Shown: positions 1 through 64,000 of the stretch, piece after piece
Layout: every line of letters begins with the position of its first letter
Numbering within the stretch: the stretch's first letter is position 1
Notes under the pieces: generated by a model
What the model was told of the DNA's origin: nothing
Database searches by the model: none
Seen by the model: only the letters and a program-made list of their open reading frames with translations
Origin: a phage
Strand: one strand, 5' to 3'
Sequence record: PZ386977.1
DNA length: 64,000 nucleotides
Made by a program: the position numbers and the translations under genes

Positions 1-237
1 TAATATCCATTGCTTCGCCTGTTGCTACAAGTCCATCACCTGATTTTTCGACTAAACCTTTCTTAATCAATACACCAATGTTAGAGTTAACAACTGATGC
101 ATTGTATTCTGCTTCCAGAGCTTCACGGACATTGGCAGCAGTGGTGAAGTTGTTCTTAATGATATAAACCATTATTGCAGCAGTTTTTTCATTCAGAGCG
201 TTTTCAGAAGCTTTGATGATGTAAGTAACTTTAGACA
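1..237 (-). CDS. motA: MotA-like middle-transcription activator, N-terminal fragment (C-terminus beyond window edge)
   Basis: ATG near 235-237 with GGAG RBS and early promoter; N-terminus MSKVTYIIKASENALNEK...NSNIGVLIKKGLVEKSGDG matches my recollection of T4 MotA; adjacent to gene 52 as in T4. Confidence 0.55.
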
Positions 238-275
238 TTTTATTTCTCCAAATTAGTATTTGTTTTGATAGGTCT

Positions 276-304
276 ATAATATCATGTTTGAAGCAAAAGT
301 AAAC
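276..304 (-). promoter_or_regulatory. early sigma70-type promoter (GTTTAC-17-TATTAT) for motA
   Basis: minus strand reads GTTTAC, 17-nt spacer, TATTAT, then GGAG RBS and ATG. Confidence 0.55.
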
Positions 305-341
305 TTTATTTTGGGCTCTTTTTAAAAAGCCCTGGTAAAAT

Positions 342-557
342 TTACAAACTCATTTCTTTAATAAGGCCAATAAGTTTTGCCTTTTTAGAACGAAGCTTTT
401 CTAAATGACGTCCATTTGAACCGCGAACCACTAAAGAATTGATTTCAACTTCTAAGAAATTTAATTCTTTAACAAGTGCTTTACGAGGAGCATTCATACC
501 AGGTTTAACTTTACCGAAACGAGTAGTTGTGTTTTGGGTTAATTTCATTTTAGACAT
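342..557 (-). CDS. hypothetical small basic protein (71 aa)
   Basis: ATG ORF with GGAG RBS; driven by a near-identical copy of the motA promoter/leader cassette. Confidence 0.5.
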   Translation of the reverse strand: MSKMKLTQNTTTRFGKVKPGMNAPRKALVKELNFLEVEINSLVVRGSNGRHLEKLRSKKAKLIGLIKEMSL

Positions 558-596
558 TTTATTTCTCCAATTTGGTTGTTTTGTTTTGATAGGTCT

Positions 597-625
597 ATAA
601 TATCATGTTTGAAGCACATGTAAAC
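597..625 (-). promoter_or_regulatory. early promoter (GTTTAC-17-TATTAT), duplicate of the motA cassette
   Basis: about 50 nt near-identical to 262-306 including leader and RBS. Confidence 0.55.
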
Positions 626-635
626 TGTTTTGTGA

Positions 636-667
636 GAAAAAATGCACAAAAGGGAGCCGAAGCTCCC
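636..667 (-). terminator. rho-independent terminator downstream of gene 52
   Basis: GGGAGC-CGAA-GCTCCC hairpin followed on minus strand by TTTTGTGCATTTTTT. Confidence 0.55.
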
Positions 668-743
668 TAATCGTGATTGTCCAACCAATACAGCCAAATC
701 ACTAGTGCAGCTATTGCACCGATAAATCCTAAGGCTAGGGCAC

Positions 744-2069
744 TCAAAGTGCCTCCAAGTCTTTAGTGTACTCTGTCACAACATCAGTAGACTTCCAATA
801 CTCATTTTCTTCTTTCTTAGCTTTAGCTTCTTCTGCTAGTTTACGTGCTTCATCGGAAGTGATATGGAAGATGTTAAGACCTACTAGTTTATCGACGTGT
901 TCTTTGTACATTTCGATTTGTGCTAGCTCTTCAGTCAAAGCTTTACGGGTCTTGCCTTGAATCACAATTTCGCCGGCAATAACTTTTTTGATGAAGTGTG
1001 CCTTAGCAAAAGCCAGTTTAAATGCTTTTTCAGATTCAAGAATTTTGTTGTCGATACGTTTCTGAACGTAAGTCTTACGGACTTCAACAAAATCTTTGAT
1101 TAAGTCTACTACATTATCGTAGACAGCTAATTTACCCTTTTCATTAATCACTGTAATGTTTTGTGAACGACGTTCGATGAGACTAAAATCTTTCATGATT
1201 TTTTCATGACGTAGCTCTTCGTCATCTGGAAGCGAGTACTCTTTACGGAACTTCACCTTAAACCCAAAGCCGTGTTCACCACAATCATCTTCCCATGAGA
1301 TTAGACCTTTATCTTCTAATGGGTCAAGAACCTTACTCACATACGTTTCACGGTCGAATTTATATGGTATTTCAGTTATCTGCATTTGAGTGCGAGATGT
1401 GAACTTATATGTTCCGTGAATCTCGTACCGTCCATCAACTTCATGTACTTCACCACTGAATTCCGGGAATTCAACTTTTGGCTTAGTGACATTTTTACCT
1501 TGAAGAGCTTGTAATACAGCCTTTTTTACCGATTTAAAACTATGAGGCAGAATATTTGTTGCGTAACCGGTTGCAATACCAGATACACCATTCAAAAGAA
1601 CTGTCGGAACAATAGGAAGATAGAATTTTGGTGGAACGTGTTCTTTATCTTCATGAGCTGGAGCATATTCAGTATCTTTATAGACATTATAGAAATTTTT
1701 ACTTACACGAGCAAAAATATAACGAGATGCTGCAGCTTTTTGGACTGTTCGAGAACCAAAGTTGCCTTGACCATCTAATAGTGGATAGTTGTTGTTCCAT
1801 GTGTTAGCCATTAATGCACCTGCATCTTGTGCAGAAGATTCACCATGGTGATAACCTAAATCTGCAACACCGCCTGCAATTGACGCAAGTTTATGAAATT
1901 TTTCTTTATTACCACGAGCCAAATCTAACGCACGATGAACCACAAAACGTTGAACCGGCTTAAATCCATCAATCATGTTTGGGATTGCACGGTTTTCAAC
2001 GGTGTACATCGCATATGCTAAGGCTTCGTTATCAATAATACTTTTTAGATTACGAGAATTCAATTGCAT
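744..2069 (-). CDS. 52: DNA topoisomerase II medium subunit (GyrA-like cleavage subunit)
   Basis: 441 aa; N-terminus MQLNSRNLKSIIDNEALAYAMYTVENRAIPNMIDGFKPVQR is the type II topoisomerase A-subunit signature; size matches T4 gp52. Confidence 0.9.
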   Translation of the reverse strand: MQLNSRNLKSIIDNEALAYAMYTVENRAIPNMIDGFKPVQRFVVHRALDLARGNKEKFHKLASIAGGVADLGYHHGESSAQDAGALMANTWNNNYPLLDGQGNFGSRTVQKAAASRYIFARVSKNFYNVYKDTEYAPAHEDKEHVPPKFYLPIVPTVLLNGVSGIATGYATNILPHSFKSVKKAVLQALQGKNVTKPKVEFPEFSGEVHEVDGRYEIHGTYKFTSRTQMQITEIPYKFDRETYVSKVLDPLEDKGLISWEDDCGEHGFGFKVKFRKEYSLPDDEELRHEKIMKDFSLIERRSQNITVINEKGKLAVYDNVVDLIKDFVEVRKTYVQKRIDNKILESEKAFKLAFAKAHFIKKVIAGEIVIQGKTRKALTEELAQIEMYKEHVDKLVGLNIFHITSDEARKLAEEAKAKKEENEYWKSTDVVTEYTKDLEAL

Positions 2070-2073
2070 ATTT

Positions 2074-2214
2074 TCACCATATTAATGAACGAATAACCAT
2101 TATAACATCTGAAATGAAAAGCACTACTTGTATTAGCCCAAACATCACACCGTAGTACAGAACCGTAAGCAACAACAAGAGCCCGAAGGCTCCTGCTAAG
2201 ATTTTCTTAATCAT
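2074..2214 (-). CDS. small hydrophobic membrane peptide (about 46 aa)
   Basis: ATG ORF below the 60-aa cutoff; MIKKILAGAFGLLLLLTVLYYGVMFGLIQVVLF is one predicted TM helix; ends 5 nt before gene 52 ATG; possibly ac-like. Confidence 0.4.
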   Translation of the reverse strand: MIKKILAGAFGLLLLLTVLYYGVMFGLIQVVLFISDVIMVIRSLIW

Positions 2215-2360
2215 TACTCGCCTTTTAACACGTTAAAAAGAGCTAAGACCGCTAAGGTGCCTTGTGATACGGCCTGTTGAAATACCGTTGTTTCGCCTGT
2301 AACTAAAGTGTTAACGAATAAAAACGACCAACACAACAATGCAATAATCCATGATACCAT
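2214..2360 (-). CDS. small hydrophobic membrane peptide (about 48 aa)
   Basis: ATG with GAGGT RBS; MVSWIIALLCWSFLFVNTLVTGE...; stop overlaps next ATG (TAATG coupling). Confidence 0.4.
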   Translation of the reverse strand: MVSWIIALLCWSFLFVNTLVTGETTVFQQAVSQGTLAVLALFNVLKGE

Positions 2361-2412
2361 TTTAATTACCTCACAAATAAATTAAAGGCCTATTAAGTTA
2401 GGCCTGTATAAA

Positions 2413-2859
2413 TTAGTAACTCTGCAGAATAAATTTGAAATTATCGGCCAGAAGACGGTTCATTTCAGTGAGTGTTTGATATTCTGATGTATGGTTGCGA
2501 GTGAACGCTAGAGCCAATTGTCCTTTACCATAACCAGTGGTCAGAGGTTTCATGTTCTTAGCTGAAACAAAGATTACATCGTATTCAATATTGTTAGTGC
2601 CCATGGTACGAGCTAGTTGTGAACGGCCTTGACGAATGTGAGAAAGAATTGCATCTAACCCTTGTTTAGAACGTTGACGTCCTACAAAGAATCGTGCTGC
2701 TACTTGACGCCAGTCAGATGAACCTTTAACGAAGAAGTAAAAACCTTCACGAGAACGAAACTCTTTAGAAACTTCAGAACCATATTCGCCATTACGAACT
2801 ACTGCAACAACTTCACCGCCAACTGCCAGAAGGTCTTTACGAGTTAAATATTTGGACAT
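2413..2859 (-). CDS. hypothetical protein (148 aa), possibly Ndd-like
   Basis: ATG ORF with GAGG RBS and upstream promoter/stem-loop cassette; Ndd assignment is by position and size only. Confidence 0.5.
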
Positions 2860-2896
2860 GCTAATTTCCTCAATTGATTAATGTTTTTGTAATCCA

Positions 2897-2931
2897 TGAG
2901 AGCATTATACTCTGCTCTCAAGAGTTTGTAC
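2897..2931 (-). promoter_or_regulatory. early promoter with embedded inverted repeat (PeSL-like cassette)
   Basis: minus strand TTGTAC-18-TATAAT; TGAGAGC/GCTCTCA inverted repeat spans the -10; near-identical copy at 48484-48518. Confidence 0.5.
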
Positions 2932-2935
2932 AATT

Positions 2936-3136
2936 TTATTCGGTTATATCAGAACGTTCAAAAAGCTCTTCAACAGTTAAACATTCGGTGTCATCCTCAA
3001 TAAAGAATCGGGTCCAACACGTTGGGGCAATGCAGTTATGAGTTTGTCCGGCGATAGAAGCTACACGAATAAGCTGCTGTCCATTATTCAGGACGAATTT
3101 TTCACCAATTTCAACATCTTTAAAAAGCTTAGCCAT
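2936..3136 (-). CDS. hypothetical protein (66 aa)
   Basis: ATG ORF with GAGG RBS and own upstream promoter cassette. Confidence 0.45.
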   Translation of the reverse strand: MAKLFKDVEIGEKFVLNNGQQLIRVASIAGQTHNCIAPTCWTRFFIEDDTECLTVEELFERSDITE

Positions 3137-3164
3137 TTTGTATTCCTCGTGTTTTGATAGGACT

Positions 3165-3194
3165 ACTATACCATAATCCTACCTTGTTGTAAAC
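3165..3194 (-). promoter_or_regulatory. early promoter (GTTTAC-18-TATAGT) with inverted repeat
   Basis: TAGGA/TCCTA arms flank the -10 on the minus strand. Confidence 0.5.
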
Positions 3195-3386
3195 AATTAA
3201 ATTACATTAAAATATGTTAAAGCTAACCATGTTCCAGTGAATGAACATGCAATGTAAAAAACCGTATCACAAATTGTTCTTAGTACAATAAGAAGTGCAT
3301 TTTTCATAAGTACCTCAACACAATTGAAAATATTATACAAATCATTGGGATACTAAGCAACCATATTCCGATCCACATTTTAGAGC

Positions 3387-3650
3387 TCATATCTCAACTT
3401 CCGCGAGTTCCATATATCCTTTGTTGATAACCTCTTTAAGGTCTTTAGAAAGAATAACACCAAAATGGTCGTTCATATGTCCGTTAACTAAACGAGTTAT
3501 TTCGGCTTCAGATGACATATAAGGCACGTCCGAGTCCCAATGAGATAGACTTAAATGAGTATAAATCATCCCTTCGTCATCTGCTGTGTTGTACATTGAA
3601 ACAAACTCACCGGTCACTTTATGTTTTGCGTAGAAAAATTTAAATTTCAT
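3387..3650 (-). CDS. hypothetical protein (87 aa)
   Basis: ATG ORF, RBS AGAGGA, promoter cassette upstream. Confidence 0.45.
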   Translation of the reverse strand: MKFKFFYAKHKVTGEFVSMYNTADDEGMIYTHLSLSHWDSDVPYMSSEAEITRLVNGHMNDHFGVILSKDLKEVINKGYMELAEVEI

Positions 3651-3669
3651 GATGTTATCCTCTTTTAGA

Positions 3670-3706
3670 TAGGACTACTATATCATAGTCCTACTTAGTT
3701 GTAAAC
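3670..3706 (-). promoter_or_regulatory. early promoter (GTTTAC-18-TATAGT) inside perfect 8-bp inverted repeat
   Basis: TAGGACTA ... TAGTCCTA arms at about 3670-3677 and 3686-3693; then RBS and ATG of ORF 3387..3650. Confidence 0.55.
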
Positions 3707-3719
3707 ACTTTTTATGAAA

Positions 3720-4277
3720 TTAAAGATGAAGATACCAACCGTTGTAGTTGCTCTTACGAACGATTTTCTTTAGGTCTTCATGGTCTCCCACGAACTTTAT
3801 AGAATAAGAGAAGACGTCAGGTGAGGTTTCTTTGACATTCAATATAATAATACAGTCTGCAACTCGATGATTAAGGAAGGGCCCTATGTTGATTCCGTTG
3901 CCACCCGGATAATCACCACTGTATCCTGTGGTAACAGAAATCCATTTAGAATCCATCTGATGTGTCTTGACTTCTACACGAATTCCACAATATTTAGGAT
4001 GGGCTAACACGTCCCACGCATACGTGTACGGGTCTTCTACGTCTTCAATACCTTTATTAACATATCCGTCTAGCCAATTTGCTACTACATACTCTGCAAA
4101 GACTGCAACCTTACAACGTCGAACTACGTCTTCTTTTATTTGACCTGGATCTTGTTTCAACGAGTACCGAGCAGTGTCAGCAATCTTCACTTTCATTTCA
4201 CTAGTCAAAAACTCATTCGACAGGATAAATGTCGGAAGATTCTTCAGTCTCAACAGTCCCAAGTTCGTCTTTACCAT
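3720..4277 (-). CDS. hypothetical protein, possibly DenB-like endonuclease IV (start trimmed to internal ATG)
   Basis: ORF 3720..4340 trimmed to ATG at 4277 with AGAGGT RBS gives 185 aa, the size I recall for T4 DenB which follows rIIB; no catalytic motif recognised. Confidence 0.4.
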   Translation of the reverse strand: MVKTNLGLLRLKNLPTFILSNEFLTSEMKVKIADTARYSLKQDPGQIKEDVVRRCKVAVFAEYVVANWLDGYVNKGIEDVEDPYTYAWDVLAHPKYCGIRVEVKTHQMDSKWISVTTGYSGDYPGGNGINIGPFLNHRVADCIIILNVKETSPDVFSYSIKFVGDHEDLKKIVRKSNYNGWYLHL

Positions 4278-4500
4278 AGATACCTCTGATGTGTAGTTCG
4301 CCAAAATAAATGCGGTCTCCTTCTTCAAGATAGTTAGCATCTACAGGTGGAATTTCATTAACAACTTCGTCGCATTCTAACCAGCCGTAGTGTGCATCAC
4401 CAGGATGTTTTACCAATTTAGCACAATAAACTGATTTACACTTATGATGACCACGAAGATTAGCAATTTTGGATTCTGATACGTCAAATGGATGAATCAT
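4213..4500 (-). CDS. hypothetical protein (95 aa)
   Basis: ATG ORF with AGGGG RBS just downstream of the rIIB terminator; 3' end overlaps next ORF out of frame. Confidence 0.4.
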   Translation of the reverse strand: MIHPFDVSESKIANLRGHHKCKSVYCAKLVKHPGDAHYGWLECDEVVNEIPPVDANYLEEGDRIYFGELHIRGIYGKDELGTVETEESSDIYPVE

Positions 4501-4513
4501 AATTACCCCTAAA

Positions 4514-4536
4514 GAAAAAAGGGGACCGAAGTCCCC
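4514..4536 (-). terminator. rho-independent terminator after rIIB
   Basis: GGGGAC-TTCG-GTCCCC hairpin followed by TTTTTTCTTT on minus strand. Confidence 0.65.
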
Positions 4537-4541
4537 AATTA

Positions 4542-5489
4542 TTATTCTGCAAATAATTCAGTAACGTCTGAAATTACTTCATAACGACAAGTACGCATCT
4601 TAGCATCACCATAGTCAACCGGGATGGATACAACATCACGTGGATGAACTTTAACCTTAACAACTTTATCTGAGCTTGAACCAAAGTGGCGAATATAAGA
4701 TTTAGCACAAACGTGGAGACCGCGAGAACAGGTTTGAGTATCATCGTCGTTAACTCGAGTACGAGGCATTGAAACAACTTTACCTGGGGAGTTATCAAAT
4801 GTACCACTATAGCAGTCTAAATAGTCCTTACGAACTACTTTCCACGCATAGAAATACCCATCTTCAGTGATTTCAATATCATTTGCAACCAAGAAGTCGA
4901 ATAAACGTTGTACAGCTTTTTCGCTCGGGTTTTCTAACAGGTTTTCAAGGAACGGCAGATAGAATTTAAAGTCTTCGCCTTTTTCCATGGAATCAATAAT
5001 ACGATTAACCAGTCCTGAACGAATTTCTATACCTTGATAAAATAAACTACCACCTTCAATAGTAACATTACCATCAACAAACTTACTAATAGCTTTCTTG
5101 ATGTTAATAAGTTCGACAGCTTTACTAAGGTTTCCTGCGACCAGATTAGCTTTAATTTCTTCAAAATTTGCATGACTTGATGGGGTCGCATTGTATGCTA
5201 CGCGTCCTTCAATAATTGAAATAAATTTAGATGACGCGTTCCATACGATTTCAGGACGATGTCCGCCGATAATAGGTTCATCATTTTCTGGAACTTCTTC
5301 GATTACATAAGAGGCATCGTTTGCTTCAGGGACAACGCCTTCTGCTTTAAAATTCTTAACAATCTTACGAAGAGTATCTGTTGAAATGTCGAAGTAATCG
5401 GCAATTTCTTTACGAGTCCATTTGCCTGATTCAACCAGGCCGTAAGCTTCTAACTGTTCTTCTTGGGACAAGCATTTGATATTGTACAT
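4542..5489 (-). CDS. rIIB: rIIB protein (membrane-associated lysis-inhibition/rapid-lysis protein)
   Basis: 315 aa; N-terminus MYNIKCLSQEEQ matches my recollection of T4 rIIB; immediately downstream of rIIA. Confidence 0.8.
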   Translation of the reverse strand: MYNIKCLSQEEQLEAYGLVESGKWTRKEIADYFDISTDTLRKIVKNFKAEGVVPEANDASYVIEEVPENDEPIIGGHRPEIVWNASSKFISIIEGRVAYNATPSSHANFEEIKANLVAGNLSKAVELINIKKAISKFVDGNVTIEGGSLFYQGIEIRSGLVNRIIDSMEKGEDFKFYLPFLENLLENPSEKAVQRLFDFLVANDIEITEDGYFYAWKVVRKDYLDCYSGTFDNSPGKVVSMPRTRVNDDDTQTCSRGLHVCAKSYIRHFGSSSDKVVKVKVHPRDVVSIPVDYGDAKMRTCRYEVISDVTELFAE

Positions 5490-5498
5490 AATGTTTCC

Positions 5499-7712
5499 TT
5501 ATTTGGCCGCTTCCACGGCCTTCATGAATTTAACGATTTGAGCGACCTGTTCTTTAGAAAGAGTACCACGTCGTCCCATGTATTCTGACACAATATGATA
5601 ATTGGTTTCGAATTCAATAACCATTTTATCATCATTATCGTAAGCATTATCTTTAAGCTTATCGAAAATTTTAGCACACAATTCTAACTTCCTGTTCAGG
5701 TCTCTGTTTTCAGCACCTGCGAATCGATTCCATCCCCAACGATTATTTACTGTTGAGAGTTTTGCAAAATCTTTACTGATTTCTTTGTTTTTAGAGCTAA
5801 AATACTTACTAAGGAAGTTAAGCTCTTCATTACGAGTAATATGATTCAAATAAGGCTGTGCTCTACGACTTGGTGATACATACTCATCATAATCCACTTT
5901 ATCGATTAGCGTAATATAGTCATTAATTGATTTTTCGAACAAGCATTCTACTTCACCAAGTTTACGAACTTTTTTAGCAATCTGTGGACGAACTACAGTG
6001 AACTCTTTAATACCTGACAAATCAGCAATACGGGTCAAGAAATTGGAGTCATAGTTCAACCAACCTTTATCTGCGTCAAGACATTCAGCATTAGAACGAT
6101 TACGAACTATAGCATAACCTTGGATTTCATCTGCTTCACTTGCCGGAATAAAGAGGTCTTCTGATACCCAAACATCGTTTTCATTCTTAAAGAATCGATG
6201 AGCACTTGGCGATTTAGGACGAGGCTCGTTAGTCCGTTTCCTGACTTCAATCCATGGCTTAACGATTTGTAAAAGCTCTGAAGTCTTGTACATGTTAATG
6301 TTGTCGCCATCAAAGATAACTTTAAGGCGTTCCAGAAGTTTCATTGCATCTTCGTCTGTAGGGTCAACGAATAGTACACTTTTACCAAAACCGCGTGGAA
6401 CTTTACCAGTTAATTTAACCTCGTCTTTAGACATTTCAATTGAATTAAGAGCTCGCATTAATGGAACGCGTCCCTTAACGTCGTCAATAACGATTTCAAC
6501 ATTTTTAATGTTAATGCCAATCAGGCTGTTAATTGAAATGGTCGATGATGAGCTACCACTTTCACGAATACGACGAAGACGAGGGGATTCAACGATATCG
6601 TATACAACGCCAAGATTACACCACTCAGGCCCCATTTTAAAACGTTTGTACAACTCAGAATAAGTTAATTGTTCTTTAGAGTATTTCAGTGATTCAATAT
6701 TAGACCCGGCCTTTTCCATGTATTTACGAGCGGTATAGCCAAGAGAATCAATTTCACGGAACACATGACGTGGGTATTTACAATCAATCCATTTCTTAGA
6801 ATCTTCAGCGAACAATTTAGCATCGATTTCTGCAACTCGTTTATGGATATTTGCTACTGTACGTTTATCAAATGACAATGCTTCACGAGACGGAGCTACG
6901 TCTAGTTCACCCATAGGGAATTTAATATAAGCTGTAGTGCATCGTGTCATCATCCATGTTTGTTCTTTAATAACACTTCCAATTGGATATACAATACCAC
7001 CATAAACAGCCATGATATTACCACGTTCACCCCATGGAGCTTCCTTGGCCAAATATACATCGTCAAATTCAGGGAAGTATTTAATATCTTTAACACCACG
7101 AACTTCTGCAATATCACCTAGAGGACGCATAACATAAGCAATTTCGGATGCAAACTTTTCAAAATCTTCTGGGTTAACCGGTACGACTACTTCTACACCC
7201 GTACGGTCATCAGGACCCATCTTATCTACAAAGGTTGGCTTAATTTGTGGACCTGTGTCATCTTGGTAGATTACGTAACCACGAACTTCGCCGTTGTGAT
7301 AAGACGTAAGGTTAAACGTATCAGTATATGCTAATGGAGCTTTAGAACCGAGTCCAAATCCACCAATGAAATCGTTGCTCGATGTTTTAGTTGAAGCAAA
7401 ATATGAGTTATAGATTCCTGGCTCTTCGTCATTACCTCGAATGGTGAAATCGCTCATACCAGGACCAAAGTCTCGAACTACAAAGCGTGGGTCTAAACGA
7501 CCTGGAGCCTGAACAATAAACTTATCAGTGCAACCATTAAGAATTTGTCCATCGATACAGTTTGTAATTAATTCACGTACACAAGCCAATTCTTTGTTTG
7601 TATAAAGGTCATTAGACAAAATCTTATAAACTTTGCTATTGCCTTGAATAGTGAATGCTGTGCTCTTACCGCCTGAACCAATAATCGTTTCTTTAGCCGT
7701 TTCAATAATCAT
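5499..7712 (-). CDS. rIIA: rIIA protein
   Basis: 737 aa; N-terminus MIIETAKETIIGSGGKST (GHKL-like ATPase start); size and position match T4 rIIA. Confidence 0.8.
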   Translation of the reverse strand: MIIETAKETIIGSGGKSTAFTIQGNSKVYKILSNDLYTNKELACVRELITNCIDGQILNGCTDKFIVQAPGRLDPRFVVRDFGPGMSDFTIRGNDEEPGIYNSYFASTKTSSNDFIGGFGLGSKAPLAYTDTFNLTSYHNGEVRGYVIYQDDTGPQIKPTFVDKMGPDDRTGVEVVVPVNPEDFEKFASEIAYVMRPLGDIAEVRGVKDIKYFPEFDDVYLAKEAPWGERGNIMAVYGGIVYPIGSVIKEQTWMMTRCTTAYIKFPMGELDVAPSREALSFDKRTVANIHKRVAEIDAKLFAEDSKKWIDCKYPRHVFREIDSLGYTARKYMEKAGSNIESLKYSKEQLTYSELYKRFKMGPEWCNLGVVYDIVESPRLRRIRESGSSSSTISINSLIGINIKNVEIVIDDVKGRVPLMRALNSIEMSKDEVKLTGKVPRGFGKSVLFVDPTDEDAMKLLERLKVIFDGDNINMYKTSELLQIVKPWIEVRKRTNEPRPKSPSAHRFFKNENDVWVSEDLFIPASEADEIQGYAIVRNRSNAECLDADKGWLNYDSNFLTRIADLSGIKEFTVVRPQIAKKVRKLGEVECLFEKSINDYITLIDKVDYDEYVSPSRRAQPYLNHITRNEELNFLSKYFSSKNKEISKDFAKLSTVNNRWGWNRFAGAENRDLNRKLELCAKIFDKLKDNAYDNDDKMVIEFETNYHIVSEYMGRRGTLSKEQVAQIVKFMKAVEAAK

Positions 7713-7724
7713 GTTTTTCTCTCA

Positions 7725-7925
7725 TCACAAGTTACGTTTAAAAATTTCTGCTACTTCAAGAAGTTCTTCTTTAGTAGCTGTATCGGTTTGTATTTTATAT
7801 CGAATTTCTTTAAAGCGTTCTTTAAAGGACTCTGCTGACTCGATATCAAAAAATCTTTGGATAAGCCGGAATTCCCGGAGCACTGCTTTATCAAAAAGTT
7901 CCAAGTCCACGTTATATGTTCTCAT
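7725..7925 (-). CDS. hypothetical protein (66 aa), rIIA.1 position
   Basis: ATG ORF immediately upstream of rIIA. Confidence 0.45.
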   Translation of the reverse strand: MRTYNVDLELFDKAVLREFRLIQRFFDIESAESFKERFKEIRYKIQTDTATKEELLEVAEIFKRNL

Positions 7926-7950
7926 AATATTCTCTTCAGTAGATTCCTAG

Positions 7951-8001
7951 GGCACTATTACTAAAGACCATATAATCTATCATCTTATGTGTAATAGTGC
8001 C
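7951..8001. repeat. perfect 11-bp inverted repeat with 29-nt AT-rich loop
   Basis: GGCACTATTAC ... GTAATAGTGCC; loop contains TATAAT; lies between the glycosyltransferase stop and the 66-aa ORF. Confidence 0.6.
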
Positions 8002-8017
8002 TCAGGCGATTCAGGAT

Positions 8018-9118
8018 TTACGCTGTGAAGATTTTATCCCACATCGCAACAACTGCATCTCGGTTATACTTCTTCCATACTGCTTCAGCACGTTTAACTC
8101 TAGCTTCGTATGTGTCAGTGAATTCTAATACAGCTTTTGTGTAAAGCGCAACTACTTCTTTCTTAGGAGTAGAGGAATCAATTTCTACACGCACAGTATC
8201 TGGGTCATATTCGAATGTCGCGTGCGGATAATCCTTAAAAACTAACTGAATCACAGGGACACCTTTAGAGATGGCTTCAATAGAACTATTCTCTACTGTA
8301 CCTGTGTCAGGACACGTATTGATAAGTGCTTTAGCTGTTTTAAGACGTTCCATGATTTCACTGTGTGGAGCATCAATAATAACAGGATATTTAGCTGGCG
8401 GTGCCCATTTACTAGGACAGTATCCTGCACCGTTTTCGCCTAGTGCTTTAATCGCTTCAAGAGCAACATCAGTACGACGCATCTTAGTGTCATAACGTTG
8501 AGCACTAATAATCAGATCAGTCGCTGGAAGAACTTCAGGTTTCTCATTCAAACAAATAACCGGATAATCTTCGGCTTCAAACAACGGATTTGCTCGCCAA
8601 TAATCATAATCAATTTTGTCAGTCAGACCTGAAGTCATATAACAATATTTGCGTTCAAATTCACGGAAGGCTTTAGTAGGAGCATAACTCTTGCCACCAT
8701 TCTTATGAATTTGAATAGTCTGGTCCCAAATTTGAACAATGCCACGAGATACCGGTTCAAATGGTGTTGCCATAAAATTCTTATGAACTTTAGAGAGACC
8801 TGCGTCTTTAATTGCCTGAACGGTTAGTTTGGTCGGTTCCATTGTAACAACGAAATCGTACTCATTGATGCCGGCTAGTTCAACAATCTTACGAGCCATA
8901 GTATAACTCATACCTAGACTGAATTTAGTCAGACGACCAACAGGATGATGATTAACCTTCCAGTCACCAAACGTGTCATTATCAAAGCCGATATAATCAA
9001 TATCAGCACCGATGGACACAAGATATTTCAACACATTTAAATGTACCGCTTCAAGACCACCTTGTACACGTTCTGGGTTAAATGGGACTGCGCGAGATGG
9101 GATAAACATAACTTTCAT
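8018..9118 (-). CDS. GT-B fold glycosyltransferase (GT4-like), candidate DNA hmC glycosyl/arabinosyl-transferase
   Basis: 366 aa; N-terminal MKVMFIPS...ERVQGGLEAVHLNVLKYL and C-terminal TGTVENSSIEAISKGVPVIQ resemble GT4 family motifs; occupies the rIIA-39 interval. Confidence 0.7.
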   Translation of the reverse strand: MKVMFIPSRAVPFNPERVQGGLEAVHLNVLKYLVSIGADIDYIGFDNDTFGDWKVNHHPVGRLTKFSLGMSYTMARKIVELAGINEYDFVVTMEPTKLTVQAIKDAGLSKVHKNFMATPFEPVSRGIVQIWDQTIQIHKNGGKSYAPTKAFREFERKYCYMTSGLTDKIDYDYWRANPLFEAEDYPVICLNEKPEVLPATDLIISAQRYDTKMRRTDVALEAIKALGENGAGYCPSKWAPPAKYPVIIDAPHSEIMERLKTAKALINTCPDTGTVENSSIEAISKGVPVIQLVFKDYPHATFEYDPDTVRVEIDSSTPKKEVVALYTKAVLEFTDTYEARVKRAEAVWKKYNRDAVVAMWDKIFTA

Positions 9119-9129
9119 AATTAAGCCTT

Positions 9130-9162
9130 ATTAAAATTAAAATGAAGCTCCCGAAGGAGCTT
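9130..9162 (-). terminator. rho-independent terminator after gene 39
   Basis: AAGCTCC-TTCG-GGAGCTT hairpin followed by CATTTTAATTTTAAT on minus strand. Confidence 0.55.
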
Positions 9163-10978
9163 AGGACATCCATTCTTTACGAAGTTCTGAATCATCACCC
9201 AACAACATTTCAAAGAGTTCTTTCCAATTTTCAGGAAGTTTAACTACGTCGTACACAGGGTTCTGAATCATTTCACGATACTCTGACTTTTCAAGGGAGC
9301 CTAATCCCTTGATGTATCGAATACTATGCTTAGGCAGCGTATCTTTAGCTTCTTCATACTCAGCTACAGTATAAAACCATTTTTGAGTTTTGCCAATTTG
9401 TGCAATAATTACAGGTGTTTTAACAAAGCGAATACGTCCTTGTTCAAACAATTCAGGCCAATTACTAAAGAAAGCAAGCAAAGCCGGATAGATACTTCCA
9501 AGGCCGTCATGATCGGCATCGGTCATAATTGCAATATTACGATAGTTCGTATTCTCTGCCTTTTCACCAAGAATAAGACCTGTGATAGCACAGATATCGA
9601 ATAACTCTTTGTTCTTCATCATATCAGCATATGACATACCCCAGCTATTCATCACCTTACCACGTAATGGGAATCCACCGTGTAGTTCACGGTCACGAAC
9701 ATCAATGAGATATCCAATCGCCGAATCACCTTCTGTTAAGAACAATGTCGTATCTGCATCTTTACCACATTGGTTAGCTTTAATATGCTTATGAACCTTA
9801 GCTTTAGTTGCCTTTTTAGCTGCTTTAGTTTCTGCAGCCTTTTCTGCTGCCAATTTACGAGCTAATGCTGCTTCAACAATAGGCATAATCAAAGCTTCGT
9901 TTTTAAGAAGTGCCTGAGCAATTTTCTTAGCATCTAATTGGATATGATTACGAATATCACCATACGTTGACGTTAAACGTTCTTTAGTCTGAGAATCAAA
10001 ACGCATGTTGCTCATGTCTCTAATAAACATCAACATTGTGAGGCATTCTTTAACACGAGCTTTAGTGACTTCAATACCCTTATATTTCTTTTTAATACCA
10101 GGCAAAAGATGTTCGCAGATATCGTCCATTACACATTCAACATGATGTCCACCATTTTTAGTATGGATGTTATTCACATAAGTTAAATGACGGAAGCCAT
10201 CTGGTGATGTTGTGAATGCTATAGAGACTTTATCATTTTCTTGAATGATATTATCTTCACCAAATTGTTTAGCAAATCGTTTAAAATTACCATCAACCTT
10301 TTTACCATTAAATGTGAACTTGATATCAGGATAAACGACTGCCAATGTTTGAAGTCGGTCTAAAGTAATATCTAAATAAATTTGAGATAAATTATGCTCT
10401 TCAAATGAAGTGAAATCAGGAGTGAAGATTACTTTAGTGCCTTTACCTTTAGATTTCTTAGAAGACCATGATTTGTTTTCCATTCCGTTTGAACAGTTAA
10501 CAGTGATTTCATTTTCGCCATCTGACGTGATGCCTGTAAACAACGTAGAGAAGATATTAGTTAAACTACTCCCGACGCCGTTCATACCACCAGTCTTGCG
10601 TTCAGAGTCATCACCAAAGTTACCACCGGCTTTTGGAATAGTCCAGGCTGCTACAGGTCCAGGAATTTGTTCACCCGTTTGGTCGGTAACTAAACCTTGA
10701 GGAATACCGCGTCCGTTATCTTCCACCGAAACTTGGTTATTTTTAATTTGCACATCAATTTTATTTGCAAACTTAAATGATGTACGAATAGCTTCATCAA
10801 CCGAGTTGTCAATAATCTCATCGATTAATTTAACCAGACCTGGAACATATTCAACTTGTTGATATTTACCAAACAAAAAACGCTCATGGGCTTCTTTGGC
10901 CGAAGAACCAATATACATGCCACTACGTTTCTTAATATGTTCTACATCTGACAATACCTTAATTTCATTTTTAATCAT
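9161..10978 (-). CDS. 39: DNA topoisomerase II large subunit (GyrB-like ATPase), single uninterrupted ORF covering T4 genes 39 and 60
   Basis: 605 aa; N-terminus MIKNEIKVLSDVEHIKKRSGMYIGSS and GHKL ATPase motifs (VEDNGRGIP); continuous frame with no bypass-like gap. Confidence 0.9.
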   Translation of the reverse strand: MIKNEIKVLSDVEHIKKRSGMYIGSSAKEAHERFLFGKYQQVEYVPGLVKLIDEIIDNSVDEAIRTSFKFANKIDVQIKNNQVSVEDNGRGIPQGLVTDQTGEQIPGPVAAWTIPKAGGNFGDDSERKTGGMNGVGSSLTNIFSTLFTGITSDGENEITVNCSNGMENKSWSSKKSKGKGTKVIFTPDFTSFEEHNLSQIYLDITLDRLQTLAVVYPDIKFTFNGKKVDGNFKRFAKQFGEDNIIQENDKVSIAFTTSPDGFRHLTYVNNIHTKNGGHHVECVMDDICEHLLPGIKKKYKGIEVTKARVKECLTMLMFIRDMSNMRFDSQTKERLTSTYGDIRNHIQLDAKKIAQALLKNEALIMPIVEAALARKLAAEKAAETKAAKKATKAKVHKHIKANQCGKDADTTLFLTEGDSAIGYLIDVRDRELHGGFPLRGKVMNSWGMSYADMMKNKELFDICAITGLILGEKAENTNYRNIAIMTDADHDGLGSIYPALLAFFSNWPELFEQGRIRFVKTPVIIAQIGKTQKWFYTVAEYEEAKDTLPKHSIRYIKGLGSLEKSEYREMIQNPVYDVVKLPENWKELFEMLLGDDSELRKEWMS

Positions 10979-11021
10979 GTTGTCTCCTCGTTATGAAGGT
11001 ATTCTATCATCTGAAATCTAA

Positions 11022-11042
11022 AGCAAAAAGGGCCGAAGCCCT
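11022..11042 (-). terminator. rho-independent terminator
   Basis: AGGGC-TTCG-GCCCT hairpin followed by TTTTTGCTTT on minus strand. Confidence 0.6.
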
Positions 11043-11464
11043 TATTTAAATTTAATTTTCTGAAGTGCATCAATTGCAGCCAAACGCCCTTGTTCACTTT
11101 TAACTTTAATGACCACATCGCCTGATACGATCACCGAACCATCAACAAATTCTATAGAGCCTTTTTTGAAATCGACAGATGTATCTGGTTCCGGAACTTC
11201 TTCAAAGAATTTAAATTCTGCACCATAAATCAGAATATCACCTTGCATACTAATGATTGTACGTCCAGGTCCATCGGTTTCAGCGGCAATCATTGAAACA
11301 CCGTAACCAATCATCTCTTCTACAATAAAATCTCTTGATAATAAAACTGTATGCAGAGTAGTGTTAAGACGTTTACCAGTTGTATTAAGAATTCTCAAGA
11401 AATTATCTTCTTGACCTTTGATAATACGATATTTCTTACCAACTTCAAAACCTTTAAAAGCCAT
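11042..11464 (-). CDS. hypothetical protein (140 aa), goF position
   Basis: ATG ORF downstream of gene 39; size matches T4 GoF (positional inference only). Confidence 0.45.
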   Translation of the reverse strand: MAFKGFEVGKKYRIIKGQEDNFLRILNTTGKRLNTTLHTVLLSRDFIVEEMIGYGVSMIAAETDGPGRTIISMQGDILIYGAEFKFFEEVPEPDTSVDFKKGSIEFVDGSVIVSGDVVIKVKSEQGRLAAIDALQKIKFK

Positions 11465-11466
11465 AA

Positions 11467-11646
11467 TTAACCCTTTTTAAGTAAGTCGTAAAAACCACCG
11501 TTCACATGTTTAGGAGCAGAAACCCGACGAGTAGACAGACGATGACATTCAGGGCAAACATCGTTTTCTCGTTCAGAAATCCTTTTAATTTTTTCATATT
11601 CATGACCACAATCTTCAGATTGGCATTTATAGTCGTATAACGGCAT
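11467..11646 (-). CDS. small zinc-ribbon protein (about 59 aa, CxxC...CxxC)
   Basis: MPLYDYKCQSEDCGHEYEKIKRISERENDVCPECHRL; FmdB-like putative regulatory zinc ribbon; below ORF-track cutoff. Confidence 0.5.
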   Translation of the reverse strand: MPLYDYKCQSEDCGHEYEKIKRISERENDVCPECHRLSTRRVSAPKHVNGGFYDLLKKG

Positions 11647-11648
11647 TA

Positions 11649-12053
11649 TTATTCCTTAAAATGTGCTTTCAACATTTGATACAAAGACCATGCCTGGTCG
11701 TTATTTTCGATAGTAACTTTCATTACTGGGAATTCTGTGAAATCTTCTATCTGTTCTTGCTCTTCAGAAGCTTGGTATGGATTTTCCACTTCATCAAAGA
11801 ACTCGGCTTCATTCGTGGAGAGCCAGATAAAGTTTTCATCAAGGATATCACCGCCTGTTGCGTATCCAACCATGCCAGTAGATGTCACAATTTTAGTAGG
11901 ACGACCAAGATGGTCAACATCTAATACTTTAAATGGTTCCATGCCAAGACGTCGTGCGTAAATCCCATTATCAGTGTGGTTTTTAATAAACTCTTCTTGG
12001 GCACGTTTATCTTTAAATTTGTACCATGAGTTAACGCGGAATTTATTAGCCAT
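11649..12053 (-). CDS. hypothetical protein (start trimmed to MANKFRV)
   Basis: ORF 11649..12071; internal ATG removes overlap with upstream gene. Confidence 0.45.
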
Positions 12054-12280
12054 TAGTAAGTTTCCTTCCAATAAGTTGTACCGTTTTCAGTGATTTCACG
12101 GAAGATACCATAGATAGGCATTTCATCACCGAGTTTTTCGTAAACGTAAACCACTTCGGTGTAGCATAAAAATTCAGTCCAGTTTTTCTGTACAACAACT
12201 AAATCAGGATTAAACAGAACATCTTCAAACTCATCGATGTTTGAATCAGTAGTTACGTTTTTAATGATTTGACGTTTCAT
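12053..12280 (-). CDS. hypothetical protein (about 75 aa, start trimmed)
   Basis: first ATG of ORF 12053..12325 lies inside the promoter; downstream ATG (MKRQII) has AAGAGGAG RBS. Confidence 0.45.
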
Positions 12281-12303
12281 AATATTCTCCTCTTGTTTTG
12301 ATA

Positions 12304-12336
12304 GGTCTATAGTATCATAGACCATAGTTGTTGTAC
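12304..12336 (-). promoter_or_regulatory. early promoter with GGTCTAT/ATAGACC inverted repeat (PeSL-like)
   Basis: minus strand ATGTAC-18-TACTAT; 7-bp arms flank the -10. Confidence 0.5.
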
Positions 12337-12337
12337 A

Positions 12338-12862
12338 TCATTTTAGCAAAATAAAATCAACTTGTTCTGCCAATGAACGTCTAAACATTAATTGACAACT
12401 TCCGAGGATGAAATCAGGTGCTTCATAGACCGCGATGTAGTATCCTTTAGCTTTCAAGAGTTCAACATCCACCTGGTCATCAAACCATGCATAAACCGCG
12501 TCAACACTTTCAAATCCAAAATAGAACCCTTGAGCCCAATCTTCGTTCAATTCAAATGTGTGCTCAATTCTATAGTATCTTAAGATATTTTGTTCAAGGA
12601 GTTTGTCTTCATTTACTGTAGGACGATTAGGGACATTATAGTTGTCGCCGTGATGGTAGAAGTTACCTGAGAGTATTCCATGCTTATCAAGGAACTCCCA
12701 TGTTTCTTCAGAGTTGTCGGTGCCCGACCAACCGTAAGGTGAGCGAGGTTCTTTATTCCAGGAGATTTCCCAAATTCTGACGGCTTTACCATCTTCGATA
12801 GCAACTCCTGGTAAAGATTCACGTTGAGTACAAAAACTACGTTCTACGCGGTAAACTAACAT
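12338..12862 (-). CDS. hypothetical protein (174 aa)
   Basis: ATG ORF; its GAGGAGA RBS lies in one arm of a 12-bp inverted repeat. Confidence 0.5.
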   Translation of the reverse strand: MLVYRVERSFCTQRESLPGVAIEDGKAVRIWEISWNKEPRSPYGWSGTDNSEETWEFLDKHGILSGNFYHHGDNYNVPNRPTVNEDKLLEQNILRYYRIEHTFELNEDWAQGFYFGFESVDAVYAWFDDQVDVELLKAKGYYIAVYEAPDFILGSCQLMFRRSLAEQVDFILLK

Positions 12863-12866
12863 ATTA

Positions 12867-12917
12867 TTCTCCTCTAGTCGATAGATTTATAGTATCAAAA
12901 CTAGAGGAGAAGTAAAC
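12867..12917 (-). promoter_or_regulatory. early promoter (GTTTAC-17-TACTAT) embedded in perfect 12-bp inverted repeat that includes the RBS
   Basis: TTCTCCTCTAGT ... ACTAGAGGAGAA; the promoter-distal arm contains the Shine-Dalgarno of ORF 12338..12862. Confidence 0.6.
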
Positions 12918-12921
12918 AACT

Positions 12922-13341
12922 TTATGCAAAAGATGCTGGACAATATTTTTTGATTTGGAACTCAGGAACTACCATGAACTGCCCGGCAAAAACAATGTTA
13001 TAAAGCTTGACACCATCTTCTACCCATTGGTCACTAATAAATCCGGCGATTTGCTTAGTTTTCCATGGCGTTCCATCAGTTGCAGCAGCAATAGTAAATT
13101 CATGGTCTTTTACAACTAAAACAGACCTGCACAGTTTCCATTTGAACGCTTTTTCTTCTGGTTCAATGAATTGGCTTTTAACGTAACCAATGTTGCCATC
13201 AGCATCACGAACTTTAACTTCATTGCGACCAAAAACCGGATCACTTACATAAAGAACTTCAACCAACTTACCAGCGACTTTAGAGCGAGAAGCATCTGAT
13301 ACGTGTACATAATCACCAATAGAGAGATTTGCAATATTCAT
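12922..13341 (-). CDS. hypothetical protein, tandem paralog 1 (139 aa)
   Basis: shares SxASRSKxAGxLVEV N-terminal and DQWVEDGxKLYNIVFxGxFxVV C-terminal motifs with the next ORF. Confidence 0.55.
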   Translation of the reverse strand: MNIANLSIGDYVHVSDASRSKVAGKLVEVLYVSDPVFGRNEVKVRDADGNIGYVKSQFIEPEEKAFKWKLCRSVLVVKDHEFTIAAATDGTPWKTKQIAGFISDQWVEDGVKLYNIVFAGQFMVVPEFQIKKYCPASFA

Positions 13342-13350
13342 AATAATTCC

Positions 13351-13806
13351 TTAAGCTTTACGAGGAGACACATAGCGAGTGATTTCAGATTCTTTAACAA
13401 CTCGGAAGTCACCTAAGAATACGATATTGTATAACTTTTCACCATCTTCAACCCATTGGTCACTAATGAAGCCGCACATAATATCAGTTTTGTTTGGATA
13501 ACCGTATTCATCGATGAAGTCAAATTCTTTATCAGTCTGGAATTCAACACCTTTGCAAAGGGCCCATTTGAACTGTACATTGGGTTCAGTAGAAGCAAAA
13601 TGAGCGCTCACATGAGTTTCCAAGAATTTAGGACTTACGTAAGCGTACTGAGTTTCAGTTTTTCCAGAACTAGGAATGATTCGAACTTTAACTTCTTTAA
13701 CACGACCAGTACCATTAGTACGAAGTCCGACAACTTCAACCAGACGACCTGCAGCTTTAGAACGAGATGCAGACGATACACGCTTAATTTCACCAATAGT
13801 AATCAT
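13351..13806 (-). CDS. hypothetical protein, tandem paralog 2 (about 151 aa, start trimmed)
   Basis: full-length similarity to paralog 1; first in-frame ATG lies in the promoter; MITIGEIKRV start has GAGAGAGA RBS. Confidence 0.55.
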   Translation of the reverse strand: MITIGEIKRVSSASRSKAAGRLVEVVGLRTNGTGRVKEVKVRIIPSSGKTETQYAYVSPKFLETHVSAHFASTEPNVQFKWALCKGVEFQTDKEFDFIDEYGYPNKTDIMCGFISDQWVEDGEKLYNIVFLGDFRVVKESEITRYVSPRKA

Positions 13807-13836
13807 AATTTCTCTCTCTTTGTTTAAGTTGAATTC

Positions 13837-13864
13837 ATTATACTCCATCCGTCCTTGGATGTAC
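13837..13864 (-). promoter_or_regulatory. early promoter (GTACAT-16-TATAAT) with spacer hairpin
   Basis: variant of the TATACTCCAACCATCCTTGGTTGTAAAC cassette. Confidence 0.5.
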
Positions 13865-13868
13865 AACA

Positions 13869-14363
13869 TTAATTAAGGATATTAACCACAGCACTACGTG
13901 GAACTACACTAAAATCACCTGCATGAACAACGTTCAGAAGTTCAACACCGTCTTCAATCCATTGGTCAGTTACCCATCCATTTACTGGACCGGCGAATGG
14001 GCGTCGAATTGAAACATATTTACACAACAAATCAGTAGGCTCAATAGGCTTAATCAGAGTACCGTACATACAAGCGATGTCCATATCAAAGTGGAGACCA
14101 TCTTTAACAGGTGCTTCTTCAATCAACAGTTCAAAGTCGGTGCTTGGAAGGGCGGTAGTAGAAATTGTACCGTATGAATTTTTAATTTCTAAGAATAACC
14201 AAGGGCCTTCAACTTGTTTGATGAAGTTAACAATAGTGAAACTATTACCTTGAGTGGCACCTAAAATTTCACAAAACTTTTCATAAGCTCGCACTGAAGC
14301 ACCATACCAGTTGATTTGTTTTTCATCTTTCAGGATGTAAGTAGCCGTAGTATTGATATTCAT
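13869..14363 (-). CDS. hypothetical protein, paralog 3 (about 164 aa, start trimmed)
   Basis: C-terminal WVTDQWIEDGVELLNVVHAGDFSVV module shared with paralogs 1 and 2. Confidence 0.5.
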   Translation of the reverse strand: MNINTTATYILKDEKQINWYGASVRAYEKFCEILGATQGNSFTIVNFIKQVEGPWLFLEIKNSYGTISTTALPSTDFELLIEEAPVKDGLHFDMDIACMYGTLIKPIEPTDLLCKYVSIRRPFAGPVNGWVTDQWIEDGVELLNVVHAGDFSVVPRSAVVNILN

Positions 14364-14393
14364 AATGTTTTCCTGTTTGGTTAAAATAGAAAG

Positions 14394-14423
14394 ATTATAC
14401 TCCAACCATCCTTGGTTGTAAAC
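14394..14423 (-). promoter_or_regulatory. early promoter GTTTAC-18-TATAAT with CAACCA/TGGTTG spacer hairpin
   Basis: minus strand GTTTACAACCAAGGATGGTTGGAGTATAAT; same cassette at 57117-57146 and 58137-58166. Confidence 0.6.
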
Positions 14424-14427
14424 TGGT

Positions 14428-15105
14428 TTATCGCTGTTTTACACTTAACGGGTCAGGATTCTCAGGGACATCTTCAAGGCCAAGCGCATAACGCTGAGCA
14501 TATTTTAACATCAAAATATCTTTAGCACAATCGTGAATACTATCATGGGCAACGAATCCTTTTAGCGTACCCATCGGTAATGGACACATACTTAATCCTC
14601 GTGTCAACGAGTAAGCTTCGATTGCCGTACGAATATCACGTTGAGCCCAGAATTTAACAGGTTCTAATTTATCGGTATCAATATCTGGTTCAAGAACACC
14701 TTCATCACGATAGAGGTCACGAATCAAATCGACCAAGATCGGGAAGTCAAAGCTCATACCACGGCACCACATCTGTGATTTCCATTGGTCAACTTTATTA
14801 GCTCGACAATAATCTAAAAAGATTTTAATGCCTTCAAGCGTAGTGACATCGTCTTCAGACGGGGCCAGGTTTTTACGTGCTTCTGCTGATTGTTCTTTCC
14901 ACCATTTCATAGTGGATTTAGCGAAAACTCGCTTCCCTTTTTGAGAAGCTAAATTAAATTTAATTCGCTTACCTCGTTGAACAAGTTCTTCAAATGTTTC
15001 AACAACTTCAGGGTCCGAATTATATGCAATAACCGCAAGGTCAATAACAGCAGCTTTTGACGTATTGCCGAATGTTTCAAAATCTATAATAACATCAGTG
15101 CTCAT
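14428..15105 (-). CDS. dexA: exonuclease A (3'-5' DEDD-type oligonucleotide exonuclease)
   Basis: 225 aa; N-terminal DFETFG motif; size and position next to dda match T4 DexA. Confidence 0.75.
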   Translation of the reverse strand: MSTDVIIDFETFGNTSKAAVIDLAVIAYNSDPEVVETFEELVQRGKRIKFNLASQKGKRVFAKSTMKWWKEQSAEARKNLAPSEDDVTTLEGIKIFLDYCRANKVDQWKSQMWCRGMSFDFPILVDLIRDLYRDEGVLEPDIDTDKLEPVKFWAQRDIRTAIEAYSLTRGLSMCPLPMGTLKGFVAHDSIHDCAKDILMLKYAQRYALGLEDVPENPDPLSVKQR

Positions 15106-15114
15106 AATTTTCTC

Positions 15115-16428
15115 TCAAATAAAATGGACGTCAAAACGACCACGAGTTGTGCCGACATACAATAACTGTTTAGCTAATTCTGAATCGGCATAATGGATAC
15201 ACGGTGTATAAACAAAGGCCGTGTCAACAGACATACCCTGGGCCTTATGGAAGGTTGATACTGGTAGTGCCTTCACCTTAGTGAACATACGTTTAGCATC
15301 CCAGAATTCACTCCATGGAGCTTTACCACCTTTATTCCAGAATTTGTATGTTTCTGCGGTCTTAGCCAAAAACAAATTGAATTTATAAAGCTCTTCTTCA
15401 GAAGAAATAACCTTTATATCTTCGCGGACGTATTCTTCATCATCGCCATATGTTTCTACTGTAAGATTCCAGTATCGTATCATATATTCGCCTGAAACAC
15501 CACGTGCTTTAACGAATGTAGACGTTTCTACAGCGTCTCGAATACGAACGAACTGCCCGTTATTGAAAAGCATTTCGGTCATATTTTTGCCATCTAGCTT
15601 ATACGTCTTGGTAAACGGCTCTTGTAGAACAATGACTTCATCTTTAATAAATGGCTTTTCTGTTTCGAGAAGTTTTCGGCGAATAATTGAATTCAACTTA
15701 TCTACTGACTTATTTGTGAATGCCATCATTCGATTTTCGAAAAGGTCTTCAGGAGTTTTAACGACATTAAAATAGTTCATCATATACGATTTAAGGTCTG
15801 TATATCCATGAACACCGTGCCCATCAACTACTTTATCATAAATCCATTTGCCATTACGAATATCAGTCGCAACATCAATAATTGGCGCATTGCTACGTTT
15901 AACTTCTGTAAGGTTGCATTGCACGAAGTCTTTGTGAGTGAAGAAAGGACTTAGATACGCAGTGGATTCGCCTGGGTCTACAGGTCTAATCTGACATCGG
16001 TCGCCAATTCCAATTACTGTGCACCATTTAGGGATACTAGCTAACATTATTTTAAACAGAGAACGGTCGCACATTGACGCTTCATCAAATAACAGTACAC
16101 GGCACAAGGCTAAGTCGGGAACCTTTTTCTGTTCAAATAATACGTTTTCTTCGTATGTAGTTGGGTTGATTTTAAGAATGCTATGAATAGTCGATGCTTC
16201 TTGACCTGCAAGTTTGCTTAGAACCTTTTTAGCAGCATGTGTAGGGGCTGCTAAAATAATACCTGATTCTCCAGAAGAAATAAGGGCTTCAACGATGAAT
16301 CTAGTAAGGGTCGTTTTACCTGTACCAGCAGGTCCATTAATAGTTACGTGATGTTTCTTTTCTTTAATAGCTTTCATAACAACGTTGAAGGCGTTTTTCT
16401 GGCCTTCAGTCAAATCATCAAATGTCAT
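15115..16428 (-). CDS. dda: Dda DNA helicase (SF1B)
   Basis: 437 aa; Walker A GPAGTGKTT near N-terminus; size and synteny with T4 Dda. Confidence 0.85.
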   Translation of the reverse strand: MTFDDLTEGQKNAFNVVMKAIKEKKHHVTINGPAGTGKTTLTRFIVEALISSGESGIILAAPTHAAKKVLSKLAGQEASTIHSILKINPTTYEENVLFEQKKVPDLALCRVLLFDEASMCDRSLFKIMLASIPKWCTVIGIGDRCQIRPVDPGESTAYLSPFFTHKDFVQCNLTEVKRSNAPIIDVATDIRNGKWIYDKVVDGHGVHGYTDLKSYMMNYFNVVKTPEDLFENRMMAFTNKSVDKLNSIIRRKLLETEKPFIKDEVIVLQEPFTKTYKLDGKNMTEMLFNNGQFVRIRDAVETSTFVKARGVSGEYMIRYWNLTVETYGDDEEYVREDIKVISSEEELYKFNLFLAKTAETYKFWNKGGKAPWSEFWDAKRMFTKVKALPVSTFHKAQGMSVDTAFVYTPCIHYADSELAKQLLYVGTTRGRFDVHFI

Positions 16429-16736
16429 CGTAAAGTCCCTGCAATTGGAATACTAACAATACGGCCAGTATCTAGAATTCGTTGATATAATCTTTGCGTC
16501 TCCGCATCTAGTTTAACGTGTTTCATTTCAAGCTTATTAAACCAGAACTTACGCGGAGTTTCGACCATTCTTAGAACTCCCATTTTTAAATCTGTTTTAT
16601 ACTGTGTTTTCAAAGTATCGAAAACTTTATCTGCAATATCCTTTCTAAAAAATACTGCAGGACGATGCTCATCAAGTGGAACCGGGACAGTAAATCCTTC
16701 CATATCTCGATAAACTATTGCATATACATAAACCAT
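16425..16736 (-). CDS. hypothetical protein (103 aa), dda.1 position
   Basis: ORF between dda and srd; stop overlaps dda start. Confidence 0.5.
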   Translation of the reverse strand: MVYVYAIVYRDMEGFTVPVPLDEHRPAVFFRKDIADKVFDTLKTQYKTDLKMGVLRMVETPRKFWFNKLEMKHVKLDAETQRLYQRILDTGRIVSIPIAGTLR

Positions 16737-16738
16737 AA

Positions 16739-17485
16739 TTAACCTTTAATCAGTTGGAATAATGATGCGCTAAGTGGTAGGCCACGTTTCAATTTTAATT
16801 TACCAATGAAACCAATCTTTTCAAAACGTTGCAGACCTTGGATAACTTTATCATATGTATCGAAAAGCGATTCAGCGTCAGTTAATTTAGTTTTAGTTTT
16901 CCAGTCAGAGCCTTTAAGAAGAACGTTGAGTTTAGTAAGTTCATGGCCTTCTGCTTGATGTGAGCCATTAATGCGGGCTTTCAAAGCAACAATTCTAAGT
17001 TTAGATTCGTTAGATAAAGGTTGATTTTTCATCATGTTCGCCATATGCTTAACACGATTTTCACGTTTTGCTCGGATTTTTAAAATAGTATCATAAACCT
17101 TTTTGATTTGAGCCCATTTCTTCTCGTCGAGATTAAGTTTCTCTACTTTACGGGCAGAAGGATTAGCGATACGCCTTGCAATGGCATCACGTTTCTCAAT
17201 AAGTTCTTCTAATGTTAAATCAGAACGAGCCGTGTTATATTTTTTCTTAACTGGGATAACATTACCTTTAATGTAGCCGATATCGTTATTAAAACGTTCT
17301 AAGGATAATTTCTCACCTTCAACAGAGTTATTGAAAGATTCACCTGAGTAAGCGCAGACCTTTTGATCAAGAACGTTTTTAAGGTAATTAAAGTCTAAGT
17401 TAAAATCCTTAGAGCGTCTCTTCGCAGAAGCTCTGGTGTGGTCAAGACGACGATTGATTTTGTTAATTTTATTATTTGATAACAT
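16739..17485 (-). CDS. srd: Srd-like protein (putative sigma-factor mimic)
   Basis: 248 aa basic protein at the T4 srd position; size matches my recollection of T4 Srd. Confidence 0.5.
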   Translation of the reverse strand: MLSNNKINKINRRLDHTRASAKRRSKDFNLDFNYLKNVLDQKVCAYSGESFNNSVEGEKLSLERFNNDIGYIKGNVIPVKKKYNTARSDLTLEELIEKRDAIARRIANPSARKVEKLNLDEKKWAQIKKVYDTILKIRAKRENRVKHMANMMKNQPLSNESKLRIVALKARINGSHQAEGHELTKLNVLLKGSDWKTKTKLTDAESLFDTYDKVIQGLQRFEKIGFIGKLKLKRGLPLSASLFQLIKG

Positions 17486-17535
17486 AATATTTTCCTCTGT
17501 CTTACGGACGTTAAGGTCATTTAGCTGATAAGCTT

Positions 17536-17564
17536 ATAATATCATGCCCTCAGGTAGTGTACAC
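17536..17564 (-). promoter_or_regulatory. early promoter (GTGTAC-17-TATTAT) upstream of srd
   Basis: minus-strand hexamers with 17-nt spacer followed by RBS. Confidence 0.45.
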
Positions 17565-17638
17565 TCTTTTTTCATAAAATGCTTTAATTTTTTATGTGTT
17601 ATAATGGTTCTGAGTTCCATCCGGTTATTCCAATCCAG

Positions 17639-18247
17639 TCAGTAACCGACAATAGACAGATTCCAGATTGTATAACGTCCATCTTGAATAATAGAATCTA
17701 CACGCAGTGTAGTCCCTATAGGGAGCATAAATTCACATTCGTCAGATATAAGTCTAGCATTAGACCGTCTTGTCGCTTCAGGGAAAGCTCCATTGAACTC
17801 ACAAGATGGCGCAGCCAGAATCATGTTAAGCATATGTTCACGGAAGTTGAAAGCAAATGGTGCATCTTTGATGCAGAACATATTAAATGTTCCATAAAAA
17901 TTATATGAAGCGAAGTTACGTGCTACACCAAACACCGGACTAAAGCTCATTACTCTGTCAAATTTAATAATACTACCAACACCTTTATCATCGAGTGTGG
18001 CCATAGTTTTCTTAGAGATTCCACGATACATTGTCTCAGGAACTGAAGACGTCCAATTTCTACGAACGATTGAACTTAACTCCTGTTGAATACAGTCTGG
18101 CTTGTTTTCCATACACTGCCAAAGGATGCTTTGTTCATTATCGTTGAATTGACTATCAATTTCGTACTGCAATTCATCTTGATATTCAGGGCATTGAGCA
18201 CGACGAACCATTTCTTCAATTTCACATTCATTATACGGCATAAACAT
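17639..18247 (-). CDS. modA: ADP-ribosyltransferase ModA-like
   Basis: 202 aa; position after srd; paralogous to next ORF (shared ...YRG...T...F.F...AP..F motifs). Confidence 0.6.
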   Translation of the reverse strand: MFMPYNECEIEEMVRRAQCPEYQDELQYEIDSQFNDNEQSILWQCMENKPDCIQQELSSIVRRNWTSSVPETMYRGISKKTMATLDDKGVGSIIKFDRVMSFSPVFGVARNFASYNFYGTFNMFCIKDAPFAFNFREHMLNMILAAPSCEFNGAFPEATRRSNARLISDECEFMLPIGTTLRVDSIIQDGRYTIWNLSIVGY

Positions 18248-18275
18248 TTAGGTTTCTCCTGTGGTTGATAAAGGT

Positions 18276-18305
18276 ATAGTATCATCGTCGGTAGAGTTTG
18301 TACAC
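18276..18305 (-). promoter_or_regulatory. early promoter (GTGTAC-18-TACTAT)
   Basis: upstream of modA RBS AGGAGA. Confidence 0.45.
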
Positions 18306-18886
18306 TAAAAATTCAACATTTTTAAATGAATGATTTTGTATAGTCGAGATAAAGGGTCATATTCTAAGTCTTCAATTTCTACAATCTCAAATCTAGAGAT
18401 ACCTGAGACCATGTATTCTTGTTCAGATTCAATCATATCTAGGACGTCAACACGTTTTTCTTCCATAACATGCTTAGGGTTCTTTCCGGCGAGTACAATG
18501 TTAACCATGTTTTGGTAGTAATCGAAAATGAACGGAGCATTCCTGAGACTAAGAATAGTGTACGTTTGATATTCCCAACTCCCAGAGAACTGTCTGGCCG
18601 TACCAAAGTCTGTTGTAAACGATGTTACTCGCCCGGGAGACCAATGACATCCAACAGAAAGAAGGGAAAGACGTTCTACTTCTTCTGGAGTTACACCACG
18701 GTAGAGTTCTACTGGTACTGTAGAAGTCATATGCTTACGAACAAGATGGTCTAATTCATAGTGGAAATCTGGGTCTTCCTTAGAATCAGTGCAAGCCCAG
18801 AGAATGTTTTGTTCTTGTTTAGTGAATTTATCATCAATTAGTGCTGCGAGATATTCGCGTTCTTGAAGTTCAGATTGACATGTCAT
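18305..18886 (-). CDS. modB: ADP-ribosyltransferase ModB-like
   Basis: 193 aa; paralog of the preceding ORF; T4 modA-modB tandem arrangement. Confidence 0.6.
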   Translation of the reverse strand: MTCQSELQEREYLAALIDDKFTKQEQNILWACTDSKEDPDFHYELDHLVRKHMTSTVPVELYRGVTPEEVERLSLLSVGCHWSPGRVTSFTTDFGTARQFSGSWEYQTYTILSLRNAPFIFDYYQNMVNIVLAGKNPKHVMEEKRVDVLDMIESEQEYMVSGISRFEIVEIEDLEYDPLSRLYKIIHLKMLNF

Positions 18887-18913
18887 GATAGACCTCCATT
18901 TAAAGATAAGCCT

Positions 18914-18942
18914 ATCATAACACGAGAGGAGGGAATGTAAAC
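18914..18942 (-). promoter_or_regulatory. early promoter (GTTTAC-17-TATGAT)
   Basis: upstream of modB. Confidence 0.5.
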
Positions 18943-19102
18943 TACTTTTTAAGCTTTCCTACTAAAGGTCCATCAGGGCCGGGTTGTTCTAACATGAATA
19001 ACGATGCTTTAAAAAGCAATGTCAACCCTTTCACCATTCGATACCATGTCTCAAAGTCTTTTTCCTTGATTTCTAGTAAGAATTTCTCTTTAAATTTCTC
19101 TT

Positions 19103-19291
19103 TCATTTCCAAGGACTCCATGGTGGAGGGTCGTCATAATAAGAAGCCAGGTCTTTCAGGGCTTCGACAGGTAAACTAAAGCCGTGTCGTTGTATAATAC
19201 TATCTAGTTCATCAACAAGTTCACTACGATGCACTTTAGGAGCCTTGACTTCAGGCTCATCAAACATACTCATCAAGTCCATATTATTCAC
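19103..19291 (-). CDS. hypothetical protein (62 aa)
   Basis: ORF in the modB-soc interval, co-directional. Confidence 0.35.
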   Translation of the reverse strand: MNNMDLMSMFDEPEVKAPKVHRSELVDELDSIIQRHGFSLPVEALKDLASYYDDPPPWSPWK

Positions 19292-19748
19292 CGAGATAAA
19301 AACTAGCAGGTTCAGAGAATGTTTCTAGCGCTACACCTTTTGTCTTAAAAAATTTCCAAATAGCTCGTTGCAAATGGATTAAATCTGCTAATGATGTAAT
19401 AAAGTATTTTTTGGCAAAATACTTATGGTCTCGCTTTTCAAACAGGTCTAAACGCTTTTCAGGATTCGCATAAACAGCATTTTCTGTAGATTCGTACCCT
19501 AAATCCTTTATGCCTTCTTCAAGACTAAACGGAGAATTTTTAGAATGAGTAATAGCTCCAACTCGCTCTACACGAATTTTGTAACCTTTAGGAATCTGCA
19601 ATTTGCAGAATTCTTCTACGATATATTGCGGATTATTTAGACTTTTGTTAATGAGAATAGCTATTTCTAGTGGAGTCTTATCTTCTACTGGTATATGTTT
19701 AAATGACTTGGCTTCAAGCAAATACATTTTAAATAACATAGCATCCAT
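19284..19748 (-). CDS. hypothetical protein (154 aa)
   Basis: ATG ORF, co-directional. Confidence 0.5.
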   Translation of the reverse strand: MDAMLFKMYLLEAKSFKHIPVEDKTPLEIAILINKSLNNPQYIVEEFCKLQIPKGYKIRVERVGAITHSKNSPFSLEEGIKDLGYESTENAVYANPEKRLDLFEKRDHKYFAKKYFITSLADLIHLQRAIWKFFKTKGVALETFSEPASFYLGE

Positions 19749-19954
19749 TATAATTTCCTCAATGGTTCACCCATATAAAGTTTTACAATACGTTCGCCTT
19801 CATCTTCGACGAGCTTTTCTTCATGTTTCTGGAATTCTTTAGCCATATTCTCTTCAAGAACATCCAGCCAATCTTCTGGACCGACACCATCGTCCCAGCT
19901 TTTAAACCATTTAACTATCTTGTTCATTCGCAGCTCCCTGAGCTTGAACCACAA
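19748..19954 (-). CDS. hypothetical protein (68 aa)
   Basis: ORF in operon context. Confidence 0.4.
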   Translation of the reverse strand: MWFKLRELRMNKIVKWFKSWDDGVGPEDWLDVLEENMAKEFQKHEEKLVEDEGERIVKLYMGEPLRKL

Positions 19955-20160
19955 TCAGAATAACTTGACCCAGAATCACCAGGCCAAGACGATACGTATG
20001 AATGATTATAACTTGAAGAGTTTGAAGCAGACTTAGGACGAACAACTTCTTCCATCATGCCGTCGCCAATGTATTCCCAACTTTTTTCGTGTGTATCAGG
20101 AATAGGCATCATACCTTCGCCTGGTTTAACAGCAAATAACTTCTTCAGTATCGTAAGCAT
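19924..20160 (-). CDS. hypothetical Ser-rich protein (start trimmed, about 78 aa)
   Basis: internal ATG with AGGA RBS; Ser/Gly/Cys-rich C-terminal tail. Confidence 0.35.
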   Translation of the reverse strand: MLTILKKLFAVKPGEGMMPIPDTHEKSWEYIGDGMMEEVVRPKSASNSSSYNHSYVSSWPGDSGSSYSDCGSSSGSCE

Positions 20161-20353
20161 TAATTGTTCCTCGAACAAAACGAACACCGCCATCATCCCA
20201 ACGGATTTCAGCATTAAATTTGACGTCTTCACCATCCATCATGAATGAGTGTACGACTACATCATCATAATATCCAAGACCGTATTTCAACGAAACTTCT
20301 TGAGCAATCAAAGCACCTAATGTGTTATTAGGTTTAATCCAACGATTTAACAT
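20126..20353 (-). CDS. hypothetical protein (75 aa)
   Basis: ATG with AAGAGGAGA RBS downstream of an early promoter. Confidence 0.45.
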   Translation of the reverse strand: MLNRWIKPNNTLGALIAQEVSLKYGLGYYDDVVVHSFMMDGEDVKFNAEIRWDDGGVRFVRGTINAYDTEEVICC

Positions 20354-20381
20354 ATTGTTCTCCTCTTGAGTAAGTAAGAAT

Positions 20382-20411
20382 ATCTTAACACAGTTTTTAG
20401 TGGATGTAAAC
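20382..20411 (-). promoter_or_regulatory. early promoter (GTTTAC-18-TAAGAT)
   Basis: minus-strand hexamers upstream of ORF 20126..20353. Confidence 0.45.
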
Positions 20412-20421
20412 TCTAGAAACG

Positions 20422-20447
20422 AAAAAAGGAATCCCGAAGGATTCCTT
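20422..20447 (-). terminator. rho-independent terminator after soc
   Basis: AGGAATCC-TTCG-GGATTCCT hairpin followed by TTTTTTCGTTT on minus strand. Confidence 0.7.
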
Positions 20448-20454
20448 AAATTAT

Positions 20455-20691
20455 TTAACCACTTACTGGTGTAGGGGTAAACATTGCAGCGTTCTTAGTA
20501 CGCCAATCTGCTGCATCAGAAACGACATCAGAATAAGCTGCATTTTCTGATGGAAAGATTTGGTAATGAGAATCTGCAATCCGATGTTCGTTTGAATAAA
20601 TCTCAAACGGAACAGAAACTTCCATACCTTTTACTTCTTCGCCTTCACCAGCAGGATGCGTAAAGGTTTTGATGTTTACATAACCACCCAT
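20455..20691 (-). CDS. soc: small outer capsid protein
   Basis: 78 aa; GYVNIKTF...AHYQ.FPSE.AAYS resembles T4 Soc; late promoter upstream and strong terminator downstream. Confidence 0.8.
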   Translation of the reverse strand: MGGYVNIKTFTHPAGEGEEVKGMEVSVPFEIYSNEHRIADSHYQIFPSENAAYSDVVSDAADWRTKNAAMFTPTPVSG

Positions 20692-20722
20692 AATTAACTC
20701 CTTTGTTGTTTAATTACAGGTG

Positions 20723-20730
20723 TATTTATA
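20723..20730 (-). promoter_or_regulatory. late promoter TATAAATA upstream of soc
   Basis: exact T4 late-promoter octamer about 30 nt upstream of soc ATG. Confidence 0.6.
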
Positions 20731-20736
20731 ACTTAA

Positions 20737-21258
20737 TTAGTAACCATTATCCTGACGTTCAAAGTTGTGTTGGTTTTTCAAGTAGTAAAGTTTAAAGATT
20801 TCTTCAGCAGAAAGACCAAGACCTTGGAACATATTTAGAACGAAATGCAGAATATCAATCATTTCAAATTTAATTTCAAGCTGGTCTTCAGGAGACAGTT
20901 CATCGATACGACGATTTCGATATTCAGCATGTTGTGCTTTCCATGGCTTCCATACACTGCTGGCGGCTTTTTCACCATTGCTCATACCACCAAGTGAAGT
21001 CAGCAGTTCACGGAATTCATCATCAATATAATCTTTCTGATTACGCAGCCAATCAACAACATCACCAGCAGTAGCCAATTCATCAGGATGTTTGTTATGT
21101 TCAGGCTTGTCATTTGCCAGACGAACCTGTAAAGATTTCTGCATATCAAGCATTACCTGAAGTGGGTCTTTATCTTCGTGAATCAGAGCATTAAAATAAG
21201 CTTCTTCTGCTTTATCAACACCAGAAATAAGTTGTGAACATTCGTTAAAGTGTGCCAT
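20737..21258 (-). CDS. 56: dCTP pyrophosphatase (dCTPase/dUTPase, MazG-like)
   Basis: start trimmed to MAHFNEC; about 173 aa; matches T4 gp56 by size, position and recalled motifs. Confidence 0.75.
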   Translation of the reverse strand: MAHFNECSQLISGVDKAEEAYFNALIHEDKDPLQVMLDMQKSLQVRLANDKPEHNKHPDELATAGDVVDWLRNQKDYIDDEFRELLTSLGGMSNGEKAASSVWKPWKAQHAEYRNRRIDELSPEDQLEIKFEMIDILHFVLNMFQGLGLSAEEIFKLYYLKNQHNFERQDNGY

Positions 21259-21346
21259 TATTTTTCCTTTCAATTCAGTATAAGAGAGTTAATTCTAACA
21301 TTAATTTTATAAAGCGTAATAAATAATAGGTAACTAAGGAGATATT

Positions 21347-21544
21347 ATGTTTAAACTTACATCGTTAATCAACGCTATTAAAGGCAATAAAAAGAAAACT
21401 GCTATCGCCGCAATAGTTGTAGGTGGCATTATTTCATGGAACTTCGGGATTGCACCATTGTTAGTTGCCCATGGTATTATAGTTCCTTCTGTTCCATTGG
21501 ATACCGTAGTTGATTTGGCCTTTGCTATTATAGGACTTGTTTAA
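21347..21544 (+). CDS. small membrane protein (65 aa), plus strand
   Basis: ATG with strong AAGGAGA RBS; two predicted TM segments; one of only two plus-strand genes. Confidence 0.5.
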   Translation: MFKLTSLINAIKGNKKKTAIAAIVVGGIISWNFGIAPLLVAHGIIVPSVPLDTVVDLAFAIIGLV

Positions 21545-22563
21545 ATCTTCGAATAACGAGATAATCTCATTTTAGCATGCAACCCACTTGAAATATTCTG
21601 TTTCATATATTCTAAAATTTCTTGTGGTGTTGCATTTTCTTTCATTACCATATCATTCACATCCTTTGAACTCCATGGAGCTCGGTCCCAGAACATAACA
21701 CGTTCACCTGCATCAACTAATCGCTTCATACGAGCTATAGTATCCGGATGCCTAGGTTCATTATCCATTACCCATACCCGACGTTCTTTAAATGGTACCA
21801 CATCTAAATCTATCGAGCCGCCTGTAATAGCGATTGCATTGGGTATGAATAAACTATCAATAGGACCTTCCATTACCCAGACGTCTCCTTCCTTAACACG
21901 TTCAACACCATAAATTTTTGTTGCAGACTCAAACGCTTTAATAGTGATATATTTCTGAGGAGCATCTTTACGAAGTGCACGTCCTTGGAATGACTCGGCC
22001 TTCCCGTCTTTATTAAAAATAGGAATCACTAAACGTGGCTCGGGAATCTCTTTCTTATACGTGCCTGGTTGAATCTTGTTGACCAATTTAGGCCATTCTA
22101 ATGTGAACCATAATCTGTTCCACGATTCTTTAGGAATACACCGAGACTTAACATATTTCACAATAGGATGCTCTTCAGGCAACTTGTCCAGGCGAGAACA
22201 AGACGGCAAAGAATTTATAGTCTTTTTCTCCGGTTCTGGTTTATGTTCAGGAACCTTTTCAATCTTTGGTTCCATTCTAGCTTTTTCTTTACGAACTTCC
22301 ATTAGATATTCGCGATAAAGCTCTTCATCATACTCTTTTAAGTATCCGGAAATCGTATTATGATATTGGCAGTTATAGCAATGCACATTACCCGGAGTAC
22401 CGCCATAATACCATCCGCGAGCTTTCATTGCATCTGTCTGAGAGTCGCCACAAACTGGACATCGAAATGTTAATTTAAATGTGCTTGAATTATTGATTTG
22501 TCTAAAACGAGGTAGGTGAGAAAACGCACGATAAGCAAATTCGTTATCTATCCATTCAGCCAT
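21541..22563 (-). CDS. 61: DNA primase
   Basis: 340 aa; N-terminal zinc-binding CPVCGDS...CYNC and TOPRIM-like core; size and synteny with T4 gp61. Confidence 0.85.
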   Translation of the reverse strand: MAEWIDNEFAYRAFSHLPRFRQINNSSTFKLTFRCPVCGDSQTDAMKARGWYYGGTPGNVHCYNCQYHNTISGYLKEYDEELYREYLMEVRKEKARMEPKIEKVPEHKPEPEKKTINSLPSCSRLDKLPEEHPIVKYVKSRCIPKESWNRLWFTLEWPKLVNKIQPGTYKKEIPEPRLVIPIFNKDGKAESFQGRALRKDAPQKYITIKAFESATKIYGVERVKEGDVWVMEGPIDSLFIPNAIAITGGSIDLDVVPFKERRVWVMDNEPRHPDTIARMKRLVDAGERVMFWDRAPWSSKDVNDMVMKENATPQEILEYMKQNISSGLHAKMRLSRYSKI

Positions 22564-22602
22564 AGTATTCTCCAGAGGCCTTAAATTAATAAGGCCATCA
22601 TA

Positions 22603-23097
22603 TCACAACTTATTAATATTTACTTTAATTCGCTTTCTTTTCTTGGAAGGAATTTGTTCTGGACCTTTATTTACGACTGCACCTGTAGTTGTTCCTGATG
22701 CAATAGCTTGAGGGCTGCCACCTGAATCACCAGCCACCATATCCTCAAATAAAGGGAGTTCTTTAAATATTTCTTTCTGCTGTTCTTCCGTAATGTTATA
22801 GCGTGAAGCTACAGCACTCCAGGCAGACATCATTGAGGCCATTCCATTAAGACCTGGAACAGTGCTCATCATTCGCTTCATTGAACGAACTGAAGCATGA
22901 AAAGGTGTATAAGCCGCTTTCTCTTCGGGAGTAGAAGGACGTTTAAGAACACTTCCACGTTCGTCGATTATTTTGGCTTCATACGCTTTCCATTCTGTAA
23001 AAGGTTTTTGCATTAGTCGAATAAACTTATATGCATAAACTGAATCTATTGCAGTGTTAATAATACCCATAGGTACCTCCTGAGTATATTTAATCAA
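22603..23097 (-). CDS. hypothetical protein (164 aa)
   Basis: ATG ORF upstream of primase. Confidence 0.5.
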   Translation of the reverse strand: MIKYTQEVPMGIINTAIDSVYAYKFIRLMQKPFTEWKAYEAKIIDERGSVLKRPSTPEEKAAYTPFHASVRSMKRMMSTVPGLNGMASMMSAWSAVASRYNITEEQQKEIFKELPLFEDMVAGDSGGSPQAIASGTTTGAVVNKGPEQIPSKKRKRIKVNINKL

Positions 23098-23287
23098 TCA
23101 CAAAGATCGCTTTATCACCGTTCGCATCTGTGACTTCATATGTAGTGTCTTCATAGTGTGGAATATTCCAAATTACACCATCATTAGCTTTTACGCTAAT
23201 ATGGCATTGGTGTTTTGAAACAACTTCATAATCTTCAAAACTTGTAAAAACACTAATTTTAGAACCAGTGCAAATTGCAGTAGTCAT
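23090..23287 (-). CDS. hypothetical protein (65 aa)
   Basis: ORF in operon context. Confidence 0.4.
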   Translation of the reverse strand: MTTAICTGSKISVFTSFEDYEVVSKHQCHISVKANDGVIWNIPHYEDTTYEVTDANGDKAIFVID

Positions 23288-23288
23288 T

Positions 23289-23948
23289 TTAACCTCGATT
23301 CATAAATGCATTAAATATTTGGTCATCAACAGAAATTTCTAATTCGACTTCAATTGCTTCAGCCTTTTCTTCAGGTGGTAATTCGTATCCACATACTACA
23401 ATTTTTTCATCGATATCAAAATATACAGAAGCAATATGATTAATGTTATTTTCAGTTAAGTCTAAATCAACATCAACATCTTTTTGACCTACACTTAAAG
23501 GATAACTAATACGGGTTATTTTATTATCTTTAACAAAGAGTCCACCAACATACTCTGTACTACGTTTGAAGTTTACACGTTTCCGAATTGAAAGATATGA
23601 TACATCTTTACCGTGAGCTCGGCTCATAGGACATAATGAATAACTAGAATAAGAGATGTCAAATCCTACGCCTTCAACATGTGCTAGAGTATCATGAGTA
23701 AACCAATTATAGTCGTATGCCAAATCCATTAAATTATAATATGTGAAAGGCACAGGATTAACGTCATACGTTGTACCTTTAAAATCTGCCCAGGCAACGA
23801 TTTCGTTATCTTTAACAATTACAAAAATTACACCAATATGGTATCCGTTATTATTTTCATTCGGCGTTATATTATAACATTGTGCATTAGGAAATTTACC
23901 ATATTTAAATGGCGCGTTTTTGTGCATGTAATAAATCATATTATTCAC
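23289..23948 (-). CDS. hypothetical protein (219 aa)
   Basis: ATG ORF. Confidence 0.5.
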   Translation of the reverse strand: MNNMIYYMHKNAPFKYGKFPNAQCYNITPNENNNGYHIGVIFVIVKDNEIVAWADFKGTTYDVNPVPFTYYNLMDLAYDYNWFTHDTLAHVEGVGFDISYSSYSLCPMSRAHGKDVSYLSIRKRVNFKRSTEYVGGLFVKDNKITRISYPLSVGQKDVDVDLDLTENNINHIASVYFDIDEKIVVCGYELPPEEKAEAIEVELEISVDDQIFNAFMNRG

Positions 23949-24234
23949 CTGTGATTTCGGTTACGATATCTTTGTTATCGAAATTAGGGTCACAATACAA
24001 AACATAGTTGTACTGCATGATACCGCCAGACTTAAGTTGTTCAACAACTTTATTAACCATATTAGGACGGTCTCGTTTAGTGATGTTCATGATATCAGAG
24101 AAGATTTGTTGTTCAACATCTTCTTGATTTGCAGTCATTGACCACTCACAGAGGTCTTTATCATAACCTGCTGTAACTGGAGCTGGTGCACATGATACTG
24201 CAAGTAAGATTGCTGCCAATGATAACTTTTTCAT
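23941..24234 (-). CDS. sp: periplasmic protein with signal peptide, Spackle-like
   Basis: 97 aa; N-terminal signal peptide MKKLSLAAILLAVSCAPAPVTAG; size equals T4 Sp; conserved Cys pair. Confidence 0.5.
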   Translation of the reverse strand: MKKLSLAAILLAVSCAPAPVTAGYDKDLCEWSMTANQEDVEQQIFSDIMNITKRDRPNMVNKVVEQLKSGGIMQYNYVLYCDPNFDNKDIVTEITGE

Positions 24235-24263
24235 TTTAACTCCTTAGTTGATTTGATAGGACT

Positions 24264-24293
24264 ACTATACCATAGTCCATCTATAATGTAAAC
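24264..24293 (-). promoter_or_regulatory. early promoter (GTTTAC-18-TATAGT) with TAGGACTA-type inverted repeat
   Basis: PeSL-like cassette upstream of sp. Confidence 0.5.
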
Positions 24294-24297
24294 AAGT

Positions 24298-24546
24298 TTA
24301 TTCTTTTTCGCGAATAATAATTACTTGTTGAGGCTGCTGAGCGGATTTCTTTTCGGCAACGATAGACCAAATTAAAGTTCCAATCCAACCAATCATCGTC
24401 CAGTTAAAGAGTAAAGATACAAAGAAGATTGCTGTTGTGCTTTTTGTGCCACGAATAAGTGCGATTACCCAAGGCAACATGTAAATGATGATTGAACCAA
24501 TACCTGCGATTAAAACTGCTACTGAACTAGCTACAAATAATTCCAT
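24298..24546 (-). CDS. small inner-membrane protein (82 aa)
   Basis: two predicted TM helices. Confidence 0.5.
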   Translation of the reverse strand: MELFVASSVAVLIAGIGSIIIYMLPWVIALIRGTKSTTAIFFVSLLFNWTMIGWIGTLIWSIVAEKKSAQQPQQVIIIREKE

Positions 24547-24574
24547 GTTAATTTCCTCTTGATTTGTTATGTTT

Positions 24575-24604
24575 ATAATATCTTGTTTTAACTTTGGTGT
24601 AAAC
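24575..24604 (-). promoter_or_regulatory. early promoter (GTTTAC-18-TATTAT)
   Basis: hexamers upstream of RBS AAGAGGA. Confidence 0.5.
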
Positions 24605-24607
24605 CAA

Positions 24608-24976
24608 TTAATTAAATTTGTTTAAACGTTCAATACACTGGACGTAGTTATTAGCGATTTGTTTCTGGGAAGGCTCTTTACCAGTTGTTTCAACATAGCG
24701 AATGAATGCGATTTCAGTAGCCTGTAAGCAATGTTCTTTAACGCGTTGTTCTTTTGTCAATGCTACAGTATCAGAATCACGATAACGTTGAGCATGGGCA
24801 TCAGCTTGAATCATTCGATTACCTACAGTAACTGGGTCTTCCACTTCAACTTTAGGTTGGTTGTACTGTTTAACATTCGGGTTATAAATCAATTGGCCAA
24901 CATTATTAGGGATAAAGCCATGGGCACCACATCCGGTTAATCCAAATACCATTGCTAAAGCGATTAATTTTTTCAT
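24608..24976 (-). CDS. putative lipoprotein (122 aa)
   Basis: signal peptide with lipobox LTGC (MKKLIALAMVFGLTGC). Confidence 0.55.
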   Translation of the reverse strand: MKKLIALAMVFGLTGCGAHGFIPNNVGQLIYNPNVKQYNQPKVEVEDPVTVGNRMIQADAHAQRYRDSDTVALTKEQRVKEHCLQATEIAFIRYVETTGKEPSQKQIANNYVQCIERLNKFN

Positions 24977-25004
24977 TTCAATTTCCTCTGTAGTTGATAG
25001 AAAG

Positions 25005-25034
25005 ATAGTAACACATTATGTAGTGCTTGTAAAC
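25005..25034 (-). promoter_or_regulatory. early promoter (GTTTAC-18-TACTAT)
   Basis: upstream of the lipoprotein gene. Confidence 0.5.
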
Positions 25035-25036
25035 AG

Positions 25037-25249
25037 CTATTTTAAACTTTTGCGAAATTTGCGTTTTTCTTGACGAATCTGTCGTTTAGTCGGACGTACA
25101 GCAAATTTAACGAAGTCCACTTTGCCGTGTGGAAACTTTTCAGATGCTTCACAGTCCATCATTAGTTCCCATCCTTCCAGAATAAGAGCTTTCCATTGCG
25201 TAGTTGATGCAAATTCGTATGTCGATGGTTTAAACACAGTTGAATACAT
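25037..25249 (-). CDS. hypothetical small protein with C-terminal VRPTKRQ motif (70 aa)
   Basis: paralog of ORF 54197..54394. Confidence 0.45.
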   Translation of the reverse strand: MYSTVFKPSTYEFASTTQWKALILEGWELMMDCEASEKFPHGKVDFVKFAVRPTKRQIRQEKRKFRKSLK

Positions 25250-25250
25250 A

Positions 25251-25442
25251 TTATCCTCTTAAATCGGCTTCAAAAACTTTCTCGTCATTAACAAATGCTT
25301 TAACTAATGCTTTGTTCACTTCAGCAAGTTGTACCGCAACCCACTCGATTTCTTCGCGATCACCTGATAACATGATATCTTTAGTGAACATCTCGCCGCT
25401 TTTAAACCAACCGATAAAAGTAACTTTAGTTAATTTGCTCAT
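25251..25442 (-). CDS. hypothetical protein (about 63 aa, start trimmed)
   Basis: ORF 25251..25463; internal ATG minimises overlap. Confidence 0.4.
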   Translation of the reverse strand: MSKLTKVTFIGWFKSGEMFTKDIMLSGDREEIEWVAVQLAEVNKALVKAFVNDEKVFEADLRG

Positions 25443-25756
25443 ATTTCCTCGCAAAATGCCCATTCAGCGTGATAAACTGTAGCACCTTTAGTATCATTCA
25501 TTTGAACTACGTCTACCGGAGAAATTACTCGATAGAGACGTGGTTCACCTCCATAAGAGCGTGCTGCTCGTCCTGCATAAATCTTTGCTAAACCGATATC
25601 TTCAGTAAAGAATACACGATTCAAGTTTTTCTTACGCCCAGTTTCAGACAGAACTCCTGTTTCCTCAGGAGGACAAAGCATGTTTTCGATGTTAGCTGAA
25701 CTACTTGAACCGTGATAAAAAATCTTAAATTCTGCTTTACAATCGATGGTTTTCAT
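25439..25756 (-). CDS. hypothetical protein (105 aa)
   Basis: ATG with GGAGAA RBS that lies in one arm of a 14-bp inverted repeat. Confidence 0.5.
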   Translation of the reverse strand: MKTIDCKAEFKIFYHGSSSSANIENMLCPPEETGVLSETGRKKNLNRVFFTEDIGLAKIYAGRAARSYGGEPRLYRVISPVDVVQMNDTKGATVYHAEWAFCEEI

Positions 25757-25760
25757 TTTG

Positions 25761-25811
25761 TTCTCCAGTAGTTGATAGGTCTATAATAACACAACTACTG
25801 GAGAAGTAAAC
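25761..25811 (-). promoter_or_regulatory. early promoter (GTTTAC-17-TATTAT) inside perfect 14-bp inverted repeat that includes the RBS
   Basis: TTCTCCAGTAGTTG ... CAACTACTGGAGAA; classic arrangement for RBS sequestration in read-through transcripts. Confidence 0.6.
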
Positions 25812-26186
25812 TTAAAAACGTAATTTAGATATATCTGCGTTGATTTCGTTTTGGTTTGCGTCGTATGCAATTAAACGAACCGCTTTAGATGGGTCATTCA
25901 ATGCATAGAAATGATGGAACATTGCTCGAACGATATCGCCATTTACGAGTTCTACCTGGATAGGAGAACCTTTTTCGAGTTGGAAATGTTCATAAGCTTT
26001 GATGGTTCGTAGATAATCAAGTTTTTGATTTCCAGCTCCAACTATTTGTACGATACGTTTGCCCATGTTTTCCATACGAGATACAATAGTTTTAGGAGCA
26101 AGAATAACGTAGGTTGCCAGCGGAGAAACTACTTCAACAGTTGTGTTTTCGGTGATTGCAGTAAAAATTGCTTGAGACATATTCAT
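25812..26186 (-). CDS. hypothetical protein (124 aa)
   Basis: ATG ORF with AGAGGAAA RBS. Confidence 0.5.
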   Translation of the reverse strand: MNMSQAIFTAITENTTVEVVSPLATYVILAPKTIVSRMENMGKRIVQIVGAGNQKLDYLRTIKAYEHFQLEKGSPIQVELVNGDIVRAMFHHFYALNDPSKAVRLIAYDANQNEINADISKLRF

Positions 26187-26215
26187 AATGTTTTCCTCTT
26201 GGTTGGTGTAAGTTC

Positions 26216-26245
26216 ATCATATCATGCTTAGAGGAAGATGTAAAC
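26216..26245 (-). promoter_or_regulatory. early promoter (GTTTAC-18-TATGAT)
   Basis: upstream of ORF 25812..26186. Confidence 0.5.
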
Positions 26246-26252
26246 CCCGAAA

Positions 26253-26275
26253 GGAGACCGAAGTCTCCTTTTTAT
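26253..26275. terminator. terminator-like hairpin, stronger in plus orientation
   Basis: GGAGAC-CGAA-GTCTCC; T-run TTTTTATT follows on plus strand, only TTTC on minus; just downstream of gene 41 stop. Confidence 0.4.
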
Positions 26276-27717
26276 TAAAATTTTAACTCATTGGCTAAGC
26301 TATCTAGGTCAGCACGTGTTGCTTTGGCTTTACCTACGCGTTCCGTGCGATTCACCTCTGCCTGACGCATCTGAGCACCTGCGTTTTCATTTACTGTGTT
26401 AGGTGTGTTCATGCCTTCTTGCTCAATCTCAACCCATTTCTGATTGCCTTTACGTACACCCATCAAGAACTTGTTCCACTTATTCTTATCACCATATCGT
26501 GATTTGATTTGTTTGATAAGTTGTTGTTCAGCTTGTGCAAGTTCTTCGGTTTCAATTACGGCCAACATGAAATCTGCCGTTGCTGGTAAACCTGCTGATT
26601 CTGCAATATCACTCATGTTCATGTCTGAAGCATCCCATGCTGCACGTCCTACTTGGGCTGCAGTCCATAGAACTGTTTCAGATTCTACTGCTAATGCACG
26701 AAGTTCTTCTGCGATAGCTTTAACTAATGTGTAACTATTTTCAGTGTAAACTCTGATACGACAAGACCCACAAATACCTAAGTAATCAACCATGATTACA
26801 GATGGCACAAAGTTCTTCTTAAGTTTTAACTCATTAAGCAATGCACGGAATGTATTAGCATTAGCTCCACCAGTAGGATACTGTTTAACTACTAAACGTC
26901 CTAATGTTGTTTTTGAACGCCATTTTTCCATCTTGGCTTTATATTCAGCATAAGATACGTTACCATCATCGATATCATCGAGTGATACGTCAAGCATGTT
27001 TGCGTCTATACGCTTAGCACAAACTTCTTCAGCCATTTCCATGGAAATATAAAGAACATTATGTCCTGTTTGAAGATAATCTGCAGCAAGTGAACAAAGG
27101 CCTAAAGATTTACCAACGTTAACACCGGCCATTAAAACATTCAGTGTACCTGTTTCTGCACCACCTTTGGTGATTTTATTAAGAATGTTTAATTTGAACG
27201 GGACCTTACGTGCTTTATTTAGATAAGAAAGCCAGCGTGCTTCGTAGTCTTCCATCCAGTCATGACCAACATAACTATCAAACGAAATTGAAAGTGCTTG
27301 ACGCATAATATCAGGAATAGCTCCTACGTCAGGCATTTTCTTGTTACGTTGTTCTGGAGGTAGTTCAGCATTAGACTGAATCTCAATGATTTTGGATGTA
27401 GCATTATACATCGCTTTTTGCTGAACATATTTCTCAGTTTCTTTAACCAACCATTCGTGGTCTTCAGGAGTATCAGCCAATTTTTCAATTAGGTCCGAAG
27501 TTCCTTTATATTCGGCTTCAGTTAAAGAACTGTTATCTAAAGCCACCTTTAATGCATTGATAGATGGCATTGCATTATATTCGTTAACGTGGCTCTTTAT
27601 AATTTTAAAGACATTTTTTGCCGGTCCACGCTCAAAGTAATCAGAATCCATATAAGGCCAGACCTTAGAAAAATAAGCCTGGTCGTATACTAGATGAGAC
27701 AAAATAATTTCTACCAC
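26275..27717 (-). CDS. 41: replicative DNA helicase (DnaB-like, primase-helicase partner)
   Basis: 480 aa; GTG start with AAGGAG RBS; N-terminus VEIILSHLVYDQAYFSKVWPYMD; RecA-like core; T4 gp41 synteny. Confidence 0.85.
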   Translation of the reverse strand: MVEIILSHLVYDQAYFSKVWPYMDSDYFERGPAKNVFKIIKSHVNEYNAMPSINALKVALDNSSLTEAEYKGTSDLIEKLADTPEDHEWLVKETEKYVQQKAMYNATSKIIEIQSNAELPPEQRNKKMPDVGAIPDIMRQALSISFDSYVGHDWMEDYEARWLSYLNKARKVPFKLNILNKITKGGAETGTLNVLMAGVNVGKSLGLCSLAADYLQTGHNVLYISMEMAEEVCAKRIDANMLDVSLDDIDDGNVSYAEYKAKMEKWRSKTTLGRLVVKQYPTGGANANTFRALLNELKLKKNFVPSVIMVDYLGICGSCRIRVYTENSYTLVKAIAEELRALAVESETVLWTAAQVGRAAWDASDMNMSDIAESAGLPATADFMLAVIETEELAQAEQQLIKQIKSRYGDKNKWNKFLMGVRKGNQKWVEIEQEGMNTPNTVNENAGAQMRQAEVNRTERVGKAKATRADLDSLANELKF

Positions 27718-27726
27718 GATAACTCC

Positions 27727-28089
27727 TTAAAAGAATTTAAATTTTTTCTTGGTCCGTTCATTAAAAGCTTGTTGTACTTGCATTGTAACACATTTTTCAA
27801 CATGTGGTGCAAGTTCTGCTTTTCTGTCTTGGTCAAGAACTGCAAAGTCCATTACGATTTTACCATCAACCCAGTCTAGTTTTGTAATATAGACTATATG
27901 ATGGGAACCGTCTTCAAGTGTAATCAGAATCTCTTGAATGACATTTTCCATTGCTGAACGGACAATTTTAAGAGATTCATTAAACACTCGTTCTTTGCGA
28001 ATGTCCTCCCCTTCCAAAGAAGGGGATTCATCAACGATTTCTAGATTTAAATCATCGAGATTATTCATCGAAATCTTCCATTTCGTCAA
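27727..28089 (-). CDS. 40: small protein at gene-40 position (T4 gp40 is a head-assembly factor)
   Basis: 120 aa ORF between uvsX and gene 41; positional assignment only. Confidence 0.45.
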   Translation of the reverse strand: MTKWKISMNNLDDLNLEIVDESPSLEGEDIRKERVFNESLKIVRSAMENVIQEILITLEDGSHHIVYITKLDWVDGKIVMDFAVLDQDRKAELAPHVEKCVTMQVQQAFNERTKKKFKFF

Positions 28090-29233
28090 GGTCGTTTTCT
28101 ATATCTGCTGCAGACGGAGCATCAGAAGCTTTAACCGGAACTTTAGTTGTTGCTTTGCAATTAATAAGGTCGTTAACAGCGTCATCAACTTCTTTAATAG
28201 AAGAGATAGCACCTAGTTTATATTTAGTTTCAATTGCATCTCGGAAAGGTTTGTGTTTAAACAACGGTCCCCAGAATTCTACACAATCAGTAGCTTTAGC
28301 ACGCCACGATTTCTCTTCACGAATCATTTCACCTGTTTCTTCGTCAAGGAATTCACGAGCATACCAACCAGCTTTAGGCTTAACAACAAATCCAATTTCA
28401 GTTGCCATTTCTAACAAGCCACTGAATGGGTCGATACCGCCATCAAAATTAACCGTGATCGGGAAAGTAGATTTCTCTTTAACTGTACGAGATTTTTCTG
28501 CTTTCAACGTGAAGTCATAACCGGTCAATTCTGTACCTTCTTTAACCTGACGTTTAGAGATAAAGAATACAGTGTTAGCAGAGTAAAGAATACCTGTACC
28601 ACCACCCATAATCTCTTTAGGATATAGTCCGCCTATTTCCATTGCTGTATGGTTGATTGCAACACACGGAATATCTTTAATAGTCAGATAAGGAGTCACA
28701 ATACGGAACAGAGATTTAAGTGCCTTAGCACGAGACATATCACCTACGACTTTCTCGTTCAATGCATCTTCGGTTTCTTTCTTAGATGCAGTATTACCGA
28801 TTGAATCGATAAAGATAATAACTTTATCACCGCGTTCAATAGCGTCAAGCTGATTAGTCATATCAACTTTAAGTTGTTCGACAGATTGAATCGGAGTATG
28901 AACTACACGGTCTAAATCGACACCCATTGAACGAAAATAAGATTCTGAAGCACCGAATTCCGAGTCATAAAACAAACAGATTGCATCTTTATATTTCTTC
29001 ATATACGCTGCAACCATAGTCAGTCCAAACAATGTTTTAAAATGTTTAGAAGGTGCAGCAAAAATAGTCAAGCCTGATTGCAATCCTGCATTCAGAGCAC
29101 CACCTAGTGCGATATTCAACATCGGAATACGAGTAGGGACTTCATCACGATTATTAAACAGCTTAGACTTAGTCAAGTCTGCAGTCATTTTAGAAGTAGA
29201 AGCTTTAATCAGACGAGATTTTAAATCAGACAT
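28061..29233 (-). CDS. uvsX: UvsX recombinase (RecA/Rad51 family)
   Basis: 390 aa; Walker A-like TIFAAPSKHFKT and RecA core; size and synteny with T4 UvsX. Confidence 0.85.
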   Translation of the reverse strand: MSDLKSRLIKASTSKMTADLTKSKLFNNRDEVPTRIPMLNIALGGALNAGLQSGLTIFAAPSKHFKTLFGLTMVAAYMKKYKDAICLFYDSEFGASESYFRSMGVDLDRVVHTPIQSVEQLKVDMTNQLDAIERGDKVIIFIDSIGNTASKKETEDALNEKVVGDMSRAKALKSLFRIVTPYLTIKDIPCVAINHTAMEIGGLYPKEIMGGGTGILYSANTVFFISKRQVKEGTELTGYDFTLKAEKSRTVKEKSTFPITVNFDGGIDPFSGLLEMATEIGFVVKPKAGWYAREFLDEETGEMIREEKSWRAKATDCVEFWGPLFKHKPFRDAIETKYKLGAISSIKEVDDAVNDLINCKATTKVPVKASDAPSAADIENDLDEMEDFDE

Positions 29234-29286
29234 TGTATTTTTCCATAGGCATCATTATATTTTACTCATGTTTAAAAGATAAGACG

Positions 29287-29311
29287 ATTATATACTAAGG
29301 GTTATACAGCA
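29287..29311 (-). promoter_or_regulatory. candidate MotA-dependent middle promoter for uvsX
   Basis: minus strand TGCTGTA (one mismatch to MotA box TGCTTTA), 12 nt, TATAAT. Confidence 0.3.
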
Positions 29312-29331
29312 TTTAAAACTTTAAATGGCTC

Positions 29332-29880
29332 TTAACGAGCCCATTTGATGATTTCTGTAATCAAACCATTACGTTCGCTTGCATTAAATCCTATAACTTT
29401 GTTAGCACCATCATGATTAAGTAATTGATACGTTTGGATTTTGTTATGAATTGCAAACTCTTCAAAATGTGAAATGACTGTATTAAAACCGAATGAAGAC
29501 AAAGTAATAAGGTCGTCTTCAAAACTTTCAGTCATTTCGTTACGTGTTAAAATAATTGTGAACACATCATGGTTTTGGCAAAGACGAACATAATCCTGCT
29601 CATAAACATCAAGAACAGAGTCCGCATCTTGTCGAATACGTCCATAAACCCAGTTACTAATATATCCACGGTCTAACAGATAAATCTTAGTAGGGTCTAA
29701 ATAATTCAACATCGTTTCGAAACAGCCAACTTCATTTCTAGACTTAACATCGAAACGTCCATCAACTGTTCGTTTAGGGAAATCAATCTTTACATATCTT
29801 TCACTAATTTCCATTATGTCATTAATGAAAGTTGTTTTACCAGCATTATCCGGGCCATCTACTAAAATAATTTTAGCCAT
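29332..29880 (-). CDS. P-loop kinase-like protein (nucleoside/nucleotide kinase fold)
   Basis: 182 aa; Walker A GPDNAGKTT and LDRGYIS (DRY-like motif of dNK/TMPK kinases); located in the T4 beta-gt interval. Confidence 0.55.
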   Translation of the reverse strand: MAKIILVDGPDNAGKTTFINDIMEISERYVKIDFPKRTVDGRFDVKSRNEVGCFETMLNYLDPTKIYLLDRGYISNWVYGRIRQDADSVLDVYEQDYVRLCQNHDVFTIILTRNEMTESFEDDLITLSSFGFNTVISHFEEFAIHNKIQTYQLLNHDGANKVIGFNASERNGLITEIIKWAR

Positions 29881-29881
29881 T

Positions 29882-30781
29882 TTATTCCTCGATTACGACA
29901 TCTTCGTATTTAGGTATATTATACGGTGAAGAAATTAAAGCATTAAAGTAGATGAACTCACCAAGACCTGGATGGAATACTTCTTCAGGATTTTCGAAAT
30001 ATTGAATCTTCGGACGTCCTTTAAGAATTTGATAGTACTCAGTTTTAGTTGGATTAAAAATTCGAATCAGCGCTTCTTCAGGATACTTATTTCTGTCGAA
30101 ACTATTATTTGGATCAGTTATATAAAGCGGTTGACCTAATTGAATTGCGCATTCAACCACTTGTTCAAAACGATAGCATGGGTCACTAATTCGAAATGGA
30201 TGAAAAATACCATCTAGATGAATAGGAGCCAAATCACCTACAAGACGCTGCATGACGGAAGGACATATAACTTTCTGCGTTACGATAATCTTATTACCAT
30301 CTGCACCTGCGTTAACCAGCACTTCTTTTTGACGTTCATTCAACACAGTAGTTTGAAGTGAACGATTAACAGACAACATGTCGGTTTTTAAGAATTCATC
30401 AATATAAAAACGTGGTTTATTAGGGTCTGCAGTGATATTGAAATTGAATTCTACGTCAAAAGCGCCATCATATCCAGTGATATCTGTGATTAGAAAATCA
30501 CAATCATAATAAGCAATTAATGAATCAACCACAAATTCATTTTCAGACCAGAAATATTTACGAGTGTTATACGCGTTATCTTTATACCATAATGGAACAA
30601 ACTTAAATTCTGGGAAAAGACGTTCACATTCTTTAATATCAGATGCATTACGTGGATATGTAATCACATCACCTGGATTAGCACGGTGCAAATGAAGTTG
30701 GAAGTTGCCATCCTTAAGGATGGCATACTGTCCAGTTTCATAAGACCGCATACTCAAGATTGGTACGCGGAAAATAGCCAT
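29882..30781 (-). CDS. hypothetical protein (299 aa) in the beta-gt slot; candidate DNA sugar-transferase
   Basis: ATG ORF translationally coupled (TAATG) to gene 42; no recognisable motif; positional inference only. Confidence 0.5.
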   Translation of the reverse strand: MAIFRVPILSMRSYETGQYAILKDGNFQLHLHRANPGDVITYPRNASDIKECERLFPEFKFVPLWYKDNAYNTRKYFWSENEFVVDSLIAYYDCDFLITDITGYDGAFDVEFNFNITADPNKPRFYIDEFLKTDMLSVNRSLQTTVLNERQKEVLVNAGADGNKIIVTQKVICPSVMQRLVGDLAPIHLDGIFHPFRISDPCYRFEQVVECAIQLGQPLYITDPNNSFDRNKYPEEALIRIFNPTKTEYYQILKGRPKIQYFENPEEVFHPGLGEFIYFNALISSPYNIPKYEDVVIEE

Positions 30782-31497
30782 TAGTCAAGGAATCCTTTAA
30801 CATAATCAAAATCACGTTCAAACACATGGGCACTTACCATGGTATGAGTATAATCACCAACTTCTACACCGCATTCGTTAGCGATATAATGAAGTAATTT
30901 TCCTTGGAGATAAAAATCCAACTGCATAACAACAGCACAGTTCTGAGAACGCATATGACAGTGGGTATAAAGCTTACCATCACGAATATAATAAGTTACT
31001 GAGTCAGTACATGGATATTCAAGTGTTTCGTCCGAATCAAGCAAAGCCTGATCAGAACTTTCTAGAATTTGGAACACAACTCTTCGAGAGTTAGGTTTTT
31101 CTTTAAGTTCTTTTAGAAGAGTTGGTAATTGGGCCGCAATGCGAGGACCATAGAAAGTGTTGAAGTTCGCCGGCAAAACATCTGATTTTGGTTTAGAAAT
31201 AAATTTAGCGACATTAGGATATGCCTTAAACGCTTCTTCTGCGTTGGTACCACCAGAAATCATAAACTTCCAGAAGTCTTCGGCATATTCATAAGAGATG
31301 CGGTTAATACGTGGGTCGGTCATTTTGAATGATGACGGATTGTCAACAACTACTGTCATGGACCCAATTTCATTACAACGTCCAATACGAGAATCAGTTA
31401 CGAATTCCGGGTTTTCTAAAATTTCACGATTGACTGCTTTAAATGCGGTTTGAAAATCTGCGGCTTTGATATATTTCATTGTGTTATGTTTTCCCAT
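30781..31497 (-). CDS. 42: dCMP hydroxymethylase (thymidylate-synthase family)
   Basis: 238 aa; PCTDSVTYYIRD and MRSQN motifs typical of TS/dCMP-HMase fold; position matches T4 gene 42. Confidence 0.7.
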   Translation of the reverse strand: MGKHNTMKYIKAADFQTAFKAVNREILENPEFVTDSRIGRCNEIGSMTVVVDNPSSFKMTDPRINRISYEYAEDFWKFMISGGTNAEEAFKAYPNVAKFISKPKSDVLPANFNTFYGPRIAAQLPTLLKELKEKPNSRRVVFQILESSDQALLDSDETLEYPCTDSVTYYIRDGKLYTHCHMRSQNCAVVMQLDFYLQGKLLHYIANECGVEVGDYTHTMVSAHVFERDFDYVKGFLD

Positions 31498-31516
31498 GTT
31501 TACCTCAATACAATTT

Positions 31517-31542
31517 ATTATATACTCGATTCGTAAAGCTTA
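31517..31542 (-). promoter_or_regulatory. candidate MotA-dependent middle promoter for gene 42
   Basis: minus strand AAGCTTTA (MotA-box-like), 11 nt, TATAAT, about 20 nt before ATG. Confidence 0.4.
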
Positions 31543-31779
31543 TTTGAATTTCTTGGCAGTGTTGATATACCGTAAAGCTTCAGCATCGATACTTCCAAGA
31601 ACACTATGAAGAAATGCATCAGCGTAGTATTCCAATTGAACAGGTTCTTTAATCACTTTAGCCGCTTTGGTTTCAAACAGGCCCATAAGGGCCTTTTTAA
31701 GAATTTGTTCGTTAGTGTTCAGTTTAATAGTCAAAATCTCTTCATTAAGTTGATGATTAAAAGTTTTTCTAGAAATCAT
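31540..31779 (-). CDS. hypothetical protein (79 aa)
   Basis: ORF coupled (ATGA overlap) to the upstream 386-aa gene; not membrane-like, so not Imm. Confidence 0.45.
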   Translation of the reverse strand: MISRKTFNHQLNEEILTIKLNTNEQILKKALMGLFETKAAKVIKEPVQLEYYADAFLHSVLGSIDAEALRYINTAKKFK

Positions 31780-32936
31780 TCCGGGTACCTCAGAGCGTCA
31801 TCAGAGTTAGTTATATCAATAATAGATATAGAGTTTTCTGCTAACCCGTTTTTAGATAATTGACGTTTATAATATCTTTCACAATATGTACACGTTGATC
31901 CGCAGATTTCATTAGCACAATCAAAATCTGGATGTCTGAACCACCTTTTTTCTAAAAAGCCATCTAACAAAGAGGTTTCAATATTTACTGTATGTGAAAA
32001 CTCGGTCTCGTTTTCAAGAGTGAAAATGGTCTCTAAAGGCTTCCACAGTTCTAACAAATTACCTTCAAACTTTTCAGAAGCATAAGCTTCAAGAACTTTC
32101 AAAATGTAGTCGGTGCTACCTGTACGTCCTGAAACTTTGAATTGAGTGATACCAATATCATTATAAAGTTTCAAATCTTGAGGACGAACAAAACGAGTTC
32201 TCAACCAGTTAAATGGGTCTGTATCACGAGCTTTAATACAGTGCTGCATTGGATATCCGTTTAAGGATTTAGCATCATCAGCTGTAACATCAGTACTATG
32301 GAAAATATAGCAAGAGTCACGATAGCTACAATGTGTTGTATACCCTTTACCAGCATTAGAACAGAACTCATTTACAAGAACTTCAAATATTATATTGTTC
32401 TTATTGCAAAACTCTGCTGCACGCTTCAGGAAAGAAACTGAACGGTTCTTATGAATTCCGCAACAGACTTTTTTGATGTTATATTGGTCGTGCAAGTATT
32501 TGATTTGAGTTACAGCATCGACATGTAGAATTGTTGAAACTTCAATCTCAATGTCTTTATTGACTTCACGAACAATTTCCATAACAACAGGGTTAGCGAT
32601 AGTAATACGCCATACGCCTATTGACCAAAGATACTGAACATAATCCTGAATAGCTTTCTTCTTCCACTCGACTAGTTCTCTTTTTGAACCAGGATTTATC
32701 GTGTTGAGTGTATAGTTAAAGCAAATACCTAATTCGTTACAACGTTTAACGTAATCTTCTAACATCTTTTTGTCAACGTCAGGAAGCCTAAAATCAGGTC
32801 TGGCTGCTACAAAAGCCATTTCTCTTGTAGAGCCATATACTTCGTTTATCAAGCTATTAGGATAGGTTTTATTGAGCTCTACGATTTTATCAAGAAGAGC
32901 TAAATCAAAATTCGTTCCGATTTTAAAAGTATTCAT
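31776..32936 (-). CDS. Cys-rich hypothetical enzyme (386 aa), part of the modification cassette
   Basis: C-terminal cluster CANEICGSTCTYC plus further conserved Cys; no confident family assignment. Confidence 0.55.
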   Translation of the reverse strand: MNTFKIGTNFDLALLDKIVELNKTYPNSLINEVYGSTREMAFVAARPDFRLPDVDKKMLEDYVKRCNELGICFNYTLNTINPGSKRELVEWKKKAIQDYVQYLWSIGVWRITIANPVVMEIVREVNKDIEIEVSTILHVDAVTQIKYLHDQYNIKKVCCGIHKNRSVSFLKRAAEFCNKNNIIFEVLVNEFCSNAGKGYTTHCSYRDSCYIFHSTDVTADDAKSLNGYPMQHCIKARDTDPFNWLRTRFVRPQDLKLYNDIGITQFKVSGRTGSTDYILKVLEAYASEKFEGNLLELWKPLETIFTLENETEFSHTVNIETSLLDGFLEKRWFRHPDFDCANEICGSTCTYCERYYKRQLSKNGLAENSISIIDITNSDDALRYPE

Positions 32937-32993
32937 TTTTTTGCATCTCGCGTTAATTGATGCGATGGTTTTTTGCAGGTCTTACTTAAATTA

Positions 32994-33380
32994 TTATAGA
33001 TTCGGTTTATATGATTTAAATGTTTCGAATTCGCCTTTATTCATAAGAGCTTTGAATTCGTCAGGACGCATAGCTTTGTCGTCGATAATCCAATCATATA
33101 CTGGTTTATGTGTTAGCAAATTATGGTACTTCAAGCCAATGTTTGCCAAGTTCTGAATCAGACTTGGGAGAATGTCAATTGCTATACGTCCAGGACCTAC
33201 TGACTTCATACCACGAGCAGTGTAAAGCGTTATGGTGTGCCCTGCATCATACAGGGCATTAATGGCGGACACCATTTCGACGTCTGGTTTGAAGTTCACA
33301 TAATCACGATTGTTATTCCATTCCGTGATGCAATCATCGACATCAAAACAAAGATTAAGCATGTTTTCTACACGGTGCAT
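32994..33380 (-). CDS. small HAD-superfamily phosphatase (capless, KdsC-like)
   Basis: motif I FDVDDCITEW, motif II ITLYTARG, motif III/IV K...WIIDDKA; start trimmed to ATG overlapping upstream stop. Confidence 0.55.
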   Translation of the reverse strand: MHRVENMLNLCFDVDDCITEWNNNRDYVNFKPDVEMVSAINALYDAGHTITLYTARGMKSVGPGRIAIDILPSLIQNLANIGLKYHNLLTHKPVYDWIIDDKAMRPDEFKALMNKGEFETFKSYKPNL

Positions 33381-35065
33381 TAGATTCGTTCCCATTGATG
33401 AGTGATATCGCCACCGATTGGACGATAGGAAACACCAGTTTCTTTATCAGTTAGTACCCATTTACCAGGATTTTTTGTAATCAGAGTAGCCGTTACAGGT
33501 TCTGCTACGTCATAACTAATAGAGCCATCTTGAAGTACACGGCCCATGTTACGTAATTGCTTAGTCAGAAGTTCCATACCTTTATAATATGCGGCTACCG
33601 CTTTAAGTGGATTATTCTTGAAATAACCACCTAATGCAATCCAGATAATTGCTACTGCCAAATGATGATACTCGTTAAACGAACTCATCTTTCCATATTT
33701 GTAAACTAATGGATTGATGTTAATAGTCACATTACAAGTTGTTTCATCAATAATAAACTGACCCCAGGTCGGATTAGCATTGAATTCATCATAACCTGAA
33801 ACAGCATAAAGCACTTTAGCTTCATCATACAATTTTGGCCCGTAAATCTTGGTTTCACCAAAATATCCACGAGGGTCGATAAACTTGACTTCGCCGTTAT
33901 CAGTAATCATAGTATTACTGAAGTTCGGGTCACCATGAATAACAGAGTACTGTCCCTGAGAACGGTTATGATAACGAATAAGATGTTCTAAAGCTTGTTT
34001 CAACATTGGCTTCAGACGTCCAATCTTAGTGTAGTTCACGTGTGTGATTTTACCAAATGAATCAATCAATGGCTGAATGCTTTCACAACGATCAATAACT
34101 TTCGTATAGAACTCTTTAGTGAAATCACGGCGAACAGTTTCAGGACTTACAAAATAAGTGTCTGTGCTGAATTTCAGTGCATCTAAAATTGCATCAACAA
34201 TTTGTGGACGAGCAAGACTTGATTTGGATTTAATATATTCAAATGCCGGCTTACCTTTAATACGTTCCATTTCAAAGTTATTTTCATTAACAGAAACTAA
34301 CTGAGGGACTGAATCTGATTTCACTTTCAAATACCATGAAATCTCATCTTTCTGAAGAGCTCGACCCTGTTCGGTTAATGCGAATTTAGTTACAGTTTCT
34401 TCACCAATTTCAACTGCATTAAAACTACGATTAAGTTCACGAACTTCATGAGCTTTTTCAAGTTTAGGCATATCACCTAAATCAATTATATTCATAAGCT
34501 CTGATTTATTGAATGCGCCGCTGTAAAGGAATTCTACGAAATCACGTCCTTTGCAGTATTCATGAATTTCCTCATCAGTAGAACCCATATAGAATTCCCA
34601 GTCTTTGAACTGATAAATTCCTACAACATTACCACCTGTTGAACCTACGTTAGTGATATTTTCACCATCGAAATTATATCGACATTCATCACCCTTAACA
34701 TAGATTGCGTTAACATTCCAAGACCATGAACCAAAGTCAGGAATAATATCACACCAGTTAACAATTACGTTATGGCCATCTAAATCTTTGTATAATTTAG
34801 CAAGAGCATAAGCAGAACCATACGCTTCATCAACTGTACGAATAGTCACATTGAACCCTTCTTGCTCGCAATAAGCTCGAACAGTTTCAGCAAATTTTGA
34901 ATGAACTACTACAATAATTTCATCTGCGCCAAGGTCAGAATAAATTGTATACAAATTGCTCAGAATAGTGTCTTGTTTATAGTTAACAAGCACCTTAGGA
35001 ATATGGTGCGTTATTGGATACAAACGAGTTGCCAGTCCAGCACCAAGAATAACAGCTTTTTTCAT
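33380..35065 (-). CDS. bifunctional sugar-1-phosphate nucleotidyltransferase (N-terminal) / sugar kinase (C-terminal, APH/choline-kinase fold)
   Basis: 561 aa; N-terminal AVILGAGLATRL and GSAYAL motifs; C-terminal HGDPNFSNTMI and FIDPRG kinase motifs. Confidence 0.65.
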   Translation of the reverse strand: MKKAVILGAGLATRLYPITHHIPKVLVNYKQDTILSNLYTIYSDLGADEIIVVVHSKFAETVRAYCEQEGFNVTIRTVDEAYGSAYALAKLYKDLDGHNVIVNWCDIIPDFGSWSWNVNAIYVKGDECRYNFDGENITNVGSTGGNVVGIYQFKDWEFYMGSTDEEIHEYCKGRDFVEFLYSGAFNKSELMNIIDLGDMPKLEKAHEVRELNRSFNAVEIGEETVTKFALTEQGRALQKDEISWYLKVKSDSVPQLVSVNENNFEMERIKGKPAFEYIKSKSSLARPQIVDAILDALKFSTDTYFVSPETVRRDFTKEFYTKVIDRCESIQPLIDSFGKITHVNYTKIGRLKPMLKQALEHLIRYHNRSQGQYSVIHGDPNFSNTMITDNGEVKFIDPRGYFGETKIYGPKLYDEAKVLYAVSGYDEFNANPTWGQFIIDETTCNVTININPLVYKYGKMSSFNEYHHLAVAIIWIALGGYFKNNPLKAVAAYYKGMELLTKQLRNMGRVLQDGSISYDVAEPVTATLITKNPGKWVLTDKETGVSYRPIGGDITHQWERI

Positions 35066-35106
35066 GTTGTGGTCCTCATTGGTAAGTAGGTGTATTGTAC
35101 ACTATT

Positions 35107-35250
35107 CTAGTTAAAGCATTCATACTTTGCTTGTAGCCCAATCATAATCCATCCGATTATAAGAGTCGGAATCATTACTGGAGCCGTTAAGCTCCAGTAG
35201 ATAGTCATGACAAGCATCAATAGTAAAAGTCCTATTGTTATTGCTTTCAT
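35107..35250 (-). CDS. small hydrophobic peptide (about 47 aa)
   Basis: MKAITIGLLLLMLVMTIYWSLTAPVMIPTLIIGWIMIGL; ATG overlaps isomerase stop (ATGA); below ORF-track cutoff. Confidence 0.35.
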   Translation of the reverse strand: MKAITIGLLLLMLVMTIYWSLTAPVMIPTLIIGWIMIGLQAKYECFN

Positions 35251-35882
35251 TGTTCGCCTCGTAACATGGCACCTAGTGAACCGCCTGGATGGAACTTAAG
35301 GAAGTCATTAGAGGTAAATCCACGTTCAGACGAAAGGTTGATAGCGAACGTATCGATAAGCGCTAACAACAATGTAGTGGACATGGTCGGAGCCAGAGAA
35401 TTCTCATCAACCTCTACCGCGATGCCTGTACAGAACGTATAATCAAAAAGAGCTTCGTATTCTTGCGGAATGTCAGGGTTACAATGTAACAGAATCTGTT
35501 TAACCTGAGGACGAATCATACGAAGATGTTTAGCAACACCTATCATTTCTTCAGTCTTACCAGAACGACTGATGTGAACTAATACATCATTAGGTGCAAT
35601 AAATCCTGCGTCGCCATGAGAATAATGCCCGGTGTTCAAATACATGCTAGGAATACCTAGTGAAGCAAAAGTCTCGGAAGCTTTAGTTGCGATATTAGCG
35701 TTCTTACCAACACCTGTAATAATTACTCGGCTTTCATAATTACTCAGTCCAGGGCGACGAAGAGTTTCAAGAATAGCATTATATCGGGCAGAGTTTTGAC
35801 TAATTACTTTAGCCATAGTGGCAAGAGATGAAGCTTGTTTTACGATTGCGTCAATAGCGATAGTGATTGGTGTAGTTTTCAT
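35247..35882 (-). CDS. D-arabinose-5-phosphate isomerase (SIS domain, KdsD/GutQ type)
   Basis: 211 aa; ITGVGKNANIATKASETFASLGIPS...SHGDAG and HISRSGKTEE match the KdsD SIS-domain core. Confidence 0.7.
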   Translation of the reverse strand: MKTTPITIAIDAIVKQASSLATMAKVISQNSARYNAILETLRRPGLSNYESRVIITGVGKNANIATKASETFASLGIPSMYLNTGHYSHGDAGFIAPNDVLVHISRSGKTEEMIGVAKHLRMIRPQVKQILLHCNPDIPQEYEALFDYTFCTGIAVEVDENSLAPTMSTTLLLALIDTFAINLSSERGFTSNDFLKFHPGGSLGAMLRGEQ

Positions 35883-35922
35883 ATTTCTCTCATTTAATTA
35901 GTTTACCGTCCATGGCATTATA

Positions 35923-38634
35923 TCAAAAATCGAACATATCGAACAGAGATGCTTTCTTCTCGTAATCGAGTTTCGCTGCTGATGTGAATCCTTCAAGTGG
36001 TTTAATAAATGTCTTCTCAAGGAGAACAGTGTAGTCCATCCAATGAAGTACGTCGTCTTTAATTAAATCTGTGATTTCAGTACCAGAAGGCCATGCGATA
36101 CATTTATCACCGAATGGGTTTCCTTCACGTAAAGGCAGAACATATACCTTTTCGCCTTCTACAACTTGTGGAGCATCAATATTACCTTTGATAGCCCGGT
36201 TATACGTCAGAATTCCACGAATATGGAACGGACATTTTGGACCAGGGAATCCACCTACATCATATTTAGCAATGTTATTCGCAGAAGATACCGACGCGAT
36301 GCTAATATAATTCAATTGACGGAATTCTTTTTCAAACTCTTTAAAATATTCTTGTAATGATTCTTCACCTTCTTGAAGCATACGACGAATACATTCTTTA
36401 AGAGCTTTCTGTACCGCTTTAGGAGTTGAAGATTTCTGTGTTTCGAGACCCATGATTTTGAGTTTAGGCTCAGCGTAACGAGTACCTTCCATATCCCACA
36501 CGTTTAATGCGTAACGTTTCTTACCAGTCCAGAATCCACCAATACCTTTAGAGCCAAGTGGAGGACCAGCGATAGCTTCTCGGTCCATGAACATTAAGTG
36601 TTGTTTATTGTTCATGTATTCACACATTTCACGGAAACCTCTATCAATAGCAGGTTCCATACGTTCACGAGCGAACTTATCTAAGAAGTCCACCCAATGG
36701 TTGGTATCACGGAATTTAGATTCACCAACCTTATCAATAATTTTATCAGCAGATACGTAAATAGAGTCTGTATCACCATATAGAACGAAAGCTTCACCTT
36801 CTGTACCACAAACTTCATTCAGATATTCATTAACTTTACGTTCAATCCACTGTAAAGCCATTTGCCCGAATGTTGTGATTGCAGTAGCATTACGCAAATC
36901 ATAATAACGGAACCAAACGTTGCCAAGTGCACCATAAAGTGAGTTGATAAGCAATTTACGGTTAATTTGTGCAGTCATACCTGCAACTTCAGTACGTTGA
37001 GCTCTAAACAACATTTCATTAAGAGATTTAGCAGACAACTTTTTAATCTTTTCTTTAATCTCATCGCTGAAGTCGAAACGATAATCAACATCTAACGGTT
37101 CGTCAACAGAAAGATTAGGATTATGCAATGCCTCTTTAATTATTTCACCATTACGTTGAGCTGCAAGCATGTAACCTTTATGTTCTTTACGTTGATTAAA
37201 GACCTTAGTGATTTCAGTTGGAACTACACCATCACGGTCTTTATAATACATCATGCCATTAGGAGAGCAGCTGTACACATCTGAAGGACGTTCAGCGATT
37301 GCGTTAATATAATCATGCAATGGAGCTACTTTAAACGTTCCTGCTATTGTTTCTGGGCTAATATTCACTTGGCGAATAATACTTGGATACAGAGATGTAA
37401 GGTCGAAACTCATTACATATTTGTATCGATTTGGAATAGGTTCCTTAACAAAAGCGCCAGGATAAGGTTGAACCGGGTGAGAACGACCTTGTGGAATCAC
37501 CTTGTTCTGCTCTTTAAGGCTATTAAAAATAATAGCATCCCATGTTTTAATTGGGCTGAACACAGATTGAATCTGTATCTTAGCATAATAACCCATGTCC
37601 AAACTCAAGTTGATGAACTGGCGCTTAGCATCAATTTGCAATACACGATACACGTCGATGATGTTATAAGAAATATATCGTTGGTGATTGCTTTCACGAA
37701 GCTTAGAAATAGGGCCGTCATATTTCAGTTTACCAACGTTCAATTCAAATTCTGAAATGTAATCCAGAGAATACGACGGTTGATTAGTAAAAGAGAATTT
37801 TTTGTAAAGGTCAATGTAATCAAGAACAGAGATACCGAACAATGTAATGATTTCACGAGAACCATACATGTTTTCGATAACTTTAACACGAGTTTTACGA
37901 TGTGGTGATAAACGTTTCGCAGTAGATTCACCAAAAATATTCTTGATTCTGTTATACACATATGGAATATCAAATGACTCAACGTTCCATCCAGTCAAAA
38001 TGACAGGAGTTTTCTGTTGCCAGAAGTTGAGATATTCCATCAACAATTCTTTTTCGTTATCGAACGGCATATAAATGATTTTATCGATAATTTCAGATGG
38101 AACTTCATCACCACCTTGTTCTTGAAGCTTAGCAGCGATTTCAATAGACCATTCTTCCACATTGCCGTATGGAGAATTCAATAGATCAAATACATAGAAC
38201 CTGTCGTCAATTGAGTCATAATGGGTGATAGCATCAATCGGATGTTTTGCTTGTGACGGCTCAGGGAACCCATCCGGAGATGTTACTTCGATGTCGAAGT
38301 TAGCCACACGAATTTTTGTATGGTCGTATTTGATTTCATAGTTATAAGTGTCAGACAAATACGCCAATTTGAAATCGTCCATGCCAAGTGCTTCAAGTCC
38401 GATATCTTCCATGCGTTTAATCCATTGGGAGGCATCACGCATATTAGCGAACAACTTACGAGTACACGGCTTACCGTAGATATCGAAATATTTCGTGGCC
38501 TGACTTTCTGGACAATGAGCAAACAATGATGGTTTATATTCTACTTCACGAGTACGTTCACGGCCATTAGAATCGATGTAACGTTCAAAAATTGAATCAC
38601 CAATCTGTTCAACCGTTAAGTAAAATTCTTTCAT
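35923..38634 (-). CDS. 43: DNA polymerase (family B)
   Basis: 903 aa; exo motifs FDIE and YNIIDV, pol motifs DLTSLYPS and YGDTDS; sequence is RB69-like from memory. Confidence 0.95.
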   Translation of the reverse strand: MKEFYLTVEQIGDSIFERYIDSNGRERTREVEYKPSLFAHCPESQATKYFDIYGKPCTRKLFANMRDASQWIKRMEDIGLEALGMDDFKLAYLSDTYNYEIKYDHTKIRVANFDIEVTSPDGFPEPSQAKHPIDAITHYDSIDDRFYVFDLLNSPYGNVEEWSIEIAAKLQEQGGDEVPSEIIDKIIYMPFDNEKELLMEYLNFWQQKTPVILTGWNVESFDIPYVYNRIKNIFGESTAKRLSPHRKTRVKVIENMYGSREIITLFGISVLDYIDLYKKFSFTNQPSYSLDYISEFELNVGKLKYDGPISKLRESNHQRYISYNIIDVYRVLQIDAKRQFINLSLDMGYYAKIQIQSVFSPIKTWDAIIFNSLKEQNKVIPQGRSHPVQPYPGAFVKEPIPNRYKYVMSFDLTSLYPSIIRQVNISPETIAGTFKVAPLHDYINAIAERPSDVYSCSPNGMMYYKDRDGVVPTEITKVFNQRKEHKGYMLAAQRNGEIIKEALHNPNLSVDEPLDVDYRFDFSDEIKEKIKKLSAKSLNEMLFRAQRTEVAGMTAQINRKLLINSLYGALGNVWFRYYDLRNATAITTFGQMALQWIERKVNEYLNEVCGTEGEAFVLYGDTDSIYVSADKIIDKVGESKFRDTNHWVDFLDKFARERMEPAIDRGFREMCEYMNNKQHLMFMDREAIAGPPLGSKGIGGFWTGKKRYALNVWDMEGTRYAEPKLKIMGLETQKSSTPKAVQKALKECIRRMLQEGEESLQEYFKEFEKEFRQLNYISIASVSSANNIAKYDVGGFPGPKCPFHIRGILTYNRAIKGNIDAPQVVEGEKVYVLPLREGNPFGDKCIAWPSGTEITDLIKDDVLHWMDYTVLLEKTFIKPLEGFTSAAKLDYEKKASLFDMFDF

Positions 38635-38646
38635 TTAATTTCCTTT

Positions 38647-38662
38647 AGACGAGTTATTGTCT
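38647..38662 (-). promoter_or_regulatory. putative gene 43 translational operator hairpin
   Basis: mRNA AGAC-AAUAACUC-GUCU followed by AAAGGA SD and AUG; loop resembles the T4 gp43 operator loop as I recall it. Confidence 0.4.
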
Positions 38663-38715
38663 TTTGTTTGTTGATGAACTTATTATACTCCAAATGGGAC
38701 CGGAGTCCCATTGCT

Positions 38716-39084
38716 TTAATTACCAATTGTATATTTTGCTTTCAAAGTCCAGTCATCTTTCTGTTTAAAAGAGATAACACGGAAGTTATTAGTCAGGCCA
38801 AACAGATCTTCACGAGCAGAGTCTTCAATAACAATTAATCCCCAGTCTTCAAGCAACTGAGCAATCGAATCACGTCGCTGATAGTCTTCACCATCAATAT
38901 CAACCTGACGTCCGTCCATACGCAGCATTTCTTTAAAGTGGACGATGTAATATTTACCTTGCTTTTGGAGGATATGACAAGACTGGTAAAGGACTTTATC
39001 TTTGTTATTAGCGATGCCCATACGTGTTAGAGTCTCTTTGACTTTCAGAAAATCTTCAGGGTTCTTCAATTTAATTTCAATCAT
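38716..39084 (-). CDS. regA: RegA translational repressor
   Basis: start trimmed to MIEIKLKNPEDFLKVKETLTRMGIANNKDKVLYQSCHILQK; 122 aa as in T4 RegA. Confidence 0.85.
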   Translation of the reverse strand: MIEIKLKNPEDFLKVKETLTRMGIANNKDKVLYQSCHILQKQGKYYIVHFKEMLRMDGRQVDIDGEDYQRRDSIAQLLEDWGLIVIEDSAREDLFGLTNNFRVISFKQKDDWTLKAKYTIGN

Positions 39085-39086
39085 TT

Positions 39087-39650
39087 TTACCATTCCAATG
39101 CTAATTTTTTAAATTGTTTTTGTTCTTTTACGTTTTTAGTAACTTCTTTGAGAAATTCATCAGTGACCATGGCCTTCAGTTCTTTAAGGACTATTGGCAA
39201 CTTGTTATTTTTTTCAAGGAGCCGCTTATACTCGGTAGCATCATTCATGTTGATTGTGTAATGTTTCATCAACAGTTTGATAACTAGTAACTCTGAAGTG
39301 TCTTCGACTAGTTTAGCCCATTTAGAGAATCGACGACCACGAGGAATTGCCGCCATCATATAGTTGAAGTGCGCTTCATCACTTAATTCAGAACCGACTA
39401 AGTTCATCATGTAAACGGCTGGCATACATTCTGGGAACTGGGATAATGAGTTCTCAACCATAAATTTTGAGTAGTCGACCTGAGCAATTGACATAGATTT
39501 CTTTTCATTAATAGCATTAATGATTTTAAAGAATTCATTCTCAGGTTTTTCTTTAAACATATCAGCACATTTTTGAATCGCATCAGCGTCATTAGACTTC
39601 CATGCAATTTGGTGCTCGTTAAGCTGGACGTCATCATCGAATAAGTTCAT
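39087..39650 (-). CDS. 62: clamp-loader small subunit
   Basis: 187 aa; size and position between regA and gene 44. Confidence 0.75.
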
Positions 39651-39651
39651 A

Positions 39652-40614
39652 TTATTTCCAAGTCAGTTCACAGGTCAGTTGAAGAAGCATATACATAACA
39701 TGTAATTCAATATTACTTGCTAGTCCATGAAACTTATTATTTTCGCCTGCAATTTCGTAAAGCGAAATAATACTTTTACCAGGTGCAACTTGGTCATAAC
39801 ATTCTGAAACTAATTTATCGATGAACCACGAATAATCTGCAGCATATTTTGGAGCTAATGCACGAAGCTGTTTGATATCTTTGTTCTTCATTGCTTCGAT
39901 AACATCAGAGACTGTGCCACGGTCATTAGTTACGATAGACAGAATACCTGCATCAAGAACACCTTTAGACGAGTACTGGTCTAATTGACCAATTGTGCGA
40001 CGAAAGTCTGGGAAGTTCTTTTTAACCAGAGCTGCAACAACTTTCATATCAGCGATTTCGATATTTTCGTTCTTACAGATTTCAACCATACGATGAATCA
40101 TTTTCTTCATCATCGAGATTTTATCTTCTTCAGTCGGTCGACCGAATTCGATAACTCGACAACGGCTACGTAATGGTTCAATAATTCCATCAATATTGTT
40201 AGCAGTGATAATAATAGAGCAGTTACTAGAGAATTCTTCCATAAACGTACGAAGGTGACGTTGTGATTCGGCGAGGCCACTACGGTCAAATTCATCAATA
40301 ACAATAACTTTAGGCTTGCCTTCCATTGAGACTGAACGAGCGAATGCAGTTAACGGACCACGCACAAAATCAATCTTACAATCAGAACCGTTGACGAACA
40401 TCATTTCGGCATTGATATCATTACATAATGCTTTTGCTACGGTTGTTTTACCGGTACCAGGAGAAGGAGAGTGCAAAATAATATGAGGAAGTTTTCCTTT
40501 AGATACTAAAGACTTGAATGTTTCATGGTCATACGCAGGCAGAATACATTCGTCAATGGAAGAAGGACGATATTTCTGTTCTAGAATGTGTTCTTTGGAA
40601 TTGATAGTAATCAT
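39652..40614 (-). CDS. 44: clamp-loader large subunit (AAA+ ATPase)
   Basis: 320 aa; Walker [11 protein letters not shown], Walker [12 protein letters not shown]-like motif. Confidence 0.85.
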
Positions 40615-40689
40615 GTAATTTTCCTCATTATCATTAATCTGGAGGATTTCTCCTCCATAATCGTACTACATTAAACGTAAAGCTTTGAC

Positions 40690-41376
40690 TTAGAAGTCGT
40701 GAGTAGAATCGGCTTCCATTGCAATAACATAACTTACTTGAGAGCTTTCAAACTTGGCTGCAACTTTATCACCAGCTCCCCACAACATTACTTTATAGTT
40801 ACCTGGCTGGATTTTCATATTAGCCATATTGATTACGAAGTTAAAGTTATTAGAACCATCATAATCGGTAAGAGTCAAAGAATACTTAGGACGAGTCAAG
40901 CCAGAATCTTCAACTTTATTGTAACCATTGATAACAATTTTACCATCTTTATTTGTAATAGCAATTGTATCAATCTGGAGACCACGTGAAACTCGAAGCA
41001 ATTGTTGAAGGTCTTCAGCTTTAATTTCAGTAATCACAGAAGCCACTGGGAATTGAATTGGCTTATTAGGAAAAACAATGGTGCTCTTGTCGGCAGCAGG
41101 CCAATAAACTGTGGAACGTGTATCTGCAATTTTAATATTGCCGTCAGTGTGCATTGAAATTTCAGCATCATCAGACACTAGACTCAAAATGCTTAAGAAG
41201 CTATTCAAATCATAAAGTGCTACGTCAAAATCAATTTCATCAGAGATATTTGCTTCCGCATAAGTGGTGCCATTAACTGCACGAGTCATAATAAATTTAC
41301 CTTGACTCAACAGAATGCCGGAGTTAATAGAGGCAAAGTTTTTCAGAATAGCGATAGTATCTTTAGACAGTTTCAT
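40690..41376 (-). CDS. 45: sliding clamp
   Basis: start trimmed to MKLSKDTIAILKNF; 228 aa as in T4 gp45. Confidence 0.85.
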   Translation of the reverse strand: MKLSKDTIAILKNFASINSGILLSQGKFIMTRAVNGTTYAEANISDEIDFDVALYDLNSFLSILSLVSDDAEISMHTDGNIKIADTRSTVYWPAADKSTIVFPNKPIQFPVASVITEIKAEDLQQLLRVSRGLQIDTIAITNKDGKIVINGYNKVEDSGLTRPKYSLTLTDYDGSNNFNFVINMANMKIQPGNYKVMLWGAGDKVAAKFESSQVSYVIAMEADSTHDF

Positions 41377-41417
41377 TTTATTTCCTTTCAAGACAATTCA
41401 AAGTTTAAAAAAATTTA

Positions 41418-41834
41418 TTATGCAGCAACCATCTGCTTTTTAATAGCTTCAGGCAGTGATTCAATATATTCTGGAATTTTAGAAGCAACAATTTCGCCAG
41501 CTGCAATTAGTTGTTCGTCGGCATCAACACAATAGAAATCTTCCAGGCGCTCAGAACCATCTTTATCAAGAACGATTTTTCCACCAGCTTCAATAGAATC
41601 TTTATAGTGCTTACGCATCAGATGAATCCACATATCAGATACATCGTTATCAATAAAACCATAAATCATAAAACGAGTTTCTTGTGGCAAAGATTGAAGC
41701 TTTTTAGCACTTGCGTCATCACAATGCAGGACCCATGCTTTACGAACACGATTATGGTTATGCGGGTTAGCGTCAGTACGGATAGAAGTAACTTTCAGAT
41801 CAGCAGCAGTGAAACCTTTAGCAGTAGTAAACAT
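41418..41834 (-). CDS. rpbA: RNA polymerase-binding protein RpbA-like
   Basis: 138 aa ORF downstream of gene 45; positional and size inference. Confidence 0.5.
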   Translation of the reverse strand: MFTTAKGFTAADLKVTSIRTDANPHNHNRVRKAWVLHCDDASAKKLQSLPQETRFMIYGFIDNDVSDMWIHLMRKHYKDSIEAGGKIVLDKDGSERLEDFYCVDADEQLIAAGEIVASKIPEYIESLPEAIKKQMVAA

Positions 41835-41846
41835 ATTATTTCTCTC

Positions 41847-42038
41847 TTATTCGTAGAAGTCAGTAACTGTCCATGCGGAATTGCGATTAGACATTATTTT
41901 ATTATACTCATCTTTAAAAGCAGATTTGAGCATTTGTTCAGTAACAATATGTTCTTCACCTGAAAACGTATTGGTCAAAACATATTTTTTAATTTCAGGA
42001 ACAACGAGAAGATGTTGTCCGGTTGAATACTCCGCCAT
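41847..42038 (-). CDS. hypothetical protein (63 aa)
   Basis: ATG ORF with GGAG RBS. Confidence 0.45.
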   Translation of the reverse strand: MAEYSTGQHLLVVPEIKKYVLTNTFSGEEHIVTEQMLKSAFKDEYNKIMSNRNSAWTVTDFYE

Positions 42039-42062
42039 TATAAATCTCCGTGTTTAAAGCAA

Positions 42063-42070
42063 TATAAATA
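42063..42070 (+). promoter_or_regulatory. late-promoter-like TATAAATA on plus strand upstream of the HNH endonuclease gene
   Basis: exact octamer about 45 nt upstream of plus-strand ATG at 42116. Confidence 0.4.
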
Positions 42071-42115
42071 GGTTTATCAATTTATCTGTTGCTGTATCAA
42101 ATAAGGATTTAGTAA

Positions 42116-42832
42116 ATGAATTATAACTCAATATACGAAAAGCTTATCACCAATGCTAAATCAAGAAGTTTAGATGGTTATACAGAACGTCATCACATTA
42201 TACCACAATGTTTAGGTGGAAGTGATGATGCTTTAAACTTAGTAGACTTAACACCAGAAGAACATTATTTGGCACATCAACTGTTGGTAAAAATCCATCC
42301 AGATAATGCCTCTTTAATATATGCTGCTCGTATGATGACCATATCATCTCCTAAAGCAGATAGAAGCAAAAACAAATTATTTGGATGGCTTCGACGTAAG
42401 AATCAGGAAGTTCAAAAGAATAAAGAATTCACTGCTGAAACCCGTAAGAAAATGTCCGAGTCTGCAAAAAATAAACCAAAGATTACCTGTCCACATTGTG
42501 GTTTAACTGGAACTGAAGGAAACATGCGACGTTGGCATTTTGATAATTGTAAACAAGGTCCAACGCCTAAAATAGTAAAATTATCTGATGATGAAAAACA
42601 GAGGATAAGTTCTAAACTTAAAACAATAGAGTGGAAACTCCACACATGTGTACACTGTGGTCTAGAAGGAAAAGCTTGCAATATAGTTCCTCATGAGAAA
42701 AACTGTAAACTTAATCCTAATAGAATAAAACCTAATGTAACAATAGTGGAATGTCCATACTGCTCTAAAAGTGGTTCTATATCAAATATGAAAAGATGGC
42801 ATTTCGATAATTGTAAATATAAGCCTCATTAA
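42116..42832 (+). mobile_element. free-standing HNH homing endonuclease gene with three C-terminal zinc-finger repeats
   Basis: 238 aa; HNH core YTERHHIIPQCLGG...EHYLAH; three repeats of CPxCG...NMxRWHFDNCK; opposite strand to all neighbours; overlaps gene 46 stop by 4 nt. Confidence 0.8.
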
Positions 42833-44517
42833 GAGGCTTTCATTACAGTAAATCGTCCAACTTTACTCATCTGAAGATGTTGTCCATACGCTTGTGGGTC
42901 ATGGTCTCTGTGACTAATTATAAACACGTTTGCATCGGTTAGAGAGTTAAGAATTGTTGAAATAGCTTTAATACCTTCAGAATCAGTCGCGGAATCCATG
43001 ACTTCGTCCATAATTAATGTATTGATTCTAACACCAGAGACCTTTTCAGCAATATCTCGCCATGTAAACAACAATGCGATATCGATACGTGCCTTTTCAC
43101 CTTGACTAAATGAAGCATAACTAAAATCTTCACGACCACGTGATTTTATAGATTCATTGAATTCTTCGTCAATAGAAAACACATAATCAGCTTCCATGAT
43201 TTTAAGGTAATGGTTAATCTGCTTGTTGAACAGAGGCACATATTTTTTAATGATAGCACCTTTAATACCAGAATCTTTTAACATATCTGTGATAATACCA
43301 CGATGGTATTTTTCAAGAACGATATCTGATTTTGTTTTAATGATTTTATCAAGTTCTTTTTGAAGCAAAGCTATCTCATCGGCATGGTCGATAAATTCAG
43401 CTGAGGCTTGTTCTATTGCAGCTTTAACTTTCTTAGCTTTATCAATAGTGGCAATCATTGCTTGTTTCTTGGTACGAATATCAGATGCAAGGTCCTGTTT
43501 AGTCTTAACATTAGCTCTATATTCGTCCACTAGGACACTCAGATTATCTCTGTGAGAGGTAAGTTGCTCGAATGAGTGATTACATTCATGAAGCTTATCG
43601 GTAATCTTAGAGACAATAGGATCACCCTGGTGCAACTGTGATGCACAAGTAGGACATGTGCCACCGTCATGATACATCTTAATAACTTTGTTATATGAGT
43701 CGATTTTAGATTTAATCAAGAATGCTTCTTGTCCGATCTTGTTGAATGCCTCAGTAGGGTCTTCGTCAAGAACGATATTAAGTAGACGCTCGTTAGCTTC
43801 TTCAATTTCTGCTTTTAATGACCGAGCTTCTTTGGCTAGGTCGTCATACATATTCTGTAGACGCGCTACATTATCACCAGATAATTTCTTTTGACGTTCG
43901 ATATTCTCATTATAAATCTTAATTTGTTGGATAACACCATCTTTCTTGGCATCGAGAACTTGTCCCTGGGAATTAAGTTCTCGAACTTGAGACTTATTGA
44001 TTTTATCCATTTCGGCAAGTGTTCCAACTTCTAATAAGTCTTCAACAAGCTTTCTGCGAGCAGGGGTGCTAAGAGCCATGAAAGGGGTATACCCTGCCGT
44101 CCCAAGCACAACGATCTGTTTAAAAGACGCGTATGACATTCCGATGCTACGTTCAAATTCTTCTTGGAAGTCGCGACTGCTGGCAGATTCATCAAGACGA
44201 ACACCGTCAACGGAGATTTCGAAAATATTGGGCTTTTGGCCACGTTTAATGAAGTATTTTTTATCATCGAATTCCATCCAAAGCTCAACTAAGAGCTCTT
44301 TCTTGTTCGTGCTATTAATGATTTGTCCTTTCTTAACATCACGAAATGGTTTACCGAAAAGTCCGAAAGTAATGGCTTCTAACATCGTAGATTTACCACC
44401 GCCATTTTTACCAGTGATTAATGTCTTTTGGACTTTATCTAATTGGATATCAATAGGATTCCCACCTACCGACATGATGTTTTGATAACGAACACGATTT
44501 AATTTAAATGATTTCAT
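42829..44517 (-). CDS. 46: recombination endonuclease subunit (Rad50/SbcC-like ATPase)
   Basis: 562 aa; Walker A GKNGGGKST, coiled-coil middle with CPTC zinc hook, C-terminal signature. Confidence 0.85.
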   Translation of the reverse strand: MKSFKLNRVRYQNIMSVGGNPIDIQLDKVQKTLITGKNGGGKSTMLEAITFGLFGKPFRDVKKGQIINSTNKKELLVELWMEFDDKKYFIKRGQKPNIFEISVDGVRLDESASSRDFQEEFERSIGMSYASFKQIVVLGTAGYTPFMALSTPARRKLVEDLLEVGTLAEMDKINKSQVRELNSQGQVLDAKKDGVIQQIKIYNENIERQKKLSGDNVARLQNMYDDLAKEARSLKAEIEEANERLLNIVLDEDPTEAFNKIGQEAFLIKSKIDSYNKVIKMYHDGGTCPTCASQLHQGDPIVSKITDKLHECNHSFEQLTSHRDNLSVLVDEYRANVKTKQDLASDIRTKKQAMIATIDKAKKVKAAIEQASAEFIDHADEIALLQKELDKIIKTKSDIVLEKYHRGIITDMLKDSGIKGAIIKKYVPLFNKQINHYLKIMEADYVFSIDEEFNESIKSRGREDFSYASFSQGEKARIDIALLFTWRDIAEKVSGVRINTLIMDEVMDSATDSEGIKAISTILNSLTDANVFIISHRDHDPQAYGQHLQMSKVGRFTVMKAS

Positions 44518-44768
44518 ATGTATTCTCTTCGAATGAAGTCCTCTACATATTTTAACATGTCATCTCTATCAGCAAAATATTCATCTAGTTCTGCATACAT
44601 AACAACACCTGGTGCGTACTCACAGGTAACATACATTGTTCCAAAGAAACGAGGAGTTGATTCCTCGTAATTCTCAGTCCATTCAACGATACCAATATAA
44701 CCGTCACCAATACTAAATTCATGACGATGGATTTCATAATCAGTCTTCGTCATTATACGCATCCTCAA
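44514..44768 (-). CDS. hypothetical protein (84 aa)
   Basis: ORF between genes 47 and 46. Confidence 0.45.
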   Translation of the reverse strand: MRMRIMTKTDYEIHRHEFSIGDGYIGIVEWTENYEESTPRFFGTMYVTCEYAPGVVMYAELDEYFADRDDMLKYVEDFIRREYI

Positions 44769-44997
44769 TACACGCTTCGGCCATTTTAAGAATAGAGCCA
44801 GGAGTATCGTTGTCCATTATATTAAAGCTAAATTCAATAGCCCAGTCGGTACAGACATGAACGGCTTTAACTTCATTGCCTTCAACGCGTAATGGCTCAA
44901 TCCAATACTTGATAGTGTTCTCGAATCCATCATCATCTTTAACGTCCATTTCAACTTCAAGCCTGAGTCCAGCATTGTTAAATTCATCTAAAGTCAT
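44740..44997 (-). CDS. hypothetical protein (85 aa)
   Basis: ORF between genes 47 and 46. Confidence 0.45.
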   Translation of the reverse strand: MTLDEFNNAGLRLEVEMDVKDDDGFENTIKYWIEPLRVEGNEVKAVHVCTDWAIEFSFNIMDNDTPGSILKMAEACIEDAYNDED

Positions 44998-46013
44998 TGT
45001 GTTGCCTCAATATAAAGTTCGTTGGAATATTTGACCAGCGCTTCTCTGTCTTCGTCTGAGATATCTGGAATCGCGTCAATATATTCTTTAATGATATCTT
45101 GAAGTGATTTAATCTCGATTTCCTGGTCGTCATCAGATTCAACACTGTTATCAACTTTAGAAACCATACGAAGAGAGTGAACTACTTTTTCAAGTTCAGA
45201 TTCAAACTTAGTCAACTCTGAATCAATTTCTGATACTATAACACGTACGGCTAGATTAGTATAATCAGAATAATTGATTTTGCCTTTAAACGGATAAGTG
45301 ATTCGTCGATGCCATGTTGTTTCATTAGGAATAAATTCCATACGTTCAACATCGGTGTCAAATACCCAGAATCCTCGAGGGTCGTTTTCATCACCTGCAG
45401 TAAGGGTCCATGGTGTCCCAATATATTTGACATTAGCAGCTTCAGAGATTGTGTGGAAGTGGCCAGACCAGACTTGTTTATAGGTCTTTAAAAAATCAGG
45501 TTCAAGCCCATGAGACTTCATTCCTTTATAGAAATAAAAACCATTCAGTTCCCAGTGCCCAACACAAAAAGAAGCAGATGAAGTTTTGATATGTTCAAGA
45601 ATTTCACCAGTATTTTCTTCGCACATCCAAGGAATTAAATCAATCAAACATCCGTCAAAATCTACTGTAGTAGGCTTATCATATACTTTAACATTAGGAT
45701 ATTTAGCTAAAAGCTCAGTAGAAGCGTTTGGAGTTAAAGTATTTTTAAAGTGCATATCATGGTTTCCTACAACAGTATGTAGGGTAATACCAGCATCATC
45801 AAGCATTTGAACTATTTCACGTGCGAACTCCATAGTTTTATGCGTGATTGCTTTTCGCACATCAAAAATATCGCCGTATTGAATCCATGTAGTAATTCCA
45901 TTTTTCTTAGAATATTCTATCGCCTGCTTAATTCCATCCAACTGAATGGATTGAACCCACTCATCATCGGCTTTAACACCTAAATGCCAATCACCTAAAT
46001 TTAAAATTTTCAT
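44994..46013 (-). CDS. 47: recombination nuclease subunit (Mre11/SbcD-like phosphoesterase)
   Basis: 339 aa; N-terminal MKILNLGDWHLG and GNHD calcineurin-like motifs. Confidence 0.85.
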   Translation of the reverse strand: MKILNLGDWHLGVKADDEWVQSIQLDGIKQAIEYSKKNGITTWIQYGDIFDVRKAITHKTMEFAREIVQMLDDAGITLHTVVGNHDMHFKNTLTPNASTELLAKYPNVKVYDKPTTVDFDGCLIDLIPWMCEENTGEILEHIKTSSASFCVGHWELNGFYFYKGMKSHGLEPDFLKTYKQVWSGHFHTISEAANVKYIGTPWTLTAGDENDPRGFWVFDTDVERMEFIPNETTWHRRITYPFKGKINYSDYTNLAVRVIVSEIDSELTKFESELEKVVHSLRMVSKVDNSVESDDDQEIEIKSLQDIIKEYIDAIPDISDEDREALVKYSNELYIEATQ

Positions 46014-46057
46014 ATTATTTCCTCATTAGTTAATTCATTCTATCATCCGTTTATAAA

Positions 46058-46084
46058 GCAAAAAAGGAACTCCGAAGAGTTCCT
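46058..46084 (-). terminator. rho-independent terminator upstream of gene 47
   Basis: AGGAACTC-TTCG-GAGTTCCT hairpin followed by TTTTTTGC on minus strand. Confidence 0.65.
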
Positions 46085-46295
46085 ATCCACATAGTACACC
46101 GTACAGAGGCTCATTTGAACTTTTAAATCGAATGGGCTTGTATGTAATAGTTCCTTCGGCTTTAGCTTTATCATAAGACTCTTTAAAACGTCTCATTCTT
46201 TCTGCTTTGCCTTTACGGATTTTATCGAAATTTTCAGAAGTCGGGATGTTCGTCATGCATAAGCACCTCTCAGAAAATGCCTAAATCGATTTCTC

Positions 46296-46517
46296 TCATC
46301 GTTTCCACCATTTCTTAACTTGAAATGAATCAACCCACACGAGTTGTTTTGGGTCTGCCTTTACAATAGGCGGACAAATTTCTGTAATAGAACCGTCGTG
46401 ATATTCCTTTTCAGAGATTTTAACGCAAAGAGGACCTCCCAATTTAAGGGTGAACCCTGCGTTCAGCTTCAGACGTTTAAACTTTGTTTGAACTAGCGCC
46501 ATTAATGATGTCCTCAA
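46296..46517 (-). CDS. hypothetical protein (73 aa)
   Basis: ORF in the 47-55 interval where T4 carries alpha-gt. Confidence 0.4.
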   Translation of the reverse strand: MRTSLMALVQTKFKRLKLNAGFTLKLGGPLCVKISEKEYHDGSITEICPPIVKADPKQLVWVDSFQVKKWWKR

Positions 46518-46800
46518 TAGCCTGACGAGTAGTAACCCATTGGATTTTAATTAACTTGTCGTTATATGGTTGTCGTAGAATATCCCGAGATTTCTTAATA
46601 GCATATTCGTAAGCTTCGAAGTTGTTTTGAATTGCTGCTTCTTGAGCATGAGCATAAAGACGGTTTAGTTCAAAACGATTCTTTTTAAGAATCTTTTCGG
46701 ATTTTTTACGTGCTTCAGCTTCATTTTTCTTTTGGATTTCTTGTAGCATTTTAGCTACTGCATCTTCTGCTTCTTTATTTTCAATAATCTCGGTAGTCAT
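46477..46800 (-). CDS. hypothetical coiled-coil protein (107 aa)
   Basis: ATG ORF. Confidence 0.45.
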   Translation of the reverse strand: MTTEIIENKEAEDAVAKMLQEIQKKNEAEARKKSEKILKKNRFELNRLYAHAQEAAIQNNFEAYEYAIKKSRDILRQPYNDKLIKIQWVTTRQAIEDIINGASSNKV

Positions 46801-46801
46801 A

Positions 46802-47017
46802 TTATCTCATTAAATTAAAATAAAAACGTCCATCCTCTTCAATACAGAACTCATACTCAACCGGAGTCCCATTTATCGAAAATGACACGTCATGTGGGTT
46901 CAAAGGGTCGATGTCAAAATTAATTTTAAATTCACGACCCAACAGTTTTACCAAATAAGGGATTGCTTCGTCAAAAGGTTCTTCTAAGTAGTTAGAGATG
47001 TCAATTGTCATCCTCAT
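46802..47017 (-). CDS. hypothetical protein (start trimmed)
   Basis: ORF 46802..47095 trimmed to internal ATG to reduce overlap with gene 55. Confidence 0.35.
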
Positions 47018-47558
47018 ATAAAAAATCCAAACTAGGCGAATCGCTAACAACTTCCTTCTTTTCAGCCCCAGGAGCTTTATAAGCGGATTCTTCATAATGC
47101 GTCATTTTATCGTAGATGTCTTGAATAAACGTTTCATCTACCAACGCTACCATATCATCGTCATGACTGTCGTAGACGTTATGAACGAAGTAACTATATT
47201 TCTTTGCAACTTCCTTACGTTCTTTTTTGATACGTTGGACAAAAGCATTAAAACAAGCTCGAGTTATGTATGCATGTGGGTTATTGTACTTAGTTTCGTC
47301 GAAATTATGAAGTCCCTTAATAGAGGCTTCAATCCCATCTGCAATCATCTCCTGCTTCCAAGACTGGGTATATCCTGAAAAGTTGAAACGTTTGGACAGG
47401 CCTTCGGCGATAAGCATAATTGCTAAACCGATGGTATCATTCTGACGAATAATTTTGTTTGGGTCTTTATTATTTAAGAGCTCCTTTTTCCACTCGATTA
47501 TAGCGGCGAGAAGCTCTTTATTATTCACATAGTTATTTTTAGGTTTTTGTTCAGTCAT
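47001..47558 (-). CDS. 55: late-transcription sigma factor
   Basis: 185 aa; N-terminus [24 protein letters not shown]; size equals T4 gp55. Confidence 0.85.
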
Positions 47559-47579
47559 AAGTACCTCTTAGCTCAATTC

Positions 47580-47614
47580 ATAGGTCTATTATATCATAAT
47601 ATTTAGAGACCTAT
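47580..47614 (-). promoter_or_regulatory. inverted-repeat element with TATAAT upstream of gene 55
   Basis: ATAGGTCT ... AGACCTAT 8-bp arms around an AT-rich loop; no clear -35. Confidence 0.4.
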
Positions 47615-47630
47615 CTTAAAGCACGAGATA

Positions 47631-47900
47631 CTATCGGAGCAAACAATAAGCCTGAAACACTTTTTCCATTAAACGTTTGAACTCATGGATATCGATATAA
47701 AGCTCAGTAAGACCGGCATTATAAAGAAAATCTAAAAAGTTCTCATGTGTTTCGTTATAGTCGCCTTCGTTTAATTGAGATACATGAGTTTCCCAAAAAC
47801 CAACACCTTTAACGAATGGAAAATACGTGACTTTCATGTATTCGTCAACATAAAATTCGCCCAGCTTTTCTTCAGTTATACTGATTCGAGTTAATTTCAT
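47631..47900 (-). CDS. hypothetical protein (89 aa)
   Basis: ATG ORF. Confidence 0.45.
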   Translation of the reverse strand: MKLTRISITEEKLGEFYVDEYMKVTYFPFVKGVGFWETHVSQLNEGDYNETHENFLDFLYNAGLTELYIDIHEFKRLMEKVFQAYCLLR

Positions 47901-48124
47901 TCTAGTTCCTTTGCTGCTTCAAGAGCATCATCCAACGAATCAAATTGGTCAACGAAATCGATATTCAACGCATCGTCAGCCGTAGCATATAGCCACCATT
48001 GTTTGAATTCATATTCTAGGATAAATCCAAGCCCTTCAATCTGAGAAAGACCTAGGCTATTTGTACCAACTTCGTAACCAGCTAGACGCAGGTCATTAAT
48101 CAAAGATTCTGTTAATACACTCAT
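47897..48124 (-). CDS. hypothetical acidic protein (75 aa)
   Basis: ATG ORF. Confidence 0.45.
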   Translation of the reverse strand: MSVLTESLINDLRLAGYEVGTNSLGLSQIEGLGFILEYEFKQWWLYATADDALNIDFVDQFDSLDDALEAAKELE

Positions 48125-48453
48125 TTTACCGCCTTAACAATTTTCAGGTCAACGAATTTTTTCTTACGTTGATTTTTCATACGACGGATAGTCTTTTCAG
48201 AGATTTCATGTTTCTGATAAGCTTTAGATTCAACACCAAATGCAGCAACGTCAAATTCAGAAAGAATATATTGTACTAGAATTTCACGAATAGAATTACG
48301 TCCAATTTTCTGGTCGTGTTTTTGCATGATTTCATAAAGACGGAATTCCCACGCGTCAAGGACTTGAGGAGTAACAATATTGCCGGATTCCAGAAGAGCA
48401 ACAACTTTATCGAAAGCGAAAGAATTAACTACATTTTTGATTTTAGTAGACAT
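48121..48453 (-). CDS. hypothetical protein (about 110 aa, start trimmed)
   Basis: internal ATG (MSTKIKNV) with GAGG RBS downstream of promoter cassette. Confidence 0.45.
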   Translation of the reverse strand: MSTKIKNVVNSFAFDKVVALLESGNIVTPQVLDAWEFRLYEIMQKHDQKIGRNSIREILVQYILSEFDVAAFGVESKAYQKHEISEKTIRRMKNQRKKKFVDLKIVKAVK

Positions 48454-48483
48454 ATTATTTTCCTCTGTTATTTTATTATCCAA

Positions 48484-48518
48484 TGAGAGCATTATACTCT
48501 GCTCTCAAGAGTTTGTGC
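48484..48518 (-). promoter_or_regulatory. promoter/stem-loop cassette, near-identical copy of 2897-2931
   Basis: shared sequence TGAGAGCATTATACTCTGCTCTCAAGAGTTTGT(A/G)C. Confidence 0.5.
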
Positions 48519-48519
48519 A

Positions 48520-48759
48520 TTATTCCGTGATAAGATAATGTAAATAGTTTGCTTGACGAACACTGATATCAACACCCATATCAAAGATACCTTTATAGAA
48601 CGGGTATTTGTTTTCAGTAGAATCTAGACTAAAAGCCTTTCCACCACAACTAACGGTAATAGCATCAGTTAAAGTGTCATATACAAACTTAATAGTTGAG
48701 CCATTCACTACGACTTCAAGACGTTTTTTCGATGTAATAACGTCTAATTCTTGTTCCAT
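48520..48759 (-). CDS. hypothetical protein (79 aa)
   Basis: ATG ORF. Confidence 0.45.
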   Translation of the reverse strand: MEQELDVITSKKRLEVVVNGSTIKFVYDTLTDAITVSCGGKAFSLDSTENKYPFYKGIFDMGVDISVRQANYLHYLITE

Positions 48760-48822
48760 GATATTTTCCTCATTTTAAGACGATAGGAAGATAATAACAC
48801 GTCTTCCTATCGTTGTACATTA

Positions 48823-49035
48823 TTAACCGAACTTTTTAGCGCCTTTCCAGCCTTCATACATAGCTGCACAAGTCAGTAGTACAGCGTGCTGGCATTCTTT
48901 GTATTTGTAAATCCAGAACCAACGTAAAAAGTCTTCGTCCTCAACGCCGTTGAGTTTCATATTGGCAAAGAATTCGGCACGTTCTTCACGAAGTTGCCAT
49001 GACACAATATTTTCAGGATTCATTTTGTGTTCCAC
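48823..49035 (-). CDS. hypothetical protein (70 aa)
   Basis: ATG ORF. Confidence 0.4.
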   Translation of the reverse strand: MEHKMNPENIVSWQLREERAEFFANMKLNGVEDEDFLRWFWIYKYKECQHAVLLTCAAMYEGWKGAKKFG

Positions 49036-49154
49036 GTCCCATTTTCATCGATGAACTTAATCCAGTCATTTACAGACCATTTAGTTGTATCACCCTTTGG
49101 ATTAACATTTAAAGTATATAATCCCTGCTTAAAAAGCATTCGTTTGATATTCAT
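49020..49154 (-). CDS. hypothetical small protein (start uncertain)
   Basis: ORF 49020..49247 trimmed to internal ATG with GAGGAAA RBS. Confidence 0.3.
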   Translation of the reverse strand: MNIKRMLFKQGLYTLNVNPKGDTTKWSVNDWIKFIDENGTWNTK

Positions 49155-49161
49155 AATTTCC

Positions 49162-49455
49162 TCAACTGTAACGATAACATTCATTAGCTTTACGTTTGGC
49201 TTCAGTATGAGAAGTATTATAATCATAATCTTCTTTACTGTAAACATCTTTTTTCAACTTACGAACTTCTTTGCGGAGTTGTCGATTCATTTCGTTCTTG
49301 ACTTCAGAATCAACGCCTTTCATACGTTTCCATTTATCTGAGCGGAAAATGTTTTCAACCATGTCTTTGTGGCTAACACCGTCAGGAGCTTTACGTTTAC
49401 CAAAATAGTCGTAATCACGAACTTTCAAATCTTTACGACGATACGTTTTACCCAT
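49162..49455 (-). CDS. hypothetical basic protein (start trimmed)
   Basis: internal ATG with GAGG RBS; Lys/Arg-rich. Confidence 0.4.
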   Translation of the reverse strand: MGKTYRRKDLKVRDYDYFGKRKAPDGVSHKDMVENIFRSDKWKRMKGVDSEVKNEMNRQLRKEVRKLKKDVYSKEDYDYNTSHTEAKRKANECYRYS

Positions 49456-49462
49456 AAGTACC

Positions 49463-49711
49463 TCAGAGGTTGATTGATACAATGCGTTTGATAAAATTCA
49501 CTTCACTTACTGAAAGGTCTTTAAGACCAATTGATTCTAAACGCTGAGTAAGCGTCAACATTGGGATATAGTCCCAATGTGTTTTAGACGTTTGATAAGT
49601 ATGGACGCCATTAGCAATTTCAACGTTCAAATCAGAAATGGTAACGAATACTGGACGCTCATCATTAACTTTAAGGGTTAGAACAACTTTCTTTGAATCT
49701 AAACTAATCAT
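49463..49711 (-). CDS. hypothetical protein (82 aa)
   Basis: ATG ORF. Confidence 0.45.
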   Translation of the reverse strand: MISLDSKKVVLTLKVNDERPVFVTISDLNVEIANGVHTYQTSKTHWDYIPMLTLTQRLESIGLKDLSVSEVNFIKRIVSINL

Positions 49712-49983
49712 GGCTTAATTTCCTTCGCAATTGAACAGAAGATACCACGGTCACAAATCATTTCACCAATTTCTGGATATTTGATCGAACGGTACCAAAC
49801 ATCCAGGCTTGAAACTCTGGTTATCTGTACTGCATTACCATTGACAGAATAGTACTGGTCAACCTTAATTTCTTTATCTTCAATTGTCATTTTATTTTCC
49901 TCTATAGCAGTTTGTTTAATCTTAACACATCTATCGAGGATGTAAACTGTTTTATGAAAATATTTTTGATTTGAGAGGGGCAC
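49708..49983 (-). CDS. hypothetical protein (91 aa)
   Basis: ATG ORF. Confidence 0.45.
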   Translation of the reverse strand: MPLSNQKYFHKTVYILDRCVKIKQTAIEENKMTIEDKEIKVDQYYSVNGNAVQITRVSSLDVWYRSIKYPEIGEMICDRGIFCSIAKEIKP

Positions 49984-50055
49984 AAGGAGATAGTGAAGTG
50001 AAGATTCTAATGGATTATATTAGAAATAGGATAAAGAAGACCAGGCGGCACCTGG

Positions 50056-50379
50056 TCAATCTTCTATGATATCAGAGTCGTATCCTAATGAAATCAAGGA
50101 CTTTTTAAACTCTGCAATATTCTTTTGTTTCTTATCATTTAAAAATATGACAGGATAACGAATATTAAGTGAAGTGAATCCTGCACGTTTAGCAAGAGAT
50201 ACGATTAAAGGACGATCATATTCAATCTTACCATTATTAGTGAGGACTTTATAAAATGTATAAGGAGCATTGAGCTCCTTTAAAAGTTTTGTAACAGTAT
50301 AACATCCTGGACAACGTCCAACTTCTTCAGGGATGCCATAAATTTCAATCTTGTTCTTTAAGTTCGAGTTTTGTTCCAC
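50056..50379 (-). CDS. glutaredoxin-like protein (NrdH-like), start uncertain
   Basis: redox motif CPGC (IEIYGIPEEVGRCPGCY); upstream part of ORF 50056..50508 overlaps the neighbouring gene, so a GTG start near 50379 is proposed. Confidence 0.45.
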   Translation of the reverse strand: MEQNSNLKNKIEIYGIPEEVGRCPGCYTVTKLLKELNAPYTFYKVLTNNGKIEYDRPLIVSLAKRAGFTSLNIRYPVIFLNDKKQKNIAEFKKSLISLGYDSDIIED

Positions 50380-50662
50380 GAGAAATAATTCCTTGGTAAG
50401 CCCAATAAGGAGGATTAACAGAATCCTCACCAGAGTTTTCTTCAGGAAAATAAACCTGGATAACAAATCCAGATGCATCAAATGTAAAATAAACTGTAGG
50501 CAGTTCACCTAACAATTCGGCACGAGCATTAATTTCTTCGAGATCTCGTTCACGTCCAGCCCAAAAACTAGGATTTAGACTACATTCATAGAAATAATAG
50601 TCATTACCGAACATATCAAACCCCTTCCAACTCTCTACCACGTACTGCTCAAAACTAATCAT
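50345..50662 (-). CDS. hypothetical protein (105 aa)
   Basis: ATG ORF with AAAGG RBS. Confidence 0.45.
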   Translation of the reverse strand: MISFEQYVVESWKGFDMFGNDYYFYECSLNPSFWAGRERDLEEINARAELLGELPTVYFTFDASGFVIQVYFPEENSGEDSVNPPYWAYQGIISRGTKLELKEQD

Positions 50663-50664
50663 AA

Positions 50665-50880
50665 TTAAGCCTTTTTATCAAGAACAGAATTCAGTTTGTT
50701 AGTAATTTTATCCAGACGCTCATTGAACTCACTAGAAGATAAGCCCTTTTCTGGAGAAATTAAACTAATCACGAAAAATACACCAGTAAAAGGAATAAGA
50801 AAAATAGCTCCAACTGCCATAAACAAAAAGAACGTTACAGTTGTAAGAAAATCAGCTAAACCTTTACGAAATTTATACAT
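50665..50880 (-). CDS. small membrane protein (71 aa)
   Basis: predicted TM segment LTTVTFFLFMAVGAIFLIPFTGVFFVISLI. Confidence 0.45.
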   Translation of the reverse strand: MYKFRKGLADFLTTVTFFLFMAVGAIFLIPFTGVFFVISLISPEKGLSSSEFNERLDKITNKLNSVLDKKA

Positions 50881-50991
50881 ATTTACCCTTAATTAATTAA
50901 CCAAGCGTTGATAAGCAAACAATATTGCGAATAAAATTCTGGACCAAAATGAAAAATCATATCATTTATAGTATCCATAATGTAGTTCAAT

Positions 50992-51462
50992 TTAATCATG
51001 TTTCCACACCCCATCGGTATTTGACCAAAGTCGCTGATTATCTGATCCTCGCCACAGCTTTTTGGTCGGAAGACTTTTCTCATACTTCCCATCAATAATA
51101 ACATCAACATATTTAAGCATTTCTAGTTGTTTAATATCTTCAAACTTATATCCTGTCCACAACCAAATGCTTTTATTGGGATAAAGATTTTTTACTGTTT
51201 GAACAATGCAATGAACAACATCTCGGTTATCAGGATAGAGAGGGTCTCCTCCGGTTATAGTAAATCCTTCTATATAATCATTATTCAAACATTCAATTAA
51301 TTGTTCTAGTGTCTCTCCAGTGAATGGAGCACCATTTCTAGCGTTCCATGTTGATTTATTATAACACCCTTCACATTTATGCAAACAACCTGTAACGAAA
51401 AGAACGACCCTACAACCAGGGCCATTCACAAAATCGCAAGGATAAAATCTATCATAATTCAT
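50992..51462 (-). CDS. nrdG: anaerobic ribonucleotide reductase activating protein (radical SAM)
   Basis: 156 aa; radical-SAM Cys motif (CLHKCEGC); adjacent to nrdD. Confidence 0.8.
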   Translation of the reverse strand: MNYDRFYPCDFVNGPGCRVVLFVTGCLHKCEGCYNKSTWNARNGAPFTGETLEQLIECLNNDYIEGFTITGGDPLYPDNRDVVHCIVQTVKNLYPNKSIWLWTGYKFEDIKQLEMLKYVDVIIDGKYEKSLPTKKLWRGSDNQRLWSNTDGVWKHD

Positions 51463-53276
51463 TGGTGTTTAACCCTATGCATGATTTCTTTATTTTTACC
51501 GAGATTAAATCCGCGCTCGTTCGGATTTCCAAGATAACCGCATGTTCTTCTTATGGTGTTCATCTTTTTAGGATCAGTTTCTCCGCAAACTGAACAAACA
51601 AATCCATTTTCGGTAGGAGTCATTTCATGGGTACTTCCACATGTAAAACATTTATCTACTGGCATATTAACACCAAAATAATCTAAATGTTGTGCAGCAT
51701 AATCCCAGACAGCCTCAAGACCTTTTAGGTTATTTTTCATATCAGGAAGTTCAACATAAGAAATGTGACCACCTGTCGCAATGAAATGATATGGCGCTTC
51801 ACGAGAAATCTTTTCAAACGGAGTAATATTTTCTTCTACTGAAACGTGGAAACTGTTAGTGTACCAGCCTTTATCGGTAACATCCTTTACACTTCCATAT
51901 TTTTCTGTATCGAGTTTACAGAAGCGATAACAAAGGTTTTCAGCAGGAGTCGAATATAAACTAAAAGCAAATCCAGTTCTTTCGGTCCACTGTTTAAGAT
52001 GAGCATTCATTTTAGTTAAAATTTCCTGTCCAATATCACGACCGACAAGAATATTCAATTCATGAATACCAATGTATCCTAAAGACACTGAACTTCTACC
52101 GTTTTTAAATAACTCAATTATATCATCATCAGGTTTAAGACGAACCCCGAATGCACCTTCTTGGTAAAGAATAGGAGCAACAGTCGCTTTAACACCCTTT
52201 AAAGAACTAATTCTACACATCAAGGCTTCAAAACACAGATCCATTCGTTCATTAAACAACTCGATAAATTTCTGTTCATTGAACTGTGTTCCAATATAAG
52301 AATCTAATGCGATGCGAGGAAGATTCAGCGTTACAACACCGAGATTATTACGTCCATCAAGAATTTCATTACCAGTCGAATCTTTCCATACGCTCAAGAA
52401 ACTACGGCAACCCATTGGAGAAACTGGAACTGAAGAACCGGTAATAGCTTTATTATTCTTAACCGAAATAATGTCAGGATACATTCTTTTGCTTGCGCAT
52501 TCTAACGCAAGTTGTTTAATATCATAGTTCGGATCATCTTTATAAAGATTAACACCTTCTTCAACAAACATAACAAGTTTAGGAAAAATAGGAGTTATTC
52601 CATCACGACCAAGACCTTTAATGCGGTTTTTAAGAATTGCCTTCTGAATAATTCGTTCAGTCCAGTCAATTCCCGTACCAAATGTAATTGTTACAAAAGG
52701 CGTTTGTCCGTTTGAACTAAAGAGAGTATTTACTTCGTATTCATAAGCTTGGAATGCGTCATAGACATCTTTTTCTGTTTTAGATTGAGCATAATTCAAC
52801 GCATCAGCGATTTGCCATTTTTCTGCATCTTCAACATGTTTAGCGTATGTGCGTTTAACATAAGGAGAAAGTACTTTATCTACATTAGCAAAAGTCGTTC
52901 CGCCATACTGGTGTGAAGCAACTTGTGCGGTAATTTGTGCCATAATTGCAGTAGCAACTCCAATTGATTTAGGAGTTTCAATTTGAGCATTACCTAGCTT
53001 AAATCCGTTCTCAAGCATTCCTTTTAAATCTACTAAACAACAATTAGTAAATGGAAGAGCAGGAGAATAATCAATATCATGAAAATGAATAATTCCGCTT
53101 TCATGCGCTTTCATAATAAAAGACGGGACCATATTTTTGGCAATGTGTTTAGACACAATACCAGCCATAAGGTCCCGTTGAGTTGGAAAAACACGAGAAT
53201 CTTTATTAGCATTCTCGTTTAAAAGGTCTTTATTAGTTTTATGAATCAATCCTTCAATTTCTTTTTCAATTGTCAT
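51459..53276 (-). CDS. nrdD: anaerobic ribonucleoside-triphosphate reductase, uninterrupted
   Basis: 605 aa; C-terminal zinc-ribbon Cys and glycyl-radical region (TCGY); continuous ORF. Confidence 0.85.
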   Translation of the reverse strand: MTIEKEIEGLIHKTNKDLLNENANKDSRVFPTQRDLMAGIVSKHIAKNMVPSFIMKAHESGIIHFHDIDYSPALPFTNCCLVDLKGMLENGFKLGNAQIETPKSIGVATAIMAQITAQVASHQYGGTTFANVDKVLSPYVKRTYAKHVEDAEKWQIADALNYAQSKTEKDVYDAFQAYEYEVNTLFSSNGQTPFVTITFGTGIDWTERIIQKAILKNRIKGLGRDGITPIFPKLVMFVEEGVNLYKDDPNYDIKQLALECASKRMYPDIISVKNNKAITGSSVPVSPMGCRSFLSVWKDSTGNEILDGRNNLGVVTLNLPRIALDSYIGTQFNEQKFIELFNERMDLCFEALMCRISSLKGVKATVAPILYQEGAFGVRLKPDDDIIELFKNGRSSVSLGYIGIHELNILVGRDIGQEILTKMNAHLKQWTERTGFAFSLYSTPAENLCYRFCKLDTEKYGSVKDVTDKGWYTNSFHVSVEENITPFEKISREAPYHFIATGGHISYVELPDMKNNLKGLEAVWDYAAQHLDYFGVNMPVDKCFTCGSTHEMTPTENGFVCSVCGETDPKKMNTIRRTCGYLGNPNERGFNLGKNKEIMHRVKHQ

Positions 53277-53746
53277 TTTAAACTCTTTCTAAGCTGCTTT
53301 TTGAATGAAGCTATTAATTGCGTTTTAGTATCAGATTCATTATATTCAAATCCTCTTTGAAGCATCTCAGCCATCATTTCCTCTTTACCTAGTCTTGAGA
53401 ACTCTTTAGTTTTGTCTGGAACAAAATTAGGATGGATATTATTATCAGAATAATCTTGTTTCAAATAAGCAAGAAGAGATTCAAGCCATTCGAGGTAATC
53501 AACGTTTTGACCTTTAAGACCAGAACGGTTGAACTTATGCTTCATTTGACCTTCTGCTGCGTTGCACAGATTACAGAGTAACCCACGAACTCTACCTGCT
53601 TTTGGCCCGTTTAATTCGTGGTCGTGGTCAAGATGGTTACCTTGAACATCAGGGTCTAATTCACGGTGGCAAATAGGACACTTACCGTTCTGTGCATCAT
53701 AAAATTTTTGTTTTTCTTCTTTATATTTTGCGCCTGACAATAACAT
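53273..53746 (-). CDS. 49: endonuclease VII (Holliday junction resolvase)
   Basis: 157 aa; zinc-binding CPIC...HLDHDHEL...CNLCN motif as recalled for T4 gp49. Confidence 0.85.
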   Translation of the reverse strand: MLLSGAKYKEEKQKFYDAQNGKCPICHRELDPDVQGNHLDHDHELNGPKAGRVRGLLCNLCNAAEGQMKHKFNRSGLKGQNVDYLEWLESLLAYLKQDYSDNNIHPNFVPDKTKEFSRLGKEEMMAEMLQRGFEYNESDTKTQLIASFKKQLRKSLK

Positions 53747-53781
53747 GATAAACCCTTACCTTAAATAGATAAGGGTATTTA

Positions 53782-54195
53782 TTAACTTAAACGTCTTTCT
53801 AAATATTCAATGTATTCTGCGGCTGCTTGCATCAGGTTACCTTCATAGCCGTCGTTATTTTCTTGTCCGGCTAATTTAGCTAAAGCATAAGAAATACGTT
53901 CACCTTCGAATTCGCCAAGTTCACCATCACAAACTACTTGGTCAATTTCTTCGAGTTCATCTATTGAATGGGATTCCCAGAAGCACCAAAGAGAAGTATC
54001 ACGGTCATAGATGCAAAGTTTCTCACCTGTGTTCAACATCACTTCGTTAATGCCATGGTCGCCATAACCATCTTCGGTAGTAGTACCAATTACCTTGATG
54101 ATTGTGCCTTTCTTTAATTCAGGAAACTTGACTTGTAGTTCTTCATCTTCTTTAACAATCTTGAACCATTTACCGCGAGTTTCAGAAATATTCAT
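53782..54195 (-). CDS. hypothetical acidic protein (137 aa)
   Basis: ATG ORF. Confidence 0.45.
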   Translation of the reverse strand: MNISETRGKWFKIVKEDEELQVKFPELKKGTIIKVIGTTTEDGYGDHGINEVMLNTGEKLCIYDRDTSLWCFWESHSIDELEEIDQVVCDGELGEFEGERISYALAKLAGQENNDGYEGNLMQAAAEYIEYLERRLS

Positions 54196-54196
54196 A

Positions 54197-54394
54197 TCAA
54201 TATTCTCTATAAAAGTTACGATGAGAACGTTTAGCTTTGCGAAGCTGACGTTTAGTAGGACGAACCGTAAAAGGTTTACCGGAGAAAAAATTCGGTTCAG
54301 TTTTAATTAACAAATACCATCCTTTTTTGCCACTTTTGAATGAACGATACCTCAATTCAACTTGCATAATAATCTCTTCCCATTTCCATATCAA
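54197..54394 (-). CDS. hypothetical small protein with C-terminal VRPTKRQ motif
   Basis: paralog of ORF 25037..25249 (shared F.VRPTKRQ.R..KR). Confidence 0.4.
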   Translation of the reverse strand: MIWKWEEIIMQVELRYRSFKSGKKGWYLLIKTEPNFFSGKPFTVRPTKRQLRKAKRSHRNFYREY

Positions 54395-54495
54395 TTAATT
54401 CATTTATTGAAGGTTCATCATAACACGTTTCTTCGTCGTTGTAAACTGTTTCGACGTCTGGCTCGACAGTTTCCCATCGAGCCGAATACCATGGC

Positions 54496-54852
54496 TTAAC
54501 CCCGGAGTTTATTGAGCTCTTCATAATCAATCCAGGATTCTAGCCCTGACGGCAGATCACATTCAATGTTCCACAGAAGCTCTTCAATGGCTTGCAGGCG
54601 ATTATATTCTTCAACAGTAATGGTAACCATTGGTGCAACCGGTTCTGCCTTTTTAATCATCATGTCATTCATCAGGACGTAAAGGTCATCACGAACGTCA
54701 GTGTCGTTCCAACCCCATGATTTGGCTTCATAAGCTAATGATGAAGGGAGCACATTTAAAACTTCAATAATAGTTGGAGCATCAGGACCAAGTTCATTGG
54801 CACAAACTTCGTATGCATCTTGGAAATCTTTAAGATTTAATGAATATGTCAT
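54496..54852 (-). CDS. hypothetical protein (118 aa)
   Basis: ATG ORF. Confidence 0.45.
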   Translation of the reverse strand: MTYSLNLKDFQDAYEVCANELGPDAPTIIEVLNVLPSSLAYEAKSWGWNDTDVRDDLYVLMNDMMIKKAEPVAPMVTITVEEYNRLQAIEELLWNIECDLPSGLESWIDYEELNKLRG

Positions 54853-54870
54853 TTAAAATTTTCTCGCAGG

Positions 54871-55167
54871 TTATTGTTCTACCCATGAACAAGAGACTTC
54901 AAAATCAGGACCACCGTATTCCCAGTGATATTCACCAACAGGAATCCAGTCACCGTGCTCGTTTTCTTCATAGTCCTCAGGCTCAAGGCCAACGAATCGC
55001 CATTGGACACCGATGATTCGATTACCCATTAATATACGAAATTCACCCCATGGATTATCGATAGCATACTGAATATCGTTCTTGGCACGAGAGCACATTT
55101 CTTGATATAATAAAGCTTCTAATTCACCCTGGTCATAAGGGCCAGGGAAAGTTAAATCAATACTCAT
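54871..55167 (-). CDS. hypothetical protein (98 aa)
   Basis: ATG ORF. Confidence 0.45.
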   Translation of the reverse strand: MSIDLTFPGPYDQGELEALLYQEMCSRAKNDIQYAIDNPWGEFRILMGNRIIGVQWRFVGLEPEDYEENEHGDWIPVGEYHWEYGGPDFEVSCSWVEQ

Positions 55168-55427
55168 TTAAAATATTCTCGCAGTTGGTCAAATCCACCA
55201 ATATGACTTCCATCAGGAGCAAATACCTGAGGCATAGTCAATCCAACTTGTGATTCACGTCCTAGTTTATTCAGAAGCTCGTCAATTTTTTCTTCATCAA
55301 ATACACCTTTCTCTGGCATCACGTTAATGAATTCGAACGGCTGTTTCTTAACAGTCAGCAATCGTTTCGCATTATCACAATAAATGCATTTATGAATAGT
55401 AGAGTCATACCCGTACACTTTAAACAT
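55164..55427 (-). CDS. nrdC: glutaredoxin/thioredoxin NrdC
   Basis: start trimmed to MFKVYGYDSTIHKCIYCDNAKRLL; CxxC motif; 87 aa as in T4 NrdC. Confidence 0.8.
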   Translation of the reverse strand: MFKVYGYDSTIHKCIYCDNAKRLLTVKKQPFEFINVMPEKGVFDEEKIDELLNKLGRESQVGLTMPQVFAPDGSHIGGFDQLREYFK

Positions 55428-55833
55428 TATTTTTCCTTTCATCAATTAAATATGCAATGCCAAATACAATACATGTAATAAAACCTGTGATACAGATAGA
55501 AACCAACAACACTGTACCAAAGAACCAAATCAAGTTATCTTTAGTAGTTTGTTTGATATCCATCTCACGAATTTCTATAGCTATCGTATCACCTTTATTC
55601 AGAAGCGTATAAAACGATGGCGATACACGCCTGTCAAAAACTCGTCCTTGCTCATCTTTATAGACTGCAATAAATTCTAAATTAGAATATTTTCCTGTAG
55701 ATTGGCCTGAGATTAATTCCACTACCTCCACAGGAATTACTTTAGTTTCCATGTAAGTATTCTGGCTGTTCCAAATGAATGGAATAACGGCAAAAACTAA
55801 AGCTGCGATAAAACAACGAAGGCTATATCTCAT
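55420..55833 (-). CDS. membrane protein (137 aa)
   Basis: N- and C-terminal predicted TM helices flanking a soluble domain. Confidence 0.5.
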   Translation of the reverse strand: MRYSLRCFIAALVFAVIPFIWNSQNTYMETKVIPVEVVELISGQSTGKYSNLEFIAVYKDEQGRVFDRRVSPSFYTLLNKGDTIAIEIREMDIKQTTKDNLIWFFGTVLLVSICITGFITCIVFGIAYLIDERKNNV

Positions 55834-56138
55834 TATAATGTTCTCTCAAATTTGTGGAAGCATTTACGACATTTCAATTTCAAGTTATCAGTGGTCCAGT
55901 TAACCAGTTGGACTTGGATAGTTCCACATTCCGGGCATGGATGTTTTGCTGCCGATTTGGCAGCATTTTCACGTCGTTCAACCATTTTCATTATTTCGTT
56001 CCATGCCGGAGGAACGAACTCTTCTTCACCGTGGATTTTATCTCGCTGAACAAATTCAATCTTTGAACTATCGTCAATAAACTTAACCAAGCCATGATTA
56101 GTGCTCATATCAATATCCTCTAAAAGACGTAGTTTCAT
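55833..56138 (-). CDS. zinc-ribbon protein (101 aa)
   Basis: C-terminal CPECG...CRKC. Confidence 0.5.
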   Translation of the reverse strand: MKLRLLEDIDMSTNHGLVKFIDDSSKIEFVQRDKIHGEEEFVPPAWNEIMKMVERRENAAKSAAKHPCPECGTIQVQLVNWTTDNLKLKCRKCFHKFERTL

Positions 56139-57088
56139 TATAACACCTCAATGGCATTTCGTAAACCGTCCGCTTTCGCATTCAGAGCTTTTAACGATTT
56201 AGTTTGTTCTTTAATCTGGGCTTCGACTTCTTTCAGACGAGATTTGAGGTACTCACGTTCTTCGCTCAAGTTGTCAACTTTTTCTACTTTAGGTTCTTTA
56301 ATAGTCTTAAGTTTATACTCGTTAGGGTTCTTCAACTTAATTCGGGTACGAGAACTATATAACATTGAACCGTTATCTTCGGATTCGTCGAACGTTTCAA
56401 CAACATCCATAGTCTCTAACAATGTAATAAGTTTATAAGACAACGAACGAATAGTTTTGTTGTGCTTATTAATTTCTTCGGCTTTCATGGTACCGAGATT
56501 ACGTGAGTAGTAATAAGGAACCTGGATATCAATTGATAATGATGCGTTACCATTACCAGTTGGTTTGAATACTGCAGTAACCCAATCTTTAACATGAACT
56601 TTATTTGTACGGCCATCACCGCCAGTGAATAATTTACGAGAATGTTTAAAAAGCATATTCACTTGTTTATTGAATTCACAAGCAAATTTATCAGCAAATT
56701 TAGTTTCAGGAATGGTAGATAACCAATCAGCCAAATGAGTCTTTTTAACATCATTAACAATAGTGAATTCAACCAAATCGGTTTTAGATGTCACAGATTT
56801 AATAAAGCTCGGCTTCATAAAGTTTTTAATGTTATCGCGAGCTACAGTAGAAGATAATAAACGAGAACGTTTGAACCATTGAAGCAGGGTCCCTAATGAA
56901 TGAGAATACGCATTCTGAGTATCTTTACAGATATGATTTTCTTGGCCTGTGTATGTACCAAAATCGCGAAGAATACCACTTACTACATCTCGGTGCGGAA
57001 CATCAAATCCTAGTGCACCAGAAGCGCGCTGAGCATGAACGTTAGCGATAAGACCGGCAAAGTATTCAATGTAATGTGAACGTGTCAT
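56138..57088 (-). CDS. hypothetical protein with C-terminal coiled coil (316 aa), tandem gene A
   Basis: ATG ORF with own early promoter; C-terminal heptad-like segment. Confidence 0.55.
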   Translation of the reverse strand: MTRSHYIEYFAGLIANVHAQRASGALGFDVPHRDVVSGILRDFGTYTGQENHICKDTQNAYSHSLGTLLQWFKRSRLLSSTVARDNIKNFMKPSFIKSVTSKTDLVEFTIVNDVKKTHLADWLSTIPETKFADKFACEFNKQVNMLFKHSRKLFTGGDGRTNKVHVKDWVTAVFKPTGNGNASLSIDIQVPYYYSRNLGTMKAEEINKHNKTIRSLSYKLITLLETMDVVETFDESEDNGSMLYSSRTRIKLKNPNEYKLKTIKEPKVEKVDNLSEEREYLKSRLKEVEAQIKEQTKSLKALNAKADGLRNAIEVL

Positions 57089-57116
57089 AATATTTTCCTC
57101 TCGTTAAGATAGATTC

Positions 57117-57146
57117 ATTATACTCCGACCATCCTTGGTTGTAAAC
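57117..57146 (-). promoter_or_regulatory. early promoter GTTTAC-18-TATAAT (CCAACCATCCTTGGTTG cassette)
   Basis: same cassette as 14394-14423. Confidence 0.6.
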
Positions 57147-57150
57147 TATT

Positions 57151-58110
57151 TTATGATTTTAATGCATTCATTGCGTTAAAAAGTTTAGAATACTGCAACT
57201 GGAGATTCGTTACAACACTTTGAGCATCACGAAGCTTAGCTTGTGCTTTGTCAAGTTCAACAGACAGTTGGTCCATAGTGACCTTGATTTGATTGTAATG
57301 GTAATCTTCGACCGGAAGAAGGTCATTAGAAACATTTAGTTTTACTGCAGACAGTTTGCACACATTTGGCGAACCTTTAAACATTGATTTACCCGAAGTA
57401 GAATAAGCACTTAGGACTTCGGCCTGTTCAATTGGGGTCCCAGTAAGCGATGCTTCAAACAATGCATTTTCCTTTTTAAGATTTTGATAGTATTCAGAGT
57501 CTTTGTGCCACCATGGCGCAGGAACCTTTTTACCAATAGATACACGAGCCTGGATAGCGATATGGCCCTTATTCTTGATAGGGTCGACAATATTAAGCTC
57601 ACGAGAATAAATTGCTTTAATCTGGTGGATATTATCACCTAAAACTTCCAACGCTTGGTGGAATACACGAGCAACGTTATCATTCTTAGGTTTATACGTA
57701 AGAGTGAACTCATTCTCACTGATAACCATGATTTCCAACTTATCGTAAGTATATTTCAAATGTTTCATGTTAATTGCTTGAGGACGAATACGAGAAGCAA
57801 TGGCCATCAGATTGTTAAGGTTATTCCGGAACTGCTTAGCGAAATATTGTCCTTCACCGCCAATACAAAAATTACGAAGTTTCTGTTTGGCTAGTAAACG
57901 GCTGAACTCACCATTTTTAATGAACTCTTTAACGGGTGTGTTAGTAACGCATTCAAATTGAGTAAACGTACGAGAATTAATCCCATAATACGAACAGATT
58001 TCCTCAATCTCTTCAGGAGTCTTTACAGGCATACGGATAGGATTAGGTTCTGGGGTATATGCGTTCGAGGTAAATTCTTTGATAAGTTCTCTACGTGTAA
58101 TAAAAGCCAT
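57151..58110 (-). CDS. hypothetical protein with C-terminal coiled coil (319 aa), tandem gene B
   Basis: ATG ORF with own early promoter. Confidence 0.55.
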   Translation of the reverse strand: MAFITRRELIKEFTSNAYTPEPNPIRMPVKTPEEIEEICSYYGINSRTFTQFECVTNTPVKEFIKNGEFSRLLAKQKLRNFCIGGEGQYFAKQFRNNLNNLMAIASRIRPQAINMKHLKYTYDKLEIMVISENEFTLTYKPKNDNVARVFHQALEVLGDNIHQIKAIYSRELNIVDPIKNKGHIAIQARVSIGKKVPAPWWHKDSEYYQNLKKENALFEASLTGTPIEQAEVLSAYSTSGKSMFKGSPNVCKLSAVKLNVSNDLLPVEDYHYNQIKVTMDQLSVELDKAQAKLRDAQSVVTNLQLQYSKLFNAMNALKS

Positions 58111-58136
58111 TTTATATTCCTCATGTTGAAAAATTT

Positions 58137-58166
58137 ATTATACTCCAACCATCCTTGGTTGTACAT
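58137..58166 (-). promoter_or_regulatory. early promoter (ATGTAC-18-TATAAT), same cassette family
   Basis: TTATACTCCAACCATCCTTGGTTGTACAT. Confidence 0.55.
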
Positions 58167-59161
58167 CATTCCTTAAGAAGTTTTACTACCTGAATAAGAT
58201 TAGCTCGTTCTGTTTTATTTTTACCGTTTAAGCCTGCTAATCGTGAGATTTCATCGTCAGTTTGTTGAATAGTTACATTAAGTTCATTAATCAAAGCTTC
58301 AAAGTATTTGATTTGCTCAGCATGTTTTGATTCAAATTTCTGAACCGGAATAACGTCTTGGTTTAGTTCGTCAATAAGGTCTTTAAGAGCATCTTCTTGG
58401 TTGATATCATATTCAACTTCTTTTATTTCTTCAACGAGCTCGTCTTTATATCTAACGTCTTTTAGTCCTGGTGCTGGTCCTGAAATCTCTTCTTTAAGAG
58501 TACAAACATACCCAATACGGTATCCAGTGCCGTCTCGCTTGATATCAACTTCGTCGATAAATCCACAATGTTTAAGTCCAGAGCCGATTATGTCAAAATA
58601 TCCTTGACGTCGTCCTTCAAACGTTACACGAACTACTAAGATAGTTTTGCCACCAACCTTTTGAAGCTCACATTTATAAAAGTTTGTTGAACCTGAATAA
58701 CGTGGATGAGTTTTAAAGTTCATCTGACGATCTAGGCCCATTTGTAAACGCGCTGTTACAGCCATAAAACGTGTTTGGTTCTCGTTAAGATGAGCAACGA
58801 TCCATTTCAAAGGCATTTTACACTGTTCACGACCGAACAAATCAGTACGTCCTAGATTACGCAGGATGTTGTTAGAGTTAATCATCGACAGAACGTTAAG
58901 TTTATTCAGCGCGCTGAAGATTCCATCAGCCATTGATTTTCCATAACCTTTACACGCTTTAATAAGTGCTCGTGGCAGATTAGTATAGATTTCAGACGGC
59001 ATATGAAAATCAAATTTACTAGTCAGTAATTGATGAACTTGGATAGCAATTTGCTCATAATTAAGTGCTCTGCGATCGTTATGGTCTTTAAACCACACTT
59101 TAATCTGTGAAGCACATAAACCGTTAATTTCATGTTTTACCGCATCAGATGTAATGCTCAT
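58166..59161 (-). CDS. hypothetical protein with C-terminal coiled coil (331 aa), tandem gene C
   Basis: ATG ORF; degenerate copy of the promoter cassette upstream (about 59195-59225). Confidence 0.55.
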   Translation of the reverse strand: MSITSDAVKHEINGLCASQIKVWFKDHNDRRALNYEQIAIQVHQLLTSKFDFHMPSEIYTNLPRALIKACKGYGKSMADGIFSALNKLNVLSMINSNNILRNLGRTDLFGREQCKMPLKWIVAHLNENQTRFMAVTARLQMGLDRQMNFKTHPRYSGSTNFYKCELQKVGGKTILVVRVTFEGRRQGYFDIIGSGLKHCGFIDEVDIKRDGTGYRIGYVCTLKEEISGPAPGLKDVRYKDELVEEIKEVEYDINQEDALKDLIDELNQDVIPVQKFESKHAEQIKYFEALINELNVTIQQTDDEISRLAGLNGKNKTERANLIQVVKLLKE

Positions 59162-59223
59162 AACTATTTCCTCAGATTGAATTGGAACTCAAAACCATTA
59201 TAACCCGTCCTTGGGTAAAGCGT

Positions 59224-59751
59224 TTATGCGTGAACCGTCTTTAAACGTTCTTCAAATTTCCGAAGAGTACTAATACGTTCTGCTTTCTGTTTTGTATAGT
59301 TTGCAATACGTTCTGAAGTGAGAGCGTATCGTTCGTTTACTGTTTCTTTCATGAAGTCAGGGATTTCACGAGAAGCTTTAATTTCATCAAACTTATCGAG
59401 TACTGCCTGGTCTTCAGCGATTAAATTTTCGTACATCTCGATATCTTTCTTGATAAACTCGATATCTTCCTGGGTTACTTTGGATAAACGAGATGCTTTA
59501 TCCTTTTTGTACTGCTCGTTAGTTTCACGAGACCAGAATAATGTACGTTTTTTGTTAGTGTTTTTGTAGACTTCCACAATTCCAACTGAATCGATGATAA
59601 CAATCCAATTCCAGTGAGATTTGAAAATCTGACCTCCGTCCACGGTAATCTCGTTACCATAAGCAACATCGTTAAAGAACTTGCTTTGTGCTTCAGATTT
59701 AAATTTACCGTCGTTATAATTTACCAGGTTGAAAATATCTTTAGCGTTCAT
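59224..59751 (-). CDS. hypothetical protein (175 aa)
   Basis: ATG ORF with GGAGG RBS inside promoter/stem-loop cassette. Confidence 0.5.
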   Translation of the reverse strand: MNAKDIFNLVNYNDGKFKSEAQSKFFNDVAYGNEITVDGGQIFKSHWNWIVIIDSVGIVEVYKNTNKKRTLFWSRETNEQYKKDKASRLSKVTQEDIEFIKKDIEMYENLIAEDQAVLDKFDEIKASREIPDFMKETVNERYALTSERIANYTKQKAERISTLRKFEERLKTVHA

Positions 59752-59778
59752 GTTTTACCTCCAGTAGTTGATAGGTCT

Positions 59779-59807
59779 ATAATAACATAACCATAGACCT
59801 TGTAAAC
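59779..59807 (-). promoter_or_regulatory. early promoter (GTTTAC-17-TATTAT) with AGGTCTAT/ATAGACCT inverted repeat
   Basis: PeSL-like cassette. Confidence 0.55.
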
Positions 59808-59809
59808 AA

Positions 59810-60097
59810 CTAAAAGAAACTTTTTTCGGTATTTTTTCCACTGAACCAAACAGACTTCGGGGTTTTTTGTAATTTTTCAGATTTAAGTTTCTCTTCCTGT
59901 TCTTTCTTATATACACTCTTGTCGTACTGGAGCATCTCTATGGCATTCTTTTGCAAATGATCTAAGGTAATTAAGGCTTTAGTTTTTCCTTTCAAGGAAG
60001 AGTCCTGGCGAACTTCCTCGCTATATTGCATCGTAGAACTAACCATACGATGTGCATACAGTTCGAATGCGGCTTTGATTTTTTGCATAAAATCCAT
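59810..60097 (-). CDS. hypothetical protein (95 aa)
   Basis: ATG ORF. Confidence 0.4.
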   Translation of the reverse strand: MDFMQKIKAAFELYAHRMVSSTMQYSEEVRQDSSLKGKTKALITLDHLQKNAIEMLQYDKSVYKKEQEEKLKSEKLQKTPKSVWFSGKNTEKSFF

Positions 60098-60235
60098 AAC
60101 ATATCCTCTTTGATTTGTACATCATTATTTTTAAATATTTCTATGCCCTCAGTAGGTTCCTGGTGTCCTTCTTTGAGGTAAGCCATATGATTATTCATCT
60201 TTATGGCTTTTGTTACCTCAGGACTTCCTGTAAGC

Positions 60236-61216
60236 TTATTTCAGTAAAGTTACTTCAGAGATTTCCTCCCAACCATCTTTATCAGTTGAAATAAAATCTG
60301 CTACATAAAGAGCCGTACGTAATGATACATTGCGAAGACGAGATACGTTAGCCTTCATCCAGGACAATGCTTTGTACGTTTCAGCATCAGTCAAGCCACG
60401 TTTCTGCATCATGTCAGTAGATAATATTACATCTTCAACTCGAACCATAATCTCTTCATTAGAGTGTACTCCAAGATCGAGATATACTGAACGAGATACT
60501 AAAGCTTGAAGGTGAGGAGCAAGTTTCGAACCACGTTCTAACTCTTTATCGATATCAACGTTTGTAATGAAAACGATAGTACCTTCAAACTCAAATTCTT
60601 TATCGATACCCTTATCATCAAGATAAGATGATGCAGTGCTCCAGCAAACTTTGCGTTTATCACCGGTATCTAATGCGGCTTTAAGAAGGTTCAGGATGTC
60701 CATATCCGAGAATACGTCAACGTCGTCGATTAAGAGAACGCTGTCTGCATCACGGTTGAGCCAAAGTTGTTCGTAAAGGCCAATACCAGAGATTTTACCA
60801 TTAATGCTTTTGTATTTGATGAAACCATTATCATTAGCACTATTAAGTGCTTTATCCAGAGAATACGTCTTACCAATACCGGCTGCACCTGAAATAATGA
60901 GTGAACGAATTTTGCCATCGATAATGCCATTCGTCATCATGTTCATTACTTTAAAGCGTTTGTTGATACGAGTTTTCATATCTTCAGTGCTTTCAACAAC
61001 TGCAACTGGTGTTGTCTCAACTCCTTCCATTACGATGTCTGATTTGAAGACCCATACTCCACGTTCAGAACCATCAATCATAACGAAAATTTTACCATCA
61101 CCTAAGTGGGAACATTCAGGATTAAGCTTTGCTGGGAACCAGGTCTTTGTGGCAACATAAGATCCAGAGATTTCGTTATTACGATAGATACCTTTTTTGA
61201 TTTGAACGTTGAACAT
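60236..61216 (-). CDS. P-loop ATPase (AAA-like) with N-terminal extra domain
   Basis: Walker A GAAGIGKT and Walker B VLLIDDVD; start trimmed to ATG after the promoter (MFNVQ) with GGAGAA RBS. Confidence 0.6.
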   Translation of the reverse strand: MFNVQIKKGIYRNNEISGSYVATKTWFPAKLNPECSHLGDGKIFVMIDGSERGVWVFKSDIVMEGVETTPVAVVESTEDMKTRINKRFKVMNMMTNGIIDGKIRSLIISGAAGIGKTYSLDKALNSANDNGFIKYKSINGKISGIGLYEQLWLNRDADSVLLIDDVDVFSDMDILNLLKAALDTGDKRKVCWSTASSYLDDKGIDKEFEFEGTIVFITNVDIDKELERGSKLAPHLQALVSRSVYLDLGVHSNEEIMVRVEDVILSTDMMQKRGLTDAETYKALSWMKANVSRLRNVSLRTALYVADFISTDKDGWEEISEVTLLK

Positions 61217-61254
61217 TTTATTCTCCAATTTACTCATTTCGTTTCGATAGGTCT

Positions 61255-61283
61255 ATAATAACATATCCTAAAAGCATGTACAC
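61255..61283 (-). promoter_or_regulatory. early promoter (GTGTAC-17-TATTAT)
   Basis: upstream of the ATPase gene. Confidence 0.45.
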
Positions 61284-61314
61284 TACTTTTTTTAAAATAT
61301 TTTAACCCCCTAAA

Positions 61315-61330
61315 GGGACCCGAAGGTCCC
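61315..61330 (-). terminator. hairpin, weak terminator candidate
   Basis: GGGACC-CGAA-GGTCCC perfect hairpin; only short T-run on minus strand. Confidence 0.35.
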
Positions 61331-61335
61331 CACAT

Positions 61336-61602
61336 TTACTTATCGCACTTAGCAACATAATTAGGCATATCACAGAATACAGAGTGAGTAACTACTCTGC
61401 CCTTTGACCATGCTTCAGTTGCTTGTCCAGCCGTGCTATTAATATAGCTTGATTTGATATTCTCAATACCCTGAGAATGTGAAGCATTTACCGAACCATT
61501 GGAAGGCCCAGAAGACTGGTTACCACCAGCTCCTGCACCCGTGGTAGCACCAACAGAGAACGCCATCATTACTGCGAATAAACCAATTACTAATTTTTTC
61601 AT
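61336..61602 (-). CDS. small secreted protein (88 aa) expressed from a late promoter
   Basis: signal peptide MKKLVIGLFAVMMAFSVGA; Gly/Ser-rich linker; conserved Cys pair; TATAAATA about 33 nt upstream. Confidence 0.5.
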   Translation of the reverse strand: MKKLVIGLFAVMMAFSVGATTGAGAGGNQSSGPSNGSVNASHSQGIENIKSSYINSTAGQATEAWSKGRVVTHSVFCDMPNYVAKCDK

Positions 61603-61633
61603 ATTTACCTCAAGTGAATGGTTATTTATCTAT

Positions 61634-62623
61634 TTATTTATAGTAAGAATTATGATTTTCGAGATAGACTTGCTCAAGGAAATCATCCCAGAAACTCATA
61701 TCTACTTTTTGTTGCATACCGTTCTTAGCGGCTTGTTCTGATGCTTGTTCAACTTGGTCAACGATATCTTCTAGGAATTCTTGTACAGTTTTAAACGTAT
61801 GTTTACCAAGCTTAACATCGAGAATAAATGGAGCATCCTGAAGCGGGTAAACCAGGTCGCCGGTTTTGTAAATTTCCAATAATTGAAGTCCACCACGACA
61901 TGCATGACTCAATGCTTTCCAGTCAATACCTTCGTTAGCTTCCGCCTTACGAGCACGTTCACCATAGTTCTCTTCCAGTTTAACCAGGATGGCATTGAAC
62001 TCTTTATTGGTTAACGTGTCTTGGAATTTACGGTCTAACAGATTATAGAATGTTTGCTTACCTGTTTTCTCGTTTTCGGTTTCAACCCATGAAGCAAATT
62101 CACCTACAGGCAGAACATTCTTCATATGTGATAAACGAATTACTGCACCATTATCAAAGTATTGTCCCCATTCATTAGAACGTTTAAGGGCTTGACGAAG
62201 AACAGCCAGTCGAGAACCCTTGACACCGTATTTAGAAGCTTGCTTACGGACATACCCTAAATAAGATTTCATGTTAGTGGTATAGAAACGAGACCTGTTA
62301 TCTTGAATATACTTCCATACATCAGGCAAATCAGATTTAACTACTAGACTTGGTGGAGTGTGAAGCATATCTAATGCAACAGTTTCACCATCCGCAGCTA
62401 GTTTAAAGAAATATTTGAGACTATACAACTCATGGTCCACGTCGTCTTTTGTGTTCTTAGAAGATGTGTTATTCGTGTTCTTGCTCATATGTTCTTTAAC
62501 GTTACCTGTCAAGATATCACGAGCATGAGGGACATAAATTTCTTTAAAATCAACGTCAGATTCAGGAGTAGATGTTCCATAAAGGTGGCTACCAAAGTAG
62601 CTTTTCATAATTGTTTTCATCAT
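61634..62623 (-). CDS. Pol-beta superfamily nucleotidyltransferase (329 aa)
   Basis: GS-x10-DxD motif (YFGSHLYGTSTPESDVDF) plus downstream acidic DVDHE; C-terminal helical region. Confidence 0.6.
   Translation of the reverse strand: MMKTIMKSYFGSHLYGTSTPESDVDFKEIYVPHARDILTGNVKEHMSKNTNNTSSKNTKDDVDHELYSLKYFFKLAADGETVALDMLHTPPSLVVKSDLPDVWKYIQDNRSRFYTTNMKSYLGYVRKQASKYGVKGSRLAVLRQALKRSNEWGQYFDNGAVIRLSHMKNVLPVGEFASWVETENEKTGKQTFYNLLDRKFQDTLTNKEFNAILVKLEENYGERARKAEANEGIDWKALSHACRGGLQLLEIYKTGDLVYPLQDAPFILDVKLGKHTFKTVQEFLEDIVDQVEQASEQAAKNGMQQKVDMSFWDDFLEQVYLENHNSYYK
61635..61642 (-). promoter_or_regulatory. late promoter TATAAATA
   Basis: exact octamer on minus strand upstream of ORF 61336..61602. 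Confidence 0.45.
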
Positions 62624-63093
62624 TTAGCCTTATATTCAAGAGTAGGACAGACTTTTTCTTTACGAGCTTTAAGGTATTCACTTATTAATGATTTCTTACG
62701 TTCAATAGGCTCAAGTCCATTTTTAATTCGTTCTTGGTTTTGCGCAATGAGCTCAATTTCTTTATAATATTTTCTGTCGTTATATTTGTCTAACAACCAA
62801 GACGGACCAATTACCAACCCGGTAGCAATAAAAGCCATGACTGCTACAATTAAAATGCCTACACCAATTGAGGCTGGAACTAATGTCCATAGACTGCTAA
62901 AAACAAAGAATTTAGTTAAAATTTCGTGGCCAAAGATTGTGACTGCTGCTAAAATCGCAAATCCAATAATTGAAACAGCCAATACCGGGATTAACGTTTT
63001 CCAAAAATAAGCACACAACGTTTTCGGACGATTCCATGTACTATTGAACGCGGCATAAATTTTAAAGTGCCAAGAGTTTTCATTGATAATCAT
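62620..63093 (-). CDS. membrane protein (157 aa)
   Basis: three predicted TM helices; translationally coupled to the nucleotidyltransferase gene. Confidence 0.5.
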   Translation of the reverse strand: MIINENSWHFKIYAAFNSTWNRPKTLCAYFWKTLIPVLAVSIIGFAILAAVTIFGHEILTKFFVFSSLWTLVPASIGVGILIVAVMAFIATGLVIGPSWLLDKYNDRKYYKEIELIAQNQERIKNGLEPIERKKSLISEYLKARKEKVCPTLEYKAK

Positions 63094-63102
63094 AATAATT
63101 CC

Positions 63103-63633
63103 TTATTTCAAAGTTGGGATAATAGAATCGAGATAAGCTTTAAGAGCAACTGCTTCATCTTTGTCTAATGTAACGATATGTTGACGAAGGTCATCAATTT
63201 GACGAATAACTACAACATCGCCATCTTCATAAGAAGGATTAACGCCTAGGACTGTTGTATAGTCAGGGCGGTCCTGATTTGTAATAAAAGCATTACGGCA
63301 TTTAGCCCATTGAAGTTTGGCCTTTTTGGCTATTTCAGATTCCATTAATTCTTTCACCTTAGTGACGAATGTTTTCCAATTATTGATAGAAAGGCATTCA
63401 TCTTCTGTTTCGATATTAACCCCACTATAAAGACCGTGATAAAAACGAACTTGAAGGTCTTCATCGATGTTAATTACAGATGCATGGCCTGGCGGATTGA
63501 GTTTCAAAATCTTGTCCAGTTCCATAGGAAGAATAGTAACAGAATCATCTTCTTGTGTCAGAACATACACATAACCACGTTTTTCGATACATAAATCACC
63601 AAACAACTCGGTTGTTTCAATTACAATTTTCAT
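63103..63633 (-). CDS. hypothetical protein (about 176 aa, start trimmed to ATG)
   Basis: ORF-track start is TTG; ATG (MKIVIETT) 4 codons downstream. Confidence 0.45.
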   Translation of the reverse strand: MKIVIETTELFGDLCIEKRGYVYVLTQEDDSVTILPMELDKILKLNPPGHASVINIDEDLQVRFYHGLYSGVNIETEDECLSINNWKTFVTKVKELMESEIAKKAKLQWAKCRNAFITNQDRPDYTTVLGVNPSYEDGDVVVIRQIDDLRQHIVTLDKDEAVALKAYLDSIIPTLK

Positions 63634-63634
63634 A

Positions 63635-63814
63635 TTATTCACCAATTAAAGTTTCAACAAAATTCACCAAATCATTCAGACAAGCATCAACCTGTTTTTC
63701 ATAAAAGTCTTCGTTATCATTTACTGCATGATAAGCTACATCATTCAAATCTGAATCGGCTTCACGTAAGTTACGGATAAGTTCCATCAATTTATTAGCT
63801 TGTTCACGGGTCAT
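63635..63814 (-). CDS. hypothetical small acidic protein (about 59 aa)
   Basis: ATG ORF MTREQANKLMELIRNLREADSDL...; below ORF-track cutoff. Confidence 0.35.
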   Translation of the reverse strand: MTREQANKLMELIRNLREADSDLNDVAYHAVNDNEDFYEKQVDACLNDLVNFVETLIGE

Positions 63815-63949
63815 TTTACCATACTCGTTTCAATAAGATTCACTATGCCGTTTACCATGTTATAAGTAAACATCGGATAATTGTATTGTACTACAACATA
63901 AGCGATAAGCAAAAGTTTCATTTTGTTCTCCATTCGTTTTGGTAGGACT

Positions 63950-63979
63950 ACTATAACATAATCCTACCAAGATGTAAAC
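63950..63979 (-). promoter_or_regulatory. early promoter (GTTTAC-18-TATAGT) with GGTAGGA/TCCTACC inverted repeat
   Basis: PeSL-like cassette at window end. Confidence 0.5.
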
Positions 63980-64000
63980 TACCGATTGTGTTTTAAATGT

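Follow-up and report, generated by a model that had tools for sequence, protein, structure and literature searches.

A Mosigvirus GT-B glycosyltransferase encoded between rIIA.1 and gene 39 as the probable second, chain-extending DNA arabinosyltransferase

Overview

The 366-aa protein encoded between rIIA.1 and gene 39 of the window (the whole 64,000-nucleotide stretch of phage DNA analyzed here, accession number PZ386977.1) was a GT-B glycosyltransferase and most probably the second, chain-extending DNA arabinosyltransferase, using UDP-arabinofuranose (UDP-Araf) on mono-arabinosylated 5-hydroxycytosine (5hoC) DNA. This assignment was drawn from the following: (i) relatives of the gene were found only alongside the transferase of the arabinose cassette (the cassette transferase; RB69 gp46:47 type), (ii) their copy number tracked the number of sugars, and (iii) the homologous pair from Acinetobacter phage DLP3 extended arabinosylated DNA. 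The gene itself was already known: it was put forward in 2018 as the arabinosyltransferase of RB69, carries an annotation in BASEL records, and was reassigned to the second arabinose in 2026, and its product has been crystallized; its only residual novelty lay in whether the enzyme retains or inverts.

Genetic location and flanking signals

The window was a Mosigvirus (RB69-like) genome. The ORF listing of the window confirmed the 366-aa ORF picked out in the sequence-only reading; it had an ATG start and occupied the slot flanked by rIIA.1 and topoisomerase gene 39, here unsplit, with all neighbors on the same strand (Table 1). The order rIIA, rIIA.1, transferase, and unsplit gene 39, present in the window, was the Mosigvirus arrangement. 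The corresponding T4 order was rIIA.1, 60, 60.1, mobA, and 39, and the earlier claim that the transferase replaces T4 gene 60/mobA was right as to position (the slot of 60/60.1/mobA) but not as to content, the gene 60 content being kept in gp39 residues 473-605. The window gp39 was unsplit and composed of 605 aa, with residues 1-474 matching T4 gp39 and residues 473-605 matching T4 gp60, and it thus marked a phage without the T4 gene 60 split, translational bypass, and mobA insertion.

The transferase ORF was preceded by a Shine-Dalgarno-like sequence and, farther 5', by a GC-rich hairpin with a T-rich tail (Table 1). This hairpin looked terminator-like by its sequence; its folding energy (-11.4 kcal/mol, z only -0.8) was not statistically unusual and was weak as statistical evidence. 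A sigma-70-type promoter was sought just upstream of the transferase gene, and none was convincing, the count being no higher than that in shuffled sequence. With a terminator-like hairpin on its 5' side, the transferase gene was probably dependent on read-through from upstream.

The 92-nt spacer from the transferase stop to the rIIA.1 start harbored a long stable hairpin, with a perfect stem of 11 bp (GGCACUAUUAC/GUAAUAGUGCC) and further pairs on its flanks (folding energy -28.5 kcal/mol; z -5.2; 0 of 200 shuffles as good). The spacer was near base-for-base the same in RB69, Bas46, and JK45, and it bore no relation to the spacer that separates 60 from rIIA.1 in T4. Possible roles for the hairpin are in RNA processing or stability, in termination, or in the regulation of rIIA.1/rIIA.

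Table 1. Coordinates of the transferase locus, the modification cassette, and other features in the window
Feature	Position	Strand	Basis or remark
rIIA	5499..7712	(-)	
rIIA.1	7725..7925	(-)	66 aa
Long stable hairpin between transferase stop and rIIA.1 start	7946-8006	(-)	
Transferase ORF	8018..9118	(-)	366 aa, ATG start
Shine-Dalgarno-like AAGG	9126..9129	(-)	7 nt 5' of ATG at 9118; read directly from the letters
GC-rich UUCG-loop hairpin, then T-rich tail CATTTTAATT	9145..9162	(-)	Terminator scan; between gene 39 stop and transferase start
Gene 39	9161..10978	(-)	605 aa
Anti-DarT factor A (AdfA)	23289-23948	(-)	219 aa; full-length Pfam PF23813, E 1.3e-119
Nucleotide-kinase-like protein (RB69 gp45)	29332..29880	(-)	98.9% identical to gp45; weak dTMP-kinase P-loop match
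Transferase of 299 aa (RB69 gp46:47, DLP3 gp79 type)	29882..30781	(-)	99%/98% identical to gp46/gp47; 46% to DLP3 gp79
Thymidylate-synthase homologue (RB69 gp48), 5-hydroxy-dCMP synthase type	30781..31497	(-)	Pfam PF00303; 98.3% identical to gp48
U32-peptidase-like protein (RB69 gp50)	31776..32936	(-)	Pfam PF01136; 99% identical to gp50
HAD-type phosphatase (RB69 gp51, AfhF type)	32994..33395	(-)	99% identical to gp51; TIGR01689 capsule biosynthesis phosphatase, E 4e-13
Bifunctional nucleotidyltransferase plus sugar kinase (RB69 gp52:53, AfhE type), UDP-arabinofuranose synthesis	33380..35065	(-)	Pfam NTP_transferase N-terminal; kinase-like matches C-terminal
SIS-domain arabinose-5-phosphate isomerase (RB69 gp55)	35247..35882	(-)	Pfam SIS; 95.7% identical to gp55

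Identity and conservation of the transferase gene

The sequence comparison was applied to the 366-aa protein together with RB69 ORF003c/gp3 (NP_861693.1; same slot in RB69), Bas46 gene 0103 (bas46_0103; labeled 'putative hmC-arabinosyltransferase' in the BASEL record), and PDB entries 9IQZ ('phage HY126 glycosyltransferase') and 9IR0 (the same 'with UDP'), released on 2025-07-16. The 366-aa protein was identical to the RB69 protein and to the Bas46 protein at 362 of 366 residues each (99%) and 98% identical to 9IQZ/9IR0. PHROG 8302 ('unknown function') matched residues 1-366 of 366 (E 7.7e-222).

By megablast, the gene was found in 156 phage records with 90-98.5% identity, all of them RB69-like (Mosigvirus-type) Escherichia/Shigella phages and almost all with the label hypothetical; the phage NP copy had 97.7% nucleotide identity to the window copy. 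The window gene displayed 30 synonymous and 4 non-synonymous codon differences from RB69 (dN/dS 0.035), which pointed to a constrained, functional gene under strong purifying selection, and the ORF was intact in about 154 of the 156 Mosigvirus records. In phage LH01 (PP434429.1), the gene was in two pieces, as though frameshifted. Shigella phage JK45 (MK962757.1; positions 1501-3104 of extract L003) contained a full transferase gene and, behind it, a 411-bp partial duplicate of the 3' end annotated as a separate ORF, to be explained either by partial duplication in tandem or by faulty assembly; JK45 was classed as Tequatrovirus, yet its transferase locus was Mosigvirus-like. A word-indexed homologue search gave 5 clusters only, and exhaustive phmmer against 1.84 billion representatives gave 15 hits (8 below 1e-30); these homologues were too few for a deep alignment.

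The modification cassette and the modified base

A complete RB69 gp45-gp55 cassette was present at 29332..35882 with 96-99% identity (Table 1), so that the donor-synthesis cassette expected elsewhere in the window by the sequence-only reading was indeed there. The AfhF-type phosphatase is proposed to convert Araf-1,5-P2 into Araf-1-P (PMC13326640, citing He et al. 2026).

Intact ORFs of 299 aa and 561 aa (29882-30781 and 33380-35065) were found where the RB69 record splits gp46/gp47 and gp52/gp53, respectively (positions 1598-2498 and 5095-6781 of extract L005); these splits have been described as sequencing errors (PMC6024577, PMC13326640), in agreement with the intact ORFs of the window, and a 561-aa product is also what the corrected RB69 sequence is predicted to encode (PMC6024577). 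The U32-peptidase-like gene lay within the Mosigvirus cassette, and no ORF of comparable size was found inside the Maestro or DLP3 cassettes.

The thymidylate-synthase homologue was the sole T4 gp42 relative in the window and only 25% identical to gp42; a gp42-type dCMP hydroxymethylase, as needed for synthesis of the hmC acceptor, was not found in the window. The product of the thymidylate-synthase homologue displayed D169N (window MRSQNCAVVMQLD versus T4 gp42 MRSNDVVFGFRND, i.e., RSQN versus RSND), with N at ThyA position 169, and its RSQN..LD motif, in an ungapped register checked against T4 gp42, corresponded to D169N/N177D as published. RB69 gp48 makes 5-hydroxy-dCMP, not 5-hydroxymethyl-dCMP, with D169N as the diagnostic residue (Lee et al., NAR 2026, PMC13326640). 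The gene-42 homologue being of this verified 5-hydroxy-dCMP synthase type, the acceptor base is 5-hydroxycytosine and not hmC, as had been claimed at first, and the sugar is arabinofuranose from UDP-Araf. The RB69 base is beta-D-Araf-(1-3)-alpha-D-Araf-O-5-deoxycytidine, and both mono- and di-arabinosyl forms occur (PMC13326640); Mosigvirus NP has the same mono- and di-arabinosyl forms, and the earlier 'arabinosyl-hmC' assignment was stated to be wrong (PMC13390438).

Fold and invariant residues

The window transferase is a GT-B glycosyltransferase: a 98%-identical solved structure was deposited as a glycosyltransferase, with UDP by title. The AlphaFold model made from a 6-sequence alignment was of moderate quality (pLDDT 62.7; C-terminal domain >80; residues 114-187, the N-domain linker, unmodelled), and it displayed a cleft between two Rossmann-like domains. 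In comparison with a fold library, the model recovered 9IQZ best and then GT4-type GT-B enzymes (PimA, BshA, WaaG, and MshA-like), in agreement with the GT-B fold read from the letters. A GT-B glycosyltransferase in a DNA sugar-modification pathway, as first proposed, was borne out by the identity to 9IQZ/9IR0, the predicted structure, and the cassette in the window.

The GT4-type motifs stood in part: both peptides quoted for them were present and GT4 folds were the nearest, but ordinary sequence models gave no match. The Pfam scan of the 366-aa protein had nothing at E<=1, including PF00534 (Glycos_transf_1) and PF13439 (Glyco_trans_4), the NCBIfam scan had no match, and a 16-sequence family profile run against PDB sequences found its own structure only, with no GT4 chain at E<=10. 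Placement in GT4 by sequence models was thus impossible, the motifs lying below ordinary sequence detection.

The conservation alignment covered 16 family members with identity down to 35%, including the DLP3 pair, and it contained 36 invariant positions, among them E94 (at the end of the fourth N-domain strand), R125, Q207-R208-x-D210, R214, N267-T268-C269, G273-T274-x-E276, E281-A282, G286, H299-A300-T301-x-E303, R340, and R343. The conserved R208, R214, E276, and E281 were all located in the C-terminal domain; the 'with UDP' state of 9IR0 was known by title. In an alignment to EX7E made by eye and not structure-based, the second Glu corresponded to invariant E281 (IEAISKGVPV), while 8 residues upstream there was invariant G273, with invariant E276 instead.

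Distribution and copy number of the two transferases

No sequence similarity was detectable between the window transferase and the cassette transferase. By tblastn, the cassette transferase type was found in 349 phage records (Escherichia, Acinetobacter, Klebsiella, Serratia, Enterobacter, Proteus, Yersinia, Edwardsiella, and others), including phages carrying only one arabinose, while relatives of the window transferase were found in 212 records only: single copies in about 155 Mosigvirus, two places per record in 55 Acinetobacter T4-like phages, and one Tegunavirus. In both Acinetobacter phages that were examined, Maestro and DLP3, the cassette ran isomerase, bifunctional enzyme, phosphatase, 5hodCMP synthase, first transferase, and kinase, and two tandem relatives followed it directly. 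The sugar number is one in Thanatos (single transferase), one and two in RB69, NP, Bas46, and Bas47, and three in DLP3 (PMC13326640, PMC13390438, PMC12923530). The copy number of the relatives thus tracked the sugar number, with one copy in di-arabinosylating Mosigvirus and two in tri-arabinosylating Acinetobacter phages.

The single Tegunavirus record contained a distant relative (<60% identity), while other Yersinia/Tegunavirus-type phages showed only the cassette transferase by tblastn; this relative may represent a second poly-arabinosylating lineage.

The window transferase was 42.6% identical to DLP3 gp77 and 40.6% identical to DLP3 gp76, which were 57.5% identical to each other. In vitro, DLP3 gp77 and gp76 acting together transfer a third arabinose from UDP-Araf to the virion DNA of RB69 (PMC13326640, section 26), from which it followed that the family extends arabinose chains on DNA. 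On 5hoC DNA, the single DLP3 transferases show no activity, and the third sugar requires both paralogues (PMC13326640), so the published step-by-step assignment, with cassette gp46:47 proposed as the base-proximal enzyme and the orthologue of the window gene as the second-arabinose enzyme (PMC13326640, PMC13390438), was still partly a proposal. The window transferase being about equidistant from the two DLP3 paralogues, orthology could not say which step it performs.

Proposed function and alternative explanations

The mechanism best fitting these data would start with phage DNA in which cytosine is replaced by 5-hydroxycytosine. The cassette transferase would add the first, base-proximal arabinose, and the window transferase, acting as a soluble GT-B glycosyltransferase, would take as its acceptor the DNA already bearing one alpha-D-arabinofuranose. 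The donor UDP-arabinofuranose would be made by the part of the cassette at 32994..35882, and a second arabinofuranose (beta-1,3 in RB69) would be added, turning 5-ara-hC into 5-ara-ara-hC. With this larger sugar, the DNA would be better shielded from host nucleases. Within this scheme, we infer the second-rather-than-first transfer, the polymeric DNA acceptor, and the stereochemistry.

Addition of the first, base-proximal arabinose onto the 5-hydroxyl of cytosine by the window transferase, with gp46:47 doing something else or adding the second sugar, was considered unlikely. ORF003c was proposed as 'the' arabinosyltransferase (Thomas et al. 2018, PMC6024577), an enzyme of the window type was chosen for crystallography with UDP, and no first-sugar activity was found for any single DLP3 transferase (PMC13326640); however, many genera have the 5hoC/UDP-Araf cassette plus gp46:47 without a relative of the window gene, Thanatos is mono-arabinosylated with a gp46:47-type enzyme only (PMC13326640), and the closest characterized relatives, DLP3 gp76/gp77, act on already arabinosylated DNA. 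Attachment of the sugar to the base, the role given to the window transferase in the sequence-only reading, was accordingly probably not its function; the cassette transferase is the proposed base-proximal enzyme, and the phyletic pattern agreed with this.

Two further readings were rejected. A non-DNA acceptor (a host envelope glycolipid, LPS, or a phage or host protein) was suggested by the distance of about 21 kb between the Mosigvirus gene and the modification cassette and by the top non-self structural matches (PimA, WaaG, and BshA), which are lipid, LPS, or small-molecule transferases, but such neighbors at 10-15% identity were uninformative on the acceptor. Both Acinetobacter homologues lay directly after the cassette (kinase, then two transferases) and modify DNA in vitro, and the family was limited to cassette-carrying phages, leaving a non-DNA acceptor very improbable. 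That the gene is a remnant with a GT-B-like fold, in decay or without function, was scarcely conceivable: dN/dS was 0.035, nearly all Mosigvirus ORFs were intact, 36 residues were invariant down to 35% identity, and the protein was crystallized with UDP, as against the lack of a Pfam/NCBIfam match, the missing canonical first Glu of GT4 EX7E, and the few records with a frameshift (LH01) or partial duplication (JK45).

With chain extension as the preferred function, the stereochemistry was considered. In RB69, the first arabinose is alpha and the second is beta (PMC13326640); with opposite anomers and a presumed single UDP-Araf pool, one transferase must retain and the other must invert. The window transferase might, quite tentatively, be the inverting one on a GT4-like scaffold, and it would then represent a new CAZy-level family with unusual chemistry. 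The features relevant to this suggestion were the closest solved folds, all of them retaining GT4, the absent first EX7E Glu, and the invariant N-domain Glu E94.

Arabinosylated 5-hydroxycytosine is a recently characterized hypermodification by which Mosigvirus and its relatives are protected against restriction enzymes, DNA glycosylases, and some CRISPR systems; which defences a phage escapes changes with its arabinose number. The window gene was most likely the determinant of the change from one to two sugars and was thus relevant to choosing or engineering therapeutic phages, and its product was a possible tool for glyco-labelling of DNA. The chain-extending enzymes were reportedly called 'Aat' by Mahler et al. 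in 2025. According to a citing paper, deletion of Aat in Bas46 sensitized the phage to a defence system. The window additionally encoded AdfA (Table 1), a counter-defence gene unrelated to the transferase.

Comparison with known systems

The window transferase and RB69 ORF003c/gp3, Bas46 0103, and HY126 glycosyltransferase shared the same full-length protein, slot, and companion cassette with 98-99% identity, and they differed by only 4-8 conservative substitutions, i.e., the window gene was another allele of the same gene.

DLP3 gp77/gp76 and Maestro 078/077 were members of the family of the window transferase, with 41-43% identity over the full length (E 1e-99 to 1e-109), and the DLP3 pair shared with the window transferase the invariant residues E94, R125, Q207-R208, R214, E276, and E281 among others. 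UDP-Araf use and chain extension on DNA have been shown for the DLP3 relatives (PMC13326640). These relatives constituted a tandem pair in the cassette, while the Mosigvirus gene was single and 21 kb from the cassette, and Mosigvirus DNA stops at two arabinoses.

The bacterial GT4 retaining enzymes (PimA, BshA, WaaG, and MshA-like) had the nearest solved folds apart from 9IQZ. They shared with the window transferase the C-terminal 'xEAxxxGxPVI' signature with invariant E281 and the N-terminal GG loop, but identity was 10-15%, no PF00534/PF13439 match was found, and the first EX7E Glu was replaced by G273; moreover, the proposed acceptor was DNA-linked arabinose, unlike those of the bacterial GT4 enzymes.

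RB69 ORF003c was originally found by HMM/HHpred links to T4 alpha-gt and GT4 structures, including an HHpred link to 1XV5 (Thomas et al. 2018, PMC6024577), and the second-sugar enzyme of T2/T6 is mentioned in PMC6024577 and PMC13390438. The earlier statement that T4 alpha-gt and beta-gt have a different fold signature did not hold, both being GT-B too and differing in family, not fold (PMC6024577). No homologue of T4 alpha-gt/beta-gt was found in the window by blastp, tblastn, or family HMM (nothing better than E about 0.1-8), and the window transferase itself had no similarity in sequence to either enzyme by BLAST or family HMM. T4 alpha-gt (CAZy GT72) and beta-gt (GT63) were likewise phage GT-B enzymes that use a UDP-sugar and decorate hydroxylated cytosine in phage DNA, but they put glucose on 5-hydroxymethylcytosine, whereas the window system would put arabinofuranose on 5-hydroxycytosine, and their acceptor was the base, whereas that of the window transferase was probably a sugar. 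The beta-alpha-glucosyltransferase of T2/T6, which makes gentiobiosyl-hmC, was a functional analogue of the window transferase, i.e., a second transferase extending the first sugar on a modified cytosine, but with a different sugar, base, and family.

Follow-up and report, generated by a model that had tools for sequence, protein, structure and literature searches.

Repeated early promoters, and promoters combined with hairpins, have been described in several phages. In RB69, Nolan, Petrov, Bertrand, Krisch and Karam (2006) predicted 58 early promoters, which have a GTTTAC -35 element, TGn with a TAnnnT -10 hexamer, an A-rich UP-like region and C residues right before the start, and which lie 5' of early-gene orthologues and of novel ORFs. 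That text describes neither hairpins (the term 'stem-loop' is absent from it) nor recombination at promoters. PeSLs, which combine an A/T-rich upstream region, a sigma-70-type early promoter, a stem-loop, an SD and an ATG, were described in RB49/phi1, with five positional sub-classes of stem-loop (Arbiol 2010, PMC2839356), and in T4/PST and KVP40/nt-1 (Comeau 2014, PMC4122927); Mosigvirus is absent from both analyses. Their stem-loop lies between, or overlaps, the -35 and -10 elements, many copies precede small early genes, and crossovers between neighbouring copies insert or delete whole genes, with joins between -10 and ATG in the published mini-circles. Finally, the T4 genes e, soc, 49 and I-TevI have a promoter inside a hairpin that masks the SD (PMC3014915). 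Long transcripts from upstream hold both strands of a helix covering the SD or AUG, and the promoter lies within or after the DNA of the 5' strand, so that proximal transcripts are translatable. The internal promoter of these genes is a late one (TATAAATA), which delays translation to late infection, and all the cases of SD-masking hairpins with an internal promoter in that review are late-promoter ones (PMC3014915).

We analysed a window of 64,000 nucleotides (sequence record PZ386977.1) from a Mosigvirus, an RB69-like (T4-type) phage, with 97.9% identity to ATK47. Its minus strand carries nearly all genes, and all cassettes and genes located below are on that strand. The preliminary description reported at least 20 copies of a cassette (GTTTAC, 17-18 nt, a TATAAT-like hexamer, then a ribosome-binding site before a small gene) under positions 12867-14423. 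The cassettes number about 30 across the whole window, only three of them within that interval, and they show a bias in strand and position. Matches to the strict pattern GTTTAC-N16-19-TAnnnT number 22 on the minus strand of the window and 2 on the plus strand; for the relaxed pattern T[GT]TAC-N17-18-TAnnnT the counts are 31 and 10, respectively, and Markov shuffles give 6.7 +/- 2.4. A first position-weight matrix, seeded with exact GTTTAC, missed copies with a TGTAC or TTGTAC -35 (18281, 2909, 48496 and 13842); the relaxed pattern and inspection took its place, leading to a curated window-wide list of 31 cassettes with coordinates. An SD and ATG follow the -10 by 25-50 nt in 27 of the 31, 23/30 extend the -10 with TGn (TG dinucleotide frequency 7%), and A is the seventh nucleotide past the -10 in 28/30. 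The 25 nt upstream are modestly richer in A+T than the window (70% vs 63%). The biggest dispersed repeat families of the window, D1-D4 and D8, consist entirely of cassettes.

A generic scan for TTGACA/TATAAT sigma-70 promoters found 52 sites where 52 were expected from shuffles; such a scan is thus uninformative, and only the phage-specific consensus discriminates. The T4 GenBank and RefSeq records list no promoter features, and an Rfam scan of the entire window returned no family at gathering score. Three candidate sites (29287-29292, 22597-22602 and 47588-47593) have poor -35 matches; the one at 29292 better fits a MotA-type middle promoter and was not counted as an early cassette.

From sequence, then, a cassette would consist of an A/T-rich upstream region, a GTTTAC -35, a 17-18 nt spacer, TGn, a TAnnnT -10, a C-rich discriminator and an A start 7 nt downstream, the start and the promoter activity being predicted. 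These features are those of the RB69 early promoters, and the coordinates coincide: Pe:6863, 7443, 8387 and 8947 (Nolan 2006) correspond to window positions 12314, 12894, 13842 and 14399. The repeats are thus quite likely to be the T4-type early promoters, of sigma-70 type, of this phage, and as an array they are a known feature, ordinary for the T4-type group. Since a strong sigma-70 promoter is fused to a short leader with SD and ATG, the host polymerase would transcribe the gene right after infection.

The interval 12867-14423 illustrates this organization. Its three cassettes, with -10 hexamers at 14394-14399, 13837-13842 and 12889-12894, stand around three MotB-family paralogues. MotB-like gene A (13869..14363, 164 aa, Pfam PF17613, E 9e-9), absent from phage AV115, is flanked by two cassettes of one sub-family. 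Its own, at 14361..14423, is the reference copy of repeat family D3 and corresponds to Pe:8947; it has a GTTTAC -35 at 14418-14423, a TATAAT -10 at 14394-14399, a predicted start A at 14387, and an SD followed by the ATG at 14363. The hairpin lies within the spacer (CAACCA at 14413-14418, loop AGGA, TGGTTG at 14403-14408); we preferred it to an alternative fold, in which spacer and -10 pair with the leader and which is not conserved in orthologues. Next comes the motB orthologue, MotB-like gene B (13351..13806, 151 aa, PF17613 E 4e-38, with support from the RB69 annotation), whose cassette at 13804..13866 (Pe:8387) has a TTGTAC -35 at 13861-13866, a TATAAT -10 at 13837-13842, a predicted start at 13830 and the ATG at 13806. 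This diverged member of the 14399 sub-family also has a spacer hairpin (CATCC at 13857-13861 with GGATG at 13846-13850), with a compensatory change from A-T to T-A relative to the 14399 copy. MotB-like gene C (12922..13341, 139 aa, PF17613 E 6e-24) begins 9 nt past gene B and lacks a cassette of its own. The third cassette, at 12860..12917 (Pe:7443), precedes a 174-aa homologue of T4 motB.2 (12338..12862) and has a GTTTAC -35 at 12912-12917, a TACTAT -10 at 12889-12894, a predicted start at 12882 and the ATG at 12862. Its hairpin has 12 bp (dG -20.2, z about -5), with the 5' arm TTCTCCTCTAGT in the spacer at 12900-12911 and the 3' arm ACTAGAGGAGAA over the SD at 12867-12878.

A long string was said to be shared identically by the 14399 cassette and two distant ones. 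The copies are near-identical: the 29-mer is exact only at 14395-14423 and recurs with 1 mismatch at 57118-57146 and with 2 at 58138-58166, each one position from where it had been placed. A fourth, more diverged copy of the sub-family lies at 13837-13866. Likeness among these copies ends at the cassette edges, after about 30-50 nt. The CAACCAAGGATGGTTG sub-family copies at 58108..58166 and 57086..57146 precede nrdC.5 and nrdC.3, respectively, the latter with one stem mismatch found in this phage only.

The label 'PeSL-like' given to the cassettes was apt, because their A/T-rich upstream region, sigma-70-type early promoter, stem-loop, SD and ATG match the published definition (PMC2839356, PMC4122927), as do the place of the stem-loop, the many copies before small early genes and, as shown below, the loss of whole genes by crossover. 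The stems themselves differ. They are not of the GGGG/CCCC or AGNA/TCNT types, and none resembles an intrinsic terminator. Furthermore, the PST/T4 stems are drawn just upstream of the promoter, whereas in the window the 5' arm is mostly a piece of the spacer, paired with a 3' arm from the discriminator, leader or SD.

Inverted repeats had been called frequent, which is true of about half of the cassettes. Compared with dinucleotide shuffles, the 31 cassettes fold in excess (mean z -1.32, t-test p 0.0009), with z<-1 in 16 and z<-2 in 9, and about 12-15 have no significant hairpin. The hairpins lie inside the spacer, across the -10, or from spacer to SD. A spacer pairs more stably with the region downstream of it in its own cassette than with the corresponding regions of the others (-9.29 vs -6.97 +/- 0.46 kcal/mol, 0/20000 permutations). 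Arm sequences vary between cassettes and complementarity stays. Minimum-free-energy helices of cassettes with z>0 break freely in orthologues, and we therefore treated them as spurious.

Pairing from spacer to SD recurs outside the motB.2 locus. The strongest case, at 25754..25811, is a 14-bp hairpin (TTCTCCAGTAGTTG / CAACTACTGGAGAA; dG -21.7, z -6.6). This cassette is also the downstream partner in a deletion found in EP02SG. The upstream partner of the deletion, at 26184..26245, has a 7-bp pairing (TTCCTCT / AGAGGAA), and the cassette at 49888..49947 pairs TCCTCGATAG with CTATAGAGGA with one mismatch (z -2.4). In the modB cassette (18884..18942), ATGATAGGC, which covers the -10 and discriminator, pairs with GGTCTATCAT around the SD and AUG (z -2.6). 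The helix that masks the SD is strong in silico at 12894 and 25788, and weaker at 49924, 26221 and 18919.

In other cassettes, which we call class A, the hairpin straddles the -10. The one at 63919..63979 (dG -20.1, z -5.1) has an orthologue of the same class with other arms in Tequatrovirus ES21, and that of nrdC.8 (59749..59807) has a spacer-to-SD hairpin there instead. Class A also includes cassettes at 48757..48820 (ACGATAGGAAG / CTTCCTATCGT; dG -18.4, z -4.0), at 3648..3706 (TAGGACTA / TAGTCCTA), at 24232..24293 before sp, and at 3134..3194 (z -3.0), the reference copy of family D1, for which phiEC1 shows a compensatory change from G-C to A-T. The same compensation is seen in ES21 for the class A hairpin at 47556..47616 (ATAGGTCT / AGACCTAT), whose -10 (47588-47593) is present and whose -35 is poor. 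The paralogous class A cassettes at 48451..48520 (family D8) and 2857..2933 have the arms GAGAGC / GCTCTC; the latter has the spacer frame of the T4 motB promoter, which has GGGACC / GGTCCC. In the cef cassette (12278..12338, -10 at 12309-12314, Pe:6863), the hairpin GGTCTAT/ATAGACC straddles the -10, and relatives have lineage-specific hairpins at the same place.

Conservation across relatives is clearest for the 12894 hairpin. Its pairs were counted with an explicit structure on a same-register subset of orthologues: 94.8% of cells are paired, both partners have been replaced in two pairs, and covariation scores 0.211, against 0.055 in shuffles (0/500). EP02SG shows a G.U intermediate. For motB.2-related loci a single-protein search gave only near-identical contigs, and a three-sequence alignment was needed to reach others; in T4 and 17 viral contigs the SD is masked in every orthologous motB.2-type cassette, by at least four unrelated sequence solutions. 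RNAalifold found no shared structure in the mixed alignment of motB.2-upstream cassettes, because lineages differ in register. In ES21 the hairpin class is either conserved or switched, and its sp and 55.6-like cassettes have no hairpin, so that conservation between genera is not universal. The excess folding, the arm co-variation and the pairings kept in relatives indicate that the hairpins are under selection.

Two alternatives concern what is selected. The inverted repeats might be operators for a dimeric DNA-binding protein acting, for example, in early-promoter shut-off; many are centred at or close to the -10, a site suited to repressor action, and the mechanism that shuts off T4 early transcription is not fully explained (PMC2988021). 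The arms differ widely among cassettes and among orthologues, however, with compensatory changes that keep complementarity, and the repeats are uniform neither in position nor in length. Since G.U pairs are tolerated, folding of RNA is indicated, and operators are very improbable. The role originally proposed for PeSLs is that of terminators or attenuators halting polymerases from upstream, which would make each cassette a terminator-promoter pair. PeSLs were termed composite promoter-terminator motifs (Comeau 2014, PMC4122927), and one RB49 PeSL stem-loop cut lacZ expression as much as rrnB T1 (Arbiol 2010, PMC2839356), although blocked translation followed by polarity could mimic termination in a reporter. 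True UUCG-loop terminators do occur in the window, just upstream of some cassettes: at 20426-20447, 14 nt upstream of the cassette at 20351..20411; before the 602 cassette (555..625), as a terminator-like stem; and before the 61260 cassette (61214..61283), as the UUCG-loop stem GGGGACCTTCGGGTCCC at about 61300-61330. Yet no promoter-embedded hairpin is followed by a T-run, their tails being A-rich; a terminator scan of 11000-27000 on the gene strand flags none of them; and several 3' arms are the SD itself, for which a terminator gives no reason. We consider termination an unlikely role.

A canonical terminator lies upstream of only 3-5 cassettes, and the three with strong ones have no embedded hairpin; read-through into most cassettes is therefore to be expected. 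The cassette at 555..625, itself without a significant hairpin, has a paralogue at 236..304. The remaining cassettes without a significant hairpin include those of srd (17483..17564, -35 GTGTAC, RB69 Pe:12088), imm (24544..24604) and imm.1 (24974..25034), and those at 54365..54446 and 56106..56166, the last overlapping the 3' end of the upstream gene. The modA cassette (18245..18305) has a GTGTAC -35 and corresponds to RB69 Pe:12829.

We tentatively favor a different role, in which promoter-embedded hairpins are not terminators but sort transcripts by origin. The predicted start falls between the two arms, the 5' arm being part of the spacer, and hence only read-through RNA could fold: RNA begun at the cassette itself would lack this arm, and RNA from an upstream promoter would contain both. 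In the SD-masking class (12889-12917, 25783-25811, 26216-26245, 49919-49947 and 18914-18942), where the SD or start codon itself forms the 3' arm, read-through RNA would be poorly translated at the masked gene and probably prone to Rho-dependent polarity or decay; in T4, untranslated RNA invites Rho polarity (PMC2988021). Synthesis would then be limited to the period in which the gene's own early promoter is active, so that genes of the motB.2-homologue type might be translated only from that promoter, in the first minutes of infection. The predicted geometry is that of T4 e, soc, 49 and I-TevI. The internal promoter is here an early sigma-70 one instead of a late one, and the predicted effect is the reverse, with translation only while early promoters fire. 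Masking of the SD leaves unexplained the larger class, in which the hairpin covers the -10 and discriminator and the SD is untouched. Each accessory gene may be an autonomous early unit, as had been proposed, a reading favored by the predicted block to read-through translation.

The cassettes had also been proposed to give homology for modular gene shuffling, and a comparison of cassette boundaries with gene content in relatives does reveal cassette-bounded differences. AV115 lacks 13869-14363, MotB-like gene A (13863-14357 with the 64-nt alignment overlap at the join); the join is a hybrid cassette, in which the upstream half of the 14399 copy continues into the downstream half of the 13842 copy. 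EP02SG lacks 25812-26186 (25766-26182 with the 15-nt overlap), and the join falls where the two flanking cassettes have their SD. The joins thus map between -10 and ATG, like those of the PeSL mini-circles. As in PeSLs, such crossovers between neighbouring cassettes would cause the loss or gain of whole promoter-plus-gene units. Three further indels have one end at a cassette. A 203-nt deletion seen in three relatives has one of its ends at the A/T-rich upstream edge of the imm.1 cassette. The cassette-led motB.2 unit is the first after dexA in T4, and the last in RB69 and in this window.

These clean joins come from a sample of 20 indel events in 7 Mosigvirus genomes, in which breakpoints show no preference for cassettes over other gene junctions: 7/27 fall at cassette-bearing junctions, when 26% of junctions bear cassettes (p=0.57). 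This may be a difference from PeSLs, and it fits the possibility that cassettes are alike through independent selection for strong promoters, are no special substrate for recombination, and that indels favor gene junctions in general. Most differences trace to probable mobile genes or to short junction repeats of other kinds: the 282-nt indel at 54869-55152 has a different, 34-nt junction repeat, and several others are insertions of 600-1000 nt resembling mobile genes. Yet independent selection does not account well for the precise two-cassette hybrid of AV115 or the EP02SG join inside the shared SD region. Nor does it fit the 26-29 nt, unconstrained spacer included, shared by sub-family copies before unrelated genes 43 kb apart, or the enrichment of breakpoints in cassette DNA over a uniform null in the same sample (5/33 vs 4.6%, p 0.016). 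We thus regard it as a possible but rather doubtful explanation. Because near-identical DNA of 30-60 nt stands at gene starts, phage recombination would occasionally cross over between neighbours.

Overall, the geometry of the hairpins is one under-described mechanistic twist on a known promoter array. Our results provide base-resolved cases from RB69-like phages in which neighbouring promoter cassettes have crossed over, with gain or loss of a whole gene, and the caution that in this sample cassettes were no more recombinogenic than other gene junctions. The spacer-to-leader/SD geometry, kept across genera by compensatory change, suggests that translation is tied to a gene's own promoter. If so, this would be an early-gene mirror image of the late-gene device of T4 e, soc and 49, and would explain how early transcription units that are dense, overlapping and counted in dozens stay functionally distinct. 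It would also allow modules of cassette plus gene to move without disturbing their neighbours, giving a mechanistic reason for the cassettes to be self-contained, transplantable units.

Repeated promoter cassettes, each an early promoter followed by a leader with a Shine-Dalgarno sequence (SD) and an ATG, lie ahead of many minus-strand genes. The motif GTTTAC-N16-19-TAnnnT has 22 minus-strand and 2 plus-strand matches in the whole window, and relaxing the -35 to T[GT]TAC gives 31 and 10. The preliminary description had reported such cassettes, and they are real and far beyond chance, with 31 matches against the 6.7 +/- 2.4 expected from Markov-shuffled sequence. Our working set is the 31 cassettes retained after inspection, named here by the upper coordinate of the -10 hexamer (14399 has its -10 at 14394-14399). 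In an unbiased repeat search, the largest families of dispersed repeats in the window (D1-D4 and D8) proved to be cassettes, and a scan for generic TTGACA/TATAAT promoters showed no enrichment. TGn precedes the -10 in 23 of 30 cassettes, the seventh base after the -10 is an A, with C-C-T before it, in 28 of 30, and an SD and ATG follow within 25-50 nt in 27. The -35 is poor in three cassettes, including 29287-29292, which matches the MotA-box middle-promoter consensus better than that of an early promoter; the sequence there, upstream of a uvsX-side gene, is TGCTGTA-N12-TATAAT (29287-29317).

These features agree with the T4 early-promoter consensus of UP, -35, TGn and -10 (Hinton 2010, PMC2988021), and with the 58 early promoters predicted in RB69, which have C residues at -3 to -1 (Nolan et al. 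2006, PMC1524935). When coordinates from the supplement of the latter study were transferred through the window-RB69 alignment, RB69 Pe:6863, 7443, 8387, 8947, 12088, 12829 and 13466 fell on cassettes 12314, 12894, 13842, 14399, 17541, 18281 and 18919, respectively. The cassettes also satisfy the definition of PeSL, which comprises an A/T-rich region, a sigma-70-like promoter, a stem-loop at one of several positions, an SD and an ATG (PMC2839356; PMC4122927), with TTTACW-N17-TAYWAT as the T4/PST consensus (PMC4122927). We assign them a promoter role because of this consensus and the established knowledge of sigma-70 promoters. The cassettes are T4-type early promoters of the PeSL kind, an already known feature, in an RB69-like phage. 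Hence the label "PeSL-like" was the correct recognition of a known phenomenon, although its supporting details were slightly overstated: the supposed dense array at 12867-14423 does contain cassettes, but only three, and the 29-mer quoted as identical in three places is exact at 14395-14423 but has one mismatch at 57118-57146 and two at 58138-58166, each one nucleotide away from the position first reported. A fourth, diverged copy lies at 13837-13866, and similarity within this sub-family stops at the cassette edges.

Over region 12000-15500, which matches hundreds of T4-like phages, identity to Enterobacteria phage ATK47, of the genus Mosigvirus (RB69 group), is 97.9%. The window has a G+C content of ~37% and ~102 of its 109 ORF calls are on the minus strand. 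The interval 12867-14423 sits between dexA (14428-15105) and cef. Three tandem minus-strand genes of the MotB family (Pfam PF17613), A (13869-14363), B (13351-13806) and C (12922-13341), are followed on the same strand by a 174-aa homologue of T4 motB.2 (12338-12862). The number of MotB-like genes varies, with two in AV115, three here and four in ESh31, and the cassette-led motB.2 unit heads the genes after dexA in T4 and ESh31 but is the last of them, adjoining cef, in RB69 and the window. Gene B is annotated in ATK47 with 165 aa from an ATG at 13848, which falls within the promoter (-35 and spacer), upstream of the predicted transcription start at 13830; the start at 13806 used in RB69 (151 aa, with an SD) suits the cassette better. 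Gene A is a single intact 164-aa ORF, whereas its RB69 counterpart (8376-8872) is annotated as two, motB.1 of 132 aa and a 29-aa ORF, probably reflecting a frameshift or sequencing difference in RB69.

Folded from -35 to ATG, the cassettes are more stable than dinucleotide shuffles (mean z -1.32, t-test p 0.0009, n=31), with z<-2 in 9 of 31 and z<-1 in 16 of 31; a hairpin is absent from about a dozen. The hairpins recur in three geometries. Class A hairpins (for example 63955, 59784, 48796, 48496, 47593, 24269, 12314, 3682, 3170 and 2909) span the -10, pairing the spacer as 5' arm with the discriminator as 3' arm and leaving the SD free. In class B, the SD or AUG is covered by a 3' arm that pairs with the spacer or with the -10 and discriminator as 5' arm; examples are 12894 (arms TTCTCCTCTAGT / ACTAGAGGAGAA, -20 kcal/mol), 25788 (14 bp, -22 kcal/mol), 49924, 26221 and 18919. 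Class C hairpins (for example 14399, 58142, 57122 and 13842) lie wholly within the spacer (CAACCA-AGGA-TGGTTG). Arm sequences vary among cassettes, and spacers pair better with their own downstream region (-9.29 kcal/mol) than with those of other cassettes (-6.97 +/- 0.46 kcal/mol, 0/20000 permutations).

Several comparisons provide evidence that this pairing is under selection. Within Mosigvirus, an A-U pair of the 12894 helix becomes G-C, EP02SG having the G.U intermediate, and a G-C pair of the 3170 helix becomes A-U in phiEC1; helices of cassettes with z>0 are disrupted freely. The orthologous T4 promoter, dexA|motB.2, has the same spacer-to-SD hairpin as 12894 in another sequence (TTCCTCGGT.AGTTGTGGT / ACACCATAGCT.ACTGAGGA). 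The upstream cassette masks the SD in all 17 viral contigs encoding motB.2 relatives (30-99% identity), by at least four solutions unrelated in sequence. In the same-register subset of these contigs, on which pairing statistics were computed, 94.8% of cells are paired, two pairs are altered on both sides, and the covariation score is 0.211 versus 0.055 when shuffled (0/500), with slid controls near 0. The region ahead of cef has a strong hairpin across the -10 in every lineage, with lineage-specific arms. In the Tequatrovirus ES21, the hairpin class is retained ahead of the genes orthologous to those of 63955, 12894 and 47593 (with a compensatory change from G-C to A-T in the last), switched at 59784 (A to B) and 13842 (C to A), and the hairpin is lost at 24269 and 49924.

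The terminator role that forms half of the PeSL concept lacks sequence support in the window, as no T-run was found after the promoter-embedded hairpins of any class. Canonical terminators do exist, as UUCG-tetraloop stems followed by T-runs at 20426-20447 (directly upstream of cassette 20387), 11028-11043 and ~61300-61330, the first two bidirectional, and only 3-5 cassettes have one upstream. The three with a strong upstream terminator (20387, 602 and 61260) all lack an embedded hairpin, so the two may be alternative devices, on three cases only.

It was also proposed that cassettes provide homology for modular gene shuffling. Alignments of the window with Mosigvirus genomes, whole or nearly so for RB69, phiEC1, EP02SG, BEU50 and TH12 and in part for AV115 and ATK47, revealed 33 breakpoints from 20 distinct events, either indels or replacements. 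Two of these events, which support the proposal, run exactly from cassette to cassette. AV115 lacks gene A, within 12867-14423, and its junction, with a 64-nt alignment overlap, consists of cassette 14399 through the -10 and then the leader of 13842. EP02SG lacks 25812-26186, joined in the SD region common to 26221 and 25788, the same position at which mini-circle crossovers were mapped (Arbiol et al., PMC2839356). In three further events, one of the two ends is at a cassette (25057, 47635 and 61338). Cassette DNA is enriched for breakpoints (5/33 versus 4.6% under a uniform null, p 0.016), but cassette-bearing junctions (7/27 versus 26% of junctions) show no enrichment over other gene junctions (p 0.57), and a preference of recombination for cassettes is not established. 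Other drivers can also be seen. The absence of the 98-aa gene 54871-55167 from RB69, phiEC1 and EP02SG is a gene loss via a non-promoter junction repeat: the 282-nt loss (54869-55152) falls exactly at the 34-nt direct repeat CTGCGAGAAnATTTTAAATGA flanking the gene, a stop/start coupling junction.

Several other differences are insertions of 600-1075 nt. Among them is a window-specific 806-nt segment (42033-42840), replaced by 67 nt in RB69, phiEC1, EP02SG and TH12; its 238-aa ORF (42116-42832), on the plus strand, opposite to nearly all genes, has only a weak zinc-ribbon match in Pfam and probably represents a mobile gene, free-standing and homing-endonuclease-like. In BEU50, 600-1075 nt are inserted or replaced at five places, opposite window positions 9170, 33365, 44516-44756, 51450 and 62626; these segments account for much of its gene-content difference and are likely mobile endonuclease genes. 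EP02SG lacks 509 nt within modB (18339-18849), an internal deletion of this ADP-ribosyltransferase gene rather than a whole-gene indel. Late-promoter motifs (TATAAATA) precede soc (~20715-20725), where they adjoin insertions of 191-386 nt in RB69, phiEC1 and EP02SG, and the 88-aa gene 61336-61602 (~61615-61625), which TH12 lacks.

What might the hairpins do? Transcription would be expected to start at the conserved A, 7 nt past the -10, and the 5' arms of all three classes would lie upstream of this start; the hairpin would therefore form only on RNA begun further upstream. Such read-through RNA is to be expected, as in T4 (PMC2988021), because most cassettes have no terminator ahead. In class B, RNA started at the cassette would have an open SD, and on read-through RNA the SD would be paired. 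This resembles, as judged from sequence, the logic of T4 e, soc, 49 and I-TevI, where a late promoter lies within the sequence encoding the 5' side of the SD-masking helix (PMC3014915). In contrast, the internal promoter of class B is early, and translation is therefore predicted to be limited to the period of early-promoter firing. If left untranslated, read-through RNA would also be open to Rho, whose role in T4 polarity has been discussed (PMC2988021), and this exposure could mimic the effect of a terminator without a U-tract. Our literature search, with older T4 work beyond its reach, found no description of an early-promoter version of SD masking. On the better-supported reading, the hairpins would tell read-through RNA from cassette-started RNA, with one class masking the ribosome-binding site, and SD masking with an embedded early promoter is possibly a new variant.

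Follow-up and report, generated by a model that had tools for sequence, protein, structure and literature searches.

The early protein MotB of phage T4 is abundant and binds modified as well as unmodified DNA tightly and without sequence specificity; it is toxic to E. coli, perturbs H-NS silencing, alters the footprint of H-NS, raises the expression of about 75 host genes and increases the burst size twofold (PMC6070864, PMC7827196). H-NS and StpA co-purify with it only via DNA (PMC7827196). MotB and MotB.1 have a conserved C-terminal domain in common and differ in their N-terminal domains (Patterson-West et al. 2021, PMC7827196). The C-terminal domain of MotB has been assigned to a cold-shock-type OB-fold by HHpred, and either domain was thought able to bind DNA (PMC7827196). 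Many phages encode several copies, and RB69 has two motB genes, one motB.1 and a 29-aa peptide (PMC7827196). The N-terminal domain of MotB.1 is an LSm-like barrel of SH3 topology that is common to GoF and Frd.2 (Kim et al. 2025, PMC12152347), and deletion and amber mutants of T4 motB.1 have no phenotype under laboratory conditions (PMC12152347).

We analysed a 64,000-nucleotide stretch of phage DNA (PZ386977.1), hereafter the window, for which three small ORFs of 139, 151 and 164 aa, arranged head-to-tail, had been predicted. Their coordinates were confirmed and all three lie on the minus strand; we call them P1, P2 and P3. Their 5.1-kb neighbourhood is 97% identical to the Mosigvirus phages ATK47, p000v and SHSML-52-1, and the window therefore belongs to an RB69-like T-even coliphage. 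At least 80% of the neighbourhood is covered in 148 phage records. The interval is the early "non-essential" dda-dexA-motB-cef-goF region of T4-type phages, with the gene order dda, dexA, P3, P2, P1, motB.2-like, cef, goF. The features discussed below are the following:

15115-16428, minus strand: dda, upstream of P1-P3
14428-15105, minus strand: dexA, upstream of P1-P3
14394-14422, minus strand: sigma-70/T4-early-type promoter before P3, GTTTACA..17..TATAAT (promoter scan, 11/12)
13869-14363, minus strand: P3, MotB.1 ortholog, 164 aa, acidic, two domains (BLASTP, phrog_2333, Pfam, AF2)
about 14046-14096, minus strand: linker motif DMDIACMYGTLIKPIEP of P3 (F/I-D-M-D-I-A-C-M-Y-G-T-L-I-K-P-I-E-P), residues about 90-106, interdomain
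13872-14033, minus strand: shared module in P3, residues 111-164 (module used as tblastn query on the window; alignments)
13837-13865, minus strand: sigma-70/T4-early-type promoter before P2 (promoter scan, 10/12)
13351-13806, minus strand: P2, MotB ortholog, 151 aa (BLASTP to T4 MotB, Pfam, AF2)
13354-13575, minus strand: shared module in P2, residues 78-151 (tblastn; alignments)
12922-13341, minus strand: P1, second MotB paralog, 139 aa, equivalent to RB69ORF010c (BLASTP, phrog_1671)
12925-13149, minus strand: shared module in P1, residues 65-139 (tblastn; alignments)
12867-12911, minus strand: perfect 13-bp inverted repeat (UUCUCCUCUAGUU / GACUAGAGGAGAA), just 5' of the motB.2-like gene
12338-12862, minus strand: motB.2-like gene, 174 aa, downstream of P1 (34% identity to T4 MotB.2)

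All three proteins pass the gathering threshold (25 bits) of the Pfam family motB (PF17613), with 131.3 bits for P2, 85.3 for P1 and 35.9 for P3. P2 covers profile positions 2-157 of 162 (E 4e-38) and P1 matches in two stretches; both carry a KOW-like N-terminal domain with a V-S-x-x-S-R-S-K-x-A-G signature followed by the C-terminal module. P3 matches profile positions 82-153 only and lacks the full-length MotB architecture, its N-terminal half being unlike those of P1 and P2. In PHROGs, P1 and P2 fall into the MotB-like phrog_1671 (P1 over its full length, 1e-52) and P3 into phrog_2333 (residues 1-164, 3.3e-81). BLASTP gave 48% identity between P2 and T4 MotB (E=1e-43), 40% between P1 and T4 MotB (E=3e-28) and 37% between P3 and T4 MotB.1 (E=9e-27), and P2 is 95% identical to RB69 MotB. 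These identities pass reciprocal best-hit and synteny tests. The locus is the motB.1 (P3) - motB (P2) - second motB (P1) segment of RB69-like phages. It was already known, and its observation is a rediscovery, because both the shared domain and the RB69 arrangement of two motB genes plus motB.1 were published in 2021 (PMC7827196).

Comparison of the T4 and RB69 loci showed that the position of MotB family members between dexA and cef/goF holds for the window. The order is dexA-motB.1-motB-motB'-motB.2-cef in the window and RB69, and dexA-motB.2-motB.1-motB-cef in T4; the MotB.2 homolog thus lies downstream of the motB genes in the former two and directly after dexA in T4. The 174-aa gene downstream of P1 was considered as a fourth paralog and rejected, since it is this MotB.2 homolog and has no similarity to P1-P3. 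The window lacks the T4 genes dexA.1 and dexA.2; the gap between its dda and dexA is only 9 nt.

According to the original prediction, the similarity of P1 and P2 extends over their whole length, and P3 shares only a C-terminal module with them. Both statements were borne out when Smith-Waterman local scores were compared with those of 2000 shuffles. P1 and P2 are 45% identical over 145 columns (BLASTP E=4e-32, full length; z=44.6), and P3 resembles P1 (59% identity over 29 residues, E=5e-11) and P2 (E=3e-10) at the C-terminus only, with z values of 15.9 and 14.7. The N-terminal parts of P1 and P2 are no more similar to that of P3 than shuffled sequences are. Because the strongly similar stretch of P3 spans just about 30 residues, one may ask whether its resemblance to P1 and P2 is due to chance or composition. 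This is virtually inconceivable: with z values of 15-16, none of the 2000 shuffles reached the observed score for any of the three pairs, so that the alignments are far better than shuffled controls; the BLASTP E values point the same way, P3 scores above the Pfam gathering score, and the motif is invariant in 56 homologs. Chance similarity was accordingly ruled out by the shuffle controls. What is shared is larger than the DQW..VV motif that had been singled out, namely a whole domain of about 54-75 residues.

The start codons chosen for the 151-aa and 164-aa forms proved right. The mechanical ORFs of 172 aa (P2) and 178 aa (P3) would contain the -10 boxes of the strong promoters listed above, and the alignment with T4 MotB begins at residue 1 of the 151-aa form of P2. 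The promoter of P3 reads TTTACA-17-TATAAT (11/12 matches) and that of P2 (10/12) sits within the over-long 172-aa ORF. The MotB ortholog is annotated with 165-175 aa in ATK47 (KT184309; 3458-3955 of the compared ATK47 stretch) and many other database entries; these long annotations begin at an upstream ATG within or upstream of the early promoter, and the 151-aa start of RB69 MotB agrees with where the promoter lies and with the way T4 MotB aligns. Each of the three genes had been predicted to have its own promoter, which agrees with our scan for P3 and P2 but does not extend to P1. P1 starts 9 nt past the P2 stop codon with just a Shine-Dalgarno sequence between them, and is therefore probably co-transcribed with P2. 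The inverted repeat at 12867-12911 (-20 kcal/mol, z=-3.5) includes a GAGGAG Shine-Dalgarno sequence in its 3' arm and a weak GTTTAC...TATAAA promoter-like element inside the hairpin. It recalls an arrangement in T4 in which read-through transcripts are translationally masked and transcripts starting inside the hairpin are not.

The shared module comes in a short form of about 54 residues (MotB.1 type) and a long form of about 75 (MotB type); a variable hairpin insertion accounts for the difference. Its invariant residues are D133, W135, E137, G139, N144 and V146 (P3 numbering), and tblastn detected no further copies elsewhere in the 64-kb window. In AlphaFold2 models built with family alignments (pLDDT 82 for P3 and 85.6 for P2), both proteins have two all-beta domains joined by a low-confidence linker. 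The N-terminal domain of P3 is modelled with five strands and a helix as an LSm/SH3-like barrel. The module is modelled with five strands and a sole short helix between strands 4 and 5, an order typical of SH3-like barrels and not of the OB-fold; the latter has its helix between strands 3 and 4 and is expected to find OB-fold structural neighbours, neither of which applies to the module model. Foldseek aligned 120-165 columns of P3 with the tandem-Tudor or multi-KOW proteins 53BP1, Crb2, UHRF1 and Spt5 (E about 5e-3, probability about 1). P1, P2 and P3 are thus each predicted to consist of two SH3-like barrels in tandem with a flexible linker between them, with a KOW-like N-terminal barrel in P1 and P2 and an LSm-like one in P3. 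The C-terminal domain of MotB has been published as an OB-fold (HHpred, PMC7827196), whereas our models make an SH3-like barrel the more likely fold.

Sequence relatives in PDB were found neither for full-length P2 nor for the module profile. The profile of the N-terminal domain gave weak, non-significant matches (E 0.1-2), mostly to KOW proteins (uL24, NusG and eL27), and the module profile matched nothing among the Tudor/"Royal" or KOW families. The likeness of the P1-P3 domains to Tudor and KOW families is, as far as the models go, one of fold only. Whether the module arose by duplication and divergence of the N-terminal KOW barrel was also considered; comparing the profiles of both domains with hhalign gave nothing (probability 0.2%), which leaves this idea without support from the sequences. 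The linker motif of P3 (consensus D-x-D-[IV]-x-S-x-Y-x-x-P; pLDDT 55-64) is absent from T4 MotB.1 and recurs N-terminally in a class of 180-aa proteins or between the domains of hybrid proteins.

Comparison with T4 and RB69 uncovered apparent errors in the reference sequences of motB.1. The T4 reference (AF158101.6 = NC_000866.4; motB.1 at 1792-2151 of the compared T4 locus stretch) reads TGGATTGGAAGATGG within the DQWIEDG codons, with an extra G, so that MotB.1 stops after 119 aa; LEDGVELLNVVHAGEYSVVPRSAVVAILN follows in the +1 frame. In four T4 genomes that were sequenced independently (MT984581, KJ477684, OZ209023 and HM137666), the reading is TGGATTGAAGATGG and MotB.1 is a continuous protein of 143 aa with the complete C-terminal module, and 11 other re-sequenced T4-type records listed (T4, RB55 and RB59) are one base shorter than the reference. 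The 143-aa form passes the Pfam motB threshold at 33 bits and the 119-aa form matches nothing in this comparison. Judged by these sequences, the true T4 MotB.1 is a protein of 143 aa. A programmed frameshift in T4 motB.1 was considered and rejected, as the four independently sequenced genomes lack the extra G and have a continuous ORF. None of the viral contigs searched carries the frameshifted motif, and the motB.1 literature searched does not mention the extra base.

The motB.1 plasmids of 2025 were obtained by commercial construction and gene synthesis; NC_000866.4 is cited explicitly in the methods just for amber-mutant fragments, and MotB.1 is described as a 13.8 kDa protein (PMC12152347). 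The calculated mass of the 119-aa MotB.1 is 13.8 kDa. These constructs apparently followed the truncated NC_000866.4 sequence, and therefore probably lack three of the five strands of the C-terminal barrel. In the RB69 reference (NC_004928; motB.1 at 3377-3873 of the compared RB69 locus stretch), motB.1 is split into ORFs of 132 aa and 29 aa by two one-base insertions. Since these insertions occur in the RB69 reference alone, being absent from the window, ATK47 and every other related record (all 2 nt shorter), the "category 3" 29-aa peptide of RB69 is, on this sequence comparison, the displaced C-terminus of MotB.1. The insertions are either sequencing compressions or real mutations. One of them is no more than about 10 nt away from where the T4 error lies, and both references are old Sanger sequences.

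P2 has a strongly basic N-terminal domain (net +8, pI 10.7), and 109 of 123 MotB-type N-terminal domains have a charge of at least +3. Throughout the family the module core carries a charge of 0 to -4, and P3 as a whole is acidic (pI 4.65). The N-terminal domain of P1 has a charge of about -2 (-1 to -2; -2 to 0 in the P1 lineage), and the P1 linker comprises 4 residues only. The basic N-terminal domain of P2 agrees with DNA binding of the MotB type; P1 and P3 lack that charge. By analogy with T4 MotB, to which it is 48% identical, P2 would be an abundant product of its own early promoter in the first minutes after infection. Covering the DNA of host and phage alike, whatever the sequence, it would shift the placement of H-NS and StpA on DNA and so derepress some H-NS-silenced genes, and its action would lead to a modest rise in burst size. 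We hold with good confidence to this explanation as a whole, that is, a known motB.1-motB-second motB segment encoding two-barrel proteins with MotB-like action.

Within this explanation, we infer that non-specific DNA binding would be performed mainly by the basic KOW-like N-terminal barrel of P2, because this domain is basic while the module is charged 0 to -4. The neutral-to-acidic C-terminal barrel, with its invariant D-x-W-x-E-x-G...N-x-V face, could be a protein-interaction or self-association module; charge and conservation make a protein-interaction role the more likely one. P1, whose linker is short and whose N-terminal domain is uncharged, and P3, which is acidic and has another type of N-terminal barrel, may be diverged partners or variants rather than redundant DNA coaters. 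Our trust in this assignment, with DNA binding in the KOW-like barrel, interaction in the shared barrel and P1 and P3 as its diverged users, falls somewhat short of even.

The shared module might instead be a nucleic-acid-binding OB-fold itself, and all three proteins DNA- or RNA-binding nucleoid proteins whose accessory N-terminal domains differ. The published OB-fold assignment and the published remark that either domain could bind DNA (PMC7827196) speak for this; the module is also the most conserved part of the family, and SH3-like barrels (KOW, PWWP and some Tudor domains) can bind nucleic acids too. The charge of the module argues against a DNA-binding surface on it; together with the more likely SH3-like fold, this redirects domain-dissection experiments. 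We consider binding by the module unlikely, if well worth keeping in view. If the shared barrel is an interaction module, a bolder possibility is that it serves homo- or hetero-association (or binding of a common partner) and that MotB, the second MotB and MotB.1 co-assemble on the nucleoid in mixed complexes. We regard this as a long shot. If true, such complexes would bring the DNA-binding KOW barrel together with an LSm-like barrel that may bind RNA, the uncharged and acidic paralogs would tune or cap MotB polymerisation, and the experiments behind the published negative results with the 119-aa MotB.1 construct would have to be done again with intact MotB.1.

At the protein level, P1-P3 show 95-100% identity to their counterparts in ATK47 and RB69, and the nucleotide identity is lower. 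All three genes are under purifying and not diversifying selection, since dN/dS is 0.00-0.17 (window vs ATK47 or RB69), similar to the values of cef, dexA and dda. Of 774 phage records, 208 have a P1-type copy (at least 80% identity), each time together with a second MotB-type place, and the other 566 have nothing but a MotB of less than 60% identity. When 1.84 billion representative proteins were searched exhaustively with the profile, just 31 clusters came up, all of them small T-even-type proteins save one. This exception, an 842-aa Ig-repeat protein that matches via a repeated GYQWQKNGV stretch, was regarded as spurious. The most distant real members have a KOW-like N-terminus and a D-x-W-x-E-D-G...L-x-N-V-V-F module. 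In T-even phages, the module is fused to several N-terminal arrangements in proteins of about 143, 164, 180 and 250 aa, and some hybrids join a MotB-type N-terminus to a MotB.1-type module. The deep-time change of the family is one of domain shuffling, not of arms-race hypervariability.

The original prediction had described a diversifying tandem family that might target host factors or defence systems. The protein identities and dN/dS values do not support diversification at the scale tested; what is supported is that the genes are tandem paralogs in a phage early region, and MotB has been published as a host-takeover protein. An arms-race family, with anti-defence or host-factor-targeting functions and diversifying by duplication, would fit the location of the genes in an early, non-essential region, the lineage-specific duplication that produced P1 in 208 of the 774 records, the recombination of the module in T-even phages with N-terminal regions of four or more kinds, and knock-outs that are mild or silent in laboratory hosts, as is typical of conditional accessory genes. 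We nevertheless find it improbable, because within the Mosigvirus relatives the three genes are as constrained as the neighbouring housekeeping early genes, the P3 linker has a few variable residues but hypervariable patches are otherwise lacking, these proteins are not known to counter any defence system, and the documented activity of MotB is general DNA binding.

The locus itself thus holds nothing new: it is a known gene family in a known arrangement, real, statistically solid and delimited correctly. What is added are the reading of the domains as SH3-like folds, the reading of their charges, and the corrections of T4 motB.1 and of the RB69 29-aa peptide, all being of practical use for work on T4 early genes.

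Among known systems, T7 gp5.5 and T4 Arn resemble MotB in their early interference with H-NS silencing. They differ in that they bind H-NS directly, whereas MotB meets H-NS only through DNA (PMC7827196), and they have no sequence or fold relation to MotB. The tandem Tudor domains of 53BP1 and the KOW domains of Spt5/NusG are tandem SH3-like barrel readers, which the predicted structures of P1-P3 resemble at the level of fold. T4 MotB has the same two-domain layout as P1 and P2 (40% and 48% identical, respectively) and the same position in the dexA-cef early region, and T4 motB, like P2, has its own early promoter. Unlike T4, which has one MotB-type gene, the window has two, and the N-terminal domain of P1 has lost the basic charge (about -2 vs +5 to +9) and P1 most of the linker. 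T4 MotB.1 (phrog_2333; LSm-like N-terminal domain family, PMC12152347) is 37% identical to P3, is likewise encoded immediately upstream of motB, and has an equivalent N-terminal barrel together with the MotB-type C-terminal module; P3 (164 aa) differs from it by the extra 20-residue linker motif DMDIACMYGTLIKPIEP. The closest counterpart is the RB69 segment RB69p009-p013 (motB.2, ORF010c, motB, ORF012c, motB.1), which matches the window in gene content and order and encodes proteins about 95% identical to P1 and P2. Its reference motB.1 is split by the two one-base insertions, whereas motB.1 of the window is intact.

Follow-up and report, generated by a model that had tools for sequence, protein, structure and literature searches.

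An early promoter nested in an inverted repeat that covers a Shine-Dalgarno sequence in an RB69-like phage: a likely coupling of translation to the gene's own promoter

In the 64,000-nucleotide stretch of phage DNA analysed here (sequence record PZ386977.1, the window) an early promoter on the minus strand is nested in a perfect 14-bp inverted repeat, the distal arm of which carries the Shine-Dalgarno (SD) sequence of the following gene, RB69ORF040c. It seems likely to us that this arrangement is a cis-acting RNA device by which a gene's translation is coupled to its own promoter, and we infer that RB69ORF040c is probably translated only from the transcripts of its own promoter. According to the proposed mechanism, an anti-SD sequence and six to eight further complementary bases are placed in the spacer of a strong early promoter, right after the -35 hexamer. 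RNA made from this promoter would start about 2 nt before the 3' arm; lacking the 5' arm, it would have a free SD and would be translated at once. RNA coming from upstream (from the promoter of RB69ORF041c 430 nt away and, by escape, through the terminator of gene 41) would carry both arms and would fold into a hairpin of 13-14 bp (about -20 kcal/mol), which would bury the SD, reach to within 4 nt of the AUG and leave RB69ORF040c silent.

The early regions of T4 contain many tandem strong promoters, and the majority of the genes are carried by several RNAs that overlap. If the proposed device operates, translation would depend on which promoter produced the RNA, and this would explain why over-expression does not add up among closely spaced early genes and why some of their products are confined to the first minutes of infection. 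Furthermore, in the annotation and engineering of T4-like phages it should be considered that a change in a promoter spacer may allow upstream transcripts to be translated.

Organization of the locus and of the two elements

The region of the locus is 98.3% identical to Escherichia phage RB69 (Mosigvirus; RB69 positions 19713-21712). The order of the genes on the minus strand is gene 41, coding for the helicase (26275-27717), RB69ORF041c (25812..26186), the element described above (copy 1), RB69ORF040c (25439..25756), dmd and 61.4/tifA (25037-25249). The product of RB69ORF040c (105 amino acids) belongs to phrog_2110, which is listed with unknown function in PHROGs; the only Pfam match was a sub-threshold one to the Arr-ms ADP-ribosyltransferase (E = 0.083), and the single-sequence AlphaFold model was unusable (pLDDT 41). 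The stop codon of this gene and the start codon of dmd overlap as ATGA, and the SD of dmd is located within its 3' end; the gene controlled by copy 1 heads the dmd-tifA anti-defence operon, which in T4 forms an anti-toxin unit under a homologous early promoter (PMC9391042). T4 has neither ORF041c nor ORF040c between 41 and dmd, both being lineage-specific insertions, and in other genera ORF040c stands immediately after 41.

Directly after gene 41 there is a UUCG-tetraloop terminator hairpin (26253..26268, minus strand), annotated as a terminator in phage MM02, which limits read-through from gene 41. Behind it the promoter scan located the early promoter of ORF041c (-35 at 26240..26245, minus strand), where spacer and SD can pair as well, but more weakly and over 7 bp (TTCCTCT/AGAGGAA), and the terminator scan gave no terminator between ORF041c and the copy 1 hairpin. 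The main source of read-through into copy 1 is this ORF041c promoter, 430 nt upstream. Since it is an early promoter situated behind the UUCG terminator of gene 41, the bulk of the read-through RNA is early as well.

Read on the minus strand, copy 1 consists of TAA-GTTTAC-TTCTCCAGTAGTTG-tgttattatagacctat-CAACTACTGGAGAA-caaa-ATG. Its -35 hexamer GTTTAC (25811-25806), which is common to about 26 early-promoter-like sites in the window, directly adjoins the TAA stop codon of ORF041c (25812-25814), so that 6 nt separate this stop from the 5' arm. The 5' arm TTCTCCAGTAGTTG (25805-25792) begins at the first base after the -35, takes up 14 of the 17 nt of the promoter spacer and contains the anti-SD TTCTCC. 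In the 17-nt loop (25791-25775) we find the extended -10 TGt (25791-25789), the -10 TATTAT (25788-25783), recognized also by the promoter scan, and the predicted +1 at about A25776, which was placed by the usual 7-nt distance and stands 2 nt 5' of the 3' arm. The 3' arm CAACTACTGGAGAA (25774-25761) carries the SD GGAG (25766-25763) and ends 4 nt (caaa) before the ATG of RB69ORF040c (25756-25754). An earlier note on this DNA had claimed an early promoter nested in a perfect 14-bp inverted repeat with the SD in its distal arm, and both claims were confirmed by the sequence and the repeat scans; the element does lie within the span 25761-25811 given there, but the repeat alone occupies 25761-25805 and the rest is the -35 hexamer.

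T4-type early promoters are characterised by a GTTTAC -35, a spacer of 17 +/- 1 bp, TGn, a TATAAT-like -10 and an AT-rich upstream region. About 26 promoters of this type are found on the minus strand of the window and have in common a AGACCTATCAA-like downstream consensus, which is present in both copies. Copy 1 possesses GTTTAC, a 17-nt spacer, TGt and TATTAT; copy 2 possesses GTTTAC, a 17-nt spacer, TGa and TACTAT. The window holds a single perfect inverted repeat of 14 bp or more whose loop does not exceed 45 nt, compared with 0.04 in a dinucleotide shuffle; for repeats of 12 bp or longer the numbers are three observed and 0.31 expected from dinucleotide shuffling.

The same architecture with a 12-bp stem had also been reported at 12867-12917, and this second copy is real, its stem consisting of 12 Watson-Crick pairs (12911-12900/12878-12867) and a 13th T.G pair (12899/12879), G.U in the RNA. 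It precedes a motB.2 homolog of 174 amino acids (12338..12862, minus strand). On the same strand its -35 GTTTAC (12912..12917), seen in the sequence and in the promoter scan, is followed in the promoter spacer by the 5' arm TTCTCCTCTAGT(T) (12899..12911), recovered by the repeat scans. The loop (12880..12898) contains TGa and the -10 TACTAT (12894-12889), with the start predicted at about A12882; the 3' arm (G)ACTAGAGGAGAA (12867..12879), supported by folding, contains the SD GGAG (12872-12869). The two copies in the window share GTTTACTTCTCC...GGAGAA and the promoter-proximal consensus.

Predicted RNA structure and selection on the pairing

In read-through RNA with 60-140 nt of upstream sequence the hairpin is the MFE and also the centroid structure for both copies. 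The energies of these folds are -25.1 and -26.2 kcal/mol (z = -3.6 and -3.4, respectively), and those of the hairpins are -20.5 and -19.5 kcal/mol; RNA starting from the predicted +1 shows no more structure than its shuffles. Opening the region from the SD to the AUG (-13 to +3) is predicted to require 19.3 kcal/mol in the read-through RNA of copy 1 versus 3.0 kcal/mol in the promoter-initiated one, and 18.2 versus 4.8 kcal/mol in the case of copy 2. When the starts of 100 crudely called genes of the window were compared in the long context, that at 25756 was the least likely to be unpaired, and that at 12862 was within the six lowest. RNA folding, named in the earlier note as a way to check its proposal, therefore agrees with a hairpin that sequesters the ribosome binding site (RBS) on read-through RNA and does not form on promoter-initiated RNA. 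Initiation of translation depends on the RNA structure over the start region, so that, with a gap of 13-16 kcal/mol, the long form should be silent, and the case of T4 gene e leads to the same expectation. There an RBS-masking hairpin with an internal promoter lowers translation about 100-fold (PMC3014915).

The orthologs of motB.2 allow the pairing to be followed through diverging sequences. The stem is TTCTCCTCTAGTT/GACTAGAGGAGAA in the window and TTCTCCTCTGGTT/AACCAGAGGAGAA in the RB69 reference, with a compensatory change of A-T to G-C between these two genomes of about 98% identity; it is TTCTCCTCATG/CATGAGGAGAA in IME08 (Dhakavirus) and its relatives, and UCCUCGGU.UAGUUGUGG/CCAUAGCUACUGAGGA in T4, T6 and teqskov, where the -10 is in an 8-nt loop. 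The motB.2 proteins of T4 and the window are only about 33% identical and the spacer-to-SD hairpin is kept. RNAalifold on nine motB.2 orthologs revealed two pairs with compensatory changes, a count held down by the misalignment of T4 and T6 in MAFFT. In copy 1 of the RB69 reference, the 3' arm differs by an A-to-C change that is not compensated, and the spacer has 16 nt; since 11 contiguous bp are left there, the innermost pairs are not strictly required.

The design is not limited to these two genes. In T4 it is found, besides motB.2, at regB (15 bp, two of them G.U), denV (10 bp) and nrdC.8 (13 bp), and it is present at denV of Salmonella phage CGG4-1 (Gelderlandvirus). Scans of T4-like contigs in IMG/VR detected it before genes of no fewer than 10 unrelated families, and the stems measure 8-16 bp and have unrelated sequences; in these elements the 5' arm starts nearly always at nt 6-7, and the 3' arm covers the SD and ends 3-6 nt before the ATG. 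Altogether the spacer-to-SD pairing is kept in four Tevenvirinae genera, at orthologous as well as unrelated genes and with differing sequences. Among 142 promoter elements gathered regardless of their spacer sequence, SD-covering helices of at least 10 bp were found in 6.3%, compared with 0.86% for shuffled spacers and 1.45% for spacer-swapped chimeras; the latter control is inflated by shared anti-SD sequences, and the enrichment is clear only at helices of at least 10 bp. Over shuffled spacers it amounted to 7- to 67-fold, and the anti-SD tetramers of the 142 elements are concentrated at spacer nt 0-7. Judged from these comparisons of sequences, the spacer-to-SD pairing is under selection.

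Whether this selection acts on RNA or on DNA can be approached through the stability of the stems on the two strands. The sense and antisense folds of the window copies are equally stable, and these copies alone cannot separate the two, because their arms are perfect Watson-Crick repeats. Because the stems of T4 regB, motB.2 and nrdC.8 use G.U pairs, they lose 7-11 kcal/mol on the complementary strand (-20.9 versus -12.2, -23.7 versus -12.4 and -17.9 versus -10.7 kcal/mol, respectively). For the class that includes the ortholog of copy 2, this dependence on G.U in T4 points to a structure of the sense-strand RNA; the same test of sense versus antisense stability across the family (32 elements) was not significant, and the T4 stems alone are informative.

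The occurrence of the long stem within the ORF040c family was related to its genomic surroundings. In 18 other T4-like contigs ORF040c comes directly after gene 41, behind a GC-rich intrinsic terminator, and the pairing there comprises just 5-6 bp, (A/T)TCTCC/GGAGA(A/T). In two lineages the 3' arm CAACTACTGGAGAA is identical and the 5' arm is absent. Within the family the 14-bp stem is limited to the RB69 type, in which ORF041c is inserted, abuts the -35 and is followed by no terminator. This restriction to a terminator-free context fits a role on read-through RNA. The correlation between stem length and terminator holds only inside the ORF040c family: over 206 elements the association of long stems with the absence of an upstream terminator was not significant in the Fisher test (1/21 versus 24/185).

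RegB sites in the masked Shine-Dalgarno sequences

In many early mRNAs of T4 the SD is cut at single-stranded GGAGRAYARAA by RegB acting with ribosomal protein S1 (Durand 2006, PMC1702504), and an active RegB homolog is encoded by RB69 (PMC1702504). The SD and the A of the ATG in copy 1 are overlapped by a match to this consensus in all 11 positions, GGAGAACAAAA (25756..25766, minus strand), one of the three strict matches in the window, and GGAGAAUAAUA of copy 2 agrees with it in 10 of 11 positions. RegB requires single-stranded RNA (PMC1702504), and by predicted folding the sites of both copies are single-stranded only in the promoter-initiated RNA. In T4 both motB.2 and regB carry the spacer-to-SD hairpin; cleavage in vivo occurs at the SD of regB and at the motB.2 site, the latter being a GGAU, of which only one other is cut in vivo (PMC1702504). 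The likeness to known RegB/S1 sites is twofold, namely the full consensus in the SD of copy 1 and the in vivo cleavage of the hairpin-bearing sites of T4. The difference is that such sites are treated as single-stranded in the RegB literature, and the parts of it available to us contain no description of sites which pair with a promoter spacer on read-through RNA.

We infer from this that the promoter-initiated RNA would be translated and afterwards inactivated by RegB, the free SD being a consensus RegB/S1 site in which the translatable transcripts would be cut once RegB accumulates, and that the read-through RNA in its hairpin form would be closed to ribosomes and RegB alike. The net outcome would be a short, promoter-limited pulse of protein, and tandem early promoters would give no additive expression.

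A more general proposal, which we regard as possible and put forward only tentatively, is that there is a 'one-shot' immediate-early class of genes in the Tevenvirinae, in which the SD is both a RegB/S1 site and complementary to the gene's own promoter spacer; with the same reserve, regB, motB.2, denV and nrdC.8 of T4 and ORF040c and motB.2 of RB69-like phages might be counted among its members. Should this be true, only the primary transcripts of a gene's own promoter would be translated and then destroyed by RegB, read-through RNA would be invisible to both processes, and each gene would deliver a fixed pulse metered by its promoter. Downstream genes, such as the anti-toxin pair dmd-tifA, would ride on long RegB-proof transcripts, and a cis-encoded layer would be added to the still unexplained shut-off of early protein synthesis in T4. 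The element itself, apart from this wider proposal, joins three topics studied separately until now, early promoter architecture, RBS-masking hairpins and the cleavage of SDs by RegB. Since its design is present at regB, motB.2, denV and nrdC.8, and promoter and RegB data exist, the idea of a promoter-dependent translation is directly testable in T4.

Relation to known hairpins and alternative explanations

RBS-sequestering hairpins with an internal promoter have been described at T4 e, soc, 49 and I-TevI, and also at Aeh1 mobE and T4 segB (PMC3014915). In this type the SD and/or the AUG is paired on transcripts started upstream, which is also the case in the folds of the window copies, and the promoter is in the DNA of the hairpin (in the 5' strand or the loop), so that RNA started there is free of the inhibitory strand and can be translated (PMC3014915); with the predicted +1 the promoter-initiated RNA of copies 1 and 2 would be free of it as well. 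In the known cases, however, the internal promoter is a late one (TATAAATA), and translation is delayed until the late period, whereas the present promoter GTTTAC-17-TGnTATTAT is of the early sigma-70 type and TATAAATA is absent. The parallel with e and soc drawn in the earlier note is accordingly valid in its logic, but the embedded promoter is early, and what is distinguished is own-promoter from upstream-promoter RNA instead of early from late, which would bring insulation and a pulse rather than a delay. In addition, the 5' arm here is located exactly within the -35/-10 spacer. Both types occur in the T4 genome, where the classical gene e hairpin is found beside the spacer-to-SD type.

The other comparable structures are the PeSL (promoter-early stem-loop) cassettes of RB49/phi1, T4/PST and KVP40/nt-1 (Arbiol 2010, PMC2839356; Comeau 2014, PMC4122927). 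They resemble the present elements in being AT-rich intergenic regions with a strong early promoter, a stable stem-loop, an SD and a start codon, in being repeated in variable early regions beside lineage-specific small ORFs, and in that the stems of the common subclasses are between the -35 and -10 or overlap the -10 box. Copies 1 and 2 have a sigma-70-like early promoter, a stable stem-loop and an SD with ATG at the 3' end, and so agree in general with the PeSL class, which, like the RegB/S1 match of the SD, is not mentioned in the earlier note. They differ in position: all five PeSL subclasses place the stem-loop upstream of the transcription start (PMC2839356), whereas in our elements the loop includes the -10 and the +1, and the 3' arm, which is downstream of the predicted +1, is the SD-covering strand itself. 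The PeSL stem was read by its authors as a terminator or attenuator and a recombination linker (PMC2839356; PMC4122927). Translation and RBS masking are not mentioned in the two papers, in which the words 'translation' and 'sequester' occur zero times, and RB69-type phages are not covered by them. Hairpins of the PeSL kind, overlapping the -10 and leaving the SD free, are seen in the window at the promoters 63979, 24293, 3706, 3194, 59807 and 48813, and at the T4 dmd, ipI and ipII promoters the 5' arm is in the spacer, the 3' arm is over the -10/+1 and the SD is likewise free. Because many such hairpins leave the SD free, promoter-embedded stems must also have a role unrelated to the RBS. The geometry of copies 1 and 2 is described by neither the e/soc-type hairpins nor PeSL, and it is a variant of a known T4 device; the early-promoter variant is absent from the reviews from 2010 and from both PeSL papers, and the older T4 promoter papers (1989-1998) may describe it.

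Being stable hairpins in intergenic DNA where an upstream gene ends, the elements were also compared with intrinsic and UUCG-tetraloop terminators. An intrinsic terminator was rejected, since the moderate-GC stem is followed by CAAAAUG or UAAUAUG and not by a U-tract, the loop has 17-21 nt, and the terminator scan did not list it; the genuine UUCG terminator (26253-26268) is 450 nt upstream of copy 1.

Among the alternatives to a translational device, it is rather unlikely, though still deserving some weight, that the stem-loop is the terminator or attenuator half of a mobile PeSL cassette plus recombination linker, in which the involvement of the SD is incidental. PeSLs have been published from T4-like phages, one RB49 stem having lowered the expression of lacZ to the same extent as the rrnB T1 terminator (PMC2839356), ORF041c and ORF040c are lineage-specific insertions, the window copies share GTTTACTTCTCC...GGAGAA and the promoter-proximal consensus, and other promoter hairpins of the window do not reach the SD. 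As an intrinsic terminator, however, the stem would be poor for the reasons given above, and an attenuation by Rho-dependent polarity would itself stem from a masked RBS. The described stems are upstream of the start, while the 3' arm of the present elements belongs to the 5' UTR and invariably covers the SD; moreover, recombination requires identity and no inverted repeat, and the stems here covary in sequence. It is improbable that the stem serves mainly as a RegB shield or an RNA stabiliser, hiding an internal GGAG from RegB or blocking 3' exonucleases on the long transcripts, and we hold it equally improbable that dmd and tifA/61.4 would by this means stay expressed from read-through RNA, with the silencing of ORF040c as a side effect. 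The perfect consensus in the SD of copy 1, the single-strand requirement of RegB, the position of the dmd SD inside the end of ORF040c and the anti-toxin nature of the dmd-tifA operon (PMC9391042) would agree with such a shield. On the other hand, the design occurs at T4 regB and denV with no obvious need for protected downstream cistrons, T4 motB.2 has GGAU/GAGGA, and the T4 41-dmd hairpin leaves the SD of dmd exposed. Protection is compatible with a translational role, and both may hold.

Translational coupling, by which the ribosome terminating on ORF041c would melt the hairpin and keep the read-through translation of ORF040c in step with that of ORF041c, appears highly improbable. A stop codon close to a stem is the geometry typical of coupling by structure melting, and in copy 1 the upstream stop is 6 nt from the 5' arm; but a terminating ribosome reaches at most the first few nt of the 14-bp stem, the proximity is not conserved (the gap is 10 nt in copy 2 and about 12 nt in T4 motB.2), and the full promoter in the loop would be left unexplained. 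Hardly any probability is given to an element acting in the DNA, either an operator of a dimeric DNA-binding protein or a cruciform tuning the promoter. The perfect palindromic arms around the -10, equally stable on both strands in the window copies, are what such an element would show, but the pairing is kept while the arm sequences change among copies and orthologs, which speaks against the binding of a sequence-specific protein, the stems of the T4 orthologs need their G.U pairs and lose 7-11 kcal/mol on the other strand, and loops of 17-21 nt disfavour cruciform extrusion. Scarcely credible, finally, is a repeat of no function that arose by chance or persists by hitch-hiking on a recent duplication of a promoter cassette. 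It could appeal to the promoter consensus common to both copies and to the SD and anti-SD as low-complexity purine and pyrimidine runs; against it stand the compensatory changes, the expectation of only 0.04 such repeats per window, the preservation of the design across genera at 33% protein identity, and the 7- to 67-fold enrichment over shuffled spacers.

The SD-masking hairpin in T4 and RB69

The design in which an early promoter lies inside a hairpin that covers the Shine-Dalgarno sequence (SD) was found in T4 itself at four genes, namely regB, denV, nrdC.8 and motB.2; the starts of the first three lie at 12740, 15355 and 3885, respectively, within T4 AF158101 50001-76000. The SDs of T4 regB and motB.2 have been demonstrated experimentally to be targets of RegB (PMC1702504). 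In the 64 kb the strict RegB/S1 consensus GGAGRAYARAA matched only three times, at 63931, 61226 and 25766 (-), and all three of these matches are SDs of early genes.

The RB69 reference (AY303349) differs from the window at 25761-25811 (-) at two points: its spacer is shorter by a deletion of 1 nt (16 nt), and its 3' arm carries an A-to-C change without compensation (CACCTACTGGAGAA). The version of the window is also present in MM02 and in two IMG/VR contigs.

Weaker pairings between the promoter spacer and the SD were recognized at three further early promoters of the (-) strand: that of ORF041c (26186-26245; TTCCTCT/AGAGGAA, 7 bp), that of a 60-aa ORF (49890-49947; TCCTCGATAG/CTATAGAGGA, 9/10 paired) and that of modB (18886-18942; CCTCC/GGAGG). 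Additionally, a 16-bp inverted repeat with 2 mismatches and a 29-nt loop (7946-8006 (-), of which 11 bp are perfect at 7951-8001) closely precedes an SD and the ATG near 7924.

Promoter hairpins overlapping the -10

The 12-bp perfect inverted repeat ACGATAGGAAGA/TCTTCCTATCGT at 48780-48813 (-), whose 10-nt loop contains TGtTATTAT, is a promoter-embedded hairpin of the promoter-early stem-loop (PeSL) type which overlaps the -10; the gene that follows (ATG about 48758) keeps its SD, GAGGAAA, free. At five early promoters on the (-) strand, with the -35 at 63979, 59807, 24293, 3706 and 3194, the spacer is complementary to the conserved -10/+1 region (e.g. TAGGACTA...TAGTCCTA and AGGTCTAT...ATAGACCT), and these hairpins stop short of the SD; the T4 dmd, ipI and ipII promoters have the same form.

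The promoter hairpin of the window nrdC.8 homolog (59227-59807 (-)) overlaps the -10, whereas the nrdC.8 hairpins of T4 and contig L127 mask the SD. The two hairpin types can be interchangeable at a single gene.

RB69ORF040c and its operon

RB69ORF040c (105 aa, 25439-25756 (-)) heads the dmd-tifA(61.4) anti-toxin operon, and the ATG of dmd overlaps its stop. It may represent a further protein with an anti-defence or host-modifying role. It contains a conserved FYHGS motif, and its match to the Pfam Arr-ms rifampin ADP-ribosyltransferase family is sub-threshold (E = 0.083); its single-sequence AlphaFold model was unusable (pLDDT 41).
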